A stretch of DNA of 60,651 nt. Origin: Terriglobia bacterium (GTDB lineage: Bacteria; Acidobacteriota; Terriglobia; Terriglobales; Acidobacteriaceae). Location: contig JAIQFM010000001.1 in NCBI GenBank assembly GCA_020073285.1, positions 1 to 60,651 on the forward strand. Direction: 5' to 3'. The notes beneath the pieces are model-generated. The model made no database searches. It had not been told where the DNA came from and saw nothing but the letters and a program-made list of their open reading frames with translations. The position numbers and the translations under genes were made by a program. Shown here in pieces: positions 1 through 60,651 of this stretch (position 1 is its first letter; every line of letters begins with the position of its first letter).

Positions 1-19
1 CCTGCTGAGCTAAAAGGGC
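1..19 (-). tRNA. Possible 5' end of a tRNA gene, truncated by the left window edge
   Basis: Reverse complement of 1-19 reads GCCCTTT TA GCTC AGCAGG. That is a 7-nt acceptor strand, U8-A9, then the canonical TAGCTCAG D-arm start. Only 19 nt are in the window, so anticodon and identity cannot be seen. Confidence 0.3.
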
Positions 20-255
20 TCCCCGCAACGAAACGCAGGTGGAAGGAACTTCGGGAAACAAAATGGCACGGGCCCTAGCGGTCCAACGTGATCGCAATTA
101 CGCTCCAGCGCGGTCGAGCCCGGAAGTACACCGTGCTTCTGCGAATCTGAGGTTGATTTAGTCACAGCCTCTGAGCGAAGCCGCGCGCGAGCTTTGCGAG
201 CAAGCGGCGAAGTCGAAGCACCTTGCGGTTCGGCTCATCGGTGCAGCCCTGAGTA

Positions 256-1590
256 TTATGGTTCGATGCGAACTTTGCGCAGCTTTCGGCCCAAGCCAAG
301 GACAAGTTCTCCCGGAACTGGCATGACGAGGGAAATTACATCGGTCGGAACTGGTTTGTTCTGAACTTTTACGGCTCTCTCCTTCAGTTTTCGAGCAGCT
401 TCAGCAACTGAACCGGCGAGCCCGGATTTGTAAAGCAACTTGTCAATTTTCAGCCAATTCGGTTTAGTTCCGTTTGGCGGGTTCGTAATAGCCTCGATAC
501 TCGGCACGGGGAGATAGTTGGTGAAACCCTCCGGCGGAAGATCCCCTTCAACTCTGAACCGGACATCGGCAAAGCGGACAGTCACCCGCTCTACCTCTTC
601 CGGCACTTCATCCTTCTGGAACTGCTTGGCCCAATCCTCTTCCGCCTGCTGGGCGGCTTGCGCGGAATGGAAATCGGCGACAATGCGACGCGCCAGGTCT
701 TTCTTCAATTGCATCGGGTGGGCGCGCCCGGCGGCGGCGTCCGACTTCATGCCCTCGATCTCCTGCGCGCTCACGTCGGTCAGCAGGTCGTAGTAGCGCC
801 ACATCAGGGCGTCGGAGATGGACATCACTTTGCCATACATCTCCAGCGGCGGCTCGGTGATGCCGATGTAATTGCCGTACGATTTCGACATCTTCTGCAC
901 GCCGTCCAGGCCTTCGAGCAGCGGCGTGGTCAACACTACCTGCGACGGCTGCCCGTGCGCGCGCTGCAATTCTCGCCCGACCAGCAAATTAAACTTCTGG
1001 TCGGTGCCGCCCAATTCGACGTCCGCCTCCAACGCCACCGAGTCGTATCCCTGCGCCAGCGGATAGAGCAATTCGTGCAGCGCGATCGGCTTTTCTTCCT
1101 GGAAGCGCTTGTGGAAGTCCTCGCGCTCCAGCATCTGCGACACGGTGTACTTGGCCGCCAGCCGGATCCATCCTTCCGAGCCCAGCTTGTCCAGCCACTC
1201 GCTGTTGTAGCGAATCTCGATTTTGGTGGGATCGAGAATCTTGTGCGCCTGCGCCAGGTAGGTTGTGGCGTTCTGGTTGATCTGTTCGCGCGACAGCGGC
1301 GGCCGCGTTACCGACCGGCCCGTGGGATCGCCGATCATGCCGGTGAAATCGCCGATCAGGAAGATGACCGTGTGCCCCATGTCTTGGAAGTGTTTGAGCT
1401 TGCGCAGCACCACGGTGTGGCCCAGATGGAGGTCGGGCGCGGTCGGGTCCAGCCCGATCTTCACCCGCAGCGGCTTGCCGGCATCGTAGGATTTCTTTAG
1501 CTTCTCGCGCAGCTCGTCTTCGCGGATGATCTCCGCCGCGCCTTTCTTGATGTAGGCGAGCTGCTCGTCAACGGGACGGAACGAAGGCAT
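256..1590 (-). CDS. tyrS: Tyrosine--tRNA ligase (class I, with C-terminal S4-like domain)
   Basis: ORF 256-1650. HIGH-type motif (PDLHLGHTV), KMSKS loop ([10 protein letters not shown]) and a GGTDQKFN block. Start trimmed to ATG 1588-1590 ([10 protein letters not shown]) because the 20 extra codons run toward the intergenic hairpin. Confidence 0.93.
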
Positions 1591-1643
1591 AACGGAACAG
1601 ATTACCGCAAAGGACGCAAAGGAACGCAAAGAGAAGAAAAACT

Positions 1644-1725
1644 TAGCCACGGATTAACACGGATGTTCACGGATTCTTTCCTTGTTCTTCTCCGATCCGT
1701 GTTCATCTGTGCAAATCCGTGGTTA
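1644..1725. repeat. Imperfect 31-nt-arm hairpin built from CACGGAT-type heptamer words (dut-tyrS junction)
   Basis: 1644-1674 is TAGCCACGGATTAACACGGATGTTCACGGAT. The reverse complement of 1695-1725 is TAACCACGGATTTGCACAGATGAACACGGAT, matching 25 of 31 positions. The loop is 20 nt. The right arm includes the dut stop codon (1723-1725). Confidence 0.8.
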
Positions 1726-2157
1726 GCTTCTTCCGGTAGATCCGAAGCCGCCGGCTTTTCGCTTCGACTCCGCCAGCTCCTCCACCACGCGCACCTCGCC
1801 GGTCAGCACCGGGTAGGGAATCAGGTTGGCGATCTTGTCGCCGACATGGATGGTCGCCGGCCAGTCGTTCAGGTTTTCCATCAGCACGCGGATTTCGCCG
1901 CGATATCCGGCGTCGATCACGCCGCCGGTCAGCACCGTGCGCTTGGCCGCCATCGACGACTTGTCGCGCAGCAGTGCCCCCATGGGCCGGCCGTGATCGT
2001 CGGTGATCTCAATGGCAATCCCGGTGGACACGACAGCGTGGTTCCGCCCGGCAATCGTGATCTCGACTGCCGCATAGATGTCGTAACCCAGGTCTTCACT
2101 AGGATGGGCGACCGTGGGCGCCTTCGCCGTGGGCGCCAGGAGTTTTACCTTGAGCAT
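1723..2157 (-). CDS. dut: dUTP diphosphatase
   Basis: ORF 1723-2211. dUTPase motifs GVIDAGYRGEI and C-terminal GGFGSTGRS. Start trimmed to MLKVKLLAP (ATG ending at 2157). Confidence 0.9.
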   Translation of the reverse strand: MLKVKLLAPTAKAPTVAHPSEDLGYDIYAAVEITIAGRNHAVVSTGIAIEITDDHGRPMGALLRDKSSMAAKRTVLTGGVIDAGYRGEIRVLMENLNDWPATIHVGDKIANLIPYPVLTGEVRVVEELAESKRKAGGFGSTGRS

Positions 2158-2282
2158 GGGAAGAGAATACGACGGCGCAGCGATGACGCGAAGCGTCGCT
2201 GCACTAACCACATAACTTCAGCCTTTCGCCCCTTCGGGGCTGGATTGAGGAGCCGCATGAACAGCCGCAGGGACCGACAGAC

Positions 2283-2909
2283 CTATTGCGGAATCGCCGC
2301 TGCCATCGCCAGCTTCTTGACCACGCGCCTTCCCACGATCTCGTAATTTCCGGCGAGCACGATGTTGATGGCCTCGGTGTAGGCGATGTGCTCCTGCTCC
2401 AGGACGCGCGACGCCAGCAAGTGATCGTCATCGGTGTCGAGCACCGGCACCGCCCGTTGCACCACGATCGCCCCGTGGTCCAGGTGTTCGTCCACAAAAT
2501 GCACCGTGCAGCCGGATACCTTCACGCCGTACTCGATCGCCTGCTTCTGCGCCTCCAGGCCGGGGAACGCGGGCAGCAGCGACGGATGAATATTGAGAAT
2601 CCGGTTGGGAAATGAGCGGATGAACAGCGGTGACAGCAGCCGCATGTATCCCGCCATGCAGACGAGATCCACCCGCTTTTCGTTCAGCGCCGCGACCACG
2701 TCGGCATCGTGCTCCTCGCGCTGGCGTCCCTTGCTGGGGATGACGCGAGCGTCCAGCCCGAGCTTGCGCGCGTACTCGATGCCCGGCGCCTCCGGGCGAT
2801 TGGAGATCACGATGGCAATTTCCGCGTTAATGCGGCCTTGTTTTACCGATTCCGCAATGGCGGCGAAGTTGGTCCCGCGTCCGGAAAGGAGGATTCCGAG
2901 CTTTTTCAT
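2283..2909 (-). CDS. purN: Phosphoribosylglycinamide formyltransferase
   Basis: 208 aa. N-terminal ILLSGRGTNF, then NIHPSLLPAFPG and SGCTVHFVDEHLDHG, colinear with the E. coli PurN motifs. Confidence 0.93.
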   Translation of the reverse strand: MKKLGILLSGRGTNFAAIAESVKQGRINAEIAIVISNRPEAPGIEYARKLGLDARVIPSKGRQREEHDADVVAALNEKRVDLVCMAGYMRLLSPLFIRSFPNRILNIHPSLLPAFPGLEAQKQAIEYGVKVSGCTVHFVDEHLDHGAIVVQRAVPVLDTDDDHLLASRVLEQEHIAYTEAINIVLAGNYEIVGRRVVKKLAMAAAIPQ

Positions 2910-2945
2910 GCGAGGTATTTTGTAGGGGATTGACGGAAAAATCTA

Positions 2946-3048
2946 CCACCGAGTCACCGAGAATACCGAGGATCACGGAGTCCCTTATTCAATAACGGGA
3001 AACACTCATGTTTCTCGGTATTGCTCGGCGCCCTCTGTGTCTCGGTGG
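2946..3048. repeat. Long imperfect hairpin built from ACCGAG/CTCGGT words (purM-purN junction)
   Basis: Left arm CCACCGAGTCACCGAGAATACCGAG (2946-2970). The reverse complement of 3014-3048 is CCACCGAGACACAGAGGGCGCCGAGCAATACCGAG. The outer 8 bp and the inner ~14 bp pair, with an internal bulge. Confidence 0.7.
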
Positions 3049-3059
3049 TGAATAGGAAC

Positions 3060-4112
3060 TCAGGAATACAGCACTTTGCGCTCGCCCTTCACGATCCTGC
3101 CGATGGTGTATCCCTTCTCGCCGGCGCGCTCCAGCACCGTCTGCACCTTCTTGAATTTCTTGGGCGGGACCACCATGATCATGCCGATCCCCATGTTGAA
3201 GGCGCGCATCATCTCGTCCTGCGGGATGCCGCCGAGCTGTTGCAGGTGCTGGAAGATCGGCTGTTCCGGCCAGGTGCCCATCTCGATCACCGCCGCCGTG
3301 CCCTTGGGCAGCGCGCGCGGCAGGTTCTGGGTCATGCCGCCGCCGGTGATGTGCGCCAGGGCCGAGATCGTTTCTCCGTCCAGCAGCTTCTTCAGCAGAG
3401 GCCAGTAGCTCTTGTGCACGCGCATCAGCTCGTTGCCAACCTTGTTCTTCAGTTCGTTGACGTAGGTTTCCGGCGAGTAATGCGCGGTTTCGAACAGCAA
3501 CTTACGAGCCAGGGCGTAGCCGTTGGTATGCAACCCATTCGACGCCAATCCGACTAGCACGTCCCCCACCTGCACGTTTTTTCCGGTGATCACCCTCTCC
3601 CGGTCCACGACTCCGACGATGAATCCCGCCAGGTCATAGTCGCCGTGCTCGTAGAATCCGGGCATCTCCGCCGTCTCGCCGCCGATGAGGGCGCAGCCGT
3701 TGTGCTTGCAAGCGTCGGCGATGCCGGCCACCACCCGCTCGGCGATGTCCGGATCCAGTTTACCGGTGGCGAAGTAGTCCATGAAGAACAGCGGCGCCGC
3801 GCCCTGCACGGCGATGTCGTTGACACAATGGTTCACCAGGTCGCCGCCAATGGTGTGGTGCAGGTTCATCTCGAAGGCCACCTTCAACTTCGTTCCCACT
3901 CCGTCCACGCTCGCCACCAGCACCGGGTCCTTGTACTTCTGCTTGTCCAGGGCGAACATTCCTCCAAAGCTGCCAATCTCGCTCAGCACGTTCTTGGTGA
4001 AGGTCTTGTGGGCAAGATACCGGATGCGCTGCTTGGCGCGGGCGGCGCGTTCCAGGTCAACCCCGGCATCGGCGTAGGTGACCGTCGTGCGGTTGGGATC
4101 GTTCTCGGGCAA
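3060..4112 (-). CDS. purM: Phosphoribosylformylglycinamidine cyclo-ligase (AIR synthetase)
   Basis: 350 aa. YADAGVDLERA N-terminus, DGVGTKL and GGETAEMPG motifs. Immediately upstream of purN on the same strand. Confidence 0.93.
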   Translation of the reverse strand: MPENDPNRTTVTYADAGVDLERAARAKQRIRYLAHKTFTKNVLSEIGSFGGMFALDKQKYKDPVLVASVDGVGTKLKVAFEMNLHHTIGGDLVNHCVNDIAVQGAAPLFFMDYFATGKLDPDIAERVVAGIADACKHNGCALIGGETAEMPGFYEHGDYDLAGFIVGVVDRERVITGKNVQVGDVLVGLASNGLHTNGYALARKLLFETAHYSPETYVNELKNKVGNELMRVHKSYWPLLKKLLDGETISALAHITGGGMTQNLPRALPKGTAAVIEMGTWPEQPIFQHLQQLGGIPQDEMMRAFNMGIGMIMVVPPKKFKKVQTVLERAGEKGYTIGRIVKGERKVLYS

Positions 4113-4263
4113 GGGCGTGACGTCCGTTACGAGGGAATCAGAGCCGGGCAGAACGCTTCATTCTACCATTGCGCACGCACCAACCCGCGCGCGGCTGGCC
4201 CACGAAATTGGCGTCCCTGCAGGGCGCACACGCACCCAGGCCGTACCAGCCGTGCCTCTCAGC

Positions 4264-4419
4264 CTATTTCAGGAGATACCCGGAGAAGTGATAGGCCACC
4301 ATTCCCAGCAGGCCCAGCGCTGCGGCTGCGTATCCCGTATAGATCCAGAAATTCCGATTGCTCTCCACTCTTGGTGTCGCCGGCGCCGGCGGGTTGTTAG
4401 GAGTAGTTGCCTGCTGCAT
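4264..4419 (-). CDS. Small hypothetical membrane protein (51 aa)
   Basis: Internal ATG of ORF 4264-4533 (MQQATTPNNPP...) is preceded by GGAGGA on the coding strand. One C-terminal hydrophobic helix (FWIYTGYAAAALGLLGMVAYHF). No recognisable family. Confidence 0.4.
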   Translation of the reverse strand: MQQATTPNNPPAPATPRVESNRNFWIYTGYAAAALGLLGMVAYHFSGYLLK

Positions 4420-4716
4420 TTGTCCTCCAGCCGCATACTTGTTTCCCCGGTTGCACCCGGGAACCTCATTTATGAGGGCGATGTGAAATGCAATCAACCA
4501 GCGCCCGCGGCTTTCAACACCGTGGCACCCCACATGAATATCGCGATTCTACTCCAGGTTCCAAACTTCTGTCGCCGAAAACATGCTCCGGCGAGGGTTC
4601 TGGCCGGTGCCTACCCTCCACCGCGAAGGGCGCAAACAGGAATGTGATCGCCCCGGCTCCCCCTCCGACCCGGAAACGGTTACACTCGGTAGTTCGTCCG
4701 CAGGAGCAGATCTGCC

Positions 4717-7473
4717 ATGGACCAGGTCGCCCAGCCCGCGCTCAGGCTGTCCACCACCGACAAAGCGCACGACGTGCTTCGCACCGAGGGTCAACCTCTG
4801 GACGCGCTCTTCCATCCCAAGACCGTGGCCGTCATCGGCGCCACCGAGCGCCCCGGCTCCATCGGGCGCCGCGTCCTCTGGGCCCTGCTCAGCAGTCCCT
4901 TCGGCGGTACTGTGTACCCCGTCAGCAAGGACCGACCCAGCGTGCTCGGGATCAAGGCCTATCCCAACGTCGCCGCTGTCCCCGAGCCGGTGGACATGGC
5001 CGTCATCGCCACGCCCGCCGCCACCGTTCCCGGCATCATCGGCGAATGTGTACAGGCAGGCGTGAAAACCGCCGTCGTCATCTCCGCCGGCTTCAAGGAG
5101 CACGGCGAAGCCGGCCTGGAACTGGAGCGCCAGATCGCCGACCGCATCCAGGGCACTGGCCTGCGCGTGGTCGGCCCCAACTGCCTTGGCGTCATGAACC
5201 CGCTCATCGGTCTGAACGCCACCTTTTCGCAACAGATCGCGCGGCCCGGCAACGTCGCCTTTCTAAGCCAGAGCGGCGCTCTCTGCACCGCCATTCTCGA
5301 CTGGAGCCTGCGCGAGTTGGTCGGCTTCAGCGCCTTCGTCTCCGTCGGCTCCATGATCGACGTCGGCTGGGGCGACCTGATCGATTACCTCGGCAACGAC
5401 AGCCGCACCCAGTCCATCCTCATCTACATGGAATCCATCGGTGACGCGCGCGCGTTCCTCTCCGCGGCGCGCGAAGTTTCACTCAACAAGCCGATCATCG
5501 TGATCAAGGCCGGGCGCACGGAAGCCGCCGCCAAGGCCGCCGCGTCGCATACCGGCGCCCTGGTCGGTAGCGACGAGGTGCTCGATGCCGCCTTCCGCCG
5601 CAGCGGCGTGCTGCGCGTCGCTTCCATCTCCGACATTTTTTACATGTCGGAAGTTCTGGCCAAGCAGCCTCGCCCGCGCGGACCCCGGCTTGCCATCCTG
5701 ACCAACGCCGGCGGCCCGGGCGTGCTCGCCGCCGACGGTCTCGCGGCCCAAGGCGGCGAACTCGCCGAACTTTCCTCCGAGACCCTGCAGCAACTCGACA
5801 AGCTCCTGCCGCCGCACTGGAGTCACGGCAATCCCATTGACATCCTCGGCGATGCCGGCCCGGATCGTTACGGCAAGGCGCTGGAGATCGCGCTCAACGA
5901 CCCTAATGCCGACGGCATCCTGGTGCTCACCGCGCCCCAGGGCTTGGCCGAGCCCACCAAGATCGCCGAACTTCTCAAGCCCTACGCCGCCGCCACCGGC
6001 AAGCCCATCCTCGCCTGCTTTATGGGCGGCGCGGAAATCGTTGCCGCCAACGAAATCCTGAATCTTGCCGGTATCCCGACCTTCCAGTTTCCCGATACAG
6101 CCACCCGCGCCTTCACCTACATGTGGCGCTACAGTTACAACCTGCGCGGACTCTACGAAACTCCGGTGTTGCGCAGCCAGACCGAGCGCGAGCCCGACCG
6201 CAACACCGTCGTTCGACTCATCCAGGGGGCGCGTGACGAAGCACGTTGCTTGCTTTCGGAAGCCGAATCCAAGCAGCTCTTATCCGCCTACTTCATCCCC
6301 ACCGTCGAAACCCGCGTGGCCGCCACCGCCGACGAAGCCGTGGCCCATGCCGACGCTATCGCTTACCCGGTCGTGCTCAAGTTGCACTCGCACACGCTTA
6401 CGCACAAGACCGACGTCGGCGGCGTGCAACTCGATCTCAAGGACGCGGCCGCCGTCCGCGCCGCCTTCCAGAAGATCGAGGACAACGTCGGCGCCCGGGC
6501 CGGCCGCGAGCATTTTCTCGGCGTGACCGTGCAGCCCATGATTGCGCGCGACGGTTACGAACTGATCATCGGCAGCAGCATTGACCCGCAGTTCGGCCCG
6601 GTGCTGCTGTTCGGACGAGGCGGCCTGTTGGTGGAAATCGAGCACGACCGCGCCCTCGCCCTTCCTCCGCTCAACACCACACTCGCCCGCCGCATGATGG
6701 AGCAAACCCGGATCTACAAAGCCCTGCAGGGCGTGCGCGGCCTTCCCGGCGCCGACCTGCCGGGGCTGGAAACGCTGCTGGTGAATTTCAGCCGGCTGGT
6801 GGTCGAGCAGCCCTGGATCAAGGAAATTGACATCAACCCGCTGCTCGCCGGCGGCGATCGCCTCCTCGCGCTGGACGCCCGCGTCGTCCTTCACCCCGCT
6901 GGCACGCTGGAAGAGCAGCTTCCGCGTCCGGTGATCCGTCCCTATCCGCAGCAGTACGTCGGCGAATGCACCATGAAGGACGGGGTCAAGGTCACCATCC
7001 GGCCCATCCGCCCCGAAGACGAGCCGGTGATGATCGACTTCCACAGCCGTCTGTCTGACCGCAGCGTTTACCTGCGCTACTTCCAGCCGCTCAAGCTGAC
7101 CCAGCGCACCGCGCATGAGCGCCTCACTCGCATCTGCTTCATCGATTACAACCGCGAAATGGCGCTGGTCACCGAGCTCAAGCATCCCGACGGCCATGGC
7201 GAGATTCTGGCGGTCGGACGACTCAGCAAATTGCACGGCCGCAACGAGGCTGAAATCGCCGTCCTGGTCCGCGACGAATACCAGCACAAGGGCCTGGGCA
7301 CCGAACTGGTCAGCCGCCTCCTTCAGATCGCCAAGGACGAGAAGCTCCAGTATGTGGTGTCCACCATGCTCGGCGTCAACCGCGAGATGCGCGCCATCTG
7401 CAAGCGCCTCAACTTCCAGCTCAGCCTGGATATGGAAGAGAACCTCGTCAACGCGCGGGCCACGCTGACCTAG
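4717..7473 (+). CDS. Bifunctional NDP-forming acyl-CoA synthetase-like / GNAT N-acetyltransferase (Pat/YfiQ-type architecture)
   Basis: 918 aa. N-terminal CoA-binding domain ([14 protein letters not shown]), a succinyl-CoA-synthetase-like ligase domain, an ATP-grasp domain and a C-terminal GNAT domain ([17 protein letters not shown]). Confidence 0.85.
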
Positions 7474-7488
7474 CGCAACGTCCGCCAG

Positions 7489-7516
7489 CCACTGACCACT
7501 GGACACTGGCTACTGG
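7489..7516. repeat. Tandem heptamer array, 4 x NCACTGG
   Basis: CCACTGA CCACTGG ACACTGG CTACTGG, lying between the stop at 7473 and the ATG at 7548. Confidence 0.75.
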
Positions 7517-7547
7517 CCCCTATTTGCGATACAACTGCTCTATCCCC

Positions 7548-10500
7548 ATGAAGCTGATTGCCGTCCTATTCTTTCTCGTTTCCGCCGCCGTCTCCCAAAC
7601 CGTTCCCCCCTCCCCGAGCGCCGCCGAGAAGGACGACTACTCCCAGGAGCCCTACGTTGTCGAATCGCAGCGCACCGTCTATCGCTTCGAAAACGACGGC
7701 ACCGGGCGCAAGGAAACCACCGCCCGTATCCGGGTGCAGAGCGAGGCCGGGGTCGAGCTTCTCGGCCAGCTCGTCTTCGGCTACAACTCCGCCAACGAGA
7801 GCGTGCAGATTCCCTACGTGCGCGTCCTCAAGTCCGACGGCACGGTCGTCACCGCCTCCGCCACCGCGGTCCAGGACCTGACTGCGCCCGTCGCCCGCGA
7901 AGCACCGGTTTACACCGACTACCACCAGAAGCACGTCACCGTTCCCGGGCTCCGTCCCGGCGAAGTGCTCGAATACCAGGTGGTCACCGCCATCACCACG
8001 GCTCTGGCGCCCGGCGAATTCTGGATGGAGCACCACTTCTTCGACTCCGGCATCATTCTCGACGACCGCCTCGAGGTCAACATTCCGCGCGACCGCGCCG
8101 TCAAGCTGAAAACCCGCCCCGGTCACGATCCCACCATCACGGACCTGGGCGACCGCCGCATCTACCGCTGGGTCTCCTCGCATAAACAACGTGAAGACGA
8201 CGACACCGACAAGAAGAAAAAACGCAAGCTCCAGCCCGAACCCCCCGACGTACAGATGACCACCTTCGCCTCCTGGGAAAGCCTTGGCCGCTGGTACGCC
8301 GACCTGGAACGCGACCGCCGCCAGCCTTCCGACGCCGTGCGCGCCCGCGCCGCGGAACTGGTCAAGGGCCGCAACACAGACATCGAGAAGTTGCAGGCCA
8401 TCTACGATTACGTCGCCAAGGATTTCCGCTACGTCAGCCTGTCGTTCGGGCTGGGCCGCTATCAGCCGCACTCCGCCGACGAAGTCCTCTCCAACCAGTA
8501 CGGCGACTGCAAGGACAAGCACACCCTGCTCGAGGGTCTGCTGGAAGCCATCGGCATTCGCGCCTCCTCCGCGCTGATGAATTCCAAGCGCAAGATTGAC
8601 CCCGATCTCCCTTCGCCTTCGCAGTTCGATCACGTCATCAGCGTGGTTCCCATCGGCAAGGAAATGGTCTGGCTCGATACCACCACGGAAATCGCGCCCT
8701 TCCGCCTGATCTCTTACAACCTCCGCAAGAAGAAGGCGCTTGTCGTTCCCCCCACCGGCGCCGCCCAGTTAGTGGAAACCCCCGCCGATGCGACCGTCGC
8801 CAATGTCCAGGTGATCGAAACCGAAGGCAAGGTCAGCGAACTGGGCAAGCTCACCGCGCACGTACGTCTCGCCTTCAGCGGCGACAGCGAGCTCCCGCTG
8901 CGCGTCGCTTTTCGCCAGGTGCCGAATGCGCGCTGGAAGGATTTGGCGCAGGTGGTGGCTCAGCTCGAAGGCCTACGTGGCGATGCCAGCAACGTGAAAG
9001 CTGACGATCCCTCCGACAACCGCGGCCCCTTCCATCTGGAATTCGATATTGCGCAGTCCAATTTCCTTGACTGGTCCAAGCGCCAGTCGCAGCTCGACCT
9101 GCCGCTCGCCCGAGTGCGCCTGCCCGATCTCTCCGACGCCGACGAAAATTCCGCCGAGCCCATCGAGATTGGCGCTCCCGGCAGCATCACCGTGCGTCTG
9201 AAGATCGAGCTGCCCTCCACCTTCACCGCGCGCGCCCCACTGCCCTTCCAGATGAAGCGCGACTACGCCGAGTACCGCGCCGCTTACGACCTCAAGGGCA
9301 ACACCTTCACGACCGAGCGCGCCATGATCCTGCGCGCCCGCGAAATTCCCGCCGCCCGCCTGCGCGATTACGCCGCGTTCCGCCGCGCCATCGTCGCCGA
9401 CGAAGCCCAGCAGCTCGCCCTCGACAACACCCAGCAGGGCTCGCCCAAGCCGCCCGAGAATGTCAAGGCGCAGGAGCTTTACGAAGCCGGGCTCAGCGCG
9501 CTGCAGGCGCGGAATTATCGTGCCGCCGCCGATCTGTTGCAGCGCGTCGTCGAACTCGAACCCCAGCACAAAACGGCGTGGAACGATCTCGGCAACGCCT
9601 ACCTGGCGCAGCGCCGCACCGACGAAGCCATCCAGGCCTTCCGCAAGCAGATCGAGATCAACCCCTTCGACGAGTTCGCCTTCAACAATCTCGGCCGCGC
9701 CTGGTGGGACAAGCGCGACTACGCCAAGGCCGCCGAATCGTTCCAGACGCAGATCGACGTCAACCCGCTCGACAAGTTTGCCCACCGCAACCTCGGCGCC
9801 ATGTACCTGGAGCAGCACAAGAACCGCGAGGCGCTCCCCGAACTGGAAAAAGCCGCGTCCCTCAACCCCCAGGACGCGCAGGCGTTTGTCAGCCTCGGGC
9901 AGGCGCAGCTCGAACTCGGCGACGACGCCGAGGCGCTCGCCTCCTTCGCCCGCGCCGCCAAGATCGCGCCCGCTCCCGGCATCTGGAACAATATCGCCTA
10001 CCAGCTCAGCCTGAAGAACACGCACCTCGATCTCGCCCAGCAATACGCCGAATCCGCCGTCGCCTCCACCGCCGCCGCGCTGCGCAATCTCACCGCCGAT
10101 ACCATGCAGTTCGAGCAGCAGGCGCTCGTCATCGGCCTGGCGGCGCAGTGGGACACTCTCGGCTGGGTGCACTTCCAACGCGGCAACCTCGACAAGGCCG
10201 AGCAGTTCATCGGCGCCGCCTGGCTCCTGGGACAACACGGCGAGGTCGGCGATCACCTGGCGCAGATCCACCAAAAGCGCGGCGAAAAAGAGAAAGCCAT
10301 TCAGATGTACGCCCAGGCCCTCGCCGCCTATAAGCCGCTGCCGGAAACCCGTCAGCGCCTCGCCGCCCTGCTCGCTCCTCCCGCCCCAAAGCAGGCCGGC
10401 GCCTCCAGCGACGACAAGACTGCCGATGAGGCGGTCAAGAAACCGGCGGCCAGGAAAGTCGCCGGCAAAAGCGCCGTCCAGAACCCGGTGCTTGATGCGA

Positions 10501-10823
10501 AGATCGACGCGCTGGTCGAAAAGGCCCGCCACCAGTTGGAAGCGCTGCGCACCGTCGGCCTCGGACCGCTGGTGCGGGAATCCGCGCAGGCCGATTTTTA
10601 TCTCGTCGTCGGTCCCGGCCCGAAAGTCGAGGACGCGCGTTTCATCAGCGGCAGCGACAAGCTCAAGCCCTTCGCCGACGCTCTCCGCGCCGCCAAAGTC
10701 AACTTCACCTTCCCCGACAGCACCCCCACGCGCCTGCTCCGCCGCGGCACGCTCTCCTGCGCCCCCGCCGCCGACTGCAAATTCGTTCTTCTCCCCGCCG
10801 ACGACCTTTCCGGCGCGCAGTGA
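7548..10823 (+). CDS. Secreted DUF3857 / transglutaminase-like cysteine-protease-fold / TPR protein
   Basis: ORF 7524-10823 trimmed to MKLIAVLFFLVSAAVSQ, which looks like a signal peptide. Transglutaminase-core Cys context YGDCKDKHTLL. Multiple TPRs around residues 640-830. Confidence 0.75.
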   Translation: MKLIAVLFFLVSAAVSQTVPPSPSAAEKDDYSQEPYVVESQRTVYRFENDGTGRKETTARIRVQSEAGVELLGQLVFGYNSANESVQIPYVRVLKSDGTVVTASATAVQDLTAPVAREAPVYTDYHQKHVTVPGLRPGEVLEYQVVTAITTALAPGEFWMEHHFFDSGIILDDRLEVNIPRDRAVKLKTRPGHDPTITDLGDRRIYRWVSSHKQREDDDTDKKKKRKLQPEPPDVQMTTFASWESLGRWYADLERDRRQPSDAVRARAAELVKGRNTDIEKLQAIYDYVAKDFRYVSLSFGLGRYQPHSADEVLSNQYGDCKDKHTLLEGLLEAIGIRASSALMNSKRKIDPDLPSPSQFDHVISVVPIGKEMVWLDTTTEIAPFRLISYNLRKKKALVVPPTGAAQLVETPADATVANVQVIETEGKVSELGKLTAHVRLAFSGDSELPLRVAFRQVPNARWKDLAQVVAQLEGLRGDASNVKADDPSDNRGPFHLEFDIAQSNFLDWSKRQSQLDLPLARVRLPDLSDADENSAEPIEIGAPGSITVRLKIELPSTFTARAPLPFQMKRDYAEYRAAYDLKGNTFTTERAMILRAREIPAARLRDYAAFRRAIVADEAQQLALDNTQQGSPKPPENVKAQELYEAGLSALQARNYRAAADLLQRVVELEPQHKTAWNDLGNAYLAQRRTDEAIQAFRKQIEINPFDEFAFNNLGRAWWDKRDYAKAAESFQTQIDVNPLDKFAHRNLGAMYLEQHKNREALPELEKAASLNPQDAQAFVSLGQAQLELGDDAEALASFARAAKIAPAPGIWNNIAYQLSLKNTHLDLAQQYAESAVASTAAALRNLTADTMQFEQQALVIGLAAQWDTLGWVHFQRGNLDKAEQFIGAAWLLGQHGEVGDHLAQIHQKRGEKEKAIQMYAQALAAYKPLPETRQRLAALLAPPAPKQAGASSDDKTADEAVKKPAARKVAGKSAVQNPVLDAKIDALVEKARHQLEALRTVGLGPLVRESAQADFYLVVGPGPKVEDARFISGSDKLKPFADALRAAKVNFTFPDSTPTRLLRRGTLSCAPAADCKFVLLPADDLSGAQ

Positions 10824-10893
10824 CCTTGTGGCACACGCGCCCCGCCTGTGCTGGAGGAAGCCGAAGGCCCAAGCCCGTGGAGTTCACAATCGC

Positions 10894-11307
10894 CTACTTG
10901 ATGAAATATCCGCCAACCCTCCACCGCCCGTCCTTGTCCAGCATCGCAGTGACTGTTTCCACCCCCGCCTTCTTGTGCTCAAAGCTGCTTTCGTACTGAA
11001 TCACGACGTACTCGCCATCGGGTGCGCCGGGCAATTGCGTCGTGTACTTTGCCGAAAGCAACTCTCGGGACACCACCTTGCCCAGCGGTGTGCGAGTCGC
11101 CCCCAGCATCTTTTTCCAATCCTCCTTGCTGACCGCGGCTTTGAAGTATGTCGCCGCATCGTCCCAGCTCTGGGCGTAATTGCCGGAATCAACCACCTTC
11201 AGCCAGCCGTCCGCTGCGCCTTCCGCGGCTTTCACTTTGCTCTGCGCCATCGCTGAAAGTGCCAGGCTCATGCCAATCGCAAACACGACAAAAACGCGCG
11301 TCTTCAT
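10894..11307 (-). CDS. DUF4019 domain protein (secreted)
   Basis: ORF trimmed to MKTRVFVVFAIGMSLALSAMAQ, with GGAG upstream. The blocks AQSWDDAATYFKAAVSKEDW and GAPDGEYVVIQYESSF...DGRWRVGGYFIK match my recollection of the DUF4019 family. Confidence 0.75.
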   Translation of the reverse strand: MKTRVFVVFAIGMSLALSAMAQSKVKAAEGAADGWLKVVDSGNYAQSWDDAATYFKAAVSKEDWKKMLGATRTPLGKVVSRELLSAKYTTQLPGAPDGEYVVIQYESSFEHKKAGVETVTAMLDKDGRWRVGGYFIK

Positions 11308-11368
11308 TGCTGTTTCTCCAACATCCCGACTTCGGGGCGGCCAATAGTAACCGGGACTGCAGGGTTGC

Positions 11369-11408
11369 CCCACCCTTATCTCGCCCGCTGTTGGCGAGAT
11401 AGGGTGGG
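11369..11408 (-). terminator. Strong 16-bp stem-loop downstream of the SMP-30-like gene (possible terminator or REP-like element)
   Basis: CCCACCCTTATCTCGCC (11369-11385) pairs with GGCGAGATAGGGTGGG (11393-11408) with a one-nt bulge and a 7-nt loop. No clear U-tract on the minus strand. Confidence 0.35.
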
Positions 11409-11519
11409 TCTTCACGTCAATCTGAACCGCCTTAATATCGCCCTGCGCGACGCGGCCGTGGACGCCTACAACGGCAAATCATTTACGCCGACCAGTCCTC
11501 CGGCCGCGCCGCTGCCGCC

Positions 11520-12596
11520 CTAGTCTTTGTCTCTATCGTCTTTATCGTCTTTGTCCCCATCGCCCTTCAGCGGAGGAATCCGTGCCTCGATCTTCGACAC
11601 GGTGTAGCGATTCACCTGCGCCGTCCACCCCGAATCAACCGCCACGTAAGCGGCATTGAAGATCCGCAGGTCCAGCGCCAGGTTGGTCACATACAGCCAG
11701 TGTCCGTCGGCGCTAAACGCCGGGCTGGCCGGGAACAGCAGGCCGCGCGGCACGCCCTCGTCGCTCACGCCGCCAAAATCGCCCAGCTTGGCAATCGCTT
11801 TGCCTGTCGGGTCCACCACCACGATCTCGTCCCCCTGATTCGCCGCCACCCACAGGTTGTCGTGCTTGTCGATGGCGATCCCGTCCGCCCCGTTGATGCT
11901 GTTGATGAACACCGAGACGGCGCCCGACGTGCCGTCCTCATTTACAGCGATCTTCAACACGGTGTCGTTCCCGGTGTTGGCGACGAACATTGCGCTGCCC
12001 GCGCGATTGAACACCATCCCGTTGGCGCCGAACGGAGGCACGCCGCTGGTGGTCAATAGCGGATCGCTGGCCCATGCCGTCCCCGTCCCGCCCGTACTTC
12101 CGGTCTTCCAGATGACTCCCTGGAACGAATCCGACACATACACGTTCCCCGCTTTGTCGAAGGTCAGCGCGTTGAGCCCGGGGCTGGCCGGATTGCCCGG
12201 CGTCATGAACACCGACGATGTACCCGTCACCGGGTTCACCTTCAGCACTTGCCCCGCGCCGAAGTCAAGCACTAGCAGCGACCCGTTAGGATGGAATGCC
12301 AGCCCCAGCAGGTGCGAGGTCGAGCCCGCAATGCTCACCTGCCGCAGCAATCTTCCGTGCGGCGAATATACGTACATTTGCCCTTGGCCCGACACGCCGC
12401 CGCCGGCGTTGAAACCGAAGGTGGCGACGTACACTTTGCCGTCGGGGCCCACCGTCAGCCCTTCCGGTCCAGTTGCGCCATCCGGCAATACGGCGAAGGT
12501 AAACGCGGGATTGCGGTGCCACGCCGCCGCCGGAATCGCCGCACTCAGCACCATGCTCAACGCCAGCACTGCAAACAGCCATCTCGTCTTCATCAT
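11520..12596 (-). CDS. SMP-30/gluconolactonase/LRE-like beta-propeller protein, secreted
   Basis: Signal peptide MMKTRWLFAVLALSMVLSAAIPAAA. Repeated GPEGLTV.PDGKVYV / GLAFHPNG / NALTFDKAGNVYVSD propeller blades. Acidic KD-rich tail. GAGGAA precedes the clustered ATGs, so the exact start (12602, 12596 or 12593) is uncertain. Confidence 0.6.
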   Translation of the reverse strand: MMKTRWLFAVLALSMVLSAAIPAAAWHRNPAFTFAVLPDGATGPEGLTVGPDGKVYVATFGFNAGGGVSGQGQMYVYSPHGRLLRQVSIAGSTSHLLGLAFHPNGSLLVLDFGAGQVLKVNPVTGTSSVFMTPGNPASPGLNALTFDKAGNVYVSDSFQGVIWKTGSTGGTGTAWASDPLLTTSGVPPFGANGMVFNRAGSAMFVANTGNDTVLKIAVNEDGTSGAVSVFINSINGADGIAIDKHDNLWVAANQGDEIVVVDPTGKAIAKLGDFGGVSDEGVPRGLLFPASPAFSADGHWLYVTNLALDLRIFNAAYVAVDSGWTAQVNRYTVSKIEARIPPLKGDGDKDDKDDRDKD

Positions 12597-12712
12597 CGTC
12601 ATTTCCTCTTTCTCTTTCTTTTGGCTTGATGTTGGCCGCCCGGTGGGTAAGGTCACGCGTCCAGATGCAACTCGCCTCCTGCGCGCCGAACTTTTTTCGT
12701 CCCCGCTCCGAA

Positions 12713-12733
12713 CTACGGACTACCGGCTACCGA
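12713..12733. repeat. Tandem heptamer array, 3 x CTACCGR
   Basis: CTACGGA CTACCGG CTACCGA, in the divergent promoter region upstream of the aldehyde dehydrogenase. Confidence 0.65.
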
Positions 12734-12749
12734 AAACGCGCGAACGTAC

Positions 12750-12755
12750 TAGAAT
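12750..12755 (+). promoter_or_regulatory. -10-like TAGAAT positioned for a leaderless aldehyde dehydrogenase mRNA
   Basis: TAGAAT ends 7 nt before the A of ATG 12762. The intervening CTCCCC has no Shine-Dalgarno. No convincing -35 element. Confidence 0.3.
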
Positions 12756-12761
12756 CTCCCC

Positions 12762-14204
12762 ATGAGCACCACACTAACGCCAGTCAAGAGCTTCGGATTC
12801 CTCCTCGACGGACACTGGATCACCGAAGGCGCACTGCACGAGATTCGCGCTCCCTACGATCAAGAAGTCGTCGGCGCCGTCGTGTACGGCACGCGGCGGC
12901 ACGCCGAGGCCGCCATTGCGGCTGCCGTGAAAGCCTTCGAGACCACGCGCCGCCTGCCTGCCTACGAACGCCAGCGCGTGCTGCGCTGCGTTGCCGAAGC
13001 GCTGGTCGCGCGCAAGGACGAGTTTGCCAAGGTTCTGGCGCGCGAGGCCGGTAAGCCGCTCAAGCAGGCTCGCGCCGAAGTCGAGCGCGCCATCTCGACC
13101 TTCTTCATCGCCGCCGAAGAGAGCACGCGCATCAACGGCGAGGTTCTGCCGCTGGACACCGCCCCGGCGGCCCCCGGACGCTGGGGCATCGTGAAGCGCT
13201 TTCCGCTGGGCCCCATCTCGGCGATCACGCCCTTTAACTTCCCTTTGAACCTGGTGGCGCACAAGCTCGCGCCCGCCATCGCCTGCGGCTGCACCGTGGT
13301 CTTGAAGCCGCCGCCACAGGACCCGCTCAGTGCGCTCATGCTCGCCGAACTCGTGCAGCAGGCCGGCTGGCCCGACGGCGCGCTCAACGTGCTCACCCTC
13401 AGCAACGAGGACGCCGCGCCGCTGGTCAGCGACGAGCGCATCAAGCTGCTGAGCTTTACCGGCAGTTCCGCCGCCGGCTGGGAGCTGAAGAAGAAAGCCG
13501 GCAAGAAGCGCGTCGTGCTGGAACTGGGCGGCAATGCCGGTTGCATCGTGCACGGCGATGCCGACCTGAAGCAGGCTGCCGAGCGGTGCGTTACCGGCGG
13601 ATTCGGCTATGCCGGGCAGACCTGCATCTCGGTGCAGCGAATTTTTGTCGAGCGCAAAGCCATGCCGGAGTTCACGGACCACTTGGTGGCGGGCGCGCGG
13701 AAATTGAAAATCGGCGATCCGCTGGACGCGAGCACGGATGTTGGCCCGATGATCCGCGAAGCCGATGCCGTCCGCGCCGTCGAGTGGATCGAGGAAGCGG
13801 TCGCCGGCGGCGCCAAGCTGTTGTGCGGCGGCCAGCGCAAAGGCTGGTTCGTGCATCCGACGGTGCTCACCGGCACCAAGCCGAGCATGCGCGTGAATTG
13901 TTTGGAGGTTTTCGCGCCGGTCGTCACGGTCGAGCCCTACGACGATTTCCATGAAGCCTTGCGCCGCGTCAACGATTCGCCCTGGGGATTGCAGGCCGGA
14001 GTGTTTACCCGCGACGCGCGCCTGATCTTCCGCGCCTTTGAAGAACTGCAGGTCGGCGGCGTCATCGCCGGTGACATCCCCACCTGGCGCATGGACCAGA
14101 TGCCCTACGGCGGCGTGAAGGATTCCGGCCTCGGCCGCGAAGGGCTGAAGTACGCGATCGAGGAAATGACGGAGCGGAAGCTGCTGGTGATGAACGTTCA
14201 GTAG
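12762..14204 (+). CDS. NAD(P)-dependent aldehyde dehydrogenase family protein
   Basis: 480 aa. ALDH Glu motif (VLELGGNAG) and catalytic Cys context (GYAGQTCIS). Typical length. Confidence 0.88.
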   Translation: MSTTLTPVKSFGFLLDGHWITEGALHEIRAPYDQEVVGAVVYGTRRHAEAAIAAAVKAFETTRRLPAYERQRVLRCVAEALVARKDEFAKVLAREAGKPLKQARAEVERAISTFFIAAEESTRINGEVLPLDTAPAAPGRWGIVKRFPLGPISAITPFNFPLNLVAHKLAPAIACGCTVVLKPPPQDPLSALMLAELVQQAGWPDGALNVLTLSNEDAAPLVSDERIKLLSFTGSSAAGWELKKKAGKKRVVLELGGNAGCIVHGDADLKQAAERCVTGGFGYAGQTCISVQRIFVERKAMPEFTDHLVAGARKLKIGDPLDASTDVGPMIREADAVRAVEWIEEAVAGGAKLLCGGQRKGWFVHPTVLTGTKPSMRVNCLEVFAPVVTVEPYDDFHEALRRVNDSPWGLQAGVFTRDARLIFRAFEELQVGGVIAGDIPTWRMDQMPYGGVKDSGLGREGLKYAIEEMTERKLLVMNVQ

Positions 14205-14232
14205 TTGGTAGTCGGAAATTAGCGAAAATCGA

Positions 14233-14265
14233 GAGCGCGACCACCACCACCACCGGATCGCGCTC
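14233..14265 (+). terminator. Stem-loop after the aldehyde dehydrogenase stop (possible terminator)
   Basis: GAGCGCGA (14233-14240) pairs with TCGCGCTC (14258-14265) around a (CCA)4-rich loop. No T-tract follows. It is preceded by the heptamer pair TAGTTGG TAGTCGG at 14202-14215. Confidence 0.3.
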
Positions 14266-14567
14266 CATCTTCCGCCAACTATCTGCCCGAGATACAAGTC
14301 TGAACGAAATTTTCTTGGTGCGTGAGAGCGGCCTGGATCATCTTCGTCAATGCAACCGTGGGGTGCGAACCGCGCATCGGCTGTTAACTGGCGTGGGAAT
14401 ATACCCGGTATTTTTCATTGGCCCACGGTTGCCGATTAAGGGCATAGGTCTCGGCTCTCCTAACGGTGCAAAACGGCGCCGACGAGGCCGCGCGGGATGG
14501 CGACATCGACGGCGGCTCCTCCGGGCGTTTGGGCGGTCCGGCGGCGGAAAAACGTCGTGGGACGATT

Positions 14568-14602
14568 TGCTACAATCACGGGTTTTCGTGACATACGTCA
14601 CG
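14568..14602 (+). promoter_or_regulatory. Extended -10 promoter (TGcTACAAT) followed by a 6-4-6 palindrome CGTGAC-ATAC-GTCACG, upstream of actA
   Basis: TG at 14568-14569 and TACAAT at 14571-14576. A perfect inverted repeat at 14587-14602 has the GTGA-N6-TCAC core seen in CRP/FNR-family sites. It lies about 80 nt upstream of actA ATG 14681. Confidence 0.4.
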
Positions 14603-14680
14603 ATAACGTGTGATGGACTACGGCGGAACGAATTCCACCGCTACATCCGCAACCCAGCAAGACGAGGAACGGGCGGATAG

Positions 14681-15379
14681 ATGGCCCAGGTATTCCACCG
14701 CAGCACGAACACAATCTCGAGAGTGTCCATCGCGCTGAGCGTGGTGGCCGTGGCGGTATTTTTTTTCGCGGCCGAGCAGGTGCAAAGGTCGCCGTACACG
14801 AGCTGGCGCGGGGTGGCGCGGACGCAAGCGGTGCCGTTCAGTCACCAGCACCACGTCGGGGGGCTGGGCATCGACTGCCGCTACTGCCACACCACGGTCG
14901 AGGTTTCGAGCTTCGCCGGCATCCCGCCGACCAAGACGTGCATGAACTGCCACGCGCAGATCTGGACCAACGCCGAGATGCTGGCGCCGGTGCGGGAGAG
15001 CTTCCGCTCGGGGAAGTCCCTGGTGTGGGAGCGGGCCGACCAGATCCCCGACTTCGTGTATTTCGATCACAGCATTCATATCAACAAGGGCGTGGGATGC
15101 GCGTCGTGCCACGGGCCGGTGGACCGTATGCCGCTGATGTACGCGGAGAATTCGCTGCAGATGGAGTGGTGCCTGAACTGCCATCGCGCGCCGGAGAAGT
15201 TCCTGCGTCCGCGGTCGGAAATTTTCGATATGCGCTATGAGCCGCCCAGCGGGGAAAAGCCGCTGGAGGTGGACGGGAAAAAATTTGCCGACCAGCAGTC
15301 GCTGGGGACTTATTTGAAGACCAAGTACCGGGTGCGGAGCGTGAACGACATGACGAGTTGCGACACGTGTCATCGGTGA
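14681..15379 (+). CDS. actA: Alternative Complex III subunit ActA (pentaheme cytochrome c)
   Basis: 232 aa. N-terminal TM anchor. Five CxxCH motifs (CRYCH, CMNCH, CASCH, CLNCH, CDTCH). First gene of the actABCDEF order. Confidence 0.88.
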   Translation: MAQVFHRSTNTISRVSIALSVVAVAVFFFAAEQVQRSPYTSWRGVARTQAVPFSHQHHVGGLGIDCRYCHTTVEVSSFAGIPPTKTCMNCHAQIWTNAEMLAPVRESFRSGKSLVWERADQIPDFVYFDHSIHINKGVGCASCHGPVDRMPLMYAENSLQMEWCLNCHRAPEKFLRPRSEIFDMRYEPPSGEKPLEVDGKKFADQQSLGTYLKTKYRVRSVNDMTSCDTCHR

Positions 15380-15434
15380 AGCGTCGTTGGTCGTTAGTCG
15401 TTGGCAGAAGCGTCGATGGTCGTTGGCAGAAGCG
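15378..15434. repeat. Overlapping direct repeats GAAGCGTCG-N-TGGTCGTT(AGTCGTT)GGCAGAAGCG x2 (actA-actB junction)
   Basis: Copy 1 is 15378-15412 and copy 2 is 15407-15434. Copy 1 carries one extra heptamer, AGTCGTT. The repeat starts within the actA stop codon. Confidence 0.75.
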
Positions 15435-15501
15435 GATTCCTCGCTCCGCTCGGAATGGCAAATTTGATGGGGTTGATGAGAACAAGTAGCTAACGGGGAA
15501 G

Positions 15502-18500
15502 ATGGAAGAGTCAACTAAAGACGAGTTGGTGCAGATTCGGCCTTCGGGCGGCACGGCGCTTGATCTCGATGCGGTGCGGGCGAAGCTGGAGGCGGCGCGG
15601 GGGCCGCAGTACTGGCGCTGCCTGGAGGAGCTGGCGGACAGCGAGGGCTTCGAGGAACTGCTGCATCGGGAATTTCCGCGGCAGGCGAGCGAGTGGGTAG
15701 GCGGCGACTTTTCGCGGCGGAATTTTCTCAAGCTGATGAGCGCGTCGCTGGCGCTGGCCGGATTGAGCGGCTGCACCAAGCTGCCGGTGGAAAGCATTGT
15801 CCCCTACGTGCGGCAACCGGAGGAGATCGTTCCCGGGCGGCCACTGTTTTTCGCGACGGCGATGGACTTTGGCGGATACGCGGAGCCGCTGCTGGCGTGC
15901 AGTTACGAGGGGCGCCCGACCAAGCTGGAAGGCAATCCCGAGCATCCGGCCAGCCAGGGCGCGACCGACGTGTACGCGCAGGCGGCCCTGCTGGATTTGT
16001 ACGATCCCGAGCGCTCGCAGACGAGCACGTACGGCGGCGAGGTGCGGCCGTGGTCGTCGTTCGTGGGCGCGATGCAGGGGCCGATCGCGGCGCAGAAAGC
16101 GGCGGGCGGCGCCGGCTTCCGGCTGCTGACGCAGGCGGTGTCGTCGCCGACGCTGCTGGCGCAGATCCGCACTCTGCAACAGACCTTCCCGCGGATGAAG
16201 TGGCGCCAGTGGCAGCCGGTGAACCGCGACGGCGCGCGCGGCGGAGCGCAGATGGCCTTCGGGCAACCGTTGGAAACGCGCTACCTGCTGGAAAACGCCG
16301 ACATCGTGGTGTCGCTCGACGCCGACTTCTTGGCCAGCGGCTTCCCCGGATTTCTCATGCACACGCGGGAGTGGGCGCGGCGGCGCAATCCGGATAATCC
16401 GGCGGGCATGAACCGCACGTATGCCATCGAGAGCACGCCGACGAACTCGGGCTTCAAAGCCGATCATCGGCTGCCGGTGCGGGCGTCGGAGGTGGAGCAG
16501 TACGCGCGGGCGCTGGCGTCGCGGCTGGGCGTAAGCGCCGGCGGTACGGCGCGCCCGGAACACAACGCGTGGCTCGACGCGCTGGCGAAGGATTTGCAGA
16601 AGCATCGCGGAAGGTCGGCGATCATTCCCGGCGAATACCAGCCGCCGATGGTGCATGCGCTGGCTCATGCGATGAACGAAGCGCTGGGCGCCGTGGGCAC
16701 GACGGTGATCTATACCGATCCCGTCGTCGAAGGCCCGGTGAGCCAGGCGGAGTCGATCAAGGAGCTGGTCGCCGAGATGAACGCCGGGAAAGTGGAGTTG
16801 CTTCTGATTTTGGGCGGCAATCCGGTGTTCGACGCGCCGGCGGACCTGGACCTGGCAGCGGCGATGGGCAAGGTGCCGCTGCGAATTCACCACGGGATTT
16901 ATCAGAACGAAACCTCGGTGTACGCGCACTGGCACGTGAATGCGGCGCATTTCCTCGAAGAGTGGAGCGACACGCGCGCCATCAACGGGATGGTGAGCAT
17001 CGTGCAGCCGCTGATTGCGCCGCTGTACGGCGGGCGGAGCGCGCATGAGGTGCTGGCGGTTTTCGGCGGTCAACCGGATACATCGTCTTACGAGCTGGTT
17101 CGGGCGTATTGGAAGTCGCAGTACAAAGGCGCGGATTTCGAGGGATTCTGGCGGCGCGCCGTGCACGACGGCTTCATGGAGGGCACGGAGTTCAAGCCAA
17201 AGCCGCTGCGAACCTCGACGAATGCGTTCTTGGGATCTTCGCTCCGGACCGAACTTTCTGGTAAAGGTCCACTGCCGCTGCCTGGGGTCGAGGGTCCGCA
17301 GGTTTCATCAGCCTCGCGGGATCACTCGTTCGAGATCGTTTTCCGGCACGATCCCAGCGTGTACGACGGACGGTTCGCCAACAACGCGTGGCTGCAAGAG
17401 CTGGAAAAGCCGGTTACCAAGCTGACCTGGGACAACGTGGTGTACATCAGCCCGGCCGACGCGCGGAGGTTGGAAGTGCCGCCGGGGCAGGACACCACGA
17501 TGGTGAAGCTGAGCTATCGCGGCCGGGAGGTCGAGGCGCCGCTGTGGCCGCAGCCGGGACAGCCGGATGGATGCCTGACGGCGTTCTTCGGATACGGGCG
17601 CACGCACGCGGGCCGGACGGGCAACGGCCAGGGCTTCAATGCCTATCAAGTGCGTCCTTCCGATGCGCTGAACTTCGGCGGCGGAGCCAAGGTCAGCAAG
17701 ACGGGCGCGACGTACAAAGTGGCGTCGCTGCAGGGCTACCAGGCTCTGGAAGGGCGCAACATCGTGCGCGCGGCACCCCTGGAGACCTACCAGCAGAACC
17801 CGAATTTCGCGCACGAAAACAACGTCGCGCCGCCGCGCCAGGACACGCTCTATCCGGATTACCAGTACCAGGAGTACGCCTGGGGGATGGAGATCGACCT
17901 GAACTCGTGCGTGGGATGCAACGCCTGCATCATCGCGTGCCAGGCGGAGAACAACATCCCGGTAGTCGGGAAATATCAGACGCTCCGCGGGCGCAAGATG
18001 CACTGGCTGCGGGTGGACGGCTACTACGAGGGCGACCCGGCGAACCCGCGCATGTACTTCGAACCGCTGCCGTGCATGCAGTGCGAGGATGCGCCCTGCG
18101 AGGTGGTGTGCCCGGTGGGAGCGACGGTGCACAGCAGCGAGGGGCTGAACGACATGGTCTACAACCGCTGCGTGGGCACGCGCTATTGCCAGAACAATTG
18201 CCCGTGGAAGGTGCGCCGGTTCAACTTCCTGCTGTTCAACGATTGGAATACGCCGCAGACCAAGATGGTGCGCAACCCGGAGGTCACGGTGCGCAGCCGC
18301 GGGGTGATGGAGAAGTGCACCTACTGCGTGCAGCGGATCACGAACGGGCGGATCGCGGCGGAAGAAGCCGACCGGCGAGTGCGCGACGGCGAGATCCAGA
18401 CGGCGTGCCAGCAGGTGTGCCCGGCAAAGGCGATCGTCTTCGGCGACATCAATGACCGGAACAGCTCGGTGCGCCGGTTGAAGCAGCACCCGCGCAATTA

Positions 18501-18618
18501 CGGGGTGCTGGAAGAGCTGAATACGCGGCCGCGGACGACCTACATGGCGGCGGTGCTCAATCCGAACCCCGAAATTCCCGTCATCAACAGGCAGCAGCAG
18601 CCGGAGCAAAATTTCTGA
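15502..18618 (+). CDS. actB: Alternative Complex III subunit ActB (fused molybdopterin-oxidoreductase-like and 4Fe-4S ferredoxin domains)
   Basis: 1038 aa. Twin-arginine signal (SRRNFLKLMSASLALAGLSGC). C-terminal Fe-S Cys clusters (CVGCNACIIAC, CMQCEDAPCEVVCP, CVGTRYCQNNCP). Confidence 0.9.
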   Translation: MEESTKDELVQIRPSGGTALDLDAVRAKLEAARGPQYWRCLEELADSEGFEELLHREFPRQASEWVGGDFSRRNFLKLMSASLALAGLSGCTKLPVESIVPYVRQPEEIVPGRPLFFATAMDFGGYAEPLLACSYEGRPTKLEGNPEHPASQGATDVYAQAALLDLYDPERSQTSTYGGEVRPWSSFVGAMQGPIAAQKAAGGAGFRLLTQAVSSPTLLAQIRTLQQTFPRMKWRQWQPVNRDGARGGAQMAFGQPLETRYLLENADIVVSLDADFLASGFPGFLMHTREWARRRNPDNPAGMNRTYAIESTPTNSGFKADHRLPVRASEVEQYARALASRLGVSAGGTARPEHNAWLDALAKDLQKHRGRSAIIPGEYQPPMVHALAHAMNEALGAVGTTVIYTDPVVEGPVSQAESIKELVAEMNAGKVELLLILGGNPVFDAPADLDLAAAMGKVPLRIHHGIYQNETSVYAHWHVNAAHFLEEWSDTRAINGMVSIVQPLIAPLYGGRSAHEVLAVFGGQPDTSSYELVRAYWKSQYKGADFEGFWRRAVHDGFMEGTEFKPKPLRTSTNAFLGSSLRTELSGKGPLPLPGVEGPQVSSASRDHSFEIVFRHDPSVYDGRFANNAWLQELEKPVTKLTWDNVVYISPADARRLEVPPGQDTTMVKLSYRGREVEAPLWPQPGQPDGCLTAFFGYGRTHAGRTGNGQGFNAYQVRPSDALNFGGGAKVSKTGATYKVASLQGYQALEGRNIVRAAPLETYQQNPNFAHENNVAPPRQDTLYPDYQYQEYAWGMEIDLNSCVGCNACIIACQAENNIPVVGKYQTLRGRKMHWLRVDGYYEGDPANPRMYFEPLPCMQCEDAPCEVVCPVGATVHSSEGLNDMVYNRCVGTRYCQNNCPWKVRRFNFLLFNDWNTPQTKMVRNPEVTVRSRGVMEKCTYCVQRITNGRIAAEEADRRVRDGEIQTACQQVCPAKAIVFGDINDRNSSVRRLKQHPRNYGVLEELNTRPRTTYMAAVLNPNPEIPVINRQQQPEQNF

Positions 18619-20018
18619 TGGAGCATAAACATCCAGTCGAGGCGATGGCAGGCGGGCAAGGGCAGCCACCGGTATTGCAGCCGGGGTACACGTTCGCCAC
18701 CATCACCGACAAGATCAGCGCCATCGTGCTGACCAGGCAGACGCCGCTAGGCTGGTTCGTGGGCGTGGGCATCGCGGGAATGCTTTCGGCGGTGCTGCTG
18801 TACGCGGTCAGTTTCCTGATGTACCAGGGCGTGGGTATCTGGGGCATCAACCACCCGATAGGGTGGGGCCTGGCGATCGTCAACTTCGTGTGGTGGATCG
18901 GAATCGGGCACGCGGGGACGCTGATCTCGGCGATTTTGCTGCTGCTGCGGCAGTCGTGGCGTAATTCGATCAACCGCTTCGCGGAGGCGATGACGATCTT
19001 TGCGGTCATGCAGGCGGGCCTGTTCCCGCTGCTGCACCTGGGGCGGCCGTGGCTATTCTACTGGCTGTTTCCCTATCCCAACACCATGACGGTGTGGCCG
19101 CAGTTCCGCAGCCCGCTGGTGTGGGACGTGTTCGCGGTCTCGACTTATTTCACGATTTCGCTGGTGTTTTGGTACATCGGGCTGGTGCCGGACATGGCCA
19201 CGCTGCGCGACCGGGCGCAGAACCGCGCGGCGCGCATGATCTACGCGGTGCTGGCGCTGGGATGGCGAGGCTCGGCGCGGCACTGGCACCGTTATGAGAC
19301 GGCGTACCTGCTGCTGGCCGGACTGGCGACGCCGCTGGTGCTGTCGGTGCACACGGTGGTGAGCTTCGACTTCACCATCGCCATCGTGCCGGGATGGCAC
19401 AGCACCATCTTCCCGCCGTACTTCGTGGCGGGCGCGATCTATTCCGGGTTCGCCATGGTGCTGATCCTGGCGATTCCCATCCGCCACATCTACAACCTGG
19501 AAGACATGATCACCGACCGGCACCTGGATAACTGCGCCAAGATCATGCTGGCGACCGGGCTGATCGTCGCCTACGGCTACATCATGGAAACCTTCATGGC
19601 GTGGTACGGCGGAAACCTCTACGACAAGCACCTGATCTGGAACCGCATGCACGGGCCGTACCGGGCGCTGTACTGGGCGCTGATTGCGATCAACGTCGGG
19701 TTCGTCAACGTGCTGTGGACGAAGAAGGTGAGGTTCACGCCCAAGCTGCTGTGGTTCGTCTCCCTCGTTGTCCTGGTGGCGATGTGGCTGGAGCGGTTCG
19801 TGATCGTGGTGGTCAGCCTGTCGCAGGACTTTCTGCCATCTTCGTGGGGGATTTACATTCCGACGCGTTGGGACTGGGCGACGTTCATCGGAACCATCGG
19901 GTTCTTTGCGCTGTGCTTCCTGCTGTTCATCCGCGTGATGCCGATGATTTCCATCGCCGAGATGAAAAGCCTGCTGCCCTCGTCGGAGGCGAAAGCGCCG
20001 CTGGAGTCGGAGTCATGA
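18618..20018 (+). CDS. actC: Alternative Complex III subunit ActC (NrfD/PsrC-like polytopic quinol-binding subunit)
   Basis: 466 aa, highly hydrophobic and NrfD-like. Its ATG overlaps the actB stop (TGATG). Confidence 0.88.
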   Translation: MEHKHPVEAMAGGQGQPPVLQPGYTFATITDKISAIVLTRQTPLGWFVGVGIAGMLSAVLLYAVSFLMYQGVGIWGINHPIGWGLAIVNFVWWIGIGHAGTLISAILLLLRQSWRNSINRFAEAMTIFAVMQAGLFPLLHLGRPWLFYWLFPYPNTMTVWPQFRSPLVWDVFAVSTYFTISLVFWYIGLVPDMATLRDRAQNRAARMIYAVLALGWRGSARHWHRYETAYLLLAGLATPLVLSVHTVVSFDFTIAIVPGWHSTIFPPYFVAGAIYSGFAMVLILAIPIRHIYNLEDMITDRHLDNCAKIMLATGLIVAYGYIMETFMAWYGGNLYDKHLIWNRMHGPYRALYWALIAINVGFVNVLWTKKVRFTPKLLWFVSLVVLVAMWLERFVIVVVSLSQDFLPSSWGIYIPTRWDWATFIGTIGFFALCFLLFIRVMPMISIAEMKSLLPSSEAKAPLESES

Positions 20019-20548
20019 GACCGCCGATCTATGGACTGGTAGCGGAATTCGACACGCCGGCGGAAATCGTGGCGGCGGCGCGGCGGGCCCACGAGGAGGG
20101 CTACCGCAAGATGGACGCCTACAGCCCGTTCCCGGTGGAGGGGCTGAGCGAGGCGATCGGATTTCACAAGGACAACGTGGCGCTGATCTGCCTGGTGGGC
20201 GGCGTGCTGGGCCTGGCGACGGCGTACGGGATGCAGTACTGGATCAACGTGATCGCGTATCCGACCAACGTCGGCGGGCGGCCGTTGCACTCCTGGCCGG
20301 CGTTCATCGTGGTGTGCTTCGAGATGACGGTGCTGTTCGGCGGACTGGCGGCGGCGTTCGGGATGCTGGCGATCAACGGGCTGCCCATGCCGTACCACCC
20401 GCTGTTCAACGTGCCCAGCTTCAGCTTCGCCTCGCGCGACAAGTTTTTCCTGTGCATCGAGGCGGTGGACCCGAAATTCGATCGCGAGACGACATACAAG
20501 TTTTTGTCGAGCCTGGGACCGCGCATGATCACGGAGGTGCCGCATTAG
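20015..20548 (+). CDS. actD: Alternative Complex III subunit ActD (DUF3341)
   Basis: Internal ATG of ORF 19601-20548 overlaps the actC stop (ATGA). MRPPIYGLVAEFDTPAEIVAAARRAHEEGYRKMDAYSPFPVEGL, followed by two TM helices. Confidence 0.85.
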   Translation: MRPPIYGLVAEFDTPAEIVAAARRAHEEGYRKMDAYSPFPVEGLSEAIGFHKDNVALICLVGGVLGLATAYGMQYWINVIAYPTNVGGRPLHSWPAFIVVCFEMTVLFGGLAAAFGMLAINGLPMPYHPLFNVPSFSFASRDKFFLCIEAVDPKFDRETTYKFLSSLGPRMITEVPH

Positions 20549-20576
20549 GGAGCGCATCACATCGCGGCTGCGGGCC

Positions 20577-20668
20577 GGCAATTGCCGAATTGCCGAATTG
20601 TCGGATTGCGGAATTGAGGATCGGAATGCGCAATTCCGCAATTCCGCGGTTCCGCAATTCCGCAATTT
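20577..20668. repeat. Octamer-unit (AATTGCSG / CAATTCCG) imperfect hairpin array at the actD-actE junction
   Basis: The left arm (20577-20616) and right arm (20628-20668) are about 84% complementary, with an 11-nt loop containing GAGGA and an ATG. Two perfect adjacent CAATTCCG units lie at 20631-20646. Confidence 0.85.
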
Positions 20669-21287
20669 TGCGCCGAGGCTCGTCGCATGGGTACTCGTTG
20701 CACTCGGGTGCGCGACGCTCTCCGCCTGTCGCAACGACATGCACGTGCAACCGAAGTACCTGCCGTTGCGGCAGAGCGATTTCTTCGCGGACGGGCGCGG
20801 GTCGCGAACGCCGCCGGAAGGAACTGTCGCGCGCGGGCAGTTGCGCGAAGACACTTACCTGCACACCGGGTTGATCGACGGCAAGCCGGGCGACACCATG
20901 CCGTTTCCGGCCACGCGGGAGGTGCTGGAGCGCGGTCGCGAACGTTTCGACATCTACTGCGCGCCGTGTCATTCACGGCTGGGCGACGGGAACGGGATGA
21001 TCGTGCAGCGCGGGTTCCGCAGGCCGCCGTCGTTTCAGGAGCCGCGGCTGCGGCAGGCGCCGCTGGGACATTTCTTTGACGTCATGAGCAACGGCTTCGG
21101 CGTCATGCCGGATTACGCGGCGCAGGTGAACCCGCGCGACCGCTGGGCGATCGCGGCGTACATACGGGTGCTCCAGTTCAGCCAGAACGCGCCGGCGAGC
21201 GCACTACCGGCGGGACAGCAGATGCCGTCGCCGTCGCCGCTGCAGGTGCCGAGCACCGCGCCGAGCGTGCCGGAGAGGAAGGAATGA
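20598..21287 (+). CDS. actE: Alternative Complex III subunit ActE (monoheme cytochrome c lipoprotein); start codon uncertain
   Basis: Lipoprotein signal LVAWVLVALGCATLSAC. Single heme motif CAPCH. The only canonical in-frame start upstream of the signal peptide is TTG 20598, inside the octamer repeat and without an SD. Confidence 0.8.
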   Translation: MSDCGIEDRNAQFRNSAVPQFRNFAPRLVAWVLVALGCATLSACRNDMHVQPKYLPLRQSDFFADGRGSRTPPEGTVARGQLREDTYLHTGLIDGKPGDTMPFPATREVLERGRERFDIYCAPCHSRLGDGNGMIVQRGFRRPPSFQEPRLRQAPLGHFFDVMSNGFGVMPDYAAQVNPRDRWAIAAYIRVLQFSQNAPASALPAGQQMPSPSPLQVPSTAPSVPERKE

Positions 21288-22492
21288 GCAGCGACGCGCG
21301 CCTCGAGGACCGGGACTTCACCGCGCCGCCGATCTTCGCGAGGCTGCAACAGCGCGCGCTGCGGGTGGGCGCGGTGCTGGCGCTGGCAGCGCTCGCCGGG
21401 CTGGTGGCGGCGCCACGGCAGGCGATGCACTCCTACCTGCTGGCGTTCATGCTCTGCCTGGGGCCGACGTTGGGCGCGATGGCGCTGCTGATGGTGTGTC
21501 ACCTGACAGGCGGGGACTGGGGCGTGGGAATCCGCCGCATCCTGGAAGCCGCCATGGGCACGCTGCCCATGCTGGCGGCGGCGTTCATCCCCATCGTGAT
21601 CGGCGCGTACCTGCACCTGAATTATCCGTGGGCGAATCCCGAGGAGTTGAAGCACAACGAGCACCTGGTGCATCAGGCGTCGCGGTACCTGAATCCGAGC
21701 CTGTTCCTGGCGCGCGGGGTCCTGTACTTCATCGCGTGGGGCGTCATGGCGTATTTCTTGCTGGCGTGGTCGGAGGCGCAGGACCGTCCGCCGGAACGCC
21801 CGCCGGACAAGCGTTTCCAGGCGTTGAGCGCGGTGGGCATCATTATTTACGGATGGACGCTGACGTTCGCGGTGATCGACTGGGTGATGTCGCTGACGCC
21901 GGAGTTCACCTCGACGATTTACGGGCTGATCTTCATGGTGGGACAGGGGCTGATTGCGCTGTGCCTGGCGACGATCGTCGCGCACCGGCTACGGTCGCAC
22001 GGGCCCATGTCGGAGGTGCTGACGACGCGCAGCTTCCACGACTACGGCAAGCTGATCCTCACCTTCGTGATGCTGTGGGCGTACTTCAGCTTTTCGCAGT
22101 GGCTGATCGTTTGGTCGGGAAACCTGCCGGAGGAGATCCACTGGTTCCAGGACCGCATTAAGGGCGACTGGGGCGTGATGGGGCTGGCGCTGATCGTGGG
22201 ACACTTCGCGATTCCGTTCGCGCTGCTGCTGTCGCGCGGGCTGAAACAGAATGCGCGCAAGCTGATGTGGATTGCGGTGTGGCTGATCCTGATGCGGTAC
22301 CTGGACCTGTACTGGAACATCGAGCCCAGTTTCGACCCCGCGGAACTGCACTATAGATGGCTGGACGCGGTGCTGCCGCTGGCGATGTCGGCGCTGTGGC
22401 TGGGATATTTCCTGCGCAACCTGAGACGGCGGCCGCTGGTCGCGTTGCACGATCCGCATCTGGCGGCGTTGTTGGCGAAACAACATGAGTGA
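21284..22492 (+). CDS. actF: Alternative Complex III subunit ActF (polytopic membrane subunit, ActC paralogue)
   Basis: 402 aa with about 10 hydrophobic helices. ATGA overlap with the actE stop. Confidence 0.8.
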   Translation: MSSDARLEDRDFTAPPIFARLQQRALRVGAVLALAALAGLVAAPRQAMHSYLLAFMLCLGPTLGAMALLMVCHLTGGDWGVGIRRILEAAMGTLPMLAAAFIPIVIGAYLHLNYPWANPEELKHNEHLVHQASRYLNPSLFLARGVLYFIAWGVMAYFLLAWSEAQDRPPERPPDKRFQALSAVGIIIYGWTLTFAVIDWVMSLTPEFTSTIYGLIFMVGQGLIALCLATIVAHRLRSHGPMSEVLTTRSFHDYGKLILTFVMLWAYFSFSQWLIVWSGNLPEEIHWFQDRIKGDWGVMGLALIVGHFAIPFALLLSRGLKQNARKLMWIAVWLILMRYLDLYWNIEPSFDPAELHYRWLDAVLPLAMSALWLGYFLRNLRRRPLVALHDPHLAALLAKQHE

Positions 22493-23033
22493 AGCGAAAG
22501 ACGAGTCGGGGCGTCCGCAAGCGGAAGGCGAGATTTCGTTGGAGACGGCGCGCCTTCCGGAGACGATGTACGACCGCAGCGACCTGGCGGCGCGCGGCAT
22601 CGTGTGGTTTCTGATCTTGCTGGCAGTCACCATTGTGGCGATTCACCTGATCTCATGGGGACTACTGCGGTACTTCGCCCGCAATCGGGGGACGCCGGCG
22701 CCACGGAATGCGGCGGTCGTGCCGCCGGCGTGGCCGGCAAGTTCCGCCGGCAACCCGGTGCTGCGGTTTCCGGCGCCGCAGTTGCAGCCCGATCCGGTGG
22801 CGGACTTGAACAAGTTCCGTGCGGCGCAGGAAGAGCAACTGGACAGCTACGGCTGGGTCGATCAGAAAAACGGCGTGGCGCATATCCCGGTTGAGCGGGC
22901 GATTGACATCGTGTCGCAACAAGGCCTGCCGGTGCGTGCGCAGCCGGTGCTGCCGCCACGGGCAAGCTTCGGCAGCGGTGACGGGACTCCGGCGGGAGCG
23001 GGCGGAGGAACGGAACCCAGGGGGAACCAGTGA
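22485..23033 (+). CDS. Hypothetical single-pass membrane protein in the ActG position
   Basis: 182 aa. Overlaps the actF 3' end by 8 nt. One TM helix (GIVWFLILLAVTIVAIHLISWGLL). No motif I recognise. Confidence 0.55.
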   Translation: MSEAKDESGRPQAEGEISLETARLPETMYDRSDLAARGIVWFLILLAVTIVAIHLISWGLLRYFARNRGTPAPRNAAVVPPAWPASSAGNPVLRFPAPQLQPDPVADLNKFRAAQEEQLDSYGWVDQKNGVAHIPVERAIDIVSQQGLPVRAQPVLPPRASFGSGDGTPAGAGGGTEPRGNQ

Positions 23034-23064
23034 AATTGAAGATTGAAGCTTGCAGATCGAAGGA

Positions 23065-23132
23065 CGTTTACGGTTTACGGTTATCGGTTTTCGGTTTCAA
23101 AACCGACGACCGATAACCGACAACCGACAACG
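23065..23132. repeat. Heptamer-unit hairpin: 4 x TTWWCGG facing 4 x ACCGAYR
   Basis: GGTTATCGGTTTTCGGTTT (23079-23097) pairs with AAACCGACGACCGATAACC (23100-23118), 17 of 19 positions. The flanking units extend the stem imperfectly. It lies between stop 23033 and the sco GTG at 23146. Confidence 0.8.
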
Positions 23133-23145
23133 AGTTGGAGCAAAC

Positions 23146-24012
23146 GTGGTTCTCGTGACTAGACAGAACGTGATCATCGCGAGCGTGATTCTGCTGAGTA
23201 CATTGGCGGCGGGGCAGGGGATGGGGCCGCCCGTGGTGACGCCGGCGCCGCCGCCGCCGCAAATCCTCAACAACATCGCTATCGAACAGAAGCTGAATGC
23301 GCCGGTGCCGCTCGATCTTGTGTTTAACGACGAAGACGGCAGGAGGGTCAAGCTGGGCGACTATTTCGGCGGAAGGCCGGTGGTGCTGGCGCTGGTCTAC
23401 TACGACTGCCCGATGCTGTGCACGGAAGTTCTGAACGGGATGGTGAGCGCGTTCTCCGTGCTGAAGTTCGACATCGGCAAAGAGTATGACGTGGTGACGG
23501 TCAGCTTCGACCCGAGGGAGAAGCCGGCGCTGGCAAGAGAAAAGAAGGTTACCTACCTGCGGCGCTACGGGCGCCCCGGCGCGGAGCAGGGCTGGCATTT
23601 CCTGACCGGGGAGGCAGCCTCGATTAATGCGCTGACCAAGGCGGTCGGCTTCCACTACCAGTGGGACGCGCGGACGCAGCAGTTCGCGCACGCGACCGCC
23701 ATCATGGTGCTGACGCCGCAGGGCAAAATCGCGCAGTACTACTACGGAGTCGAATATTCGCCGAAGGACCTGCGGCTGGGGATGGTGGAGGCTTCGCGGG
23801 GACATATCGGGACCATGGTGGACCAGGTGCTGCTGTACTGCTACCACTACGACCCGCGCACCGGGCGGTACGGCGCGATCGTCTCACGAGTGCTGCAGAT
23901 CGCCGGCGTGATCACCATGGTGGTGCTGGGTGGATTCCTGATCGCGATGTTCAAGCTGGAACCAAAACGCAACGTGAAGAGCGGCGGCAGCCGGCCGGCG
24001 GGGGGACGCTAG
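23146..24012 (+). CDS. SCO1/SenC family copper chaperone (thioredoxin fold)
   Basis: ORF 23050-24012 trimmed to GTG 23146, with GGAG 8 nt upstream. TM anchor. CxxxC motif (YYDCPMLCTEVL) and a conserved downstream His (FAHATAIMVL). Confidence 0.85.
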   Translation: MVLVTRQNVIIASVILLSTLAAGQGMGPPVVTPAPPPPQILNNIAIEQKLNAPVPLDLVFNDEDGRRVKLGDYFGGRPVVLALVYYDCPMLCTEVLNGMVSAFSVLKFDIGKEYDVVTVSFDPREKPALAREKKVTYLRRYGRPGAEQGWHFLTGEAASINALTKAVGFHYQWDARTQQFAHATAIMVLTPQGKIAQYYYGVEYSPKDLRLGMVEASRGHIGTMVDQVLLYCYHYDPRTGRYGAIVSRVLQIAGVITMVVLGGFLIAMFKLEPKRNVKSGGSRPAGGR

Positions 24013-24015
24013 GCT

Positions 24016-25017
24016 ATGTGGCAGACGCTACCACTGTGGCCGGCACGGGCCTCGACGCTGGCGGGTCGCACCGACGCGCTCATGATTTTCATGCTGGCGG
24101 TAACCGGCTTCTTCACGGTGATGATCTTCATCCTGATTCTCGTCTTTGCACTGAGATTCCGGCGGACGAGGAACCCAATTGTCACGCACATCGAAGGATC
24201 GAACGCGCTGGAGGCGGCCTGGACGCTGATCCCGTTCGGCATCTTCATGGTCATGTTCATCTGGAGCGCCGGCATTTACATGACCTGGGCGCAGCCGCCG
24301 CCGAACGCGGAGGAGGTCTTCGTGGTCGGCAAGCAGTGGATGTGGAAGTTCGAGCACCCGGAGGGACAGCGCGAGATCGACCAGCTTCACGTGCCGTTGG
24401 GACGCGCCGTCCGGCTGACCATGATTTCCCAGGATGTGATCCACAGCCTGTTTCTGCCCGAGTTCCGGGTGAAGCAGGACGTGCTGCCGGGACGCTACAC
24501 GACGACGTGGTTCCAGACCACCAAGCCGGGAAGCTATCACCTGTTCTGCACGCAGTACTGCGGCACCATGCACTCGGGGATGATCGGCGAGGTGGTGGTG
24601 ATGGAGCCAGCCGCGTACCAGGCGTGGTTGTCGGGCGGGAACGCGGAAGGATCCCTGGCGTCCACCGGGCAGAAGCTGTTCCAGCAACTGGGATGCACCA
24701 CCTGCCACCGCTTCGACACGCAAGGGCGCGGGCCGAACCTGCTGGGGCTGTACGGCAAGCCGGTGCTGCTGGATGACGGGCGCACAGTCACCGCCGACGA
24801 CAACTACATCCGCGAATCCATCCTTACCCCGGGAGCGAAGGTGGTGGCGGGTTTCAAGCCCATCATGCCGACATTCCAGGGGATCGTGAACGAGGAGCAA
24901 TTGCTGTCGCTGGCCGCCTACCTCAAGTCGTTGTCACAACCGGAGCGGCGCCAGCCGGGCAGTAACCGCCCGGCCGAGCCGCCGCATCCTGCATCGGCCC
25001 CTGCGAGGAGCCGCTGA
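24016..25017 (+). CDS. ctaC: Cytochrome c oxidase subunit II with fused C-terminal cytochrome c domain (caa3-type)
   Basis: Two N-terminal TM helices. CuA site (HSLFLPEF ... [12 protein letters not shown]). C-terminal heme c motif CTTCH. Confidence 0.9.
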
Positions 25018-25030
25018 GGCGATTCTATCT

Positions 25031-26648
<1,618 letters not shown>

Positions 26649-26659
<11 letters not shown>

Positions 26660-27311
26660 CTCGGCAGTCGCGACGCACGGCCTGCGGCACCACTTCGCCG
26701 ACATGGAACAGCAGCGCGCCAGCGCCACGCTGGGCATGTGGGTGTTCCTGGTCACCGAGATCATGTTCTTCGGCGGACTGTTCGCCGCCTACCTGGTGTA
26801 CCGCACCGCACACTACGACGCCTGGGTAATCGGCAGCGAGCACATGAACTTCTGGCTGGGGACGATCAACACCGTCATCCTGCTGTGCAGCAGCCTGCTG
26901 GTGGCGCTGGCGGTGCACGCGGTGCAGGTGGGGCAGAATCGGATGTGCGCCATCTACCTGTGGATCGCCTCGGCCATGGGCGTCGCGTTCCTGGCGCTGA
27001 AGGGAATCGAGTACCACGCTCACTTCGTGGAAGGAGCGGTACCGGGCGCGCTGTGGAAGCTGGCGGTGCCGGATCCGCGGGCGGTGCAGATGTTCTTTTA
27101 CATCTATTTCGTCATGACCGGGCTGCACGCGCTGCACGTGACGATCGGCGTGGCATTGCTGGCGGTGATCGGCTGGCACGCAGCCAGAGGACGATACTCG
27201 CCGGTCTATTACAGCCCGGTGCACGTCAGTGGGCTGTACTGGCATTTCGTGGACGTAGTGTGGATCTTCCTGTATCCGCTGCTGTACCTGATCGCGCACA
27301 AAAAGGCATAG
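26649..27311 (+). CDS. ctaE: Cytochrome c oxidase subunit III
   Basis: 220 aa. [32 protein letters not shown] is typical of the subunit III N-terminus, so the TTG at 26649 was kept rather than the internal ATG at 26703. Confidence 0.85.
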
Positions 27312-27317
27312 AAGCGC

Positions 27318-27620
27318 ATGGCTGAGCACGTGGTATCGCGCAAGACGTACATCGTGGTCTGGATCGCGCTGATGGCGCTGATGGTGCTGACCGCCGGGTT
27401 GTCGCGCATTGACCTGGGCGAGTGGAGCACCGTGGTGGCGATGGCGATCGCCGTCATCAAGGCGCTGCTGGTGATCCTGTTCTTCATGCACGTGCGCTAC
27501 GAGGACCAGAAGATCACCTGGGTGGTGGTCATTGCCGGCTTTTTCTGGCTGGGGATCCTGCTGGCGCTGAGCATGACCGACTACCTGAGCCGCGGATACC
27601 TGGGCGTGGCCGGCCATTGA
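27318..27620 (+). CDS. ctaF: Cytochrome c oxidase subunit IV family protein (caa3-type small subunit)
   Basis: 100 aa with three TM helices. YIVVWIALMALMVLT ... IKALLVILFFMHVRYE motif. Confidence 0.8.
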   Translation: MAEHVVSRKTYIVVWIALMALMVLTAGLSRIDLGEWSTVVAMAIAVIKALLVILFFMHVRYEDQKITWVVVIAGFFWLGILLALSMTDYLSRGYLGVAGH

Positions 27621-27676
27621 GCGCGCCCGCCAGGTACAATTTTCAGCTATCATGAGCCGATCCCCGAGGTGAATGC

Positions 27677-28327
27677 ATGGCTTTCTGTACGGCTTGCGGC
27701 GCGACCCTGGACAATGCCGCGCGGCTGTGCCCGAAATGCGGCGCCGGAGTCGCTGCGTCGGCGGTGTCGCCAGCCCCGGCTCAGGCGGCGCCCATGGTGC
27801 GGCAAAACGCCAGCCGGAATGCGCTGAGCATCGTACTCATTGTCCTGGCGGTGGTAGTCGCGCTCGGGGCAATGGCCACCGTCGGGACGGTATTTGCCCT
27901 CAAGAGAATGGCGCGCCGGGTGCGAGTCGAGGCAGGGCCGAATTCGGCGGTGGTCACGACTCCGTTCGGCACGATCACTGCCGACGAGCCCACGGCTGTC
28001 GCCCAGCAGCTCGGCGTCGAGGTGTATCCGGGAGCGCACGGCATCAAGGGCAGCGCAGCGGTCGGCTTCGGCGGGATGCAGGTGGCGGCAGCGAAATTTG
28101 AGAGCGACGCCACCCCGGAAAAGATTATCGAGTTCTATCGGCGGAAGTATCCGAAGGCGGCGTTCCGCGTGGTGGGCTCCGATAACAGCATGGTGTTCAG
28201 CACCGACCAGGGCATGGTCACCATCAAGGTGCACGCGCGCGGCGACGGCAGCTTGCTCGAAATTGCCCGCGTGGGCGGGGTAGGCGGAGGCGCCTCGACC
28301 CACGACGATGGCCCTAAGTCCAACTGA
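27677..28327 (+). CDS. Zinc-ribbon membrane protein, hypothetical
   Basis: N-terminal CxxC-N9-CxxC (FCTACGATLDNAARLCPKCG), one TM helix, then an extracytoplasmic domain of about 140 aa. Confidence 0.6.
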   Translation: MAFCTACGATLDNAARLCPKCGAGVAASAVSPAPAQAAPMVRQNASRNALSIVLIVLAVVVALGAMATVGTVFALKRMARRVRVEAGPNSAVVTTPFGTITADEPTAVAQQLGVEVYPGAHGIKGSAAVGFGGMQVAAAKFESDATPEKIIEFYRRKYPKAAFRVVGSDNSMVFSTDQGMVTIKVHARGDGSLLEIARVGGVGGGASTHDDGPKSN

Positions 28328-28488
28328 GAGGAGTTCGTGCCAGAGGTGGCGAAAGCTGCTGAAGTCGGGTGGTAGTTCAGTACCAATTTGGGCTCCGCAA
28401 GTTCAAGAAAATTGGCGTTGCGTGCTACCCATAACGGGCTAATGCATCGCATACTGTAGGAAATCACGGCAGCTCTCGGAGATCGCAG

Positions 28489-29211
28489 ATGAACGCCGCA
28501 GCATCTAGCGACATGCCCCAAGCGTCCGCCCAACAGATGCGGGAGCTGACGCTGCGCGGCTGCGAAATCGCGCGCCGGGCGGCGGCCGCGGCAGCCCTGG
28601 GCATCGCCACCGGCGCCGCTGAACCGCTCGAAGCCGTCCGCGGTTACGAGGAAGATCTGGACTCGCTGGATCGTCAAGTCAATGAAGGTGTCACCGCCGC
28701 CATTCCCGGCGTAGGCGAAGGCGAAGCCCGCGAACTGCTCTCCTGCCTGAAATTTATCCTGGAGTTGGAGCGCATCGGCGATCTGCTGTTGAACGTTGCC
28801 AACCGCGCGCGCGCCGTCGCCACGCGCATTGAGCCGCAGGACGCCTCCGACCTGAAGCACATGGCGGTGCTGCTGCAACAAATGCTCTCCGACGCGCTCA
28901 TCGCATTTCGCGATCGCGACCTGCAACGCGCTCTTGCCGTCCTGCGCGCCGACGCCGAGATGGACCGCCTGCGCAATCTCATGTTCGTGCGCCACATTGA
29001 TAATCCCGAACACCACGTGTGCCAGGAGAGTTTCCATCTCGTCTTCATGACCCAGACCCTGGAACGTGCCGGGGACCACGCCAAGAACCTGGCCGAGGAA
29101 GTCTGTCATCTCTTGACCGGCCGCAGTGTGCGCCACCTGCTGCGCGCCGCCGATAAGCCCTTCGAGGAAATGTTCGTGGACTACATGCGCCGCCAGAGCG
29201 CCAAACGCTGA
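28489..29211 (+). CDS. PhoU family phosphate-signalling regulator
   Basis: 240 aa. Two PhoU repeats with ERIGDLLLNVANRA and LERAGDHAKNLAEEV motifs. No pst genes are adjacent. Confidence 0.8.
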   Translation: MNAAASSDMPQASAQQMRELTLRGCEIARRAAAAAALGIATGAAEPLEAVRGYEEDLDSLDRQVNEGVTAAIPGVGEGEARELLSCLKFILELERIGDLLLNVANRARAVATRIEPQDASDLKHMAVLLQQMLSDALIAFRDRDLQRALAVLRADAEMDRLRNLMFVRHIDNPEHHVCQESFHLVFMTQTLERAGDHAKNLAEEVCHLLTGRSVRHLLRAADKPFEEMFVDYMRRQSAKR

Positions 29212-29308
29212 CGGGCGCTGGTTTTGGCCTTCCCGCCGGTCCCGAAACTCACTGAAAAAACGTGCTTATCTCGGGCAGCGATAGGTTCTTTTTGCGCCCG
29301 CAATGGAG

Positions 29309-29314
29309 TATAAT
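29309..29314 (+). promoter_or_regulatory. Perfect TATAAT -10 box upstream of the AlkP-family gene
   Basis: TATAAT lies 71 nt upstream of ATG 29385 in an otherwise GC-rich gap. No clear -35 element. Confidence 0.3.
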
Positions 29315-29384
29315 TCCACATATCTTTGGGGTGCGCTGTTCCCTTGCATTAAGGCAATTTTTCGAAAAGCCGAGGTTTGCTCCC

Positions 29385-30644
29385 ATGAAAAGAACATTGA
29401 CCGGCATCGGTATTTGCCTGGCTGTGCTGTGCCTGGCCGCACTTCCCGCAGCGGCCCAGAAATCGAATCCTCCGCGTCCCCGCGTGTTAGTGATCGGCGT
29501 CAATGGCATGGAATTGGACATCATCCGTCCGCTCCTGGTGGAAGGCAAACTGCCCAACCTGGCGCACCTGATCAAGAACGGCACCTACGGAAAACTGCGC
29601 ACCACATCGGCGCCCAATTGCCCCAAGGTTTACAGCACCATCTTCACCAGCACGCCGCCGGCCGAGCATGGCGTCACCGGCTTCCTGGTGAACGGCATCA
29701 CCGCTAACACCCACATGTTGAAAGAGGAGCCCATCTGGTCCTTCCTCTCCAAGGCGGGGGTGACAGTCGGCATGGCCAACGTCCCGGCGACCTTCCCGGT
29801 GATGCCGGTCAACGGCTACATGGTTAGCGGCATGCTCACCCGCGGCAAGGACTGTGAAGACGGCGTTCTGTGCGCTCCCAAGCTGACGGAGGTGGAGGGC
29901 GGCAAGGCGGTCTATCCCGACAGCCTGAAGCAGGAGTTGCTCACCAATGTCGGCGATTACTACATTGACTGCTCCCGCATGCCGGCCGCCGAGGAGCTCA
30001 AGGGCAAGGAGACCGAGGTCATCAATGCCTGGCTGGCTAAGGTGGACCTGATCCGCGCACAGCAGACCAAGCTGTTCGAGTACCTGCTGACCAACCATCC
30101 CAAGGATTTCACCTTCCTGGGCCAGTCCTGCGAAGACCGCACCGGACACTGGCTCTATCCCATCCAGCCCTTCAACGCCGGCTATAACCCGAAGATCAAT
30201 GATGTGCGCCTCAATGCCTTCCCCAACCAGTACATCGCCATGGACAAGGTCTTGGGGACGATCCTGAAGCATATCGACGAGAACACCTACGTGTTCATGA
30301 TCTCCGACCACGGCATCAAGCCGCTGCGCGAGTTCGAGGAAACCAACCCGCACGCCCACATGGATCACGAGAAGACGACGCCGGTGATCGCCAAACATGA
30401 CTTCGCCGACGGCGACGACGTCCCCGGCTCCATCGTCGTCATGGGTCCGAACATCAAGAAGGACAACCGGCTGATGGGCTTCGAAGCGAGCGTGTATGAC
30501 ATCGCTCCCACCTTGCTGCACATCTACGGCATCAAGCCTGGGCCGGAGATGCAGGGTCATGTGCTGACGGAGATCTTCACCAGCGGCGCGGCGCCCGTGA
30601 AAACCGCTTCGGCGGCACCGGCACCGGCAGAACACTCGCACTAA
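29385..30644 (+). CDS. Alkaline phosphatase family protein (type I phosphodiesterase/nucleotide pyrophosphatase-like), secreted
   Basis: ORF trimmed to MKRTLTGIGICLAVLCLAALPAAAQ, with GAGG upstream. VLVIGVNGMELDIIRPLLVEGKLPNL and FMISDHGIKP blocks resemble the PF01663-type family as I recall it. Confidence 0.6.
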   Translation: MKRTLTGIGICLAVLCLAALPAAAQKSNPPRPRVLVIGVNGMELDIIRPLLVEGKLPNLAHLIKNGTYGKLRTTSAPNCPKVYSTIFTSTPPAEHGVTGFLVNGITANTHMLKEEPIWSFLSKAGVTVGMANVPATFPVMPVNGYMVSGMLTRGKDCEDGVLCAPKLTEVEGGKAVYPDSLKQELLTNVGDYYIDCSRMPAAEELKGKETEVINAWLAKVDLIRAQQTKLFEYLLTNHPKDFTFLGQSCEDRTGHWLYPIQPFNAGYNPKINDVRLNAFPNQYIAMDKVLGTILKHIDENTYVFMISDHGIKPLREFEETNPHAHMDHEKTTPVIAKHDFADGDDVPGSIVVMGPNIKKDNRLMGFEASVYDIAPTLLHIYGIKPGPEMQGHVLTEIFTSGAAPVKTASAAPAPAEHSH

Positions 30645-30657
30645 GTACCTGGATGGG

Positions 30658-30689
30658 AAAGCCCGGTTCCGTTAGGGATCGGGCTTTTT
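30658..30689 (+). terminator. Rho-independent terminator after the AlkP-family gene
   Basis: AAAGCCCG (30658-30665) pairs with CGGGCTTT (30680-30687) and is followed by a T-run (30685-89), 14 nt after the stop. Confidence 0.7.
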
Positions 30690-30733
30690 GCTGTACGCCA
30701 AACGGCGGAACCGGCCGATCGGCGCGTAGTTCT

Positions 30734-30772
30734 CAATTCCGCAATTACGCAATTCCGCAGTTCGGCAATTCA
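30734..30772. repeat. Second CAATTCCG octamer array (direct tandem, about 5 units)
   Basis: CAATTCCG CAATTACG CAATTCCG CAGTTCGG CAATTCA. It abuts or overlaps the stop codon (30770-30772) of the minus-strand sulfatase-TPR gene. Confidence 0.8.
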
Positions 30773-32722
30773 ACGATGCCGCAAGCGCGCGGCATGGGCG
30801 GCTGCTTTGCGGGCCTCGGCCTCATTGCCGGTGGCACGGTAAGCCTGTTCGAGCAGGGCGTACGCCTCGGCGTTCTTCGGCTGCAGGCGCGTTACCTGCT
30901 CAAGCTGGCGGACGGCGGCGGAATATTCCTTGTCCTCCAGCAGAACGCGTCCCAACTCCAGCCTGACTTCGCTGTTTTCCGGCTGCATGAGAACCGCGGC
31001 CTCCAACTGGTCCTCTGCCTTCTTCAGCTGACCGCCGCGGCCATATACGTTACCCAGCAACCTTCGCGCCTCGACTTGTGCCGGCACGAGCTTGAGGCTT
31101 TGCTCCAGCGCCTCCGCCGCGCCTGCCAGGTCTCCGGCTTTCGCGCGGGCCACGCCCAGATAGTAGAGAGCGTTCGAGTCGCTGGGGCGCAGCTTGACGG
31201 CCGCCGCGAGATGCTCGGCAGCTTGCCGGTAGTCCGCCGTCTTGACCTCCACTTGCCCAAGTTCCGACAGCGCCGGCGCCGACGAAGCATCCAGCGCAAC
31301 CGCCTTCAGCAAATCGGCGCGCGCTTCCGTTGCCCGGCCGTCCTCGATAGCGAGATCCGCCTTGTGAATCAAGTTCTGGATTTCGATCTTATCCTTGGGA
31401 TCGGGCAGCATCGACGGCTCGGGAACGGTCGTCGAGCCGCGGGTCTCGGGAAAATACCCCAGCGCCTTCAACTCGGCGATTTTCTCTGGGCTCACCGCTC
31501 CCTCCGAGGTCGGGTTCAATGGCGGCAGTGTTGCCACCATCGCGCGCAGTTCCCGGACTTTCGCGTCCCAAGGCGCGTACACGCTGTGGAGTTCGCCGGG
31601 ATCGGTGTGCAGGTCGTACAACTCCGGCTGCGGCGCTTCGATGTACTTGAAGCCGGTGGCGCGCACCGCCCGCAACGGCGCCCATCCGAAACGCATCGGG
31701 TACTCCGTTTCCGCCAGCGCGGGGCGATCGGCAGTTTCGCTGCCCAGGAGGTACAGCTTCAGCGACGCACCATCAAGCTTCGCCGACGGCTTGATGCCCA
31801 GCACGTCCAGCACTGTGGGCAGCAAGTCAATCGTGCGCACCTGCGCATTGACGCTCTGGCCGGCGCGCGCCCGGCGCGGCAATTTGATCAGCAGCGGAAC
31901 GTGCGTGGTCGCGTCATAAAGAAAAATGCCGTGGGTGTCCTCGTGATGCTCGCCCAAACCCTCGCCGTGATCGCCGACGATGATTACCAGCGCGTTGTCG
32001 TACCGCCCTTGCTGCCGCAGGAAGCGAAGCAAATGCCCCAGGGCAGCGTCGGCATAGGCAATCTCTCCATCGTAGAGATGATCCTTGTATTTTTCGTTGT
32101 AAGGCGCGGGCGGTTCGTAGGGATCGTGCGCATCGTAGAAGTGCACCCAGACAAACTGTGGGCCGGCGCGATGGGCTTGCAACCAGTCTTCCGCGCGCTG
32201 CGCCACGTCCATCCCGCAGCGCTCCACCCGTCCCCATCGCGACTTGCCGGCCGCTTTTTCGGGGAAGTTGTCGTAGAAGTCGAAGCCGCGGTCGAACCCG
32301 GGCGCCAGCGCCTTGCTGTCGAGAATCACGGCCCCGATGAACGCCGCCGTGTGGTAACCATCCTGCTTCAGCAGTTCCGCCCAGGTGGGAAACTTCGCCG
32401 CCAGAGGCGAGCCGAAATCCCGCACTCCGTGCGTCGAAGGATAATCGCCGGTCAGAATGCTGGCGTGCGAGCTGTTGGTAATCGGGCTGACGGTGAACGC
32501 TTCGATGAAGCGCACGCCGTCCGCCGCCACCGCATCAAGGTTGGGCGTCTGCACCTGCTTGTAGCCATAGCAGCCGACGTGGTCCGCGCGCAGCGTGTCC
32601 ATGGTGATGAGATAAACGTCGGGGCGCTGCCGCGACGCGGTGGTTGCGGCAGCTTTGGCTTGCGCGTACAGCAGCGTCGCTGCGCTGAGAAACAAAGCGA
32701 GGTGGAAGAAACGGGCAGTCAT
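30770..32722 (-). CDS. Sulfatase-fold (alkaline phosphatase superfamily) / TPR fusion protein, paralogue 1
   Basis: Signal peptide MTARFFHLALFLSAATLLYAQA. ITMDTLRADHVGCYGY, TNSSHASILTGDYPSTHG and GDHGEGLGEHHEDTHG blocks. C-terminal TPRs. Confidence 0.8.
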   Translation of the reverse strand: MTARFFHLALFLSAATLLYAQAKAAATTASRQRPDVYLITMDTLRADHVGCYGYKQVQTPNLDAVAADGVRFIEAFTVSPITNSSHASILTGDYPSTHGVRDFGSPLAAKFPTWAELLKQDGYHTAAFIGAVILDSKALAPGFDRGFDFYDNFPEKAAGKSRWGRVERCGMDVAQRAEDWLQAHRAGPQFVWVHFYDAHDPYEPPAPYNEKYKDHLYDGEIAYADAALGHLLRFLRQQGRYDNALVIIVGDHGEGLGEHHEDTHGIFLYDATTHVPLLIKLPRRARAGQSVNAQVRTIDLLPTVLDVLGIKPSAKLDGASLKLYLLGSETADRPALAETEYPMRFGWAPLRAVRATGFKYIEAPQPELYDLHTDPGELHSVYAPWDAKVRELRAMVATLPPLNPTSEGAVSPEKIAELKALGYFPETRGSTTVPEPSMLPDPKDKIEIQNLIHKADLAIEDGRATEARADLLKAVALDASSAPALSELGQVEVKTADYRQAAEHLAAAVKLRPSDSNALYYLGVARAKAGDLAGAAEALEQSLKLVPAQVEARRLLGNVYGRGGQLKKAEDQLEAAVLMQPENSEVRLELGRVLLEDKEYSAAVRQLEQVTRLQPKNAEAYALLEQAYRATGNEAEARKAAAHAARLRHR

Positions 32723-32747
32723 CAGTGGCCAGGCTAGCACAGACTAG

Positions 32748-32885
32748 TTAGTGCGTTGCGCCAGGTAGCGGCTGTACCATGCAGCCTCGGGCCTCAAAAA
32801 ATCGGGAGATGTCCTTTCCCTCCTTGGCCATCCGCGCAATCTTCTCAGCACTGACCGCTTTCGTCGGCTTACGAGATCTCTTCAT
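32748..32885 (-). CDS. Small ORF (45 aa) resembling the N-terminal part of a CopG/BrnA-type antitoxin; possibly a remnant
   Basis: MKRSRKPTKAVSAEKIARMAKEGKDISRFFEARG... The A..EGKDIS.FF pattern is similar to antitoxin N-termini as I recall them, but no ribbon-helix-helix part follows. Confidence 0.25.
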   Translation of the reverse strand: MKRSRKPTKAVSAEKIARMAKEGKDISRFFEARGCMVQPLPGATH

Positions 32886-32933
32886 ATCAAGCGTGCAGTA
32901 TATACTTTCGTACCCTTTCGAAAGACCTGACGC

Positions 32934-33773
32934 GTGCCCGACCTCACTTCTCCCGCTCTGAGCCTCTCCGCCGCCGTCACCTGGGGCGCCGCTGACTTCA
33001 GCGGCGGTATCGCTACCAAGACCGCCAACGCTTTCAACGTCGTGGTGATCGCGCATGCTACGGGCTTAGTGTTCATGGTGTCGCTGGCCCTTCTTGTCGG
33101 CGAACCGATTCCGGGTTGGACCACCCTGCTCTGGGGAGCGGTCGCGGGCCTGATTGGCGGCATCGGCCTGGCGGCCTTCTACAAGGCTCTGGCCATCGGC
33201 ACCATGGGCATCAACGCGCCTCTCTCAGCCGTGATCACCGCGCTGGTTCCGCTGCTGTTCAGCTTCATCACCGAAGGTCTGCCGCAGACAGTTCAGATAG
33301 TCGGGTTTGCGCTGGCGATGCTGTGTATCTGGATGGTCGCCTCGCCGCATGGGGCGGCCGGCAAATCCAAAGGTCTCGCCCTCGCCGTGCTCGCCGGCAT
33401 TGGCTTCGGCGGTTTTCTTCTCTTCATCAAGCTGGCGGGATCGCAATCGGTTTTCTGGCCGCTGGTCTCCGCCCGCGCAGCCTCGACGCTTCTCATGCTG
33501 GCCATTTTCCTGCTATCTGGCGGCGCTTGGAACATGGGTCGGGCCGTCCTGTCCTGGATGCTGGTGGCGGGCGTGCTCGACTCCGGCGCCAATGCGCTGT
33601 TCGTCGCCGCCGCGCATCGCGGCCGCCTGGACGTGGCTGCCGTGCTCTCCTCTCTCTATCCCGCCAGCACCGTCGTGTTGGCTCGCTTGGTGCTGAAGGA
33701 ACATCTTTCGCGGCTGCAGTTTGCCGGCATGCTGCTGGCGCTATTCGCGGTTGCCATGATCGCCGGCAGATGA
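32934..33773 (+). CDS. EamA/DMT family transporter (full-length, about 10 TM)
   Basis: 279 aa. Two EamA-like halves. GTG start. Confidence 0.8.
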   Translation: MPDLTSPALSLSAAVTWGAADFSGGIATKTANAFNVVVIAHATGLVFMVSLALLVGEPIPGWTTLLWGAVAGLIGGIGLAAFYKALAIGTMGINAPLSAVITALVPLLFSFITEGLPQTVQIVGFALAMLCIWMVASPHGAAGKSKGLALAVLAGIGFGGFLLFIKLAGSQSVFWPLVSARAASTLLMLAIFLLSGGAWNMGRAVLSWMLVAGVLDSGANALFVAAAHRGRLDVAAVLSSLYPASTVVLARLVLKEHLSRLQFAGMLLALFAVAMIAGR

Positions 33774-33815
33774 GCCGCCCGCGCGCTCCGTCGCTCGTGT
33801 CGCGGCACGACCATA

Positions 33816-33821
33816 TATAAT
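33816..33821 (+). promoter_or_regulatory. Perfect TATAAT -10 box upstream of the tandem sulfatase-TPR genes
   Basis: TATATAAT lies 28 nt upstream of ATG 33849. No clear -35 element. Confidence 0.3.
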
Positions 33822-33848
33822 TAACACCCACTTACACTGATTCCGGTC

Positions 33849-35798
33849 ATGCGTCTCAGCAATTTCATGCAGGCGTTGATTTGCTGTTTGTGCTGTCTCG
33901 CCGCACAGGCCGGCTGGGCAGGGGTTTCCGACAAGCCGAACGTCCTGATCGTCACCATTGATACGCTGCGCGCCGACCACGTCGGCTGCTACGGCTACAA
34001 GCCGGGGCACACGCCGAACATCGACAGCCTCGCCGCCGATGGCGTGCTGTTCAAGCAGGCGTTCACGCCGGTTCCGATCACGCTGCCGTCGCACACGGTG
34101 ATCTTCACCGGCACCTACCCGATGCTGAACGGCATGCACGACTTCAGCGGCAATCGCGTGAGCCGCGACCAGCCGACGCTGGCTTCCATCCTGAAGAGCA
34201 ACGGATACACAACCGGGGCGGTGATCGCCTCCGCCGTGCTCGATTCGCGCTTTGGGCTCAATCGCGGCTTCGACTTCTATTACGACCATTTCGACTTCAA
34301 CCGCCTGCTGGAAAGCAATCTCGATGCCATGGAGCGTCCGGCCAACGTGGTCGCCGACGAAGCCCTCCGCTGGTTGGAGCAGCACTATCAGAAGCGTTTT
34401 CTGCTGTGGGTGCACCTCTACGATCCGCATCATCCGTATAACCCGCCTGCGCCTTATCGCGAAACTTTCAAGTCTCATCCTTACGACGGCGAGATCGCAT
34501 TCGCCGACGCGCAGCTCGGGCGCATTCTCACCTTTCTGAAGAAAAAGGGTGTGTATGGCCATACCCTGATTGTCTTCTTGGCCGATCACGGCGAAGGCCT
34601 GGGCGATCACGGCGAGAAGAACCATGGTTTTTTCATCTACAACTCCACATTGCACGTGCCGCTCATCTTCAAGCTGCCGGCGGCGGGCACGCGTCGTCAG
34701 GTAACGCAGGCGGTCAGCACGGTAGATGTGCTGCCGACCATCCTTGATGAATTGCAGATCGCGGTCCCCAAGGCGGTGCAGGGCCGCACGCTGGCGGCGG
34801 CCTTGCGCGGAAAGACCGCCGAGGCGAGCCCGATCTACAGCGAGAGTTTCCTGCCGCGCCTGCATTTCAACTGGAGCGAATTGCGCGGCCTGCAGGACGA
34901 GTCGTACAAGTTCATCGACGGGCCGAAGCCCGAACTCTACGATCTCAGTTCCGATCCCGGCGAACTCCACAATTTGTACGCCGCGAAACCCGCGGTCTCG
35001 CAGGAACTGCAGTCTCGCCTTGGCTCGGTGGTAACCAAGTACACGCAAGGTCAGGGCATGGCGGAGAAAACGCCGCTCGATCCGGCGCTGGCCGAGCGGC
35101 TGCGAGCGCTCGGTTACACCGCGTTTGCCGGCGGCGGCGATCCGGCGGTGAGCAATCGCAATCTCCCCGACGCCAAGGACCGCATCGAGTTCTACCAGCA
35201 GTTCGCCGACGCCATGGACGACAGCCAGCATCACCGCTACACCGACGCAGTCGAGAAACTCAAGCCACTGCTGAAGACGGAACCCGAATCCGTGCCGGTG
35301 CGCTATCTGCTGGGCTCGAACTATTACCGCATGAAACGATTTTCCGGTGCGGTGGAGGAGTTTCAGCGCGTCGTGAAGCTGAGTCCCGACTACGCGCTGG
35401 CGAATTACTGGCTCGGCCTGTCCTACGCGCAAGCGAGCGAATATGAGAACTCCATTGCTTCGTTTCAGACGACGTTGAAGCTGGACGGCACGAACTTTTC
35501 TGCCGCGTTTAACATGGGCGCGGCCGAGTTGAAGCTGGGGCGCGTGGAGCAGGCCGCTGATGCGTTTCGGCAATCGGTTTCCATTTATCCCGAATACGCG
35601 GAGGGCTTCCTTGCGCTCGGCGAGGTACTGCTGTATCAATCGAAGCTCGATGACGCGCTGACGCAACTTCAGAAAGCGGTGCGCCTGGAGCCTGCCAACC
35701 CGCACGCCCACGCCGTACTGGCCAAGGCGCTGGAGGCCAAAGGCCGTCACGCCGAAGCGGTCGAAGAAATGAAGCGGGCGGGAGCGCCCCAGCAGTAG
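33849..35798 (+). CDS. Sulfatase-fold / TPR fusion protein, paralogue 2
   Basis: Signal peptide. VTIDTLRADHVGCYGY, TLPSHTVIFTGTYPMLNG and ADHGEGLGDHGEKNHG blocks. C-terminal TPRs. Confidence 0.82.
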   Translation: MRLSNFMQALICCLCCLAAQAGWAGVSDKPNVLIVTIDTLRADHVGCYGYKPGHTPNIDSLAADGVLFKQAFTPVPITLPSHTVIFTGTYPMLNGMHDFSGNRVSRDQPTLASILKSNGYTTGAVIASAVLDSRFGLNRGFDFYYDHFDFNRLLESNLDAMERPANVVADEALRWLEQHYQKRFLLWVHLYDPHHPYNPPAPYRETFKSHPYDGEIAFADAQLGRILTFLKKKGVYGHTLIVFLADHGEGLGDHGEKNHGFFIYNSTLHVPLIFKLPAAGTRRQVTQAVSTVDVLPTILDELQIAVPKAVQGRTLAAALRGKTAEASPIYSESFLPRLHFNWSELRGLQDESYKFIDGPKPELYDLSSDPGELHNLYAAKPAVSQELQSRLGSVVTKYTQGQGMAEKTPLDPALAERLRALGYTAFAGGGDPAVSNRNLPDAKDRIEFYQQFADAMDDSQHHRYTDAVEKLKPLLKTEPESVPVRYLLGSNYYRMKRFSGAVEEFQRVVKLSPDYALANYWLGLSYAQASEYENSIASFQTTLKLDGTNFSAAFNMGAAELKLGRVEQAADAFRQSVSIYPEYAEGFLALGEVLLYQSKLDDALTQLQKAVRLEPANPHAHAVLAKALEAKGRHAEAVEEMKRAGAPQQ

Positions 35799-35804
35799 GT
35801 CGCG

Positions 35805-37892
35805 ATGGCATTGCACCGCAATCCAATCCGCTGCACGTTGCTGGTTCTGGTTGTGGCGTGCGTGGCGACGGCCCAGACCGGCCGCGTCGCGCCCGCCAGA
35901 AAGCGGGCCGTACCATCGCATCCCAATATGCTGCTGGTCACGATTGATACGGTTCGCGCCGACCACATCGGATGCTACGGCGCGACGACCATCGAGACCC
36001 CGGCCATCGATGCGCTGGCCAAGGACGGCGTGCTCTTCGAGCGCGCCCTCTCGCAGGTGCCGCTGACCTGGCCTTCACACGTCACTATCCTGACCGGAAC
36101 ATATCCTTTCCATAACGGGGTTCAGGATTTCACCGGGCAGCCGCTGGCCGCGGAGTTCCGTTCCGTTGCGCAGTCGTTCAGCGATCATGGCTACGCCACG
36201 GCCGCGGTGATCAGTTCGTTTGTTCTCAATCGCAGCTGGGGGCTAGCGCGCGGGTTTGCGCATTACGACGATGCCTTTGCCGGAAATGCGTACCTGGAAT
36301 CCGGAGTCGGCTTGGTGGAGCGCAAGGCGGAGGAGAGCGTGAACCGCAGCCTCGCCTGGTTCCGCCATCGTCCTGCGAAGCCTTTTTTCTTTTGGCTTCA
36401 CCTCTACGATCCGCACAGCGGCTACGATCCGCCGGAGCCGTTTCGCTCCGCGTATCGCGATCGTCTCTACGACGGCGAAATCGCCTACGCCGACGCGCAA
36501 CTGGGAAGGCTGATCGCCTGGCTGAAGCAGAACCATCTCTACGACAATACGGCCGTCGTCTTGCTGAGCGATCACGGCGAGTCGCTGGGCGAGCACGGGG
36601 AGAAGGAGCATGGATTCTTCATCTACAATGCCACGCTGCACGTGCCGCTGGTGATCAAACCTGCCGGGAAACCGGAGGGCGCGCAGCGCATCGGCGATGT
36701 GGTGGAGATCACCGCCGTGGCTCCTACGCTGCTGAAATTGGCGGGAATCAGCGACCGTATTTCGACGCAGTTCGATACCCCTTCGCTGCTGCCAAAACCC
36801 AAGCTGGACGCGGCCTACAGCGAAACCATGTACCCGTTCAGTTCCTTTGGCTGGAACCCGCTGCGCAGCCTCGAGACCGGCGATTATCACTACATCGAAG
36901 CGCCCCGGCCTGAGCTCTACAATGTGCGCTCCGATCCGGGCGAGCTTCACAACCTGTTAGCCGAACAGCCGGCGACGGCCGCAGCCCTGAAACAACGGCT
37001 CGGCGAGCGCGTGGCACGAACTCCATCGCAGCCGGCGGGAACGCCCGCTGGCGCCGACGATGCGGTTACGGAAAAGCTGCGCGCGCTGGGATATCTCGCA
37101 TACCGTTCGCCTGTGCCCGCTTCCGCTCTGGGCAAACCTTTGCCCGATCCCAAAGACAAGGTCGGCGAACTGGAGAGCATCCTGGAATCGTCCGACGCGT
37201 TCCGAGCGGGGAACCCCGAGAAGGGCAAACAGTTGGCGCAGGAAGTTCAGGCGCAAGATCCCGGCCTCTACGTGATTCCTTTCATGTTGGGGGAGGAAGC
37301 GCTGGACCGGAAGCAATGGGCGGAAGCAGCCGCGCAGTTGGAAAAAGCGCTGCAACTGAATCCCGACTTCGACCAAGCCATGACCGCAGTGGCGCGGGCG
37401 TTGCACGAACAAGGGCGAGACCCGGATGCGGAGAGATGGGTGAAAAAGGCGATCGAGAGGAACTCGCGCAACTTCCGCGCTTGGTACGAGCTGGGGTGGA
37501 TCCAGTCGCGCGACAAGCCGGATGACGCCCGGCAGGCGTTGCGAAAGTCTCTCGACATCCAACCAAATTTTGCACTGGCGTACCGCGAATTGGGCATGAT
37601 CGAGTATCAGGCACGCGACTACACCATGGCCGCGCAGCATCTGCGGAAGGCTGTTGACTTGGGACTATCGAAACCGTACCTGCTCAATTTCTTGGGAATC
37701 GCCTATAGCCGGACTGGTCAGCTCGAGAAGGCGGTAGACAGCTATCGCCAAGCTTTGCAGCAGATGCCCAACCTGGCGGAAGCGCACTTGAACCTCGGCT
37801 TTGCCTACGAGCGGCTGCAACAGACGGCGCGAGCTGCCGAGGAATACGCCACCGCGTGCCGCCTGGACGCGAAGTTCTGCAACTTACGCTGA
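35805..37892 (+). CDS. Sulfatase-fold / TPR fusion protein, paralogue 3
   Basis: Starts 6 nt after paralogue 2. VTIDTVRADHIGCYG, TWPSHVTILTGTYPFHNG and SDHGESLGEHGEKEHG blocks. C-terminal TPRs. Confidence 0.82.
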   Translation: MALHRNPIRCTLLVLVVACVATAQTGRVAPARKRAVPSHPNMLLVTIDTVRADHIGCYGATTIETPAIDALAKDGVLFERALSQVPLTWPSHVTILTGTYPFHNGVQDFTGQPLAAEFRSVAQSFSDHGYATAAVISSFVLNRSWGLARGFAHYDDAFAGNAYLESGVGLVERKAEESVNRSLAWFRHRPAKPFFFWLHLYDPHSGYDPPEPFRSAYRDRLYDGEIAYADAQLGRLIAWLKQNHLYDNTAVVLLSDHGESLGEHGEKEHGFFIYNATLHVPLVIKPAGKPEGAQRIGDVVEITAVAPTLLKLAGISDRISTQFDTPSLLPKPKLDAAYSETMYPFSSFGWNPLRSLETGDYHYIEAPRPELYNVRSDPGELHNLLAEQPATAAALKQRLGERVARTPSQPAGTPAGADDAVTEKLRALGYLAYRSPVPASALGKPLPDPKDKVGELESILESSDAFRAGNPEKGKQLAQEVQAQDPGLYVIPFMLGEEALDRKQWAEAAAQLEKALQLNPDFDQAMTAVARALHEQGRDPDAERWVKKAIERNSRNFRAWYELGWIQSRDKPDDARQALRKSLDIQPNFALAYRELGMIEYQARDYTMAAQHLRKAVDLGLSKPYLLNFLGIAYSRTGQLEKAVDSYRQALQQMPNLAEAHLNLGFAYERLQQTARAAEEYATACRLDAKFCNLR

Positions 37893-38882
37893 CTATTTCC
37901 GAGAGGACGGAGAGGCTTCGGCTTCCAGTCGCTGGAGGACGCCGCGCACCTTGGGGGCGAGAGGGTCAGTCGGCGCATCCTGCAGGAACTTACGCAACTC
38001 AGCGATAGCATCGGAGGAGCGCTGCTGGCGCAGGTAGAGGTTCACAAGTTCGAGGTGGGCACGGGCCATCTGCGGGTTTAGCTGCAAGGCGCGCTTGAGA
38101 TCGCGTTCCGCGTCGGCATAATTGCCAGTCCGCTCCTTCACCGACCCCTGCACGAAGAAACCAAAGGCGGAGTCGGGCTGCTTGCGAAAACCGTCCTGCA
38201 GATAACGCTCGGCATCCGGCAATCTGCCGGTGAGCAGCATCAGGTTTGCCATGTTGAAGCAGGCCTTGGCGTCGCTGGGATCGAGCTTCATGCTCTGCTC
38301 CAGTTCTTTTTGCGCCGCCGGGAAATCGGACTTGCCGACCAACAGCGACCCGAGATTGTTGTGGGCCACAGCGAGATTGGGACCTTCCTTGATGGCCTTG
38401 CGATAGTGCTCAATGGCCTCGTCGGCCTTGCCTTCGTTTTCCAGCTTGACCCCGCGCTCGTATTCCTTGACCGCATTCTTGGGATAGTTCCTCGCCAGGT
38501 CGGCGGAGCTGACGACGTACGGGCCGGCCTGCGAGGCGGCTTTGGTCTCGCGGGACACAAGTAGGATCTGCAGGATATTGGTCGGGGAGACATCGGGCCT
38601 AATTTCCACTATCTTGTCAACCGGCTCGTAGCGCTCGTCATTGATGATCACGTGGTAGATGTTGCTGACGGCGTTGAAGGAGAAACGTCCTTCGCCATCG
38701 GTATACGCGCTAGCAATGGTAGCGCCATGCACCTGGAGAATCACCATGAGGGGCTCGGGGAAGTTTCCGCGCAGCACGCGAACCACGCCAATGATCGGAG
38801 CGCTCTGCTGGCAGGCCGCAAACGGTGCGCCGACAAGCAGCAACACCAGCAGGATGGCGCAGGCTGGTTGATGCCTATTCAT
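37893..38882 (-). CDS. CarboxypepD_reg-like domain / TPR protein, secreted
   Basis: Signal peptide MNRHQPACAILLVLLLVGAPFAA. An N-terminal beta-sandwich-like segment (GVVRVLRG...DGEGRFSF), then TPRs. Confidence 0.7.
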   Translation of the reverse strand: MNRHQPACAILLVLLLVGAPFAACQQSAPIIGVVRVLRGNFPEPLMVILQVHGATIASAYTDGEGRFSFNAVSNIYHVIINDERYEPVDKIVEIRPDVSPTNILQILLVSRETKAASQAGPYVVSSADLARNYPKNAVKEYERGVKLENEGKADEAIEHYRKAIKEGPNLAVAHNNLGSLLVGKSDFPAAQKELEQSMKLDPSDAKACFNMANLMLLTGRLPDAERYLQDGFRKQPDSAFGFFVQGSVKERTGNYADAERDLKRALQLNPQMARAHLELVNLYLRQQRSSDAIAELRKFLQDAPTDPLAPKVRGVLQRLEAEASPSSRK

Positions 38883-38983
38883 AGGGTCCCGAGCGGAGTA
38901 CCTGACTCCGAATGTCGTCCCAAGTTACCAACGAACGCGGTGCGCGAAGCGACCGGAGCCGTTGCGGTTATGCTATCCCAAAG

Positions 38984-39023
38984 CCAAAAGAAAAGGGGCC
39001 TGCCCCCGATCGAGGCAGGCCCC
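38984..39023 (-). terminator. Rho-independent terminator of the TonB-dependent receptor gene
   Basis: A perfect 10-bp stem, GGGGCCTGCC (38995-39004) with GGCAGGCCCC (39014-39023). On the minus strand it is followed by TTTTCTTTTGG. It lies 14 nt after the stop codon. Confidence 0.8.
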
Positions 39024-39036
39024 AACAAGCCGAGGC

Positions 39037-42000
39037 CTAGAACTGAACCTTGACGCCGAACTGCAGGTTGCGAGGATTCAGCGTTGTACCGGCTTGGCCG
39101 AAATTGGATTGGTTGATCTGGTTATGCGGCCCGGTAGCGCCAGCGGACGTGTCCGCCAGAATGAAATTGGTGTGATTGAACACGTTGAAGCCCTCGGCGC
39201 GGAACTGCAGGCCGACTCTCTCCGTGACCTTGAAGTTCTTGAAGACAGACATGTCCGCGAACCACTGGCCGGGACCCACGAACTGGTTGCGCCGCAGGTT
39301 CCCTGAGCAGCCCAGGCAAGGCGCCGAGAACGTCGCATTGATGAACGCCTGTCCCCAGCCATCGGCCCACATGTCGTGCGTGGCGCCGCTGAAGCCTGGA
39401 ATGGTGGAGTTCGGACGTGCATTTCGGTCGGTCGAACTGGCAGTTTGGCTGAGCATGTAGTTGCCGCCAAGGTTTTGACAATTGCCGCCGTTGACGTCGG
39501 CCGCGGTACAGGACGCCGTCGGGTCCGAGATCTCCCTCAACTTAGCGCTGGCCTTGTTAAAGGGCGACCAGTGCGCCCCGGTCTGGAATGCCCAAATGCC
39601 GTTGTACTGCCAGCCGTTGAACAAGGCGCCCAGGAAACCGGTGTGCTTGCCGAAGGGCAGGTCCCACACGTAATTGAACACCACCCGGTGCCGGATGTCG
39701 AAAATCGAGTTTCCGTAGTCCGTGCTGGGATGGGTCCAATCGCTGGTGTAGGAGTCGCCGCCGGCAGCGCCGTTAGCGGTGGTCGCGCCGCTGTGCCAAG
39801 AGGATCCACCATCCAGACTGTGGCTCCAAGTGTAGTTCAGGTTGAACAGCAAGCCATGACTGGTTTGCTTCTTCACCGCCATCTGTAGGGCATTGTAATT
39901 GGAATTGACGGAGTTCTCCCAAATGCGAAGCACGCCGTAGTTCTGATTGATTACGTGGCCGGGTTGGCCGCAGAGCCTCCGCCCGAGGTTGTCCTTCACA
40001 CAGCCTCCGACGGGAAGCTGGGCCCCTGGCAGGCGGTTGATGTTGTCGGCGCGGAACAGCTTGTGACCGGCGGTGCCGACGTAGTCCAACTCCACCGACA
40101 GCTTGGGAGCGATTTCACGCTGCAAGCTCAGGTAGTAGTTGTAGACATAGGGATCGCGGATGTCCTGCGGGACGATGCCCGTCAGGTTCGCGAAATCAGG
40201 GTTCCCAGGGTACCAGCCGCTGATGTTGCCGACGGCTTGACTGCCCGTGCCCATGCCGATGTTGCCCGGCGGGCCTAGATACGTCGGCGTCGCTCCACTG
40301 GGCCGACATTGGCCCACGGGCGTCGCGATGAGCGACGTACAGGTGGTCGGCCCGTAGATGACGTTGCCAGTACCTGCGTCACCGCCGAATACTGGGTTCA
40401 GGAGCACATCACTAACCGCGCCGAACGAGTAGAACGGCGGGTTCCAGCGCGAGTTGGACAGCGGGTTGTAGAGCGTGGATTCGTAGGAGACACCGAATCC
40501 GCCGCGCAGCGCCGTTTTGCCGTTGCCGAACATGTCATAGGCGAAGCCGACGCGCGGACCGAAGTTATTGTGGTCGCCGGAGCCCAGCGCGCTGGCCTTG
40601 GCAAAACCGCCAGGACCGCATTCGCCCGCCAATACGCCCCTGTTATTGAACGGAGCCACGGTGATGCACGGCGTATTGGCTTGCTGAAGTTTGCCGGCGC
40701 CGGTGCTGATGTTATCCAGCAGGCTATTGCCCGGGCCGTAGATGAACTGCGTTACCTGGCCATTCAATTCGCTGTGGCGAGTAAACAAGTCCCAGCGCAT
40801 TCCCAGGTTCAAGGTCAGGCGCTTGCTGGCCTTCCAGTCATCCTGGAAGTAGGCGCCGACTTCCAGGTTCCGCCAGTGGCGATAGTTGTCCGCCAATTGA
40901 GCGGCGTTAGTGCCGGAAATGAATCCCGGATCGGTGCCGGCCGACATCGAATACGGAGCGTCGACGGCAAACGTGATCGGGTCGGCGAACTCGTAGGACG
41001 GGCGAGCGATGTTGAACTCGCTGTTCTCGATGTTGCGCTTGAGATCGACGCCGATCTTGAAGTTATGCGACCCCTTGCTGATCGACAGCATATCGCCGTA
41101 GCTGTAAATGTGCTCCTTGAAGAACTGTGGATAGCCGCTGTAGGAGCCAAATCCGGTGGAGCCGTCGTCGAAATAAATCGAGGGAACACCGGGTTGCCCT
41201 GTGTTGATGCCGGTGTTGTTCTCGGTGTACCCGGCGCGCGCCTCGTTCACGACCCTGGAGTTAAACGTGTGATCCCAGACCAACTGACCGTTGGGCAGGA
41301 TGTTACGGGTCGGGTTGGTGAATCCACGCGTGCAGGTGGGGGTGCAAGGGCCGAATGCATCGCTGGAACGCAACCAGTTGTACTGCACGAAGAAGCGGTT
41401 TTTCTCGCTCGGTTGATAGTCAATTCTGCCGGAGGCTTCCTTGCCTTGGAAAAGGTTCCCGATCGTTTCCGACTGCGCGCCAAAGAGAGCGACGCTGTCG
41501 CATTGATACGGAATTCCTGCCGCCGGAACGGCGGCGTTGAGGGCCGTGATGCGTGCATCAAACCAGGGCACACCGGTCAAATCTGCCAGCGCGTCACCTG
41601 GCATCAGAGTGGAGCAGCCGGTCCCTTTCACCGCCGGCGGGAACTTCGAATAGAGAAGTTTCGCGACCGTACTCGACAGTGCTGGCGTGGTTGCCACTAA
41701 ATTGCGAAACTCCGGCGATTCGATGGTAGTGGTGATCGGGGGCGCGGACGTATTGAAGTGGTCCTGCTGGTAGGACACGAAGAAGAACAGCTTGTCCTTC
41801 ATGATCGGACCACCCAGCGTGCCGCCAAACTGGTTGAAGCGCAGCTTCTGCTTGGGTACACCCGCCTGGTTGAGGAAGAAGTTGTTGGCATCGAGTTTGT
41901 CGTTGCGCAGGAAGTCCCACGCGCTGCCGTGCCAGGAATTGGTGCCGGACTTGGTCACCAGGTTGGTTACGGACCCGGCACTGCTGCCGTACTGGGCGGA

Positions 42001-42687
42001 GTTGTTTAGCGTGAGCTGCTGGAATTCCTGCACCGTGTCCTGAATCGGGGTATTGACCACGCCGCCGCTCAGGCCTTTATTGGAAACGCCGTTGACTAGG
42101 AATCCGTTGAAGTCTTCGCGCAGACCATTGACCACCGTGCCGTGGCCGTTTTCGAAGTCCACGCCGTGGACGTTCACGGCGCCCGGGGCCATCTGGATCA
42201 GGTCATAGACGTTGCGTCCGTTGAGCGGCAGGTTGGCGACCTGCGTACCGCTGACGGTCTGGCTGAGCTTGGAGTCTTCCGTGTTGACCGCCGGGGGCGC
42301 GCCGGTAACTTCCACCACTTCGCTGACCGCGCCTACCTGGAGCTTGTAGTCGTTGTGCGCAATCGAACCGGCGTTCACTTGCACGTTGGTGTGCGATTCC
42401 GACTTGAAGCCTTGGGCCTCCACCGTCACGCGGTAGACTCCCACCGGCACCTGGTTGGCCGTAAAGTGGCCCGCCTGGTTGGAAGTAGCGGTGGCGGTGT
42501 AATCGGTCGCCTGGTTCTTAATGGTAACTTTGGCGTTGGCGATGGCGGCGCCGGAAGGATCGGTGACGTCTCCGGACACCGTGCCGTTCTGAATTTGGGC
42601 TAGAGCGCTGAGGCTCAGGAAAGTTGTGAACAGCAGCAGCAACAGGCTGGCAAAGGCAAACCTTCCTAGGCCATTCGGTAGTCTCAT
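39037..42687 (-). CDS. TonB-dependent receptor-like outer-membrane protein with N-terminal CarboxypepD_reg domain (acidobacterial type)
   Basis: ORF trimmed to MRLPNGLGRFAFASLLLLLFTTFLSLSALAQ. NGTVSGDVTDPSGAAIANAKVTIKN, a plug-like segment, and a long beta-barrel ending in ...LQFGVKVQF (terminal aromatic residue). Confidence 0.85.
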   Translation of the reverse strand: MRLPNGLGRFAFASLLLLLFTTFLSLSALAQIQNGTVSGDVTDPSGAAIANAKVTIKNQATDYTATATSNQAGHFTANQVPVGVYRVTVEAQGFKSESHTNVQVNAGSIAHNDYKLQVGAVSEVVEVTGAPPAVNTEDSKLSQTVSGTQVANLPLNGRNVYDLIQMAPGAVNVHGVDFENGHGTVVNGLREDFNGFLVNGVSNKGLSGGVVNTPIQDTVQEFQQLTLNNSAQYGSSAGSVTNLVTKSGTNSWHGSAWDFLRNDKLDANNFFLNQAGVPKQKLRFNQFGGTLGGPIMKDKLFFFVSYQQDHFNTSAPPITTTIESPEFRNLVATTPALSSTVAKLLYSKFPPAVKGTGCSTLMPGDALADLTGVPWFDARITALNAAVPAAGIPYQCDSVALFGAQSETIGNLFQGKEASGRIDYQPSEKNRFFVQYNWLRSSDAFGPCTPTCTRGFTNPTRNILPNGQLVWDHTFNSRVVNEARAGYTENNTGINTGQPGVPSIYFDDGSTGFGSYSGYPQFFKEHIYSYGDMLSISKGSHNFKIGVDLKRNIENSEFNIARPSYEFADPITFAVDAPYSMSAGTDPGFISGTNAAQLADNYRHWRNLEVGAYFQDDWKASKRLTLNLGMRWDLFTRHSELNGQVTQFIYGPGNSLLDNISTGAGKLQQANTPCITVAPFNNRGVLAGECGPGGFAKASALGSGDHNNFGPRVGFAYDMFGNGKTALRGGFGVSYESTLYNPLSNSRWNPPFYSFGAVSDVLLNPVFGGDAGTGNVIYGPTTCTSLIATPVGQCRPSGATPTYLGPPGNIGMGTGSQAVGNISGWYPGNPDFANLTGIVPQDIRDPYVYNYYLSLQREIAPKLSVELDYVGTAGHKLFRADNINRLPGAQLPVGGCVKDNLGRRLCGQPGHVINQNYGVLRIWENSVNSNYNALQMAVKKQTSHGLLFNLNYTWSHSLDGGSSWHSGATTANGAAGGDSYTSDWTHPSTDYGNSIFDIRHRVVFNYVWDLPFGKHTGFLGALFNGWQYNGIWAFQTGAHWSPFNKASAKLREISDPTASCTAADVNGGNCQNLGGNYMLSQTASSTDRNARPNSTIPGFSGATHDMWADGWGQAFINATFSAPCLGCSGNLRRNQFVGPGQWFADMSVFKNFKVTERVGLQFRAEGFNVFNHTNFILADTSAGATGPHNQINQSNFGQAGTTLNPRNLQFGVKVQF

Positions 42688-42995
42688 CGCATCCCCCTGA
42701 AAAGTGAAAAATATTCCGAACAAGTGCTTGGCAAATCACTGGGGTGCTAAGTCGCGGGCCGACAAGCCAAGGGTGGGAAGAAGATACTGGGCAGATTAGC
42801 AACTTGGTCACTAATCCGGAGATCCCCACACCCAAGTGGCATGTAACAGTGCACGTTCCTGCCCAAATCGGGAATCAAGCCAGATCAACCAGTTGAGGCC
42901 GGTGGAAGTGGCCGCTCCTATGGAAAACCATATTTGCAAGCCTTGTCCCTTTCCAAAATGGGAATGGACTAAAAATGGAATCGACACTGATTTTA

Positions 42996-43009
42996 TTACT
43001 TATAAGTAA
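42996..43009. promoter_or_regulatory. Perfect 14-bp AT-rich palindrome TTACTTATAAGTAA
   Basis: Self-complementary. It sits 32 nt downstream of the CRTAC1 gene stop and about 310 nt upstream of the TonB-dependent receptor start, inside an AT-rich island. Confidence 0.4.
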
Positions 43010-43040
43010 ACGTATCGGCAGGCGCGACTCAGGCGGCGCC

Positions 43041-44839
<1,799 letters not shown>

Positions 44840-44843
<4 letters not shown>

Positions 44844-45889
44844 TGCAGGCGGCCCGAGGCCATGCCTCCGGCGCGCTGCTGGGCCTTGGTCAGCTCGGCG
44901 AAGCGTTTCATTTCCTGCTCGGCGGCAGGGCGCTGATTGAGTTGAGTCAGCACGCGCGCCAGTTGGTAATGCGGACTGGGGTCGTTCGGGTTGAGGCTGA
45001 TGGAGCGCTCCAGCGCTTCGCGCGCGGCCTGCGTGTCGCCAAGCAGCGCGAGCGCCTTGCCAAGGTCGTAGTAAGCGTCGGCGCGCGGTTTCAGGGCCAG
45101 GGCGGCACGGTCATTGGAAACCGCGGCCTGCAGGTCGCCTAGTTCGAGTTGCAGGTGGGCGAGCTGGTAATAGACCTCGGCATCGCGGTTGCCGCGGCGC
45201 AACTCGGTTTCATATTCGGCGATGGCCTCGCGATTCCTCCCCAGGCTGCCATGGGCGAAACCAAGATGGTAGTGGCCGAGCGGGATATTGGGATCGAGGC
45301 GGAGCGCGATCTTAAACTGCTCCACCGCTTCCAGCGTACGGTTGCTGTTCTGGCAGGCGCGCCCAAGCAGGATGTGAGCCAGCGGCGTCGAGGGATCGAT
45401 GCGCACGGCCAGCTCCAGTTGTTCCGCTGCAGGTCCGTACTGGTTTTGCTCGAGGAAGGCGAGCGCCAGGTCGTAATGCGAGTCGAAGTCGCGCGGCGCC
45501 AGCGTGGTGGCGCGCCGCAGATGGGGCATAGCCTGCCGCAGGTCGCCGGATTGCATGAAGGCGAGGCCAAGGTAGTGGGCGAACTCGGCGTCCTGGGGCC
45601 AGCGCTCGACGGCTTGCTTGCCCACGCGAATGGCATCGGCGGCGCGCTTGGATTTCAGACAGGAGAGCAGAAGTCCGGAATAGGCGGGCTTGCTCGCGGG
45701 AAAGCGCTGCACGGCGGATTGGAAAATTTCCGCGGCGCCGGCGAATTGCTCGGCCCGGAGTGCTTGCTGGCCCCGCTGGATCAGCGTGGCCTCTGAATCC
45801 TGCGCCAGAGCGGCAGTGGATATCAGGACAATGACGGCGAAGGGAACCCAACTGAGCAGCGTTGGCACGCGCGTACGGCAAGTCCTCAA
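44840..45889 (-). CDS. TPR repeat protein (secreted or anchored)
   Basis: 349 aa. Hydrophobic N-terminus, then about 8 TPRs. Its stop overlaps the downstream GTG start (GTGA). Confidence 0.75.
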
Positions 45890-46095
45890 ACAACACCCCT
45901 ACGAAGTTCTGCCCTCGCCGCCAGGGCCAAAGCCCTTTGCGGTTGCGGCATGGGTCTCGCCGGGTTAAAGCCCGGCGCTTCTACCGCCTTACCGCGTCAT
46001 GATACCAAAGCGTACGCGCCGCCGCGGTTTGCGGTAGGCTGCTGAGTCCAACACGGTTGTTCCGGAGCGATCGCTTGACCACCTCGCTGACGACG

Positions 46096-47511
46096 ATGAG
46101 CGCCGCTGCAATGGCGCGGATGGTAAGAACGAAGAAAGTCTCGCCGGTGGAGTTGGTATCGGCGCACCTGAAACGTATCGACCAGTCGCAGCCGCGGCTG
46201 AATGCCTTCGTCACCGTGGATGGCGATCGCGCCACTCAGCAGGCTGCCAAAGCGGAAGCGGCCCTGATGCGCGGTGCGGAGCTGCCGCCGCTGTTTGGCG
46301 TGCCGATCAGTGTCAAGAGCTCGATTGATGTTGCCGGGCTGAAGTGCGAGGCGGGCTCGCGGCTGCGGGCGGGGCATGTTGCGGAAACGGACGCGCCGTT
46401 GGTGGCGCGGCTCAAGCGCGCGGGCGCCATTGTTCTCGGCAACAGCAATACGCCGGAGCTGCTGATGGCGTACGAGACGGACAACGTCCTCGCTGGCCGC
46501 ACCTGCAATCCGTGGGACCTGCAGCGCACGCCGGGCGGATCGAGCGGCGGCGAGTCTGCGGCGATTGCGGCGGGATGCGCGGCGGCGGGAGTGGGCAGCG
46601 ACGGCGGCGGGTCCATCCGTGTGCCGGCGCATTTCACCGGCATCTGCGGGCTGAAGCCTACCCCGGGACGGATTCCGGGGACGCAGCATTTTCCCGCCTG
46701 CGTGGGGCCATTCGCGTTCCTGGGCGTGGTTGGGCCCCTGGCGCGGACGGTTGCCGATCTGCGCCTGATGTTGAGCGTGATGAGTGGGTACGATCTCGGC
46801 GATCCCATGTCCGCCAATTTTGCGCCGGCCGCCGCGGACCGCAGCAATGTGCGCCATTTGCGGATTGGGTGTTTGACCGACGAGGCAATGGGAACGATTT
46901 CCGAGGAGACTCGCGCCGCCGTGCACTCCGCCGCGGGCGCGCTTCAGCGCGCGGGATTGGCAGTCGAGACGGTCCGCCCGGAAGGATTGGAAGAAGCGGG
47001 CGAGTTATGGCGCGTGTTCTTTTGCCAGGCGGGCGCGATGCTAGTTAGACGCGTGGCCGCGGGTCGCGAAGCCGAGTTGAGCCCGATGCTGGCGCGCTTT
47101 CTCGCGACTTTTCCGGCGGAACCCCCGATGTCGGGCGAGCGGCTGCTGACGGCGTTGATCAATCGCGACCTATTGCGCGCGCGGTTCCTGCAGCAGATGG
47201 AGACGTGGCCGGTGTTGCTGTCGCCGGTCTCGACCGGCCCGGCGTTTCGCCATGGCGAAGGCGGATGGACCGAGGGCGACCCGGCGAATTACCTGGTGAC
47301 GATGCGCTTTACGCAGTGGTTCAACTTGCTGGGCCTGCCGGCGGCGGTGGTCCCGGTGACCAAGTCGCCGGAAGGACTGCCGATCGGAGTGCAGGTGATC
47401 GGCAGGCCGTATGAAGAAGAGGTGGTACTCGAAGTGGCGTCGAGGATCGAAGAGGCGTTCGGATGGCGGGCGCCGCCGACGACCTGGACGCGCGAAGCAC
47501 GCACCGAATGA
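46096..47511 (+). CDS. Amidase signature family protein
   Basis: ORF 46057-47511 trimmed to MSAAAMARMV. GGSSGGESAAIAAG signature and upstream Lys/Ser context (PISVKSSIDVAG). Confidence 0.85.
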   Translation: MSAAAMARMVRTKKVSPVELVSAHLKRIDQSQPRLNAFVTVDGDRATQQAAKAEAALMRGAELPPLFGVPISVKSSIDVAGLKCEAGSRLRAGHVAETDAPLVARLKRAGAIVLGNSNTPELLMAYETDNVLAGRTCNPWDLQRTPGGSSGGESAAIAAGCAAAGVGSDGGGSIRVPAHFTGICGLKPTPGRIPGTQHFPACVGPFAFLGVVGPLARTVADLRLMLSVMSGYDLGDPMSANFAPAAADRSNVRHLRIGCLTDEAMGTISEETRAAVHSAAGALQRAGLAVETVRPEGLEEAGELWRVFFCQAGAMLVRRVAAGREAELSPMLARFLATFPAEPPMSGERLLTALINRDLLRARFLQQMETWPVLLSPVSTGPAFRHGEGGWTEGDPANYLVTMRFTQWFNLLGLPAAVVPVTKSPEGLPIGVQVIGRPYEEEVVLEVASRIEEAFGWRAPPTTWTREARTE

Positions 47512-47616
47512 AGCGTCGGTAACTCGTTCCGCGATAGATCTGCCTTCCGGCGGCGCTGGACAGAGTGTCTGCACGGCGGATAAGCTAGCCGACAACTTGT
47601 GGGGGGTGCGGCGTTT

Positions 47617-50466
47617 ATGTCAGTCAGGCGACCTAATTCTGTTCGCACCGTGCTAGCGGCGCTGGTCGCCTTCCTGTTCCTCTCCGCCGTTTACCTGTAC
47701 ACGTTCCCGTCGCCCACGCTGGTTTACCCAGCCGTCGTTCTGCTGCATGTTCTTGCCGGCGTAATAGCGATGGTGCTGCTGGCGTGGTATGCCGCGCGCC
47801 ATCTCCGCGACTGGAGCGCACTATCCTGGACTGGGTGGGCGCTGCTCGGCGCTGGCGGAATTCTCGGCATTGTTCTGATATTCACCGGAACGCCGCACTC
47901 GGCGTGGAACTCGATGTACCTCCACATCCTGCTTTCGCTGGCCGCGGTTGTGGCCCTGGCAGCGCGTGGATGGGAAAGGCGCCGCTGGCTCGGCGGGGCG
48001 GGTGGAACAATCGCTCGTGTCGCGATATGCTCGGTCGCGGTCGTGGCGATCTCCGCCTTCGGGTACTCGTGGCGCAACGGAGCGTGGCTGCGCAGCCACG
48101 TCATCAAGAACCGTCCCGCGCCTGCGACCATGGATGGAGAAGGCGACGGCCCCAAGGGCGCTTTCTTCCCTAGTTCGGCGCAGACCGCCGACGGCAAGCT
48201 GATTCCCGGCAAATTTTTCCTGGAATCGCAAGCCTGCGAACGCTGCCACCAGACGATTTACAAACAGTGGTACGGCTCGGCGCACCATTTTTCGTCATTC
48301 AACAATCAGTGGTATCGCAAAAGTATCGAGTACATGCAGGAGGTGGTGGGGACGCGGCCGTCCAAGTGGTGCGGCGGATGCCACGATCCGGCGGTGCTGT
48401 TCAGCGGCATGATGGACACGCCGATCAAGCGGAACATTCATCGGCCGGAGGCGCAGGCGGGCCTGGGCTGCGTGATGTGTCACTCCATCGCGAAGGTCAA
48501 GAGCACCATGGGGCAGGGTGACTTCCTGCTGGAATACCCGCGGTTACACGACCTGGCGGCGAGCGAGAATCCGGTGGTCCGCGCGCTGCACGACTTTATG
48601 GTGAAGCTGAACCCGGAGCCGCACCGGCGGGTATTCCTCAAGCCGTTCATGCGCACGCAGACGGCGGAGTTCTGCTCGACCTGCCACAAGGTTCATCTCG
48701 ATGTGCCGGTGAACCACTACCGCTGGATCCGCGGCTTCAACGAATACGACAACTGGCAGGCGAGCGGCGTGTCGGGCCAGGGCGCGCGCTCGTTCTACTA
48801 TCCGCCGAAGCCGGCGCAGTGCGCCGATTGCCACATGCCGCCGGTAAAATCGGACGAGGCGGGCAACGTGAACGGCATCCTTCGCTCGCACGCTTTTGCC
48901 GCCGCCAACACCGCTCTGCCGACTGCCAACCAGGACCCCGCGCAACTGGCCGCAGTGGAGAATTTCCTGGAAAAATCCGTCTCGGTGGACATCTTCGCGC
49001 TGTCTCCGGCGCTGACCCCGGCGCTCGCCGCGGGCGGCGCGAGAAGCGAGATCGCAACCACCTTCGGCGTGGGCGAAGAAACTGAAACCAGCGTTGCGCC
49101 CGCCGGCATCGAAGCCGCTCCGGTCACGGCCCCGCTCAATCGCGCGCAGGGCGTGGTGCGCCGCGGCGACACCGTGCGCGTGGATGTGGTGGTGCGCACG
49201 CGAACGGTCGGACACTTCTTCCCTGGCGGCACCGTCGATGCCTACGACACCTGGCTGGAGTTGAAGGCCATCGACGGCAAAAGCCAGGTCCTGTTCTGGA
49301 GCGGCATGGTGGAAGACAACGGCCGCGGGCCGGTGGAGAAGGGAGCGCACTTCTATCGCGCGCTGATGATTGACGGCGATGGCAACCCGATCGACAAGCG
49401 CAACGCGTGGTCGACGCGAGCGCTGGTCTATGTTCACCTGATTCCGCCAGGGGCGGCTGATACGGTGCACTTCCGCCTGCATGTGCCGGAAAACGCCGGA
49501 GGCGAAATCAAGCTGCATGCCCGGCTGTGCTACCGCAAGTTCTCCTGGTGGAACACGCAGTTTTCCTTTGCCGGGATTCCCGATCCACGGCAGCAAGGGG
49601 CGGAATTCACACCCAATTACGACGAGCGCCGCATGGTGTTCACCGGCAGCACGGCCGATGTGTCGGGAAAAATCAAGGCCATTCCCAACCTGCCGATCGT
49701 GGCGCTGGCGGAAGACGAGGTGGCGCTGCGGGTAGCGCGGCGGGGCGCGCCCCAACCTAGTCCGCGAACCGAGTTGCGCGCCGATGACTGGACGCGCTGG
49801 AACGATTACGGCATCGGCCTGTTCCTGCAAGGCGATCTGAAGGGAGCGAGCGCGGCGTTTCAAAAGATCGCCGAGATCGATCCCAGCAAGGCGGATGCGT
49901 GGGTGAACCTCGGGCGCGTGGCAGTGCAGGAGGGCGACATGGGACGCGCGCGCCAGGTGCTGGAACGGGCGCTGGCTCTGAAGCCGCAGTTGGCGGCGGC
50001 GCATTATTTTTACGCGCGGGTGCTGCGCAACGTCGGCGAGTACGACGAAGCGGAAAAGCATCTGCGGCAGGTGCTGGCGCAATACCCCCGCGATCGCGTG
50101 GCGCGCAACGACCTGGGCCGCGTTCAGTTTCTGCAGCGCAAGTATGGGGAAGCGGTGGGGCAGTTCCAGGCGGTGCTGGCGATCGATCCGGAGGATCTGC
50201 AGGCACACTACAACTTGATGCTGTGCTACCAGGGACTGGGAAACGAGGCGGAAGCGCGGCGCGAACAGCAGCTCTACCTGCGCTTCAAAGCGGACGAGTC
50301 ATCGCAGGCCATCACCGGCGCTTACCGGCAGTCTCATCCGGAGGACAACAACGAGCGCCAGCCGATCCATGATCACGTGTCCGTGCCGCTTTCGGTGCTG
50401 TCCGCCTACAACGCCGAGCGTGCGCGAGTAGCGCGGAATGCGGCGCATGGAGGCGGCGGCAAGTGA
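47617..50466 (+). CDS. Membrane-anchored multiheme-motif cytochrome c / TPR fusion protein
   Basis: ORF trimmed to MSVRRPNSV. About 5 N-terminal hydrophobic helices. Five CxxCH motifs (CERCH, CGGCH, CVMCH, CSTCH, CADCH). C-terminal TPRs (residues ~720-900). Confidence 0.75.
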   Translation: MSVRRPNSVRTVLAALVAFLFLSAVYLYTFPSPTLVYPAVVLLHVLAGVIAMVLLAWYAARHLRDWSALSWTGWALLGAGGILGIVLIFTGTPHSAWNSMYLHILLSLAAVVALAARGWERRRWLGGAGGTIARVAICSVAVVAISAFGYSWRNGAWLRSHVIKNRPAPATMDGEGDGPKGAFFPSSAQTADGKLIPGKFFLESQACERCHQTIYKQWYGSAHHFSSFNNQWYRKSIEYMQEVVGTRPSKWCGGCHDPAVLFSGMMDTPIKRNIHRPEAQAGLGCVMCHSIAKVKSTMGQGDFLLEYPRLHDLAASENPVVRALHDFMVKLNPEPHRRVFLKPFMRTQTAEFCSTCHKVHLDVPVNHYRWIRGFNEYDNWQASGVSGQGARSFYYPPKPAQCADCHMPPVKSDEAGNVNGILRSHAFAAANTALPTANQDPAQLAAVENFLEKSVSVDIFALSPALTPALAAGGARSEIATTFGVGEETETSVAPAGIEAAPVTAPLNRAQGVVRRGDTVRVDVVVRTRTVGHFFPGGTVDAYDTWLELKAIDGKSQVLFWSGMVEDNGRGPVEKGAHFYRALMIDGDGNPIDKRNAWSTRALVYVHLIPPGAADTVHFRLHVPENAGGEIKLHARLCYRKFSWWNTQFSFAGIPDPRQQGAEFTPNYDERRMVFTGSTADVSGKIKAIPNLPIVALAEDEVALRVARRGAPQPSPRTELRADDWTRWNDYGIGLFLQGDLKGASAAFQKIAEIDPSKADAWVNLGRVAVQEGDMGRARQVLERALALKPQLAAAHYFYARVLRNVGEYDEAEKHLRQVLAQYPRDRVARNDLGRVQFLQRKYGEAVGQFQAVLAIDPEDLQAHYNLMLCYQGLGNEAEARREQQLYLRFKADESSQAITGAYRQSHPEDNNERQPIHDHVSVPLSVLSAYNAERARVARNAAHGGGGK

Positions 50467-52157
50467 GGAGACTCCGTTCTGCGCGCGTGCTGGCGGCGGT
50501 GGCGTTAGCCGCGTCGATGGCCGTCGCGCAAAGCAAGCCGGGACAAATTCAGTTCCGTGACATCGCGCAAAACGCGGGCATCCGCTTCGTGCACAACAAC
50601 GGCGCCTTCGGAAAGAAATATCTGCCGGAGACGCTTGGCCCGGGCTGCGCCTTCTTGGATTACGACAACGACGGTTATCCCGACATCCTGCTGGTCAATG
50701 GCGCCGCCTGGCCGGGACACGGGCGCGCCGCGACCACGCTGAAGCTGTATCACAATAACCGCAACGGCACGTTCAGCGACGTGACCGCCAAGGCCGGGCT
50801 GGCGGTCAGCATGTACGGCATGGGCGCGGCGGTGGGCGACTACGACAACGACGGCTACGACGACATCTTCATCACCGCGGTGGGCCAGAGTCGGCTGTTT
50901 CACAACAACGGCAACGGGACCTTCACCGATGTGACGCGCGCCGCCGGCTTGTGGGGCATCCAGGAATTCAGCACCAGCGCGGCTTGGGTGGATTACGACA
51001 AAGACGGACTGCTGGACCTGGTGGTCGCCAACTACGTGCAATGGTCGCCCGAAAAGGACCTGTTCTGCACGATGGACGGGACGCACAAGTCGTACTGCAC
51101 GCCGGAGTCGTACAAGGGAGCGTCGCTGCGGCTGTGGCACAACCTGGGTCACGGAAAATTCGAGGACGCGACCGCCAAGGCGGGCTTACACGACCCCAAT
51201 TCCAAGGGGCTCGGCATCGCCGTGCTCGACTACGACCAGGACGGCTGGCCCGACCTGCTGCTGGCCAACGATACCCAGCCCAACAAACTCTACCGGAACA
51301 ACCGCAACGGGACTTTTAGCGAGCACGGCGCCACCGCGGGGATTGCCTTCAGCGAAGATGGTGTGGCGCGCTCCGGGATGGGCGTGGATGCGGCCGATTA
51401 CGACCGCTCCGGGCGGCCCAGCATCGTCATCACCAATTTTTCCAACCAGATGATGGCGCTGTATCACAACGAGGGCAACGGCTTGTTCGTGGACGAAGCG
51501 CCGCGCTCGGAGATCGGGCGCGCCAGCCTGCTGACGCTGGGATTCGGCTGCTTCTTTTTCGACTTCGATCTCGACGGATGGCTGGACATGTTCGTTGCCA
51601 ACGGGCACTTGGATAACGACATCGAGCGCATCCAGAAACGCATCAAGTACCGCCAGCCGCCGCACCTGTTCCGCAATCTCGGCAACGGCAAGTTTGCCGA
51701 AGTGGCGGCTTCGGCGGGAGCGGCGTTTGACAAGCCGCGGGTTGCGCGCGGCGCCGCCTACGCCGATATTGACAATGACGGCGACCTCGATCTGCTGATC
51801 ACCACCAACGGCGGGTCCGCCGTGCTCTTCCGCAACGACGGCGGCAGCAATCACAGCCTGCGCGTGAAGCTGGTGGGCACGAAATCCAATCGCGACGGCA
51901 TTGGCGCGGTGGTGCGCGTGCATTCCGGCAAGGACCGGCAGTGGCAGATGCTGCGCAGCGGTTCCAGCTATTTGTCGCAAAGTGAACTGGTGCTGACCTT
52001 CGGCCTGGGCGCCAATCCGCAAACTTCCGAGGTCGAGGTACAGTGGCCCAGCGGGCAGGTGGACCGCCTGCAAAACGTCGCCGCCGACCGGATAATTACC
52101 GTCCAGGAAGGCCGCGGCGTAATATCTTCTCGCAAGTACTCCAAGCGATCGGAATAG
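50463..52157 (+). CDS. CRTAC1-family FG-GAP/VCBS repeat protein with ASPIC/UnbV domain
   Basis: GTGA overlap with the upstream stop. Signal peptide. Seven DxDxDG repeats. NRDGIGAVVRVHSG...RSGSSYLSQSELVLTFGLG. Confidence 0.85.
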   Translation: MRRLRSARVLAAVALAASMAVAQSKPGQIQFRDIAQNAGIRFVHNNGAFGKKYLPETLGPGCAFLDYDNDGYPDILLVNGAAWPGHGRAATTLKLYHNNRNGTFSDVTAKAGLAVSMYGMGAAVGDYDNDGYDDIFITAVGQSRLFHNNGNGTFTDVTRAAGLWGIQEFSTSAAWVDYDKDGLLDLVVANYVQWSPEKDLFCTMDGTHKSYCTPESYKGASLRLWHNLGHGKFEDATAKAGLHDPNSKGLGIAVLDYDQDGWPDLLLANDTQPNKLYRNNRNGTFSEHGATAGIAFSEDGVARSGMGVDAADYDRSGRPSIVITNFSNQMMALYHNEGNGLFVDEAPRSEIGRASLLTLGFGCFFFDFDLDGWLDMFVANGHLDNDIERIQKRIKYRQPPHLFRNLGNGKFAEVAASAGAAFDKPRVARGAAYADIDNDGDLDLLITTNGGSAVLFRNDGGSNHSLRVKLVGTKSNRDGIGAVVRVHSGKDRQWQMLRSGSSYLSQSELVLTFGLGANPQTSEVEVQWPSGQVDRLQNVAADRIITVQEGRGVISSRKYSKRSE

Positions 52158-52161
52158 CACC

Positions 52162-55100
52162 TTGCTGGAATGGGCGCGCGGTTCAAAGTGGCTGCTGGCG
52201 TGCGCGCTGGCCGCCGGCCTCGTCGTGGGCAGCGGAACGGCGCAGACGCGAAAACCCGCTTCGCCGCCGCGGGCGAATGCGGCGGCGGAAGCGTTGCGGC
52301 TCAACAATGTCGGGGTGGCGTACATCGGCCAGCAGCGGTTGCAGGATGCGCTGCGGGCCTTCCGGCGCGCGCAACAGCTTGATCCGAAGCTGCAATCGGC
52401 GCGCCTGAATCAAGGCATCGCGCTGCTGAATTTGCAGCGTTTCTCGGAGGCACGGCGGTTGCTGCGGGGGATCGCCGAGCGCGATCCGAACGACCCGAAG
52501 GTCTGGTACAACCTCGGCCTGTTGGAGCGCGCGGACGGGCAGGACAAGGCGGCGCTGGAGGATTTCCAACGCGCCGCCAAGTTGGCGCCCGCGGACGCCG
52601 ACACGTTTTATTTCCTCGGCGCGATCTATTCGCAGTTGCATCGCGAGCGGGAAGCGATTGCGGCGCTGAAGCAGGCGCTGGCGCTGGATCCGTTTCACGC
52701 CTCGGCGGAGTTCGCGCTGGCGCGCGCTTATCAGCGTCTGAACGATACCGATGCGGCCAAACCGCACCTGGCGCGCTTCCAGGACCTCACGCGCAACAAG
52801 TTGGGAGCGCTGGTCGGACAAGCGTACGGTGAGCAAGGGCCGCTGTCGCTGGCGCAGCCGGCGAAGGGAGGGGCGCAATCCGCACCACCACCGGTTCCCG
52901 TGCGATTTGTTTACGCGACCATCGAAGCGGGGCTCGCTACAACGGCAAAACCGGCCACAGCGATCTCGCCGAACCCTTTCGACTCCGGCGCTTGCTTCCT
53001 CGACTTCGACGGAGACGGCCTCCCCGATCTTCTGCTCGCCGACAACGGCCCGCAGGGCGGGCTGACACTGCTTCGCAATCTCGGTCGAGGGCGTTTCAGC
53101 GACGTCACTCGCCCGGCGGGACTCGATCCGAGTGCTCACGCGATTGGCTGCGCCGCTGCGGATTACGACAACGACGGCTGGACCGACGTCGCGCTCAGTT
53201 TTCCCAATCACGTCGCCCTGTTTCACAACCAGCATGACGGCACGTTCAAGGACGTAACCGAGCCCAGCGGCATTCGCGCCACACTTGCGCCTTTCGGGCT
53301 GACTTGGATTGACTACGACCACGATGGAGATGTGGATCTGTACATCGCCAGCAATCCGGTCGCAGGCAGCGCAGCGAAAGTTTCCAGCGAGCTCTGGCGC
53401 AACAATGGCAACGGCACCTTCACCGAGTGGACGGAACAGACGGGCCTCGGCACAGGCCCGAGCTTTTCCACCGTCGCCACGGACTTCAATAACGATCGGG
53501 CGGTCGACCTGGTTGTAGCGCCCGAGAGCGGGCAGCCGCGCATCCTGCTCAACCCGCGCGAGGGGAAGTTCAAAGCGGTCGAGCCGTGGTTGCACCCGGT
53601 GCAGCCGGTGGTCGGCATCGCGGCACTGGACTTCAACAAAGACGGCTGGATGGACCTGGCGTTCACGCACAGTTCAGCGCCCGGTGTGAGCCTGTGGCGC
53701 AACGTCGAAGGCAAGCGCTTTGAGCGGGTGCCTCTGCCGGACCTGCATTGGGCGCGCGCCTGGGGCGTTGCCGCCTTCGATTACGACAACGACGGCTGGA
53801 TGGACCTCGTCGCAGTCGGAGAGAACGAACAAGGCCGCGCCGAAATCCGCCTGCTTCGCAACACGGGAGCGAACGGCTTTGTGGATGTCACCGCGCAAAC
53901 TGGACTGGATAAGATTCAGCTCGCCCACCCACGTGCGATTGCAATCGCGGACTACAACGGCGATGGCGATGATGACATCCTGGTAACGCAAGCCAAGGGA
54001 TATTCTCCGGCGCTGTTTCGCAATGACGGCGGCAACAAGAATTCATCGCTGCGCCTGGCTCTCAAAGGTTTGGCGGACAACAAGACAGGCGTAGGCACGA
54101 AGGTCGAGGCATTCGCCGGCGCGCTGTGGCAGAAGTGGGAGCGGACCGGCTCGAGCTATCTCGGACAAAGCGTCACACCCGTTACCATCGGCATCGGACA
54201 CGCCAAGCGACTCGACATGCTGCGCCTGCAGTGGCCGACGGGCGTGGTTCAGGACGAAGTCCACGTTGCTGCGGGCATTGCGAGAATCGACGAGATCGAT
54301 CGCCGCGGCAGCTCGTGTCCTCTCTTGTTTGCGTGGGACGGCAGGCGCTACCGCTTTGTCGCCGACCTGATCGGCGCGGGCGTGGTTGGCCACTGGATCG
54401 GGCCGGGGCAGCGCAACGTGCCGGACCCGACCGAGTACATCAAGGTCGAGAACGTCGCCGCGCGCGGGCAGCGGCTGAGCTTCCGCCTGATGGAGCCGAT
54501 GGAGGAAGTGGTGTACCTCGACCAGGTGCGCCTGCTCGCCGTGGATCATCCCGCGGACCTGGAGGTGTATCCCAACGAGTACTTCGCGTCGAATCCGCCG
54601 TTTCCGGAGTTCAAAGTGATCGCCAGCCGCAACGCGCGGCCACCGGCGGGCGCATGGGATGATCGCGGGCGCGACGTGCTGCCGCTGCTGCGCGAGCGCG
54701 ATCACCGTTACGTCACCGCTTTCGAACTGCTCCCCTACAAAGGCTTTACCAAGTCGCATTCACTGGAACTGGACTTGGGCGCCCCGTATGTATCAGGTCC
54801 GTTGCGCCTGCTGCTGCACGGATACATCGAATATTTCACGGCGACCTCGATGTACGCCGCCGACCAGGCCGGCATCACGCCACTAGCGCCCTACGTGGAA
54901 GCGCTCGACGCCCATGGCCGCTGGGTCCGCGTGATTGAGGACATGGGTTTCCCCGCCGGTCTTTCGCGCACCACGGTGGCCGACCTCACTGGCAAATTGC
55001 CCGTTGGCACGCGCCGCATTCGCATCGGCACCAACCTGCAGATTTACTGGGACCAGATTCTGGTGGACCGCACCGCTCCCGGCGTTCCCGTCCGCACCGA

Positions 55101-55632
55101 GGAAGTGCCGCTGGCGCAGGCGAAGCTTGCGTTCCACGGCTATCCGCGTCCGATCGAACGGAAGACGCCCGGCGACCTCTCCTATATTTACGAAGACGTG
55201 AGCCTCACCGGACCCTACGCGCGGCAGGCGGGCGCGTACACGAGCCTGGGCGAGGTGCGCGAACTTCTAGCGGCGGCGGACGATTGGCACGTCATCTTCG
55301 GTTCCGGCGATGAGGTGCAACTGGAGTTTGATCCAGCGCAGCTTCCCGCGCTACCGCCCGGCTGGAAGCGCGACTACTTTTTCTTTGCCGACGGCTTCGA
55401 GAAGGACATGGATTTCTACGCCGCCGACGGGCAGACGGTCGAACCGCTGCCCTTCCACGCCATGCCGGAGTATCCGTACGCGCCGGGAAACTCGCCCGGC
55501 GACGCGTCGTACATCGATTACCTTCTGGAATACAACACGCGGTTTTACTCGGGCGCGGCGGAATCGGAATACCGGTTCCGCTACCGGACCTTGCCCCACG
55601 ATCCGCTCAAGCCCGGCGCGCCGGCCCACTGA
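52162..55632 (+). CDS. Large TPR / FG-GAP / ASPIC-UnbV protein with an uncharacterised C-terminal extension of about 430 aa
   Basis: 1156 aa. Signal peptide, N-terminal TPRs, FG-GAP loops (DFDGDGLPDLLLADNG, DYDNDGWTDVAL, DYDHDGDVDLYIA...), a UnbV block (NKTGVGTKVEAFAG...GSSYLGQS), then CPLLFAWDGRRYRFVADL... to the end. TTG start, uncertain. Confidence 0.8.
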   Translation: MLEWARGSKWLLACALAAGLVVGSGTAQTRKPASPPRANAAAEALRLNNVGVAYIGQQRLQDALRAFRRAQQLDPKLQSARLNQGIALLNLQRFSEARRLLRGIAERDPNDPKVWYNLGLLERADGQDKAALEDFQRAAKLAPADADTFYFLGAIYSQLHREREAIAALKQALALDPFHASAEFALARAYQRLNDTDAAKPHLARFQDLTRNKLGALVGQAYGEQGPLSLAQPAKGGAQSAPPPVPVRFVYATIEAGLATTAKPATAISPNPFDSGACFLDFDGDGLPDLLLADNGPQGGLTLLRNLGRGRFSDVTRPAGLDPSAHAIGCAAADYDNDGWTDVALSFPNHVALFHNQHDGTFKDVTEPSGIRATLAPFGLTWIDYDHDGDVDLYIASNPVAGSAAKVSSELWRNNGNGTFTEWTEQTGLGTGPSFSTVATDFNNDRAVDLVVAPESGQPRILLNPREGKFKAVEPWLHPVQPVVGIAALDFNKDGWMDLAFTHSSAPGVSLWRNVEGKRFERVPLPDLHWARAWGVAAFDYDNDGWMDLVAVGENEQGRAEIRLLRNTGANGFVDVTAQTGLDKIQLAHPRAIAIADYNGDGDDDILVTQAKGYSPALFRNDGGNKNSSLRLALKGLADNKTGVGTKVEAFAGALWQKWERTGSSYLGQSVTPVTIGIGHAKRLDMLRLQWPTGVVQDEVHVAAGIARIDEIDRRGSSCPLLFAWDGRRYRFVADLIGAGVVGHWIGPGQRNVPDPTEYIKVENVAARGQRLSFRLMEPMEEVVYLDQVRLLAVDHPADLEVYPNEYFASNPPFPEFKVIASRNARPPAGAWDDRGRDVLPLLRERDHRYVTAFELLPYKGFTKSHSLELDLGAPYVSGPLRLLLHGYIEYFTATSMYAADQAGITPLAPYVEALDAHGRWVRVIEDMGFPAGLSRTTVADLTGKLPVGTRRIRIGTNLQIYWDQILVDRTAPGVPVRTEEVPLAQAKLAFHGYPRPIERKTPGDLSYIYEDVSLTGPYARQAGAYTSLGEVRELLAAADDWHVIFGSGDEVQLEFDPAQLPALPPGWKRDYFFFADGFEKDMDFYAADGQTVEPLPFHAMPEYPYAPGNSPGDASYIDYLLEYNTRFYSGAAESEYRFRYRTLPHDPLKPGAPAH

Positions 55633-55638
55633 TTCCAT

Positions 55639-56076
55639 ATGTCCAACGGTCCCACACACCACACCGCGCGGTTGAAGACGCGCGTGCTGATGGTCGCCGT
55701 CATCGTCGGCAACGTTGCCGGCAATACTCTGCTCAGCCGCGGCCTGCACCATGGCGGATCGCGTCTCTCATCCTCGTTCCTGCACTACCTGCACGGAGTC
55801 GCCGACCCGTGGGCGATGGGCGGGGTATTGATCCTGATGGCGTGGATGATTGCGAACTTGTCGCTGCTCAGCCGCGCCGACCTCAGCTACGCGCTGCCGG
55901 TGACCGGGTCGGTGTCGTTCATGCTAATTGCGCTTGCGGGACATTTTTTTCTTAGCGAGCCGGTCTCGCTGGCGCACTGGATCGGCATCGCCATTATTAC
56001 CGTGGGCGTGGTGCTGGTGATCGAAACTCCGCCGCTCACCGTCGCCGTCCACGGCCCGCCGGAGGACGAACGATGA
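55639..56076 (+). CDS. Half-size EamA/DMT-superfamily membrane protein (subunit 1 of a split pair)
   Basis: 145 aa, about 4 TM helices, with a single EamA-like domain. Confidence 0.65.
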   Translation: MSNGPTHHTARLKTRVLMVAVIVGNVAGNTLLSRGLHHGGSRLSSSFLHYLHGVADPWAMGGVLILMAWMIANLSLLSRADLSYALPVTGSVSFMLIALAGHFFLSEPVSLAHWIGIAIITVGVVLVIETPPLTVAVHGPPEDER

Positions 56077-56435
56077 CGTGGCTGCTGGTGGCCATCATTG
56101 TTGTCTCCAACACCGCGGGTGACGTGTTCAACACCGCCGGCATGAAGCGGCATGGCCAGGTCGAGCACTTCAACCCCCGCGCCATCACCCACCTGGTCCT
56201 TCACCTGGCGCGCAATGGCTTTATCATTGCGGGCATCGCCTCACTGACGGTTTCCTTCGGCGCGCTGATCATGCTGCTTTCCATCGCGCCGGTCAGCTTC
56301 GCCATTCCCGCCACCGCAGCCAGCTTTCTGCTGGAAACCGTGCTCGCGAAAATCGCCCTCAAGGAGCGGGTCACGTGCAAGCGGTGGATTGGCGCGACAC
56401 TGGTGGCGATTGGGGTAGCGTTGCTGGCGCTCTAG
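56073..56435 (+). CDS. Half-size EamA/DMT-superfamily membrane protein (subunit 2 of a split pair)
   Basis: 120 aa, about 4 TM helices. ATGA overlap with the preceding gene. Confidence 0.65.
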   Translation: MTWLLVAIIVVSNTAGDVFNTAGMKRHGQVEHFNPRAITHLVLHLARNGFIIAGIASLTVSFGALIMLLSIAPVSFAIPATAASFLLETVLAKIALKERVTCKRWIGATLVAIGVALLAL

Positions 56436-58582
56436 TTCGGCACTCCGATTTTCTCGCCGCGCTTCAGCACCCGGTCGAAAAAGTCCGCCGCCGCCTCGTA
56501 AGCACGCACCCAACTTCGCCAGAGCAGGAAGTCGTGGATCTCGTCGGGGAAGACGATGGTTTCGAGCGGCGTCTTCTGCGCGCGCAGGCGCTGCACCAAG
56601 TCAACGGTTTGGTCGAACGGGACGTTGCGGTCGTCGTCGCCCTGGATGAGCAGCACCGGCGAGCGCCACTGTGCGATGGTGGAAATCGGCGAGGACTCGA
56701 ATGCCAGCTTCTTTGCTTGCGCCAGATCGGGCGCATCCTCGCCCAGCGTGGGCGCCCAGTGCCGCGCTTCCGACCACCACTCGTGCACGCCGTGCAGGTC
56801 CACTCCGGCGGCGAACAGGTCGGAGTTGCGTGCCAGGCCCATCGCGGTCAGATACCCGCCGTAGGAGCCGCCCCACAAGCCGATTTTCTTCGCGTCCACG
56901 TAGGCCAGCGAGCGCAGATATTTCGCCCCGGCGACGACATCCTGATATTCGGTTCCGCCGCGCCAGCCGGTGTTGGGCGCCATCCGAAACGCGCGCCCGT
57001 ACATGATCCCGGTGCGGTAGTTCACCGAGAGCACCACGTAGCCCAGCGACGCCAGGTACTGATTTTCGGCGTAGGCGTTGTGGTAGTAACCCATGTTGTG
57101 GAAGCCGAGCATCATCTGGCGCATGGAGCCGCCGTGCGTAAAGATGAGCGCGGGGCCAGGCGTTGTGCGACCCGGCGGGACGAAAAGCTGGCCATGAATC
57201 TCCAGCCCGTCTTCCGATTTGAAGAGCACTTGCTTCGGCGTGACCAGTTCGGCGCCGGGGAAATCCGCGGGCAGCGCCTCTTTTGCGATCATCTGCCGGG
57301 CCTGCGCGGTCAGGAAATACGGCATGGCCGGCGAGGTTGCGGTCGAGCCGAGGCAGACCACGAACTTGCCGTCGCCCGTCTCCAACGGCGCCCATTCAAT
57401 CGTTTCGCCGCGCGAAAGTGGCTGCGGCGTTCCGCCCGCGACCGGCACGCGCCAGACGTGACGGCGGTCGATGTCGTCCTGGTTGGAAGTGTAGATCGCC
57501 GATTTCTTGTCCGCGCTGAGCGCCACATCTTCAAATTCGAACTGACCCGGCGTGAGCGGCGTTGCCTTGCCTCCGCTGGCGGAAATCGAATACAGGTGCG
57601 CCCAGCCGTCCTGCTCGCTGGCGAAGATCACGCGGTCGCCGGCGGCGAACTGGAACGCCTCCTCCTCGACGAGGTTGGGGAACGAACCGTTGGCATCGTC
57701 GTTGCTGTGCCAGATTTCGCGGGCGTTCAACGCGGCGGCGTCGGCCACCCAGATGGCCCAGGGCTGCGGGCGCACGGGGATAATCGGTAGGCCGCGTTCG
57801 GCGCCGTGCACGCGGACGAATGCGATCTTGGCGCCGTCGGGCGACCAGCGCGGCAGCGAGTCGCGATCGGCGCTGGGCGCGACGTAGCGCAGGGTGTCGC
57901 TGCCGAATTCATGGACCGCGACATAGCTGTGATCGCCGCGATTGCTCCGGAAGGCGATGCGCTTGCCGTCGGGCGACCAGCGCGGGCTGGAGTTTTCTCC
58001 GCGCACGTAGGTGAGCTGGCGAGCTTTCTCCGCCCCCGAGACCGGCGCGATCCACAACTGTCCTTTCGCGCCCGCCCACACGGCGCGCTGGCCGTCGGGC
58101 GAAAGCTGCACGTCTTCGCAACCTTCCTCGTCGCATTCCATCGTGCCCAGCAGGCGCGGCTCGCCCTTGTCCACGTCCACCGCCCAGACTTCCTGGTGCG
58201 GCTGCTGGACGTTGCTGGTGGGATCGGCGACCTCGCCCTTCTTGTTGGTCTCACTGCCGCGGACGTAGACGATGGTGCGACCGTCAGGCGTCAGGCGGAC
58301 GCTCGCCAGCGGCAGGCCGTCGTCGGCGCTGTAGTGGGTCACCTGGCGCGCGGTAAAACTGGGAGAATCCGCGGCCCAGATATTGCGCACGCCTTTCGCA
58401 TTAAACACCCACGCCATGCGAGGGCTGTGTTCGGCGGCGGTCAATTCGCTGGGGAAGGGCGAACTCATCACCTGTTCGAGCGTGAAGCGGGCGTGCAGCG
58501 CCGGGGTGAGCAGAAGTGAAGCAAAAGCGAAGACGACGGCGGTCGCCAAAGCACGGTGGAGATATCGCGGTGCACCTGTCAT
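56432..58582 (-). CDS. S9 family serine peptidase (prolyl oligopeptidase/acylaminoacyl-peptidase type) with N-terminal TolB-like beta-propeller
   Basis: 716 aa. Signal peptide. Repeated SPDG/WSPDG propeller motifs. Nucleophile elbow GGSYGGYLT. C-terminal D...H (QGDDDRNVP, DEIHDF). Confidence 0.88.
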   Translation of the reverse strand: MTGAPRYLHRALATAVVFAFASLLLTPALHARFTLEQVMSSPFPSELTAAEHSPRMAWVFNAKGVRNIWAADSPSFTARQVTHYSADDGLPLASVRLTPDGRTIVYVRGSETNKKGEVADPTSNVQQPHQEVWAVDVDKGEPRLLGTMECDEEGCEDVQLSPDGQRAVWAGAKGQLWIAPVSGAEKARQLTYVRGENSSPRWSPDGKRIAFRSNRGDHSYVAVHEFGSDTLRYVAPSADRDSLPRWSPDGAKIAFVRVHGAERGLPIIPVRPQPWAIWVADAAALNAREIWHSNDDANGSFPNLVEEEAFQFAAGDRVIFASEQDGWAHLYSISASGGKATPLTPGQFEFEDVALSADKKSAIYTSNQDDIDRRHVWRVPVAGGTPQPLSRGETIEWAPLETGDGKFVVCLGSTATSPAMPYFLTAQARQMIAKEALPADFPGAELVTPKQVLFKSEDGLEIHGQLFVPPGRTTPGPALIFTHGGSMRQMMLGFHNMGYYHNAYAENQYLASLGYVVLSVNYRTGIMYGRAFRMAPNTGWRGGTEYQDVVAGAKYLRSLAYVDAKKIGLWGGSYGGYLTAMGLARNSDLFAAGVDLHGVHEWWSEARHWAPTLGEDAPDLAQAKKLAFESSPISTIAQWRSPVLLIQGDDDRNVPFDQTVDLVQRLRAQKTPLETIVFPDEIHDFLLWRSWVRAYEAAADFFDRVLKRGEKIGVPN

Positions 58583-58857
58583 AAGCAGAGGAGACTACGC
58601 CAGCGGGTTGACCGGCGGCAACTTGCTGTGCGGAAAATAGAGCAGTTTTCGATCTTCAGCGTCCCTTACCGCGGTTGACGCAGGCCTTTAGAGTCTGGGT
58701 GAGAACGCAATTTCGTAGACAGCAGTGGTCAAAGTGGACCGAAAATCTAGCCGCAGAGCGGCGGAATTCGTTAGCCCAGCGCGGCAGCGCTGGGGAAAGT
58801 GGAGCAAAATTGTCGAGCGCCAGCGGCGCGGCACAGCTCTCACGCACACACTTTAGA

Positions 58858-60432
58858 CTAGCTGCGAACTTTCCAGACCGTATCCAGCACCGTGCCGTCC
58901 ACCCACTTGACCACGGCGACGGGCTTCTCGGTCAGGCGTGGTTTCTGCGGTTTGCCGCCGCAAATTTTCTCCACCTCGCGCTGGATGTCATGGATAGGAC
59001 GGATGGGTAGGGACGATCCCTTCGCGGCATCGAGCAGGTCCTTGCGCCGAGGATTGATGGCAATCCCTCGCTCCGTGGCCACCACGTCGATCAGCTCACC
59101 CGGCCCGGTGAGCGTCGTCACCTGATCCACAATCACCGGGATACGGTCGCGGAAGGACGGGACGGCCAGCACCGTGCATCCCGCGAACAGGCAGTTCTGC
59201 CAGCCGCCGATGCCGTGCAGCAGGCGGCCGTCGGAGTGCGTTACCACATTCGCGTTGAAGTTCACGTCCACTTCCGTCGCGCCCAGCACCACCACGTCTA
59301 CCAGCGAATTGAAAAATCCCTTGCCGTGGTAGTTGTAGGAGGTGAAGGGCGAGGTTGGAATGTGCCGTGGATCGCTGGCAATGGATTGCACCGCATCCAA
59401 GTCGAACGTCTGCCCGTCGAGGATGTAGTCGGTGAGTCCTTCCTTGAGCAGGTCGACCAGGTAGCGGGTCGAGCCGCCGCGCACGAAACGCGCGCGCACG
59501 CCGCCCTGTCGCATGAATCGCCGCAGGTAATCCACAAAAGCGAGCGCGATGCCGCCCGCTCCTGCCTGGAACGAAAATCCGGGGCGCATGATGCCGGCGT
59601 CGCGCACGAACTGCGCCACGTACTGCGCGATCAGCAGGCGGTCGGGCGAGCGCGTGATCTGCGTCGTGCCCGAGACGATCTTCGCCGGGTCGCCGATCGA
59701 ATCCACCTGTACGACGTAATCAACGTTGTTGCCCTGGATTTGCCAGGGCACGCAGGGGAACTCGACCAGGTTATCGGTGACCACGATCACACGGTCGGCG
59801 TACATGGAATCCGCCAGCGCGAACCCCAGCGAGCCGCAGGCCGAAGGGCCGTGCGATCCGTTGGCGTTGCCGAACGCGTCGGCGGTGGGCGCGGCGATCA
59901 CCGCGATGTCAATGTGCACTTCGCCGTCCTGGATCGCCTGCCAGCGTCCGCCGTGCGAGCGCAGCACGCCCAGGCCGCGCATCCGCCCCTGCGTGCAGTA
60001 GTCGCCGAGCGGGCCGTTCATCGAGCCCTCGATGTGGTGCACGTTGCCCGCTTCCATCAGCTCGATCACCGGCGCGTGCGCGGGAAACGACGCGCTCGGG
60101 AACCACATCAAGTCGCGCGTCCCCATCTTCGCCGCCGTCTGCAGCGCCCACAGCGCCACGCGGTCGCCGTCGCGCAGGTGATGGTGCGTCGAGATGGTCA
60201 TCCCGTCGCTCAGCCCGCATTGGCGCAGCGCGGTTTCAAGATCCGCCACGCGCTTGTCGCCGCTCATCGGATAATCGGCGGCGGTGCGGATCGGCGGCGC
60301 CGCCTTGCGTCCCTGCGGATGATCGTGGTTCACGCCCGCGTAGGCCCGCTGCGGCTTGCCGTTGACGTTCGTCGGCACGACGCGTCCCGCGGCGTTGGTC
60401 GCTAATTCAATCGAATTTGCAATTGTGCTCAT
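58858..60432 (-). CDS. citF: Citrate lyase alpha subunit / citrate CoA-transferase homologue
   Basis: 524 aa, colinear with E. coli CitF as I recall it: GLSDGMTISTHHHLRDGD, HGGRWQAIQDGEVHIDIAVIAAPTADAFGNANG, CGSLGFALAD, QAGAGGIALA. No citD or citE in the window. Confidence 0.8.
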   Translation of the reverse strand: MSTIANSIELATNAAGRVVPTNVNGKPQRAYAGVNHDHPQGRKAAPPIRTAADYPMSGDKRVADLETALRQCGLSDGMTISTHHHLRDGDRVALWALQTAAKMGTRDLMWFPSASFPAHAPVIELMEAGNVHHIEGSMNGPLGDYCTQGRMRGLGVLRSHGGRWQAIQDGEVHIDIAVIAAPTADAFGNANGSHGPSACGSLGFALADSMYADRVIVVTDNLVEFPCVPWQIQGNNVDYVVQVDSIGDPAKIVSGTTQITRSPDRLLIAQYVAQFVRDAGIMRPGFSFQAGAGGIALAFVDYLRRFMRQGGVRARFVRGGSTRYLVDLLKEGLTDYILDGQTFDLDAVQSIASDPRHIPTSPFTSYNYHGKGFFNSLVDVVVLGATEVDVNFNANVVTHSDGRLLHGIGGWQNCLFAGCTVLAVPSFRDRIPVIVDQVTTLTGPGELIDVVATERGIAINPRRKDLLDAAKGSSLPIRPIHDIQREVEKICGGKPQKPRLTEKPVAVVKWVDGTVLDTVWKVRS

Positions 60433-60477
60433 GAAAACGCCTTAGGGCCTGTTAACACTAATTCGTAATTCTGTGAT

Positions 60478-60651
60478 ATGCTGCGCCGCATGGAAATCAC
60501 CGAGGCGCAGTACCAACGTATTGCCCCCAGCCTTCCCCGGCAGCGCGGCAATGTGACGCTGACCAACCTGCAACTGCTGAACGCGCTGTTGTATGTCGCC
60601 GAGCAAGGCTGCAAGTGGCGCGGACTGCCTAAACGCTTCGGAAATTGGCAT
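60478..60651 (+). mobile_element. 5' end of an IS5-family (DUF4096-type N-terminus) transposase gene, truncated by the right window edge
   Basis: The plus-strand translation is MLRRMEITEAQYQRIAPSLPRQRGNVTLTNLQLLNALLYVAEQGCKWRGLPKRFGNWH. This matches the conserved N-terminus of IS5/IS1182-like transposases (ILYV...GC.WR.LP..FG.W). It is not in the ORF track because the frame is open at the edge. Confidence 0.8.

Follow-up and report, generated by a model that had tools for sequence, protein, structure and literature searches.

The window analysed here, a 60,651-nucleotide stretch of DNA from a Terriglobia bacterium, contains a gene for a protein that combines a membrane domain, five heme c motifs and tetratricopeptide repeats (TPR), followed directly by genes for exported propellers of the CRTAC1 family. 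To our knowledge, bacterial CRTAC1 / ASPIC-UnbV proteins have no established function, and we found no published description of the unit formed by the first three genes (g1-g2-g3 below). The locus thus raises the question of which of its genes belong together, and of what a cytochrome of this kind might do beside such propellers.

Gene order and the conserved unit

A first-pass annotation had described the locus as a five-gene operon ending in a split DMT transporter. The ORF list contains the five same-strand frames (47599/47617-50466, 50463-52157, 52162-55632, 55639-56076 and 56073-56435, named g1 to g5), which are joined, in order and as had been described, by a GTGA overlap between g1 and g2, gaps of 4 nt before g3 and 6 nt before g4, and an ATGA overlap between g4 and g5. 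In database gene calls, g1 begins at the ATG of 47617 and encodes 949 aa; a GTG at 47599 is an alternative start.

46057..47511, + strand: amidase-signature-family amidase, cytoplasmic, upstream of g1 (Pfam Amidase, E 2e-107)
47557..47584, + strand: weak promoter candidate TGGACA-N16-GATAAG, 5' of g1 (sequence present)
47617..50466, + strand: g1, membrane-anchored pentaheme cytochrome c fused to Ig-like and TPR domains, 949 aa (Pfam Cytochrome_C554 and TPR)
50463..52157, + strand: g2, Sec-exported CRTAC1-family calcium-binding FG-GAP propeller with UnbV/ASPIC, 564 aa
52162..55632, + strand: g3, exported TPR protein with CRTAC1-type propeller/UnbV and all-beta tail (Pfam)
55639..56076, + strand: g4, half-size DMT/SMR-like membrane protein (EamA 23.6 bits, cut-off of 28.2 not reached)
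56073..56435, + strand: g5, half-size DMT/SMR-like membrane protein (EamA 29.7 bits, over the cut-off of 28.2)

The promoter candidate lies at the coordinates first given for it but fails a sigma-70 consensus scan, in which sites were no commoner than in shuffled sequence. Its -35 hexamer and spacer (block CTGGACAGAGTGTCTGC) recur unchanged in L001, the closest relative, with CATAAT as the -10; the site was not found in the other 160-odd related loci. The upstream amidase has no signal peptide, and its NCBIfam matches were all sub-threshold. An amidase gene occupies this position in 73 of 118 loci, essentially in clade A only. Further flanking genes are also syntenic in clade A.

The extent of the unit was assessed with 170 related loci, the count of g1-g2 pairs being limited to the 136 with enough DNA. 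In 124 of these 136 loci, clade B included, g1 is followed on its strand by an orthologue of g2 (identity of at least 54%) whose start is no more than 1 kb away, which confirmed that cytochrome-TPR and CRTAC1 genes co-localise in other genomes. The tight coupling of g1, g2 and g3 is also kept in relatives: in database gene calls g1 and g2 overlap by 1 nt or are separated by no more than 35 nt, and g3, with its TPR-CRTAC1-tail architecture, follows in 74 of 105 loci. Clade B shares 52-60% identity with g1 and has wholly different flanking genes, and g1 and a CRTAC1 gene are still adjacent there (L085, L087, L088 and L090); a g3 homologue of 1171-1174 aa comes next in L087 and L088.

Homologues of g4 and g5 were found in 0 of the 170 related loci, the 83%-identical relative included. 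The five-gene operon is therefore not the conserved unit, and the split DMT transporter does not belong to the module; g4/g5 is a local add-on that joined it only in this lineage. The two proteins are indeed half-size and weakly EamA/ArnE-F-like, as first read. They are paralogous (29% identity, E 1e-9); g4 has weak ArnE/EbrB-like matches and is a singleton cluster at 90% identity. Like the paired small DMT/SMR transporters ArnE/ArnF and EbrAB, g4 and g5 are adjacent, overlapping, paralogous and half-size, but their matches fall far under the family-specific NCBIfam cut-offs.

The g1-g2-g3 unit is widespread in soil Acidobacteria. Named relatives are Acidobacteriota, except for those of candidate division KSB1 and for one Verrucomicrobiia-labelled and one Binatia-labelled locus, both with the same gene order as in Terriglobales. 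Among the related loci we found no evidence of the module in Planctomycetota, for which a survey had also been suggested.

The membrane-anchored pentaheme cytochrome

The g1 product consists of five modules, and Pfam (Cytochrome_C554 and TPR) agreed with the domain reading made from the letters.

47617..48096, + strand: membrane domain, five transmembrane helices, N-terminus inside (AlphaFold2, positive-inside rule)
48214..48936, + strand: pentaheme c domain (CxxCH motifs, remote homology to PDB 5ZE8)
48235-48249, 48370-48384, 48469-48483, 48673-48687 and 48820-48834, + strand: CxxCH motifs
48979..49737, + strand: Ig-like beta-sandwich (AlphaFold2 strands, residues 455-707, moderate confidence)
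49780..50334, + strand: C-terminal TPR, about 5-6 repeats, then the conserved tail (Pfam TPR; AlphaFold2 helices 722-906)

The protein has more than 7,900 homologues, and the family forms 3,127 clusters at 50% identity. Its members are named only 'tetratricopeptide repeat protein' or, for some in JGI, 'cytochrome c-type biogenesis protein CcmH/NrfG'.

Where about five N-terminal hydrophobic helices had been counted, AlphaFold2 gave five confident ones (residues 7-29, 36-65, 68-90, 94-120 and 128-160; pLDDT mostly >80). Together with the positive-inside pattern, they put the heme domain on the periplasmic side. Helices 2 and 4 contain one His each, His44 (47746-47748) and His103 (47923-47925). 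Both residues are invariant in the family (alignments A1, A3 and A5), and they sit at equal depth, 8-9 residues down from the periplasmic end of the respective helix. The membrane domain matched nothing in Pfam or the PDB, known families of cytochrome b and of quinol-binding proteins included. Cytochrom_NNT (NapC/NirT) and Ni_hydr_CYTB were matched neither by g1 at E up to 0.01 nor by its membrane domain alone at E up to 10.

CxxCH occurs exactly five times, at aa 213, 258, 291, 359 and 408 (numbering from the GTG start), and all five motifs are invariant across the family down to about 25-30% identity, the first being Cx4CH in some distant family members. The heme domain is remotely homologous to the cytochrome c552 of PDB 5ZE8 (phmmer E 3.4e-4, profile E 4.9e-8); the AlphaFold2 model of this region was poor (pLDDT about 30). 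The periplasmic alignment contains exactly five invariant His outside the motifs, two of them contributed by the sandwich; apart from the motif cysteines, g1 conserves neither Cys nor Sec. These five residues, which may be the distal ligands, equal in number those needed by five bis-His hemes, a match that would make the periplasmic part an electron wire and not an enzyme with an open site.

In the sandwich, the GHFFPGG loop is invariant, and so is a further His (GAHFY). The pattern GHxFPxG, the best conserved part of this domain, is found in most full-length family representatives, the loop His being invariant. A sub-threshold HMMER segment pairs the loop with PHAMPTG, which lies towards the C-terminus of 5ZE8. 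Foldseek matched the TPR to MamA and consensus-TPR structures. Similarity among TPRs is generic, those associated with CRTAC1 being no closer to the g1 TPR than other TPRs of the window are. The C-terminal tail, RFKADE..QAITG.YR...PEDNNERQ.IH.H, is invariant in alignments A1 and A6.

The exported propellers and the possible function of the module

Pfam recognised seven FG-GAP_3 repeats and UnbV_ASPIC in g2, and TPR, FG-GAP_3 and UnbV_ASPIC in g3, in agreement with the first-pass annotation. The signal peptide of g2 is present and ends AVA-QS. Of its seven proposed DxDxDG loops, six are canonical, but the seventh, DAADYDRSG, is degenerate. g2 matched the solved CRTAC1 structure 9ETN with an E of 1.5e-23.

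52297-52791, + strand: g3 TPR (Pfam)
about 52969-54276, + strand: g3 propeller/UnbV (Pfam)
54289-55632, + strand: g3 conserved all-beta tail (AlphaFold2)

The C-terminal stretch of g3, of about 430-450 aa, belongs to no Pfam family, as first noted. Its homologues number more than 1,800, and those listed proteins that are long enough carry UnbV/FG-GAP N-terminal to it. Its AlphaFold2 model is all-beta (pLDDT 72, pTM 0.73), and the best Foldseek matches are CBM32/CBM35/CBM61 and APC10 (E 3e-4 to 3e-2; TM-score no higher than 0.6 after normalisation to target length), so that the modelled tail weakly resembles galactose-binding/CBM-type sandwiches. Neither g2 nor g3 shows a recognisable redox cofactor motif: both lack CxxCH and have only 4 Cys each.

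Three CRTAC1 paralogues occur in the 60-kb window, where the pairing of TPR with CRTAC1 recurs as cytochrome-TPR plus g2, as the g3 fusion and as a separate overlapping pair (44840-45889 / 43041-44843). The latter shares an operon with a TonB-dependent receptor. TPRs are also fused to several exported enzymes of this genome, including a sulfatase and a transglutaminase.

Because the cytochrome-TPR protein is conserved next to secreted calcium-binding propellers, the module probably has a redox job outside the cytoplasm. Our preferred, though tentative, reading is that g1-g2-g3 form an electron-transfer module anchored in the inner membrane, in which the TPR dock the propellers and which acts on an extracytoplasmic substrate. 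The five helices anchor g1, and His44 and His103 could ligate one heme b or otherwise form a contact site for the quinone pool. The periplasmic part consists of a 5ZE8-like pentaheme domain packed on the Ig-like sandwich; the TPR platform and the conserved tail would hold g2 and g3, both Sec-exported. A polymeric or glycan-bearing ligand may be bound by the all-beta tail of g3, and electrons would pass between the quinone pool and a propeller-associated reaction. Besides the conserved adjacency, the invariant motifs and the homology to 5ZE8, this reading draws on the recurrence of TPR-CRTAC1 pairs in the window and on CRTAC1 genes found beside those for heme-c proteins elsewhere (see below). 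It is weakened by the missing cofactor motifs of g2 and g3, by a membrane domain that resembles no known cytochrome b, by the poor model of the heme region, by the generic TPR similarity and by g1 relatives of KSB1 that lack a CRTAC1 gene.

We considered the possibility that g1 is mainly a periplasmic TPR scaffold for the processing of extracellular polysaccharide or envelope glycans, with the hemes as a redox sensor or structural core, and the propellers and the CBM-like tail of g3 as glycan-binding or glycan-modifying partners. AlgK, PelB, BcsC and PgaA are TPR scaffolds of polysaccharide systems. The g1 relatives of KSB1 (32-42% identity) lie inside exopolysaccharide operons, translationally coupled to a glycosyltransferase gene, and these operons also encode further glycosyltransferases, heparinase II/III-like proteins, Wzx and Wzy. 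They have no CRTAC1 neighbours, which indicates that the cytochrome has no strict need of a propeller partner. The TPR fusions to exported enzymes, the paralogous pair beside the TonB-dependent receptor and the CBM-type matches of the g3 tail fit this possibility too, but those matches are weak (E 3e-4 or worse), and no glycosyltransferase or polysaccharide-export gene was near the module in the Acidobacteriota loci inspected. For a sensor, the invariance of all five heme motifs, of the five candidate distal His and of both membrane His across a very large family would also be a heavy investment, and we consider this explanation rather unlikely.

Alternatively, g1 might itself be the catalyst, its GHxFPxG loop reaching the distal side of a heme to form the active site, with the propellers as accessories that deliver substrate or position the enzyme. 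There is a precedent in MccSep, a pentaheme selenoprotein polysulfide reductase of Geobacter sulfurreducens, which has an N-terminal five-heme cap and a C-terminal Ig-like domain whose Sec loop reaches a heme and supplies the catalytic residue (PMC13510729). The prominence of the loop in the g1 sandwich and its PHxxPxG equivalent in 5ZE8 are in line with such a role. Yet MccSep was not returned by PDB sequence searches (its presence in the searched set is unconfirmed), no Cys or Sec is conserved in g1 beyond the heme motifs, and the five extra His, if they serve five bis-His hemes, leave no open coordination site. Catalysis by g1 thus seems improbable.

Could g1 and the propellers be neighbours without a shared function? 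g1 would then be a general quinol-oxidising cytochrome of the inner membrane and supply electrons to other cytochromes of the periplasm or outer membrane. Terriglobales and related peat Acidobacteriota have many multiheme cytochromes and porin-cytochrome clusters, which need an inner-membrane electron source (bioRxiv 10.64898/2026.05.27.727921), and CRTAC1 paralogues are numerous, as the window illustrates. Mere linkage is very unlikely all the same, since the gene directly downstream is the orthologous g2 and not just any CRTAC1, with start-stop coupling despite unrelated flanks, and a porin or other cytochrome gene adjoined the module in none of the inspected loci. Finally, a role of g1 in cytochrome c maturation, as an apocytochrome chaperone of the CcmI/CycH/NrfG type or in heme handling, is suggested by the JGI naming, by a Pfam TPR_CcmH_CycH match (53.9 bits, cut-off 42) and by two conserved membrane His reminiscent of heme-handling proteins, but can be dismissed almost entirely, since the match covers generic TPRs only and is shared by other TPR proteins of the window, g3 included, g1 is itself a five-heme cytochrome, no WWD motif was seen when its membrane-domain sequence was read by eye, and no ccm or ccs genes were nearby in the inspected loci.

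Comparison with known systems

The preferred reading, that of an anchored electron-transfer module, can be set beside several characterised proteins. Among solved proteins, sequence homology to the periplasmic core of g1 was detectable only in LPC, the low-potential pentaheme cytochrome c552 of Thermochromatium tepidum (PDB 5ZE8). Heme motifs one to three lie within the significant match, and a weak second segment extends to the fifth; at this low identity, significant alignment is confined to a part of the heme domain. LPC is reportedly a two-domain protein in which a pentaheme domain precedes an Ig-like beta domain, and g1 shows the two in that order. In contrast to g1, LPC is a soluble periplasmic protein of 435 aa that lacks a membrane domain, TPR and C-terminal tail. 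We know of no CRTAC1 partner and of no physiological function for LPC. g1 also shares with MccSep the two-domain design of five hemes and an Ig-like sandwich, but its loop contains neither Sec nor Cys, it offers no candidate for a His/Cys-ligated heme, and MccSep is a soluble tetramer.

The propellers g2 and g3 and the upstream paralogue share with vertebrate CRTAC1 (cartilage acidic protein 1, PDB 9ETN) the FG-GAP_3 repeats, with DxDxDG calcium loops, and UnbV_ASPIC; g3 differs by its additional N-terminal TPR and 450-aa all-beta tail. A CRTAC1-family gene beside genes for periplasmic c-heme proteins is likewise found in non-anammox bacteria, between the genes for homologues of hydrazine-synthase alpha and beta-gamma (PMC12758564). 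The heme proteins of those clusters, HZS-alpha-like propellers and MauG/CCP-like dihemes, are unrelated to g1 and have neither TPR nor a membrane anchor.

In its general plan, g1 is analogous to quinol-oxidising multiheme cytochromes of the inner membrane, namely the CymA/NapC/NirT family and CbcL and ImcH of Geobacter, in which a membrane anchor and a periplasmic multiheme c domain link the quinone pool to periplasmic partners; CbcL consists of a b-type membrane domain fused to a multiheme c domain. g1 has no sequence relationship to any of them, and is set apart from them all by its five helices with only two conserved His, its Ig-like domain and its TPR domain.

Conservation of the cytochrome-propeller unit

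The first-pass annotation had described five ORFs on one strand, linked in order by a GTGA overlap, gaps of 4 nt and 6 nt, and an ATGA overlap, and the ORFs and each of these junctions were found in the sequence. Public gene calls start the first gene, g1, at the ATG at 47617.

47599/47617-50466, + strand: g1, ORF for a predicted membrane-anchored pentaheme cytochrome fused to Ig-like and TPR parts
50463-52157, + strand: g2, ORF for a predicted exported CRTAC1-family propeller
52162-55632, + strand: g3, ORF for a predicted exported TPR, CRTAC1-type propeller and all-beta tail protein
55639-56076, + strand: g4, ORF for a half-size DMT/SMR-like membrane protein
56073-56435, + strand: g5, ORF for a second half-size DMT/SMR-like membrane protein

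We scored 170 related loci by tblastn (80 from species genomes, 80 from metagenome contigs and 10 looked up individually). A g2 orthologue started less than 1 kb downstream of g1, on the same strand, in 124 of the 136 loci in which the downstream DNA spans at least 2.2 kb, and the tail of g3 was found in 74 of 105. By contrast, homologues of g4 and g5 were present in none of the 170 loci. The five-gene operon was therefore rejected as a conserved unit: the anticipated co-localization was seen for the cytochrome-TPR and CRTAC1 genes and did not extend to the split DMT pair. In L001, the closest relative (83% identity), a convergent S9 peptidase gene directly follows g3, whereas in the window the DMT pair lies between them.

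The loci of clade A (Terriglobales, 60-83% identity) are broadly syntenic and also keep flanking genes for a rhodanese, a pseudouridine synthase, an amidase, an APC permease and a glyoxalase. The decisive evidence for adjacency therefore comes from clade B (52-60% identity), whose flanks are unrelated and in which g1 and a CRTAC1 gene are still neighbours in L085, L087, L088 and L090; L087 and L088 also retain a TPR-CRTAC1-tail gene of 1171-1174 aa. The g1 and g2 genes overlap by 1 nt in L001 and in L002 (a 67%-identity relative) and lie at most 35 nt apart elsewhere, while g2 and g3 overlap by 4 nt in L087 and are separated by 2-4 nt in L088 and L001. In L002 (14687-18161) the gene calls split the g3 homologue into two, of 847 and 281 aa; their products jointly align with g3 and its tail, so that a frameshift, pseudogene or assembly error is suspected. 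Downstream of the g1-CRTAC1 pair in L085 (12654-18093) come PSCyt1/PSCyt2/PSD1, DUF1501 and DUF2231-PSCyt1 genes, whose products are further exported cytochrome-c-domain proteins.

More than 7,900 g1 homologues were present in the databases, named only 'tetratricopeptide repeat protein', 'PilF', 'TadD' or 'CcmH/NrfG'. When the first 725 residues of g1 were searched exhaustively, 3,127 clusters at 50% identity were returned, of which 773 scored below E 1e-30. In most of the full-length representatives there are 4-5 helices, 4-5 CxxCH motifs and a GHxFPxG motif, and the family occurs in at least 594 species-level genomes, mainly of Terriglobales and related Acidobacteriota, groups that dominate many soils and peats. 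A pilus-assembly role of the PilF/TadD kind was rejected, as those names were assigned automatically by JGI on the strength of generic TPRs.

More remote relatives, at 32-42% identity, were found in the candidate division KSB1. They have no CRTAC1 neighbour and lie within exopolysaccharide operons, coupled to a glycosyltransferase gene. These operons comprise genes for glycosyltransferases, heparinase II/III-like proteins, APH-like kinases, Wzx and Wzy.

L083, 8001-10979: KSB1 g1-family member with 5 TM helices, heme motifs and TPR
L084, 8001-10832: KSB1 g1-family member with 5 TM helices, heme motifs and TPR
L089, 8001-10832: KSB1 g1-family member with 5 TM helices, heme motifs and TPR

A promoter candidate, TGGACA-N16-GATAAG, had been proposed upstream of g1. 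The sequence is indeed present at the coordinates given, but a sigma-70 consensus scan does not pick it up, and scans for consensus promoters and terminators yielded nothing above the expectation from shuffled sequence. Among 164 related upstream regions, the candidate recurred in the nearest relative only, being absent from about 160 more distant loci; in L001 the -35 hexamer and the spacer are identical and the -10 reads CATAAT. A 17-nt block at 47556-47572, CTGGACAGAGTGTCTGC, includes the inverted repeat CAGA-N3-TCTG and recurs unchanged in L001, where the spacer around it has otherwise diverged; more distant loci lack the block. It may represent a -35 region or an operator.

Architecture of the cytochrome-TPR protein

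The first-pass annotation had counted five CxxCH motifs in g1; this count is exact, and variant motifs are absent. Across 40 close and 19 distant homologues the five motifs do not vary, except that the first reads Cx4CH in some homologues. With several conserved CxxCH motifs in a predicted periplasmic domain, g1 can be classed on motif grounds as a multiheme cytochrome c. Pfam assigned Cytochrome_C554, weak MtrC-II/IV and TPR matches. The pentaheme domain matched PDB 5ZE8, the low-potential pentaheme cytochrome c552 of Thermochromatium tepidum, with an E-value of 3.4e-4 in phmmer and 4.9e-8 with a nine-sequence profile; the significant segment covers heme motifs 1-3 and a weak second one lies at motif 5. 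These sequence matches indicate that the periplasmic core of g1 is remotely homologous to 5ZE8, a protein built from a pentaheme domain and, C-terminal to it, an Ig-like domain. AlphaFold2 predicted a beta domain in g1 at residues 455-707, with patchy confidence, and the invariant GHFFPGG loop of g1 aligned with PHAMPTG of 5ZE8 only below threshold. The C-terminus comprises 5-6 TPRs and a strongly conserved tail. A Foldseek search with the whole g1 model retrieved TPR structures only and was silent on the cytochrome and Ig-like parts, since the model is poor in the heme region (pLDDT about 30).

Exactly five invariant histidines lie outside the heme motifs in the periplasmic alignment, two of them in the beta domain. 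This number fits five bis-His hemes; if, as we infer from the alignment, all five c hemes are ligated in this way, electron transfer would be favoured over an open catalytic heme.

In the membrane domain, AlphaFold2 placed five confident helices at residues 7-160. Basic residues are concentrated at the N-terminus and in loops 2-3 and 4-5; the N-terminus is therefore predicted to lie inside and the rest of g1 in the periplasm, as c-heme attachment requires. The membrane domain has only two conserved histidines, H44 (helix 2) and H103 (helix 4); neither varies in any alignment, and each is located 8-9 residues from the periplasmic end of its helix. Judged purely from the geometry of the model, this pair would be suitably placed to hold a single heme b as bis-His ligands close to the outer face. 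Pfam at E-values up to 10 gave no Ni_hydr_CYTB match for residues 1-214, and neither this Pfam search nor a membrane-domain profile run against PDB sequences found anything meaningful, the best match being CopD at E 0.04. Should H44 and H103 bind heme b, g1 would represent a new type of quinone-pool-linked cytochrome, with a bearing on respiration with extracellular or polymeric acceptors in these organisms.

Propellers, g3 tail and neighbouring genes

Pfam agreed with the domains first assigned to g2 and g3. It detected seven FG-GAP_3 stretches (E 3e-57) and UnbV_ASPIC (E 1e-20) in g2, and TPR, FG-GAP_3 (E 2e-54) and UnbV_ASPIC (E 4e-9) in g3; of the seven DxDxDG loops reported for g2, six are canonical but the seventh is degenerate. 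In addition, g2 matched the solved CRTAC1 structure 9ETN (E 1.5e-23). By sequence, both proteins are true members of the CRTAC1/ASPIC-UnbV family, and Sec-type signal peptides were predicted on each. The residues conserved among g2 orthologues are general CRTAC1-family motifs, with no obvious redox-metal site among them, and no redox-cofactor motif was seen in the g2 and g3 sequences.

The 430-aa tail of g3 that had been left unassigned belongs to no Pfam family, but structure prediction gave an all-beta model (pTM 0.73). There were more than 1,800 homologues of the tail; those listed that are long enough carry UnbV/FG-GAP N-terminal to it. The best Foldseek matches of the model were CBM35, CBM32, CBM61 and APC10-type galactose-binding-like sandwiches, with weak scores (E 3e-4 to 3e-2, target-normalized TM-scores 0.35-0.6). 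It is plausible, on the basis of this model, that the tail binds a ligand, possibly a glycan. As for g4 and g5, which are paralogous to each other, their EamA matches are weak, g5 scoring above the cut-off (29.7 bits against 28.2) and g4 below it with 23.6; matches to ArnE/F and EbrB were far below their cut-offs.

A second TPR-CRTAC1 unit, an operon without a cytochrome, occupies 37893-45889 (- strand) upstream of g1. It is divergently oriented relative to the amidase and g1, and L001 has it too.

44840-45889, - strand: TPR gene, overlapping the adjoining CRTAC1 gene by 4 nt
43041-44843, - strand: CRTAC1 paralogue of g2 (48% identical to g2)
39037-42723, - strand: TonB-dependent receptor with a CarboxypepD_reg domain
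37893-38882, - strand: further TPR gene

The window thus holds the TPR-CRTAC1 pairing in three forms, as separate genes, as the fusion in g3 and as the cytochrome-TPR protein with g2, and this is the main argument for TPR as a propeller-docking element. The TPR of g1 was 23-31% identical to those of all other TPR proteins in the window; with such uniform scores there is no evidence for a specific CRTAC1-binding subtype. TPR is also fused to exported enzymes, namely a DUF3857/transglutaminase-TPR protein of 1099 aa (7524-10823, + strand) and a sulfatase-TPR protein of 695 aa (35805-37892, + strand). TPR may be a general periplasmic docking module in the source genome.

The gene for a cytoplasmic amidase-signature enzyme (window 46057-47511) lies upstream of g1 in 73 of 118 loci, and nearly every one of these 73 belongs to clade A. 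In clade B, a CN_hydrolase that is not homologous to the amidase follows the g3 homologue in L087, L088, L093, L094 and L103. Two small genes intervene in L088, and in L093 and L094 the CN_hydrolase follows g3 even though g3 is detached from g1-g2. NCBIfam gave only generic sub-threshold matches for the names of these enzymes. An APC-type permease gene follows g3 in about 50 clade-A loci, the majority, at the position of the DMT pair in the window; one transporter may have taken the place of another, non-homologous one, or synteny alone may explain the arrangement.

L087, 16143-17189: CN_hydrolase
L088, 17007-18020: CN_hydrolase
L002, 18463-19833: APC-type amino-acid permease
L086, 16432-17904: APC-type amino-acid permease

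We rejected a direct periplasmic role for the amidase and the CN_hydrolase, as neither has a signal peptide. The arrangement could reflect a pathway of periplasmic processing, import and cytoplasmic amide hydrolysis; it could equally be plain synteny. Further downstream, at 58749-58794 (- strand), Rfam detected the sRNA motif Acido-Lenti-1 (RF01687; 52.6 bits, gathering score 37) in a spacer flanked by a citrate-lyase alpha-subunit-like gene (58858-60432, - strand) and the S9 peptidase gene (56432-58582, - strand).

Possible function and relation to known systems

The reading that we tentatively prefer is that g1-g2-g3 is an inner-membrane-anchored electron-transfer unit. Electrons would pass between the quinone pool, a membrane heme b, five c hemes and TPR-docked propellers, and the latter would act on an extracytoplasmic, possibly polymeric substrate. 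The more specific proposal of a new extracytoplasmic oxidoreductase, in which a heme-b/pentaheme-c cytochrome wires the quinone pool directly to substrate-handling or catalytic CRTAC1 propellers, is doubtful.

We considered the possibility that the proteins serve instead as a scaffold or sensor for glycan or EPS. The exopolysaccharide context in KSB1 speaks for this, as do the weak CBM-like matches of the g3 tail model, and we regard it as rather unlikely. It is less likely again that g1 itself is catalytic in the manner of the polysulfide reductase MccSep, in which a loop of the Ig-like domain can form the active site on a pentaheme core (PMC13510729), for g1 has no conserved Cys or Sec, searches of PDB sequences gave no MccSep entry, and the extra invariant histidines are as many as bis-His ligation of every c heme would take. 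That the genes are linked with no function in common seems improbable to us. A cytochrome c maturation factor, as the Pfam TPR_CcmH_CycH match of g1 (53.9 bits against a cut-off of 42) would have it, is highly improbable, since the same model also matches g3 above the cut-off and other TPR proteins of the window below it, and ccm/nrf genes were found in none of the inspected loci.

We know of no established function for bacterial CRTAC1/UnbV propellers. A multiheme cytochrome anchored in the membrane is their almost constant partner, translationally coupled to them, and this gives a concrete starting point for finding one; heme content, quinol reactivity, complex formation and mutant phenotype are all measurable on the module. 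If g1-g2-g3 were indeed an oxidoreductase, this would be the first biochemical function for the large bacterial CRTAC1/ASPIC-UnbV family, and would reveal an unrecognized redox route to an extracellular polymer (e.g. glycan or humic-type material) in abundant soil and peat Acidobacteria.

No description of the module was found in the literature on CRTAC1/UnbV with cytochromes, on multiheme-TPR proteins or on Acidobacteriota multiheme cytochromes. A preprint on EET in peat describes porin-cytochrome clusters of the same taxa, which differ from this module (bioRxiv 10.64898/2026.05.27.727921). CRTAC1 genes are embedded between genes for c-heme proteins in hydrazine-synthase-like clusters of non-anammox bacteria (PMC12758564), which makes a recurring heme-propeller partnership more credible. 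The module is a combination of known building blocks that is undescribed, very widespread and tightly conserved.

The c552 of 5ZE8 is a soluble periplasmic protein of about 430 aa, whereas g1 adds a five-helix membrane domain of 160 aa and a TPR/tail region of 230 aa; its core is a remote relative to which three modules have been added. Proteins of the NapC/NirT/CymA type have a single N-terminal helix, a tetraheme domain and the Pfam family Cytochrom_NNT; g1, in contrast, has five helices and five heme motifs, with no Cytochrom_NNT among its listed matches. The N-domain of FdnI/HydC/CbcL (Ni_hydr_CYTB) has four helices and conserved pairs of histidines, unlike g1, which has only two conserved histidines and does not match this family. 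The protein would resemble the quinol-linked multiheme cytochromes of the CymA and CbcL type in its proposed mode of working, without being a member of their families by Pfam.
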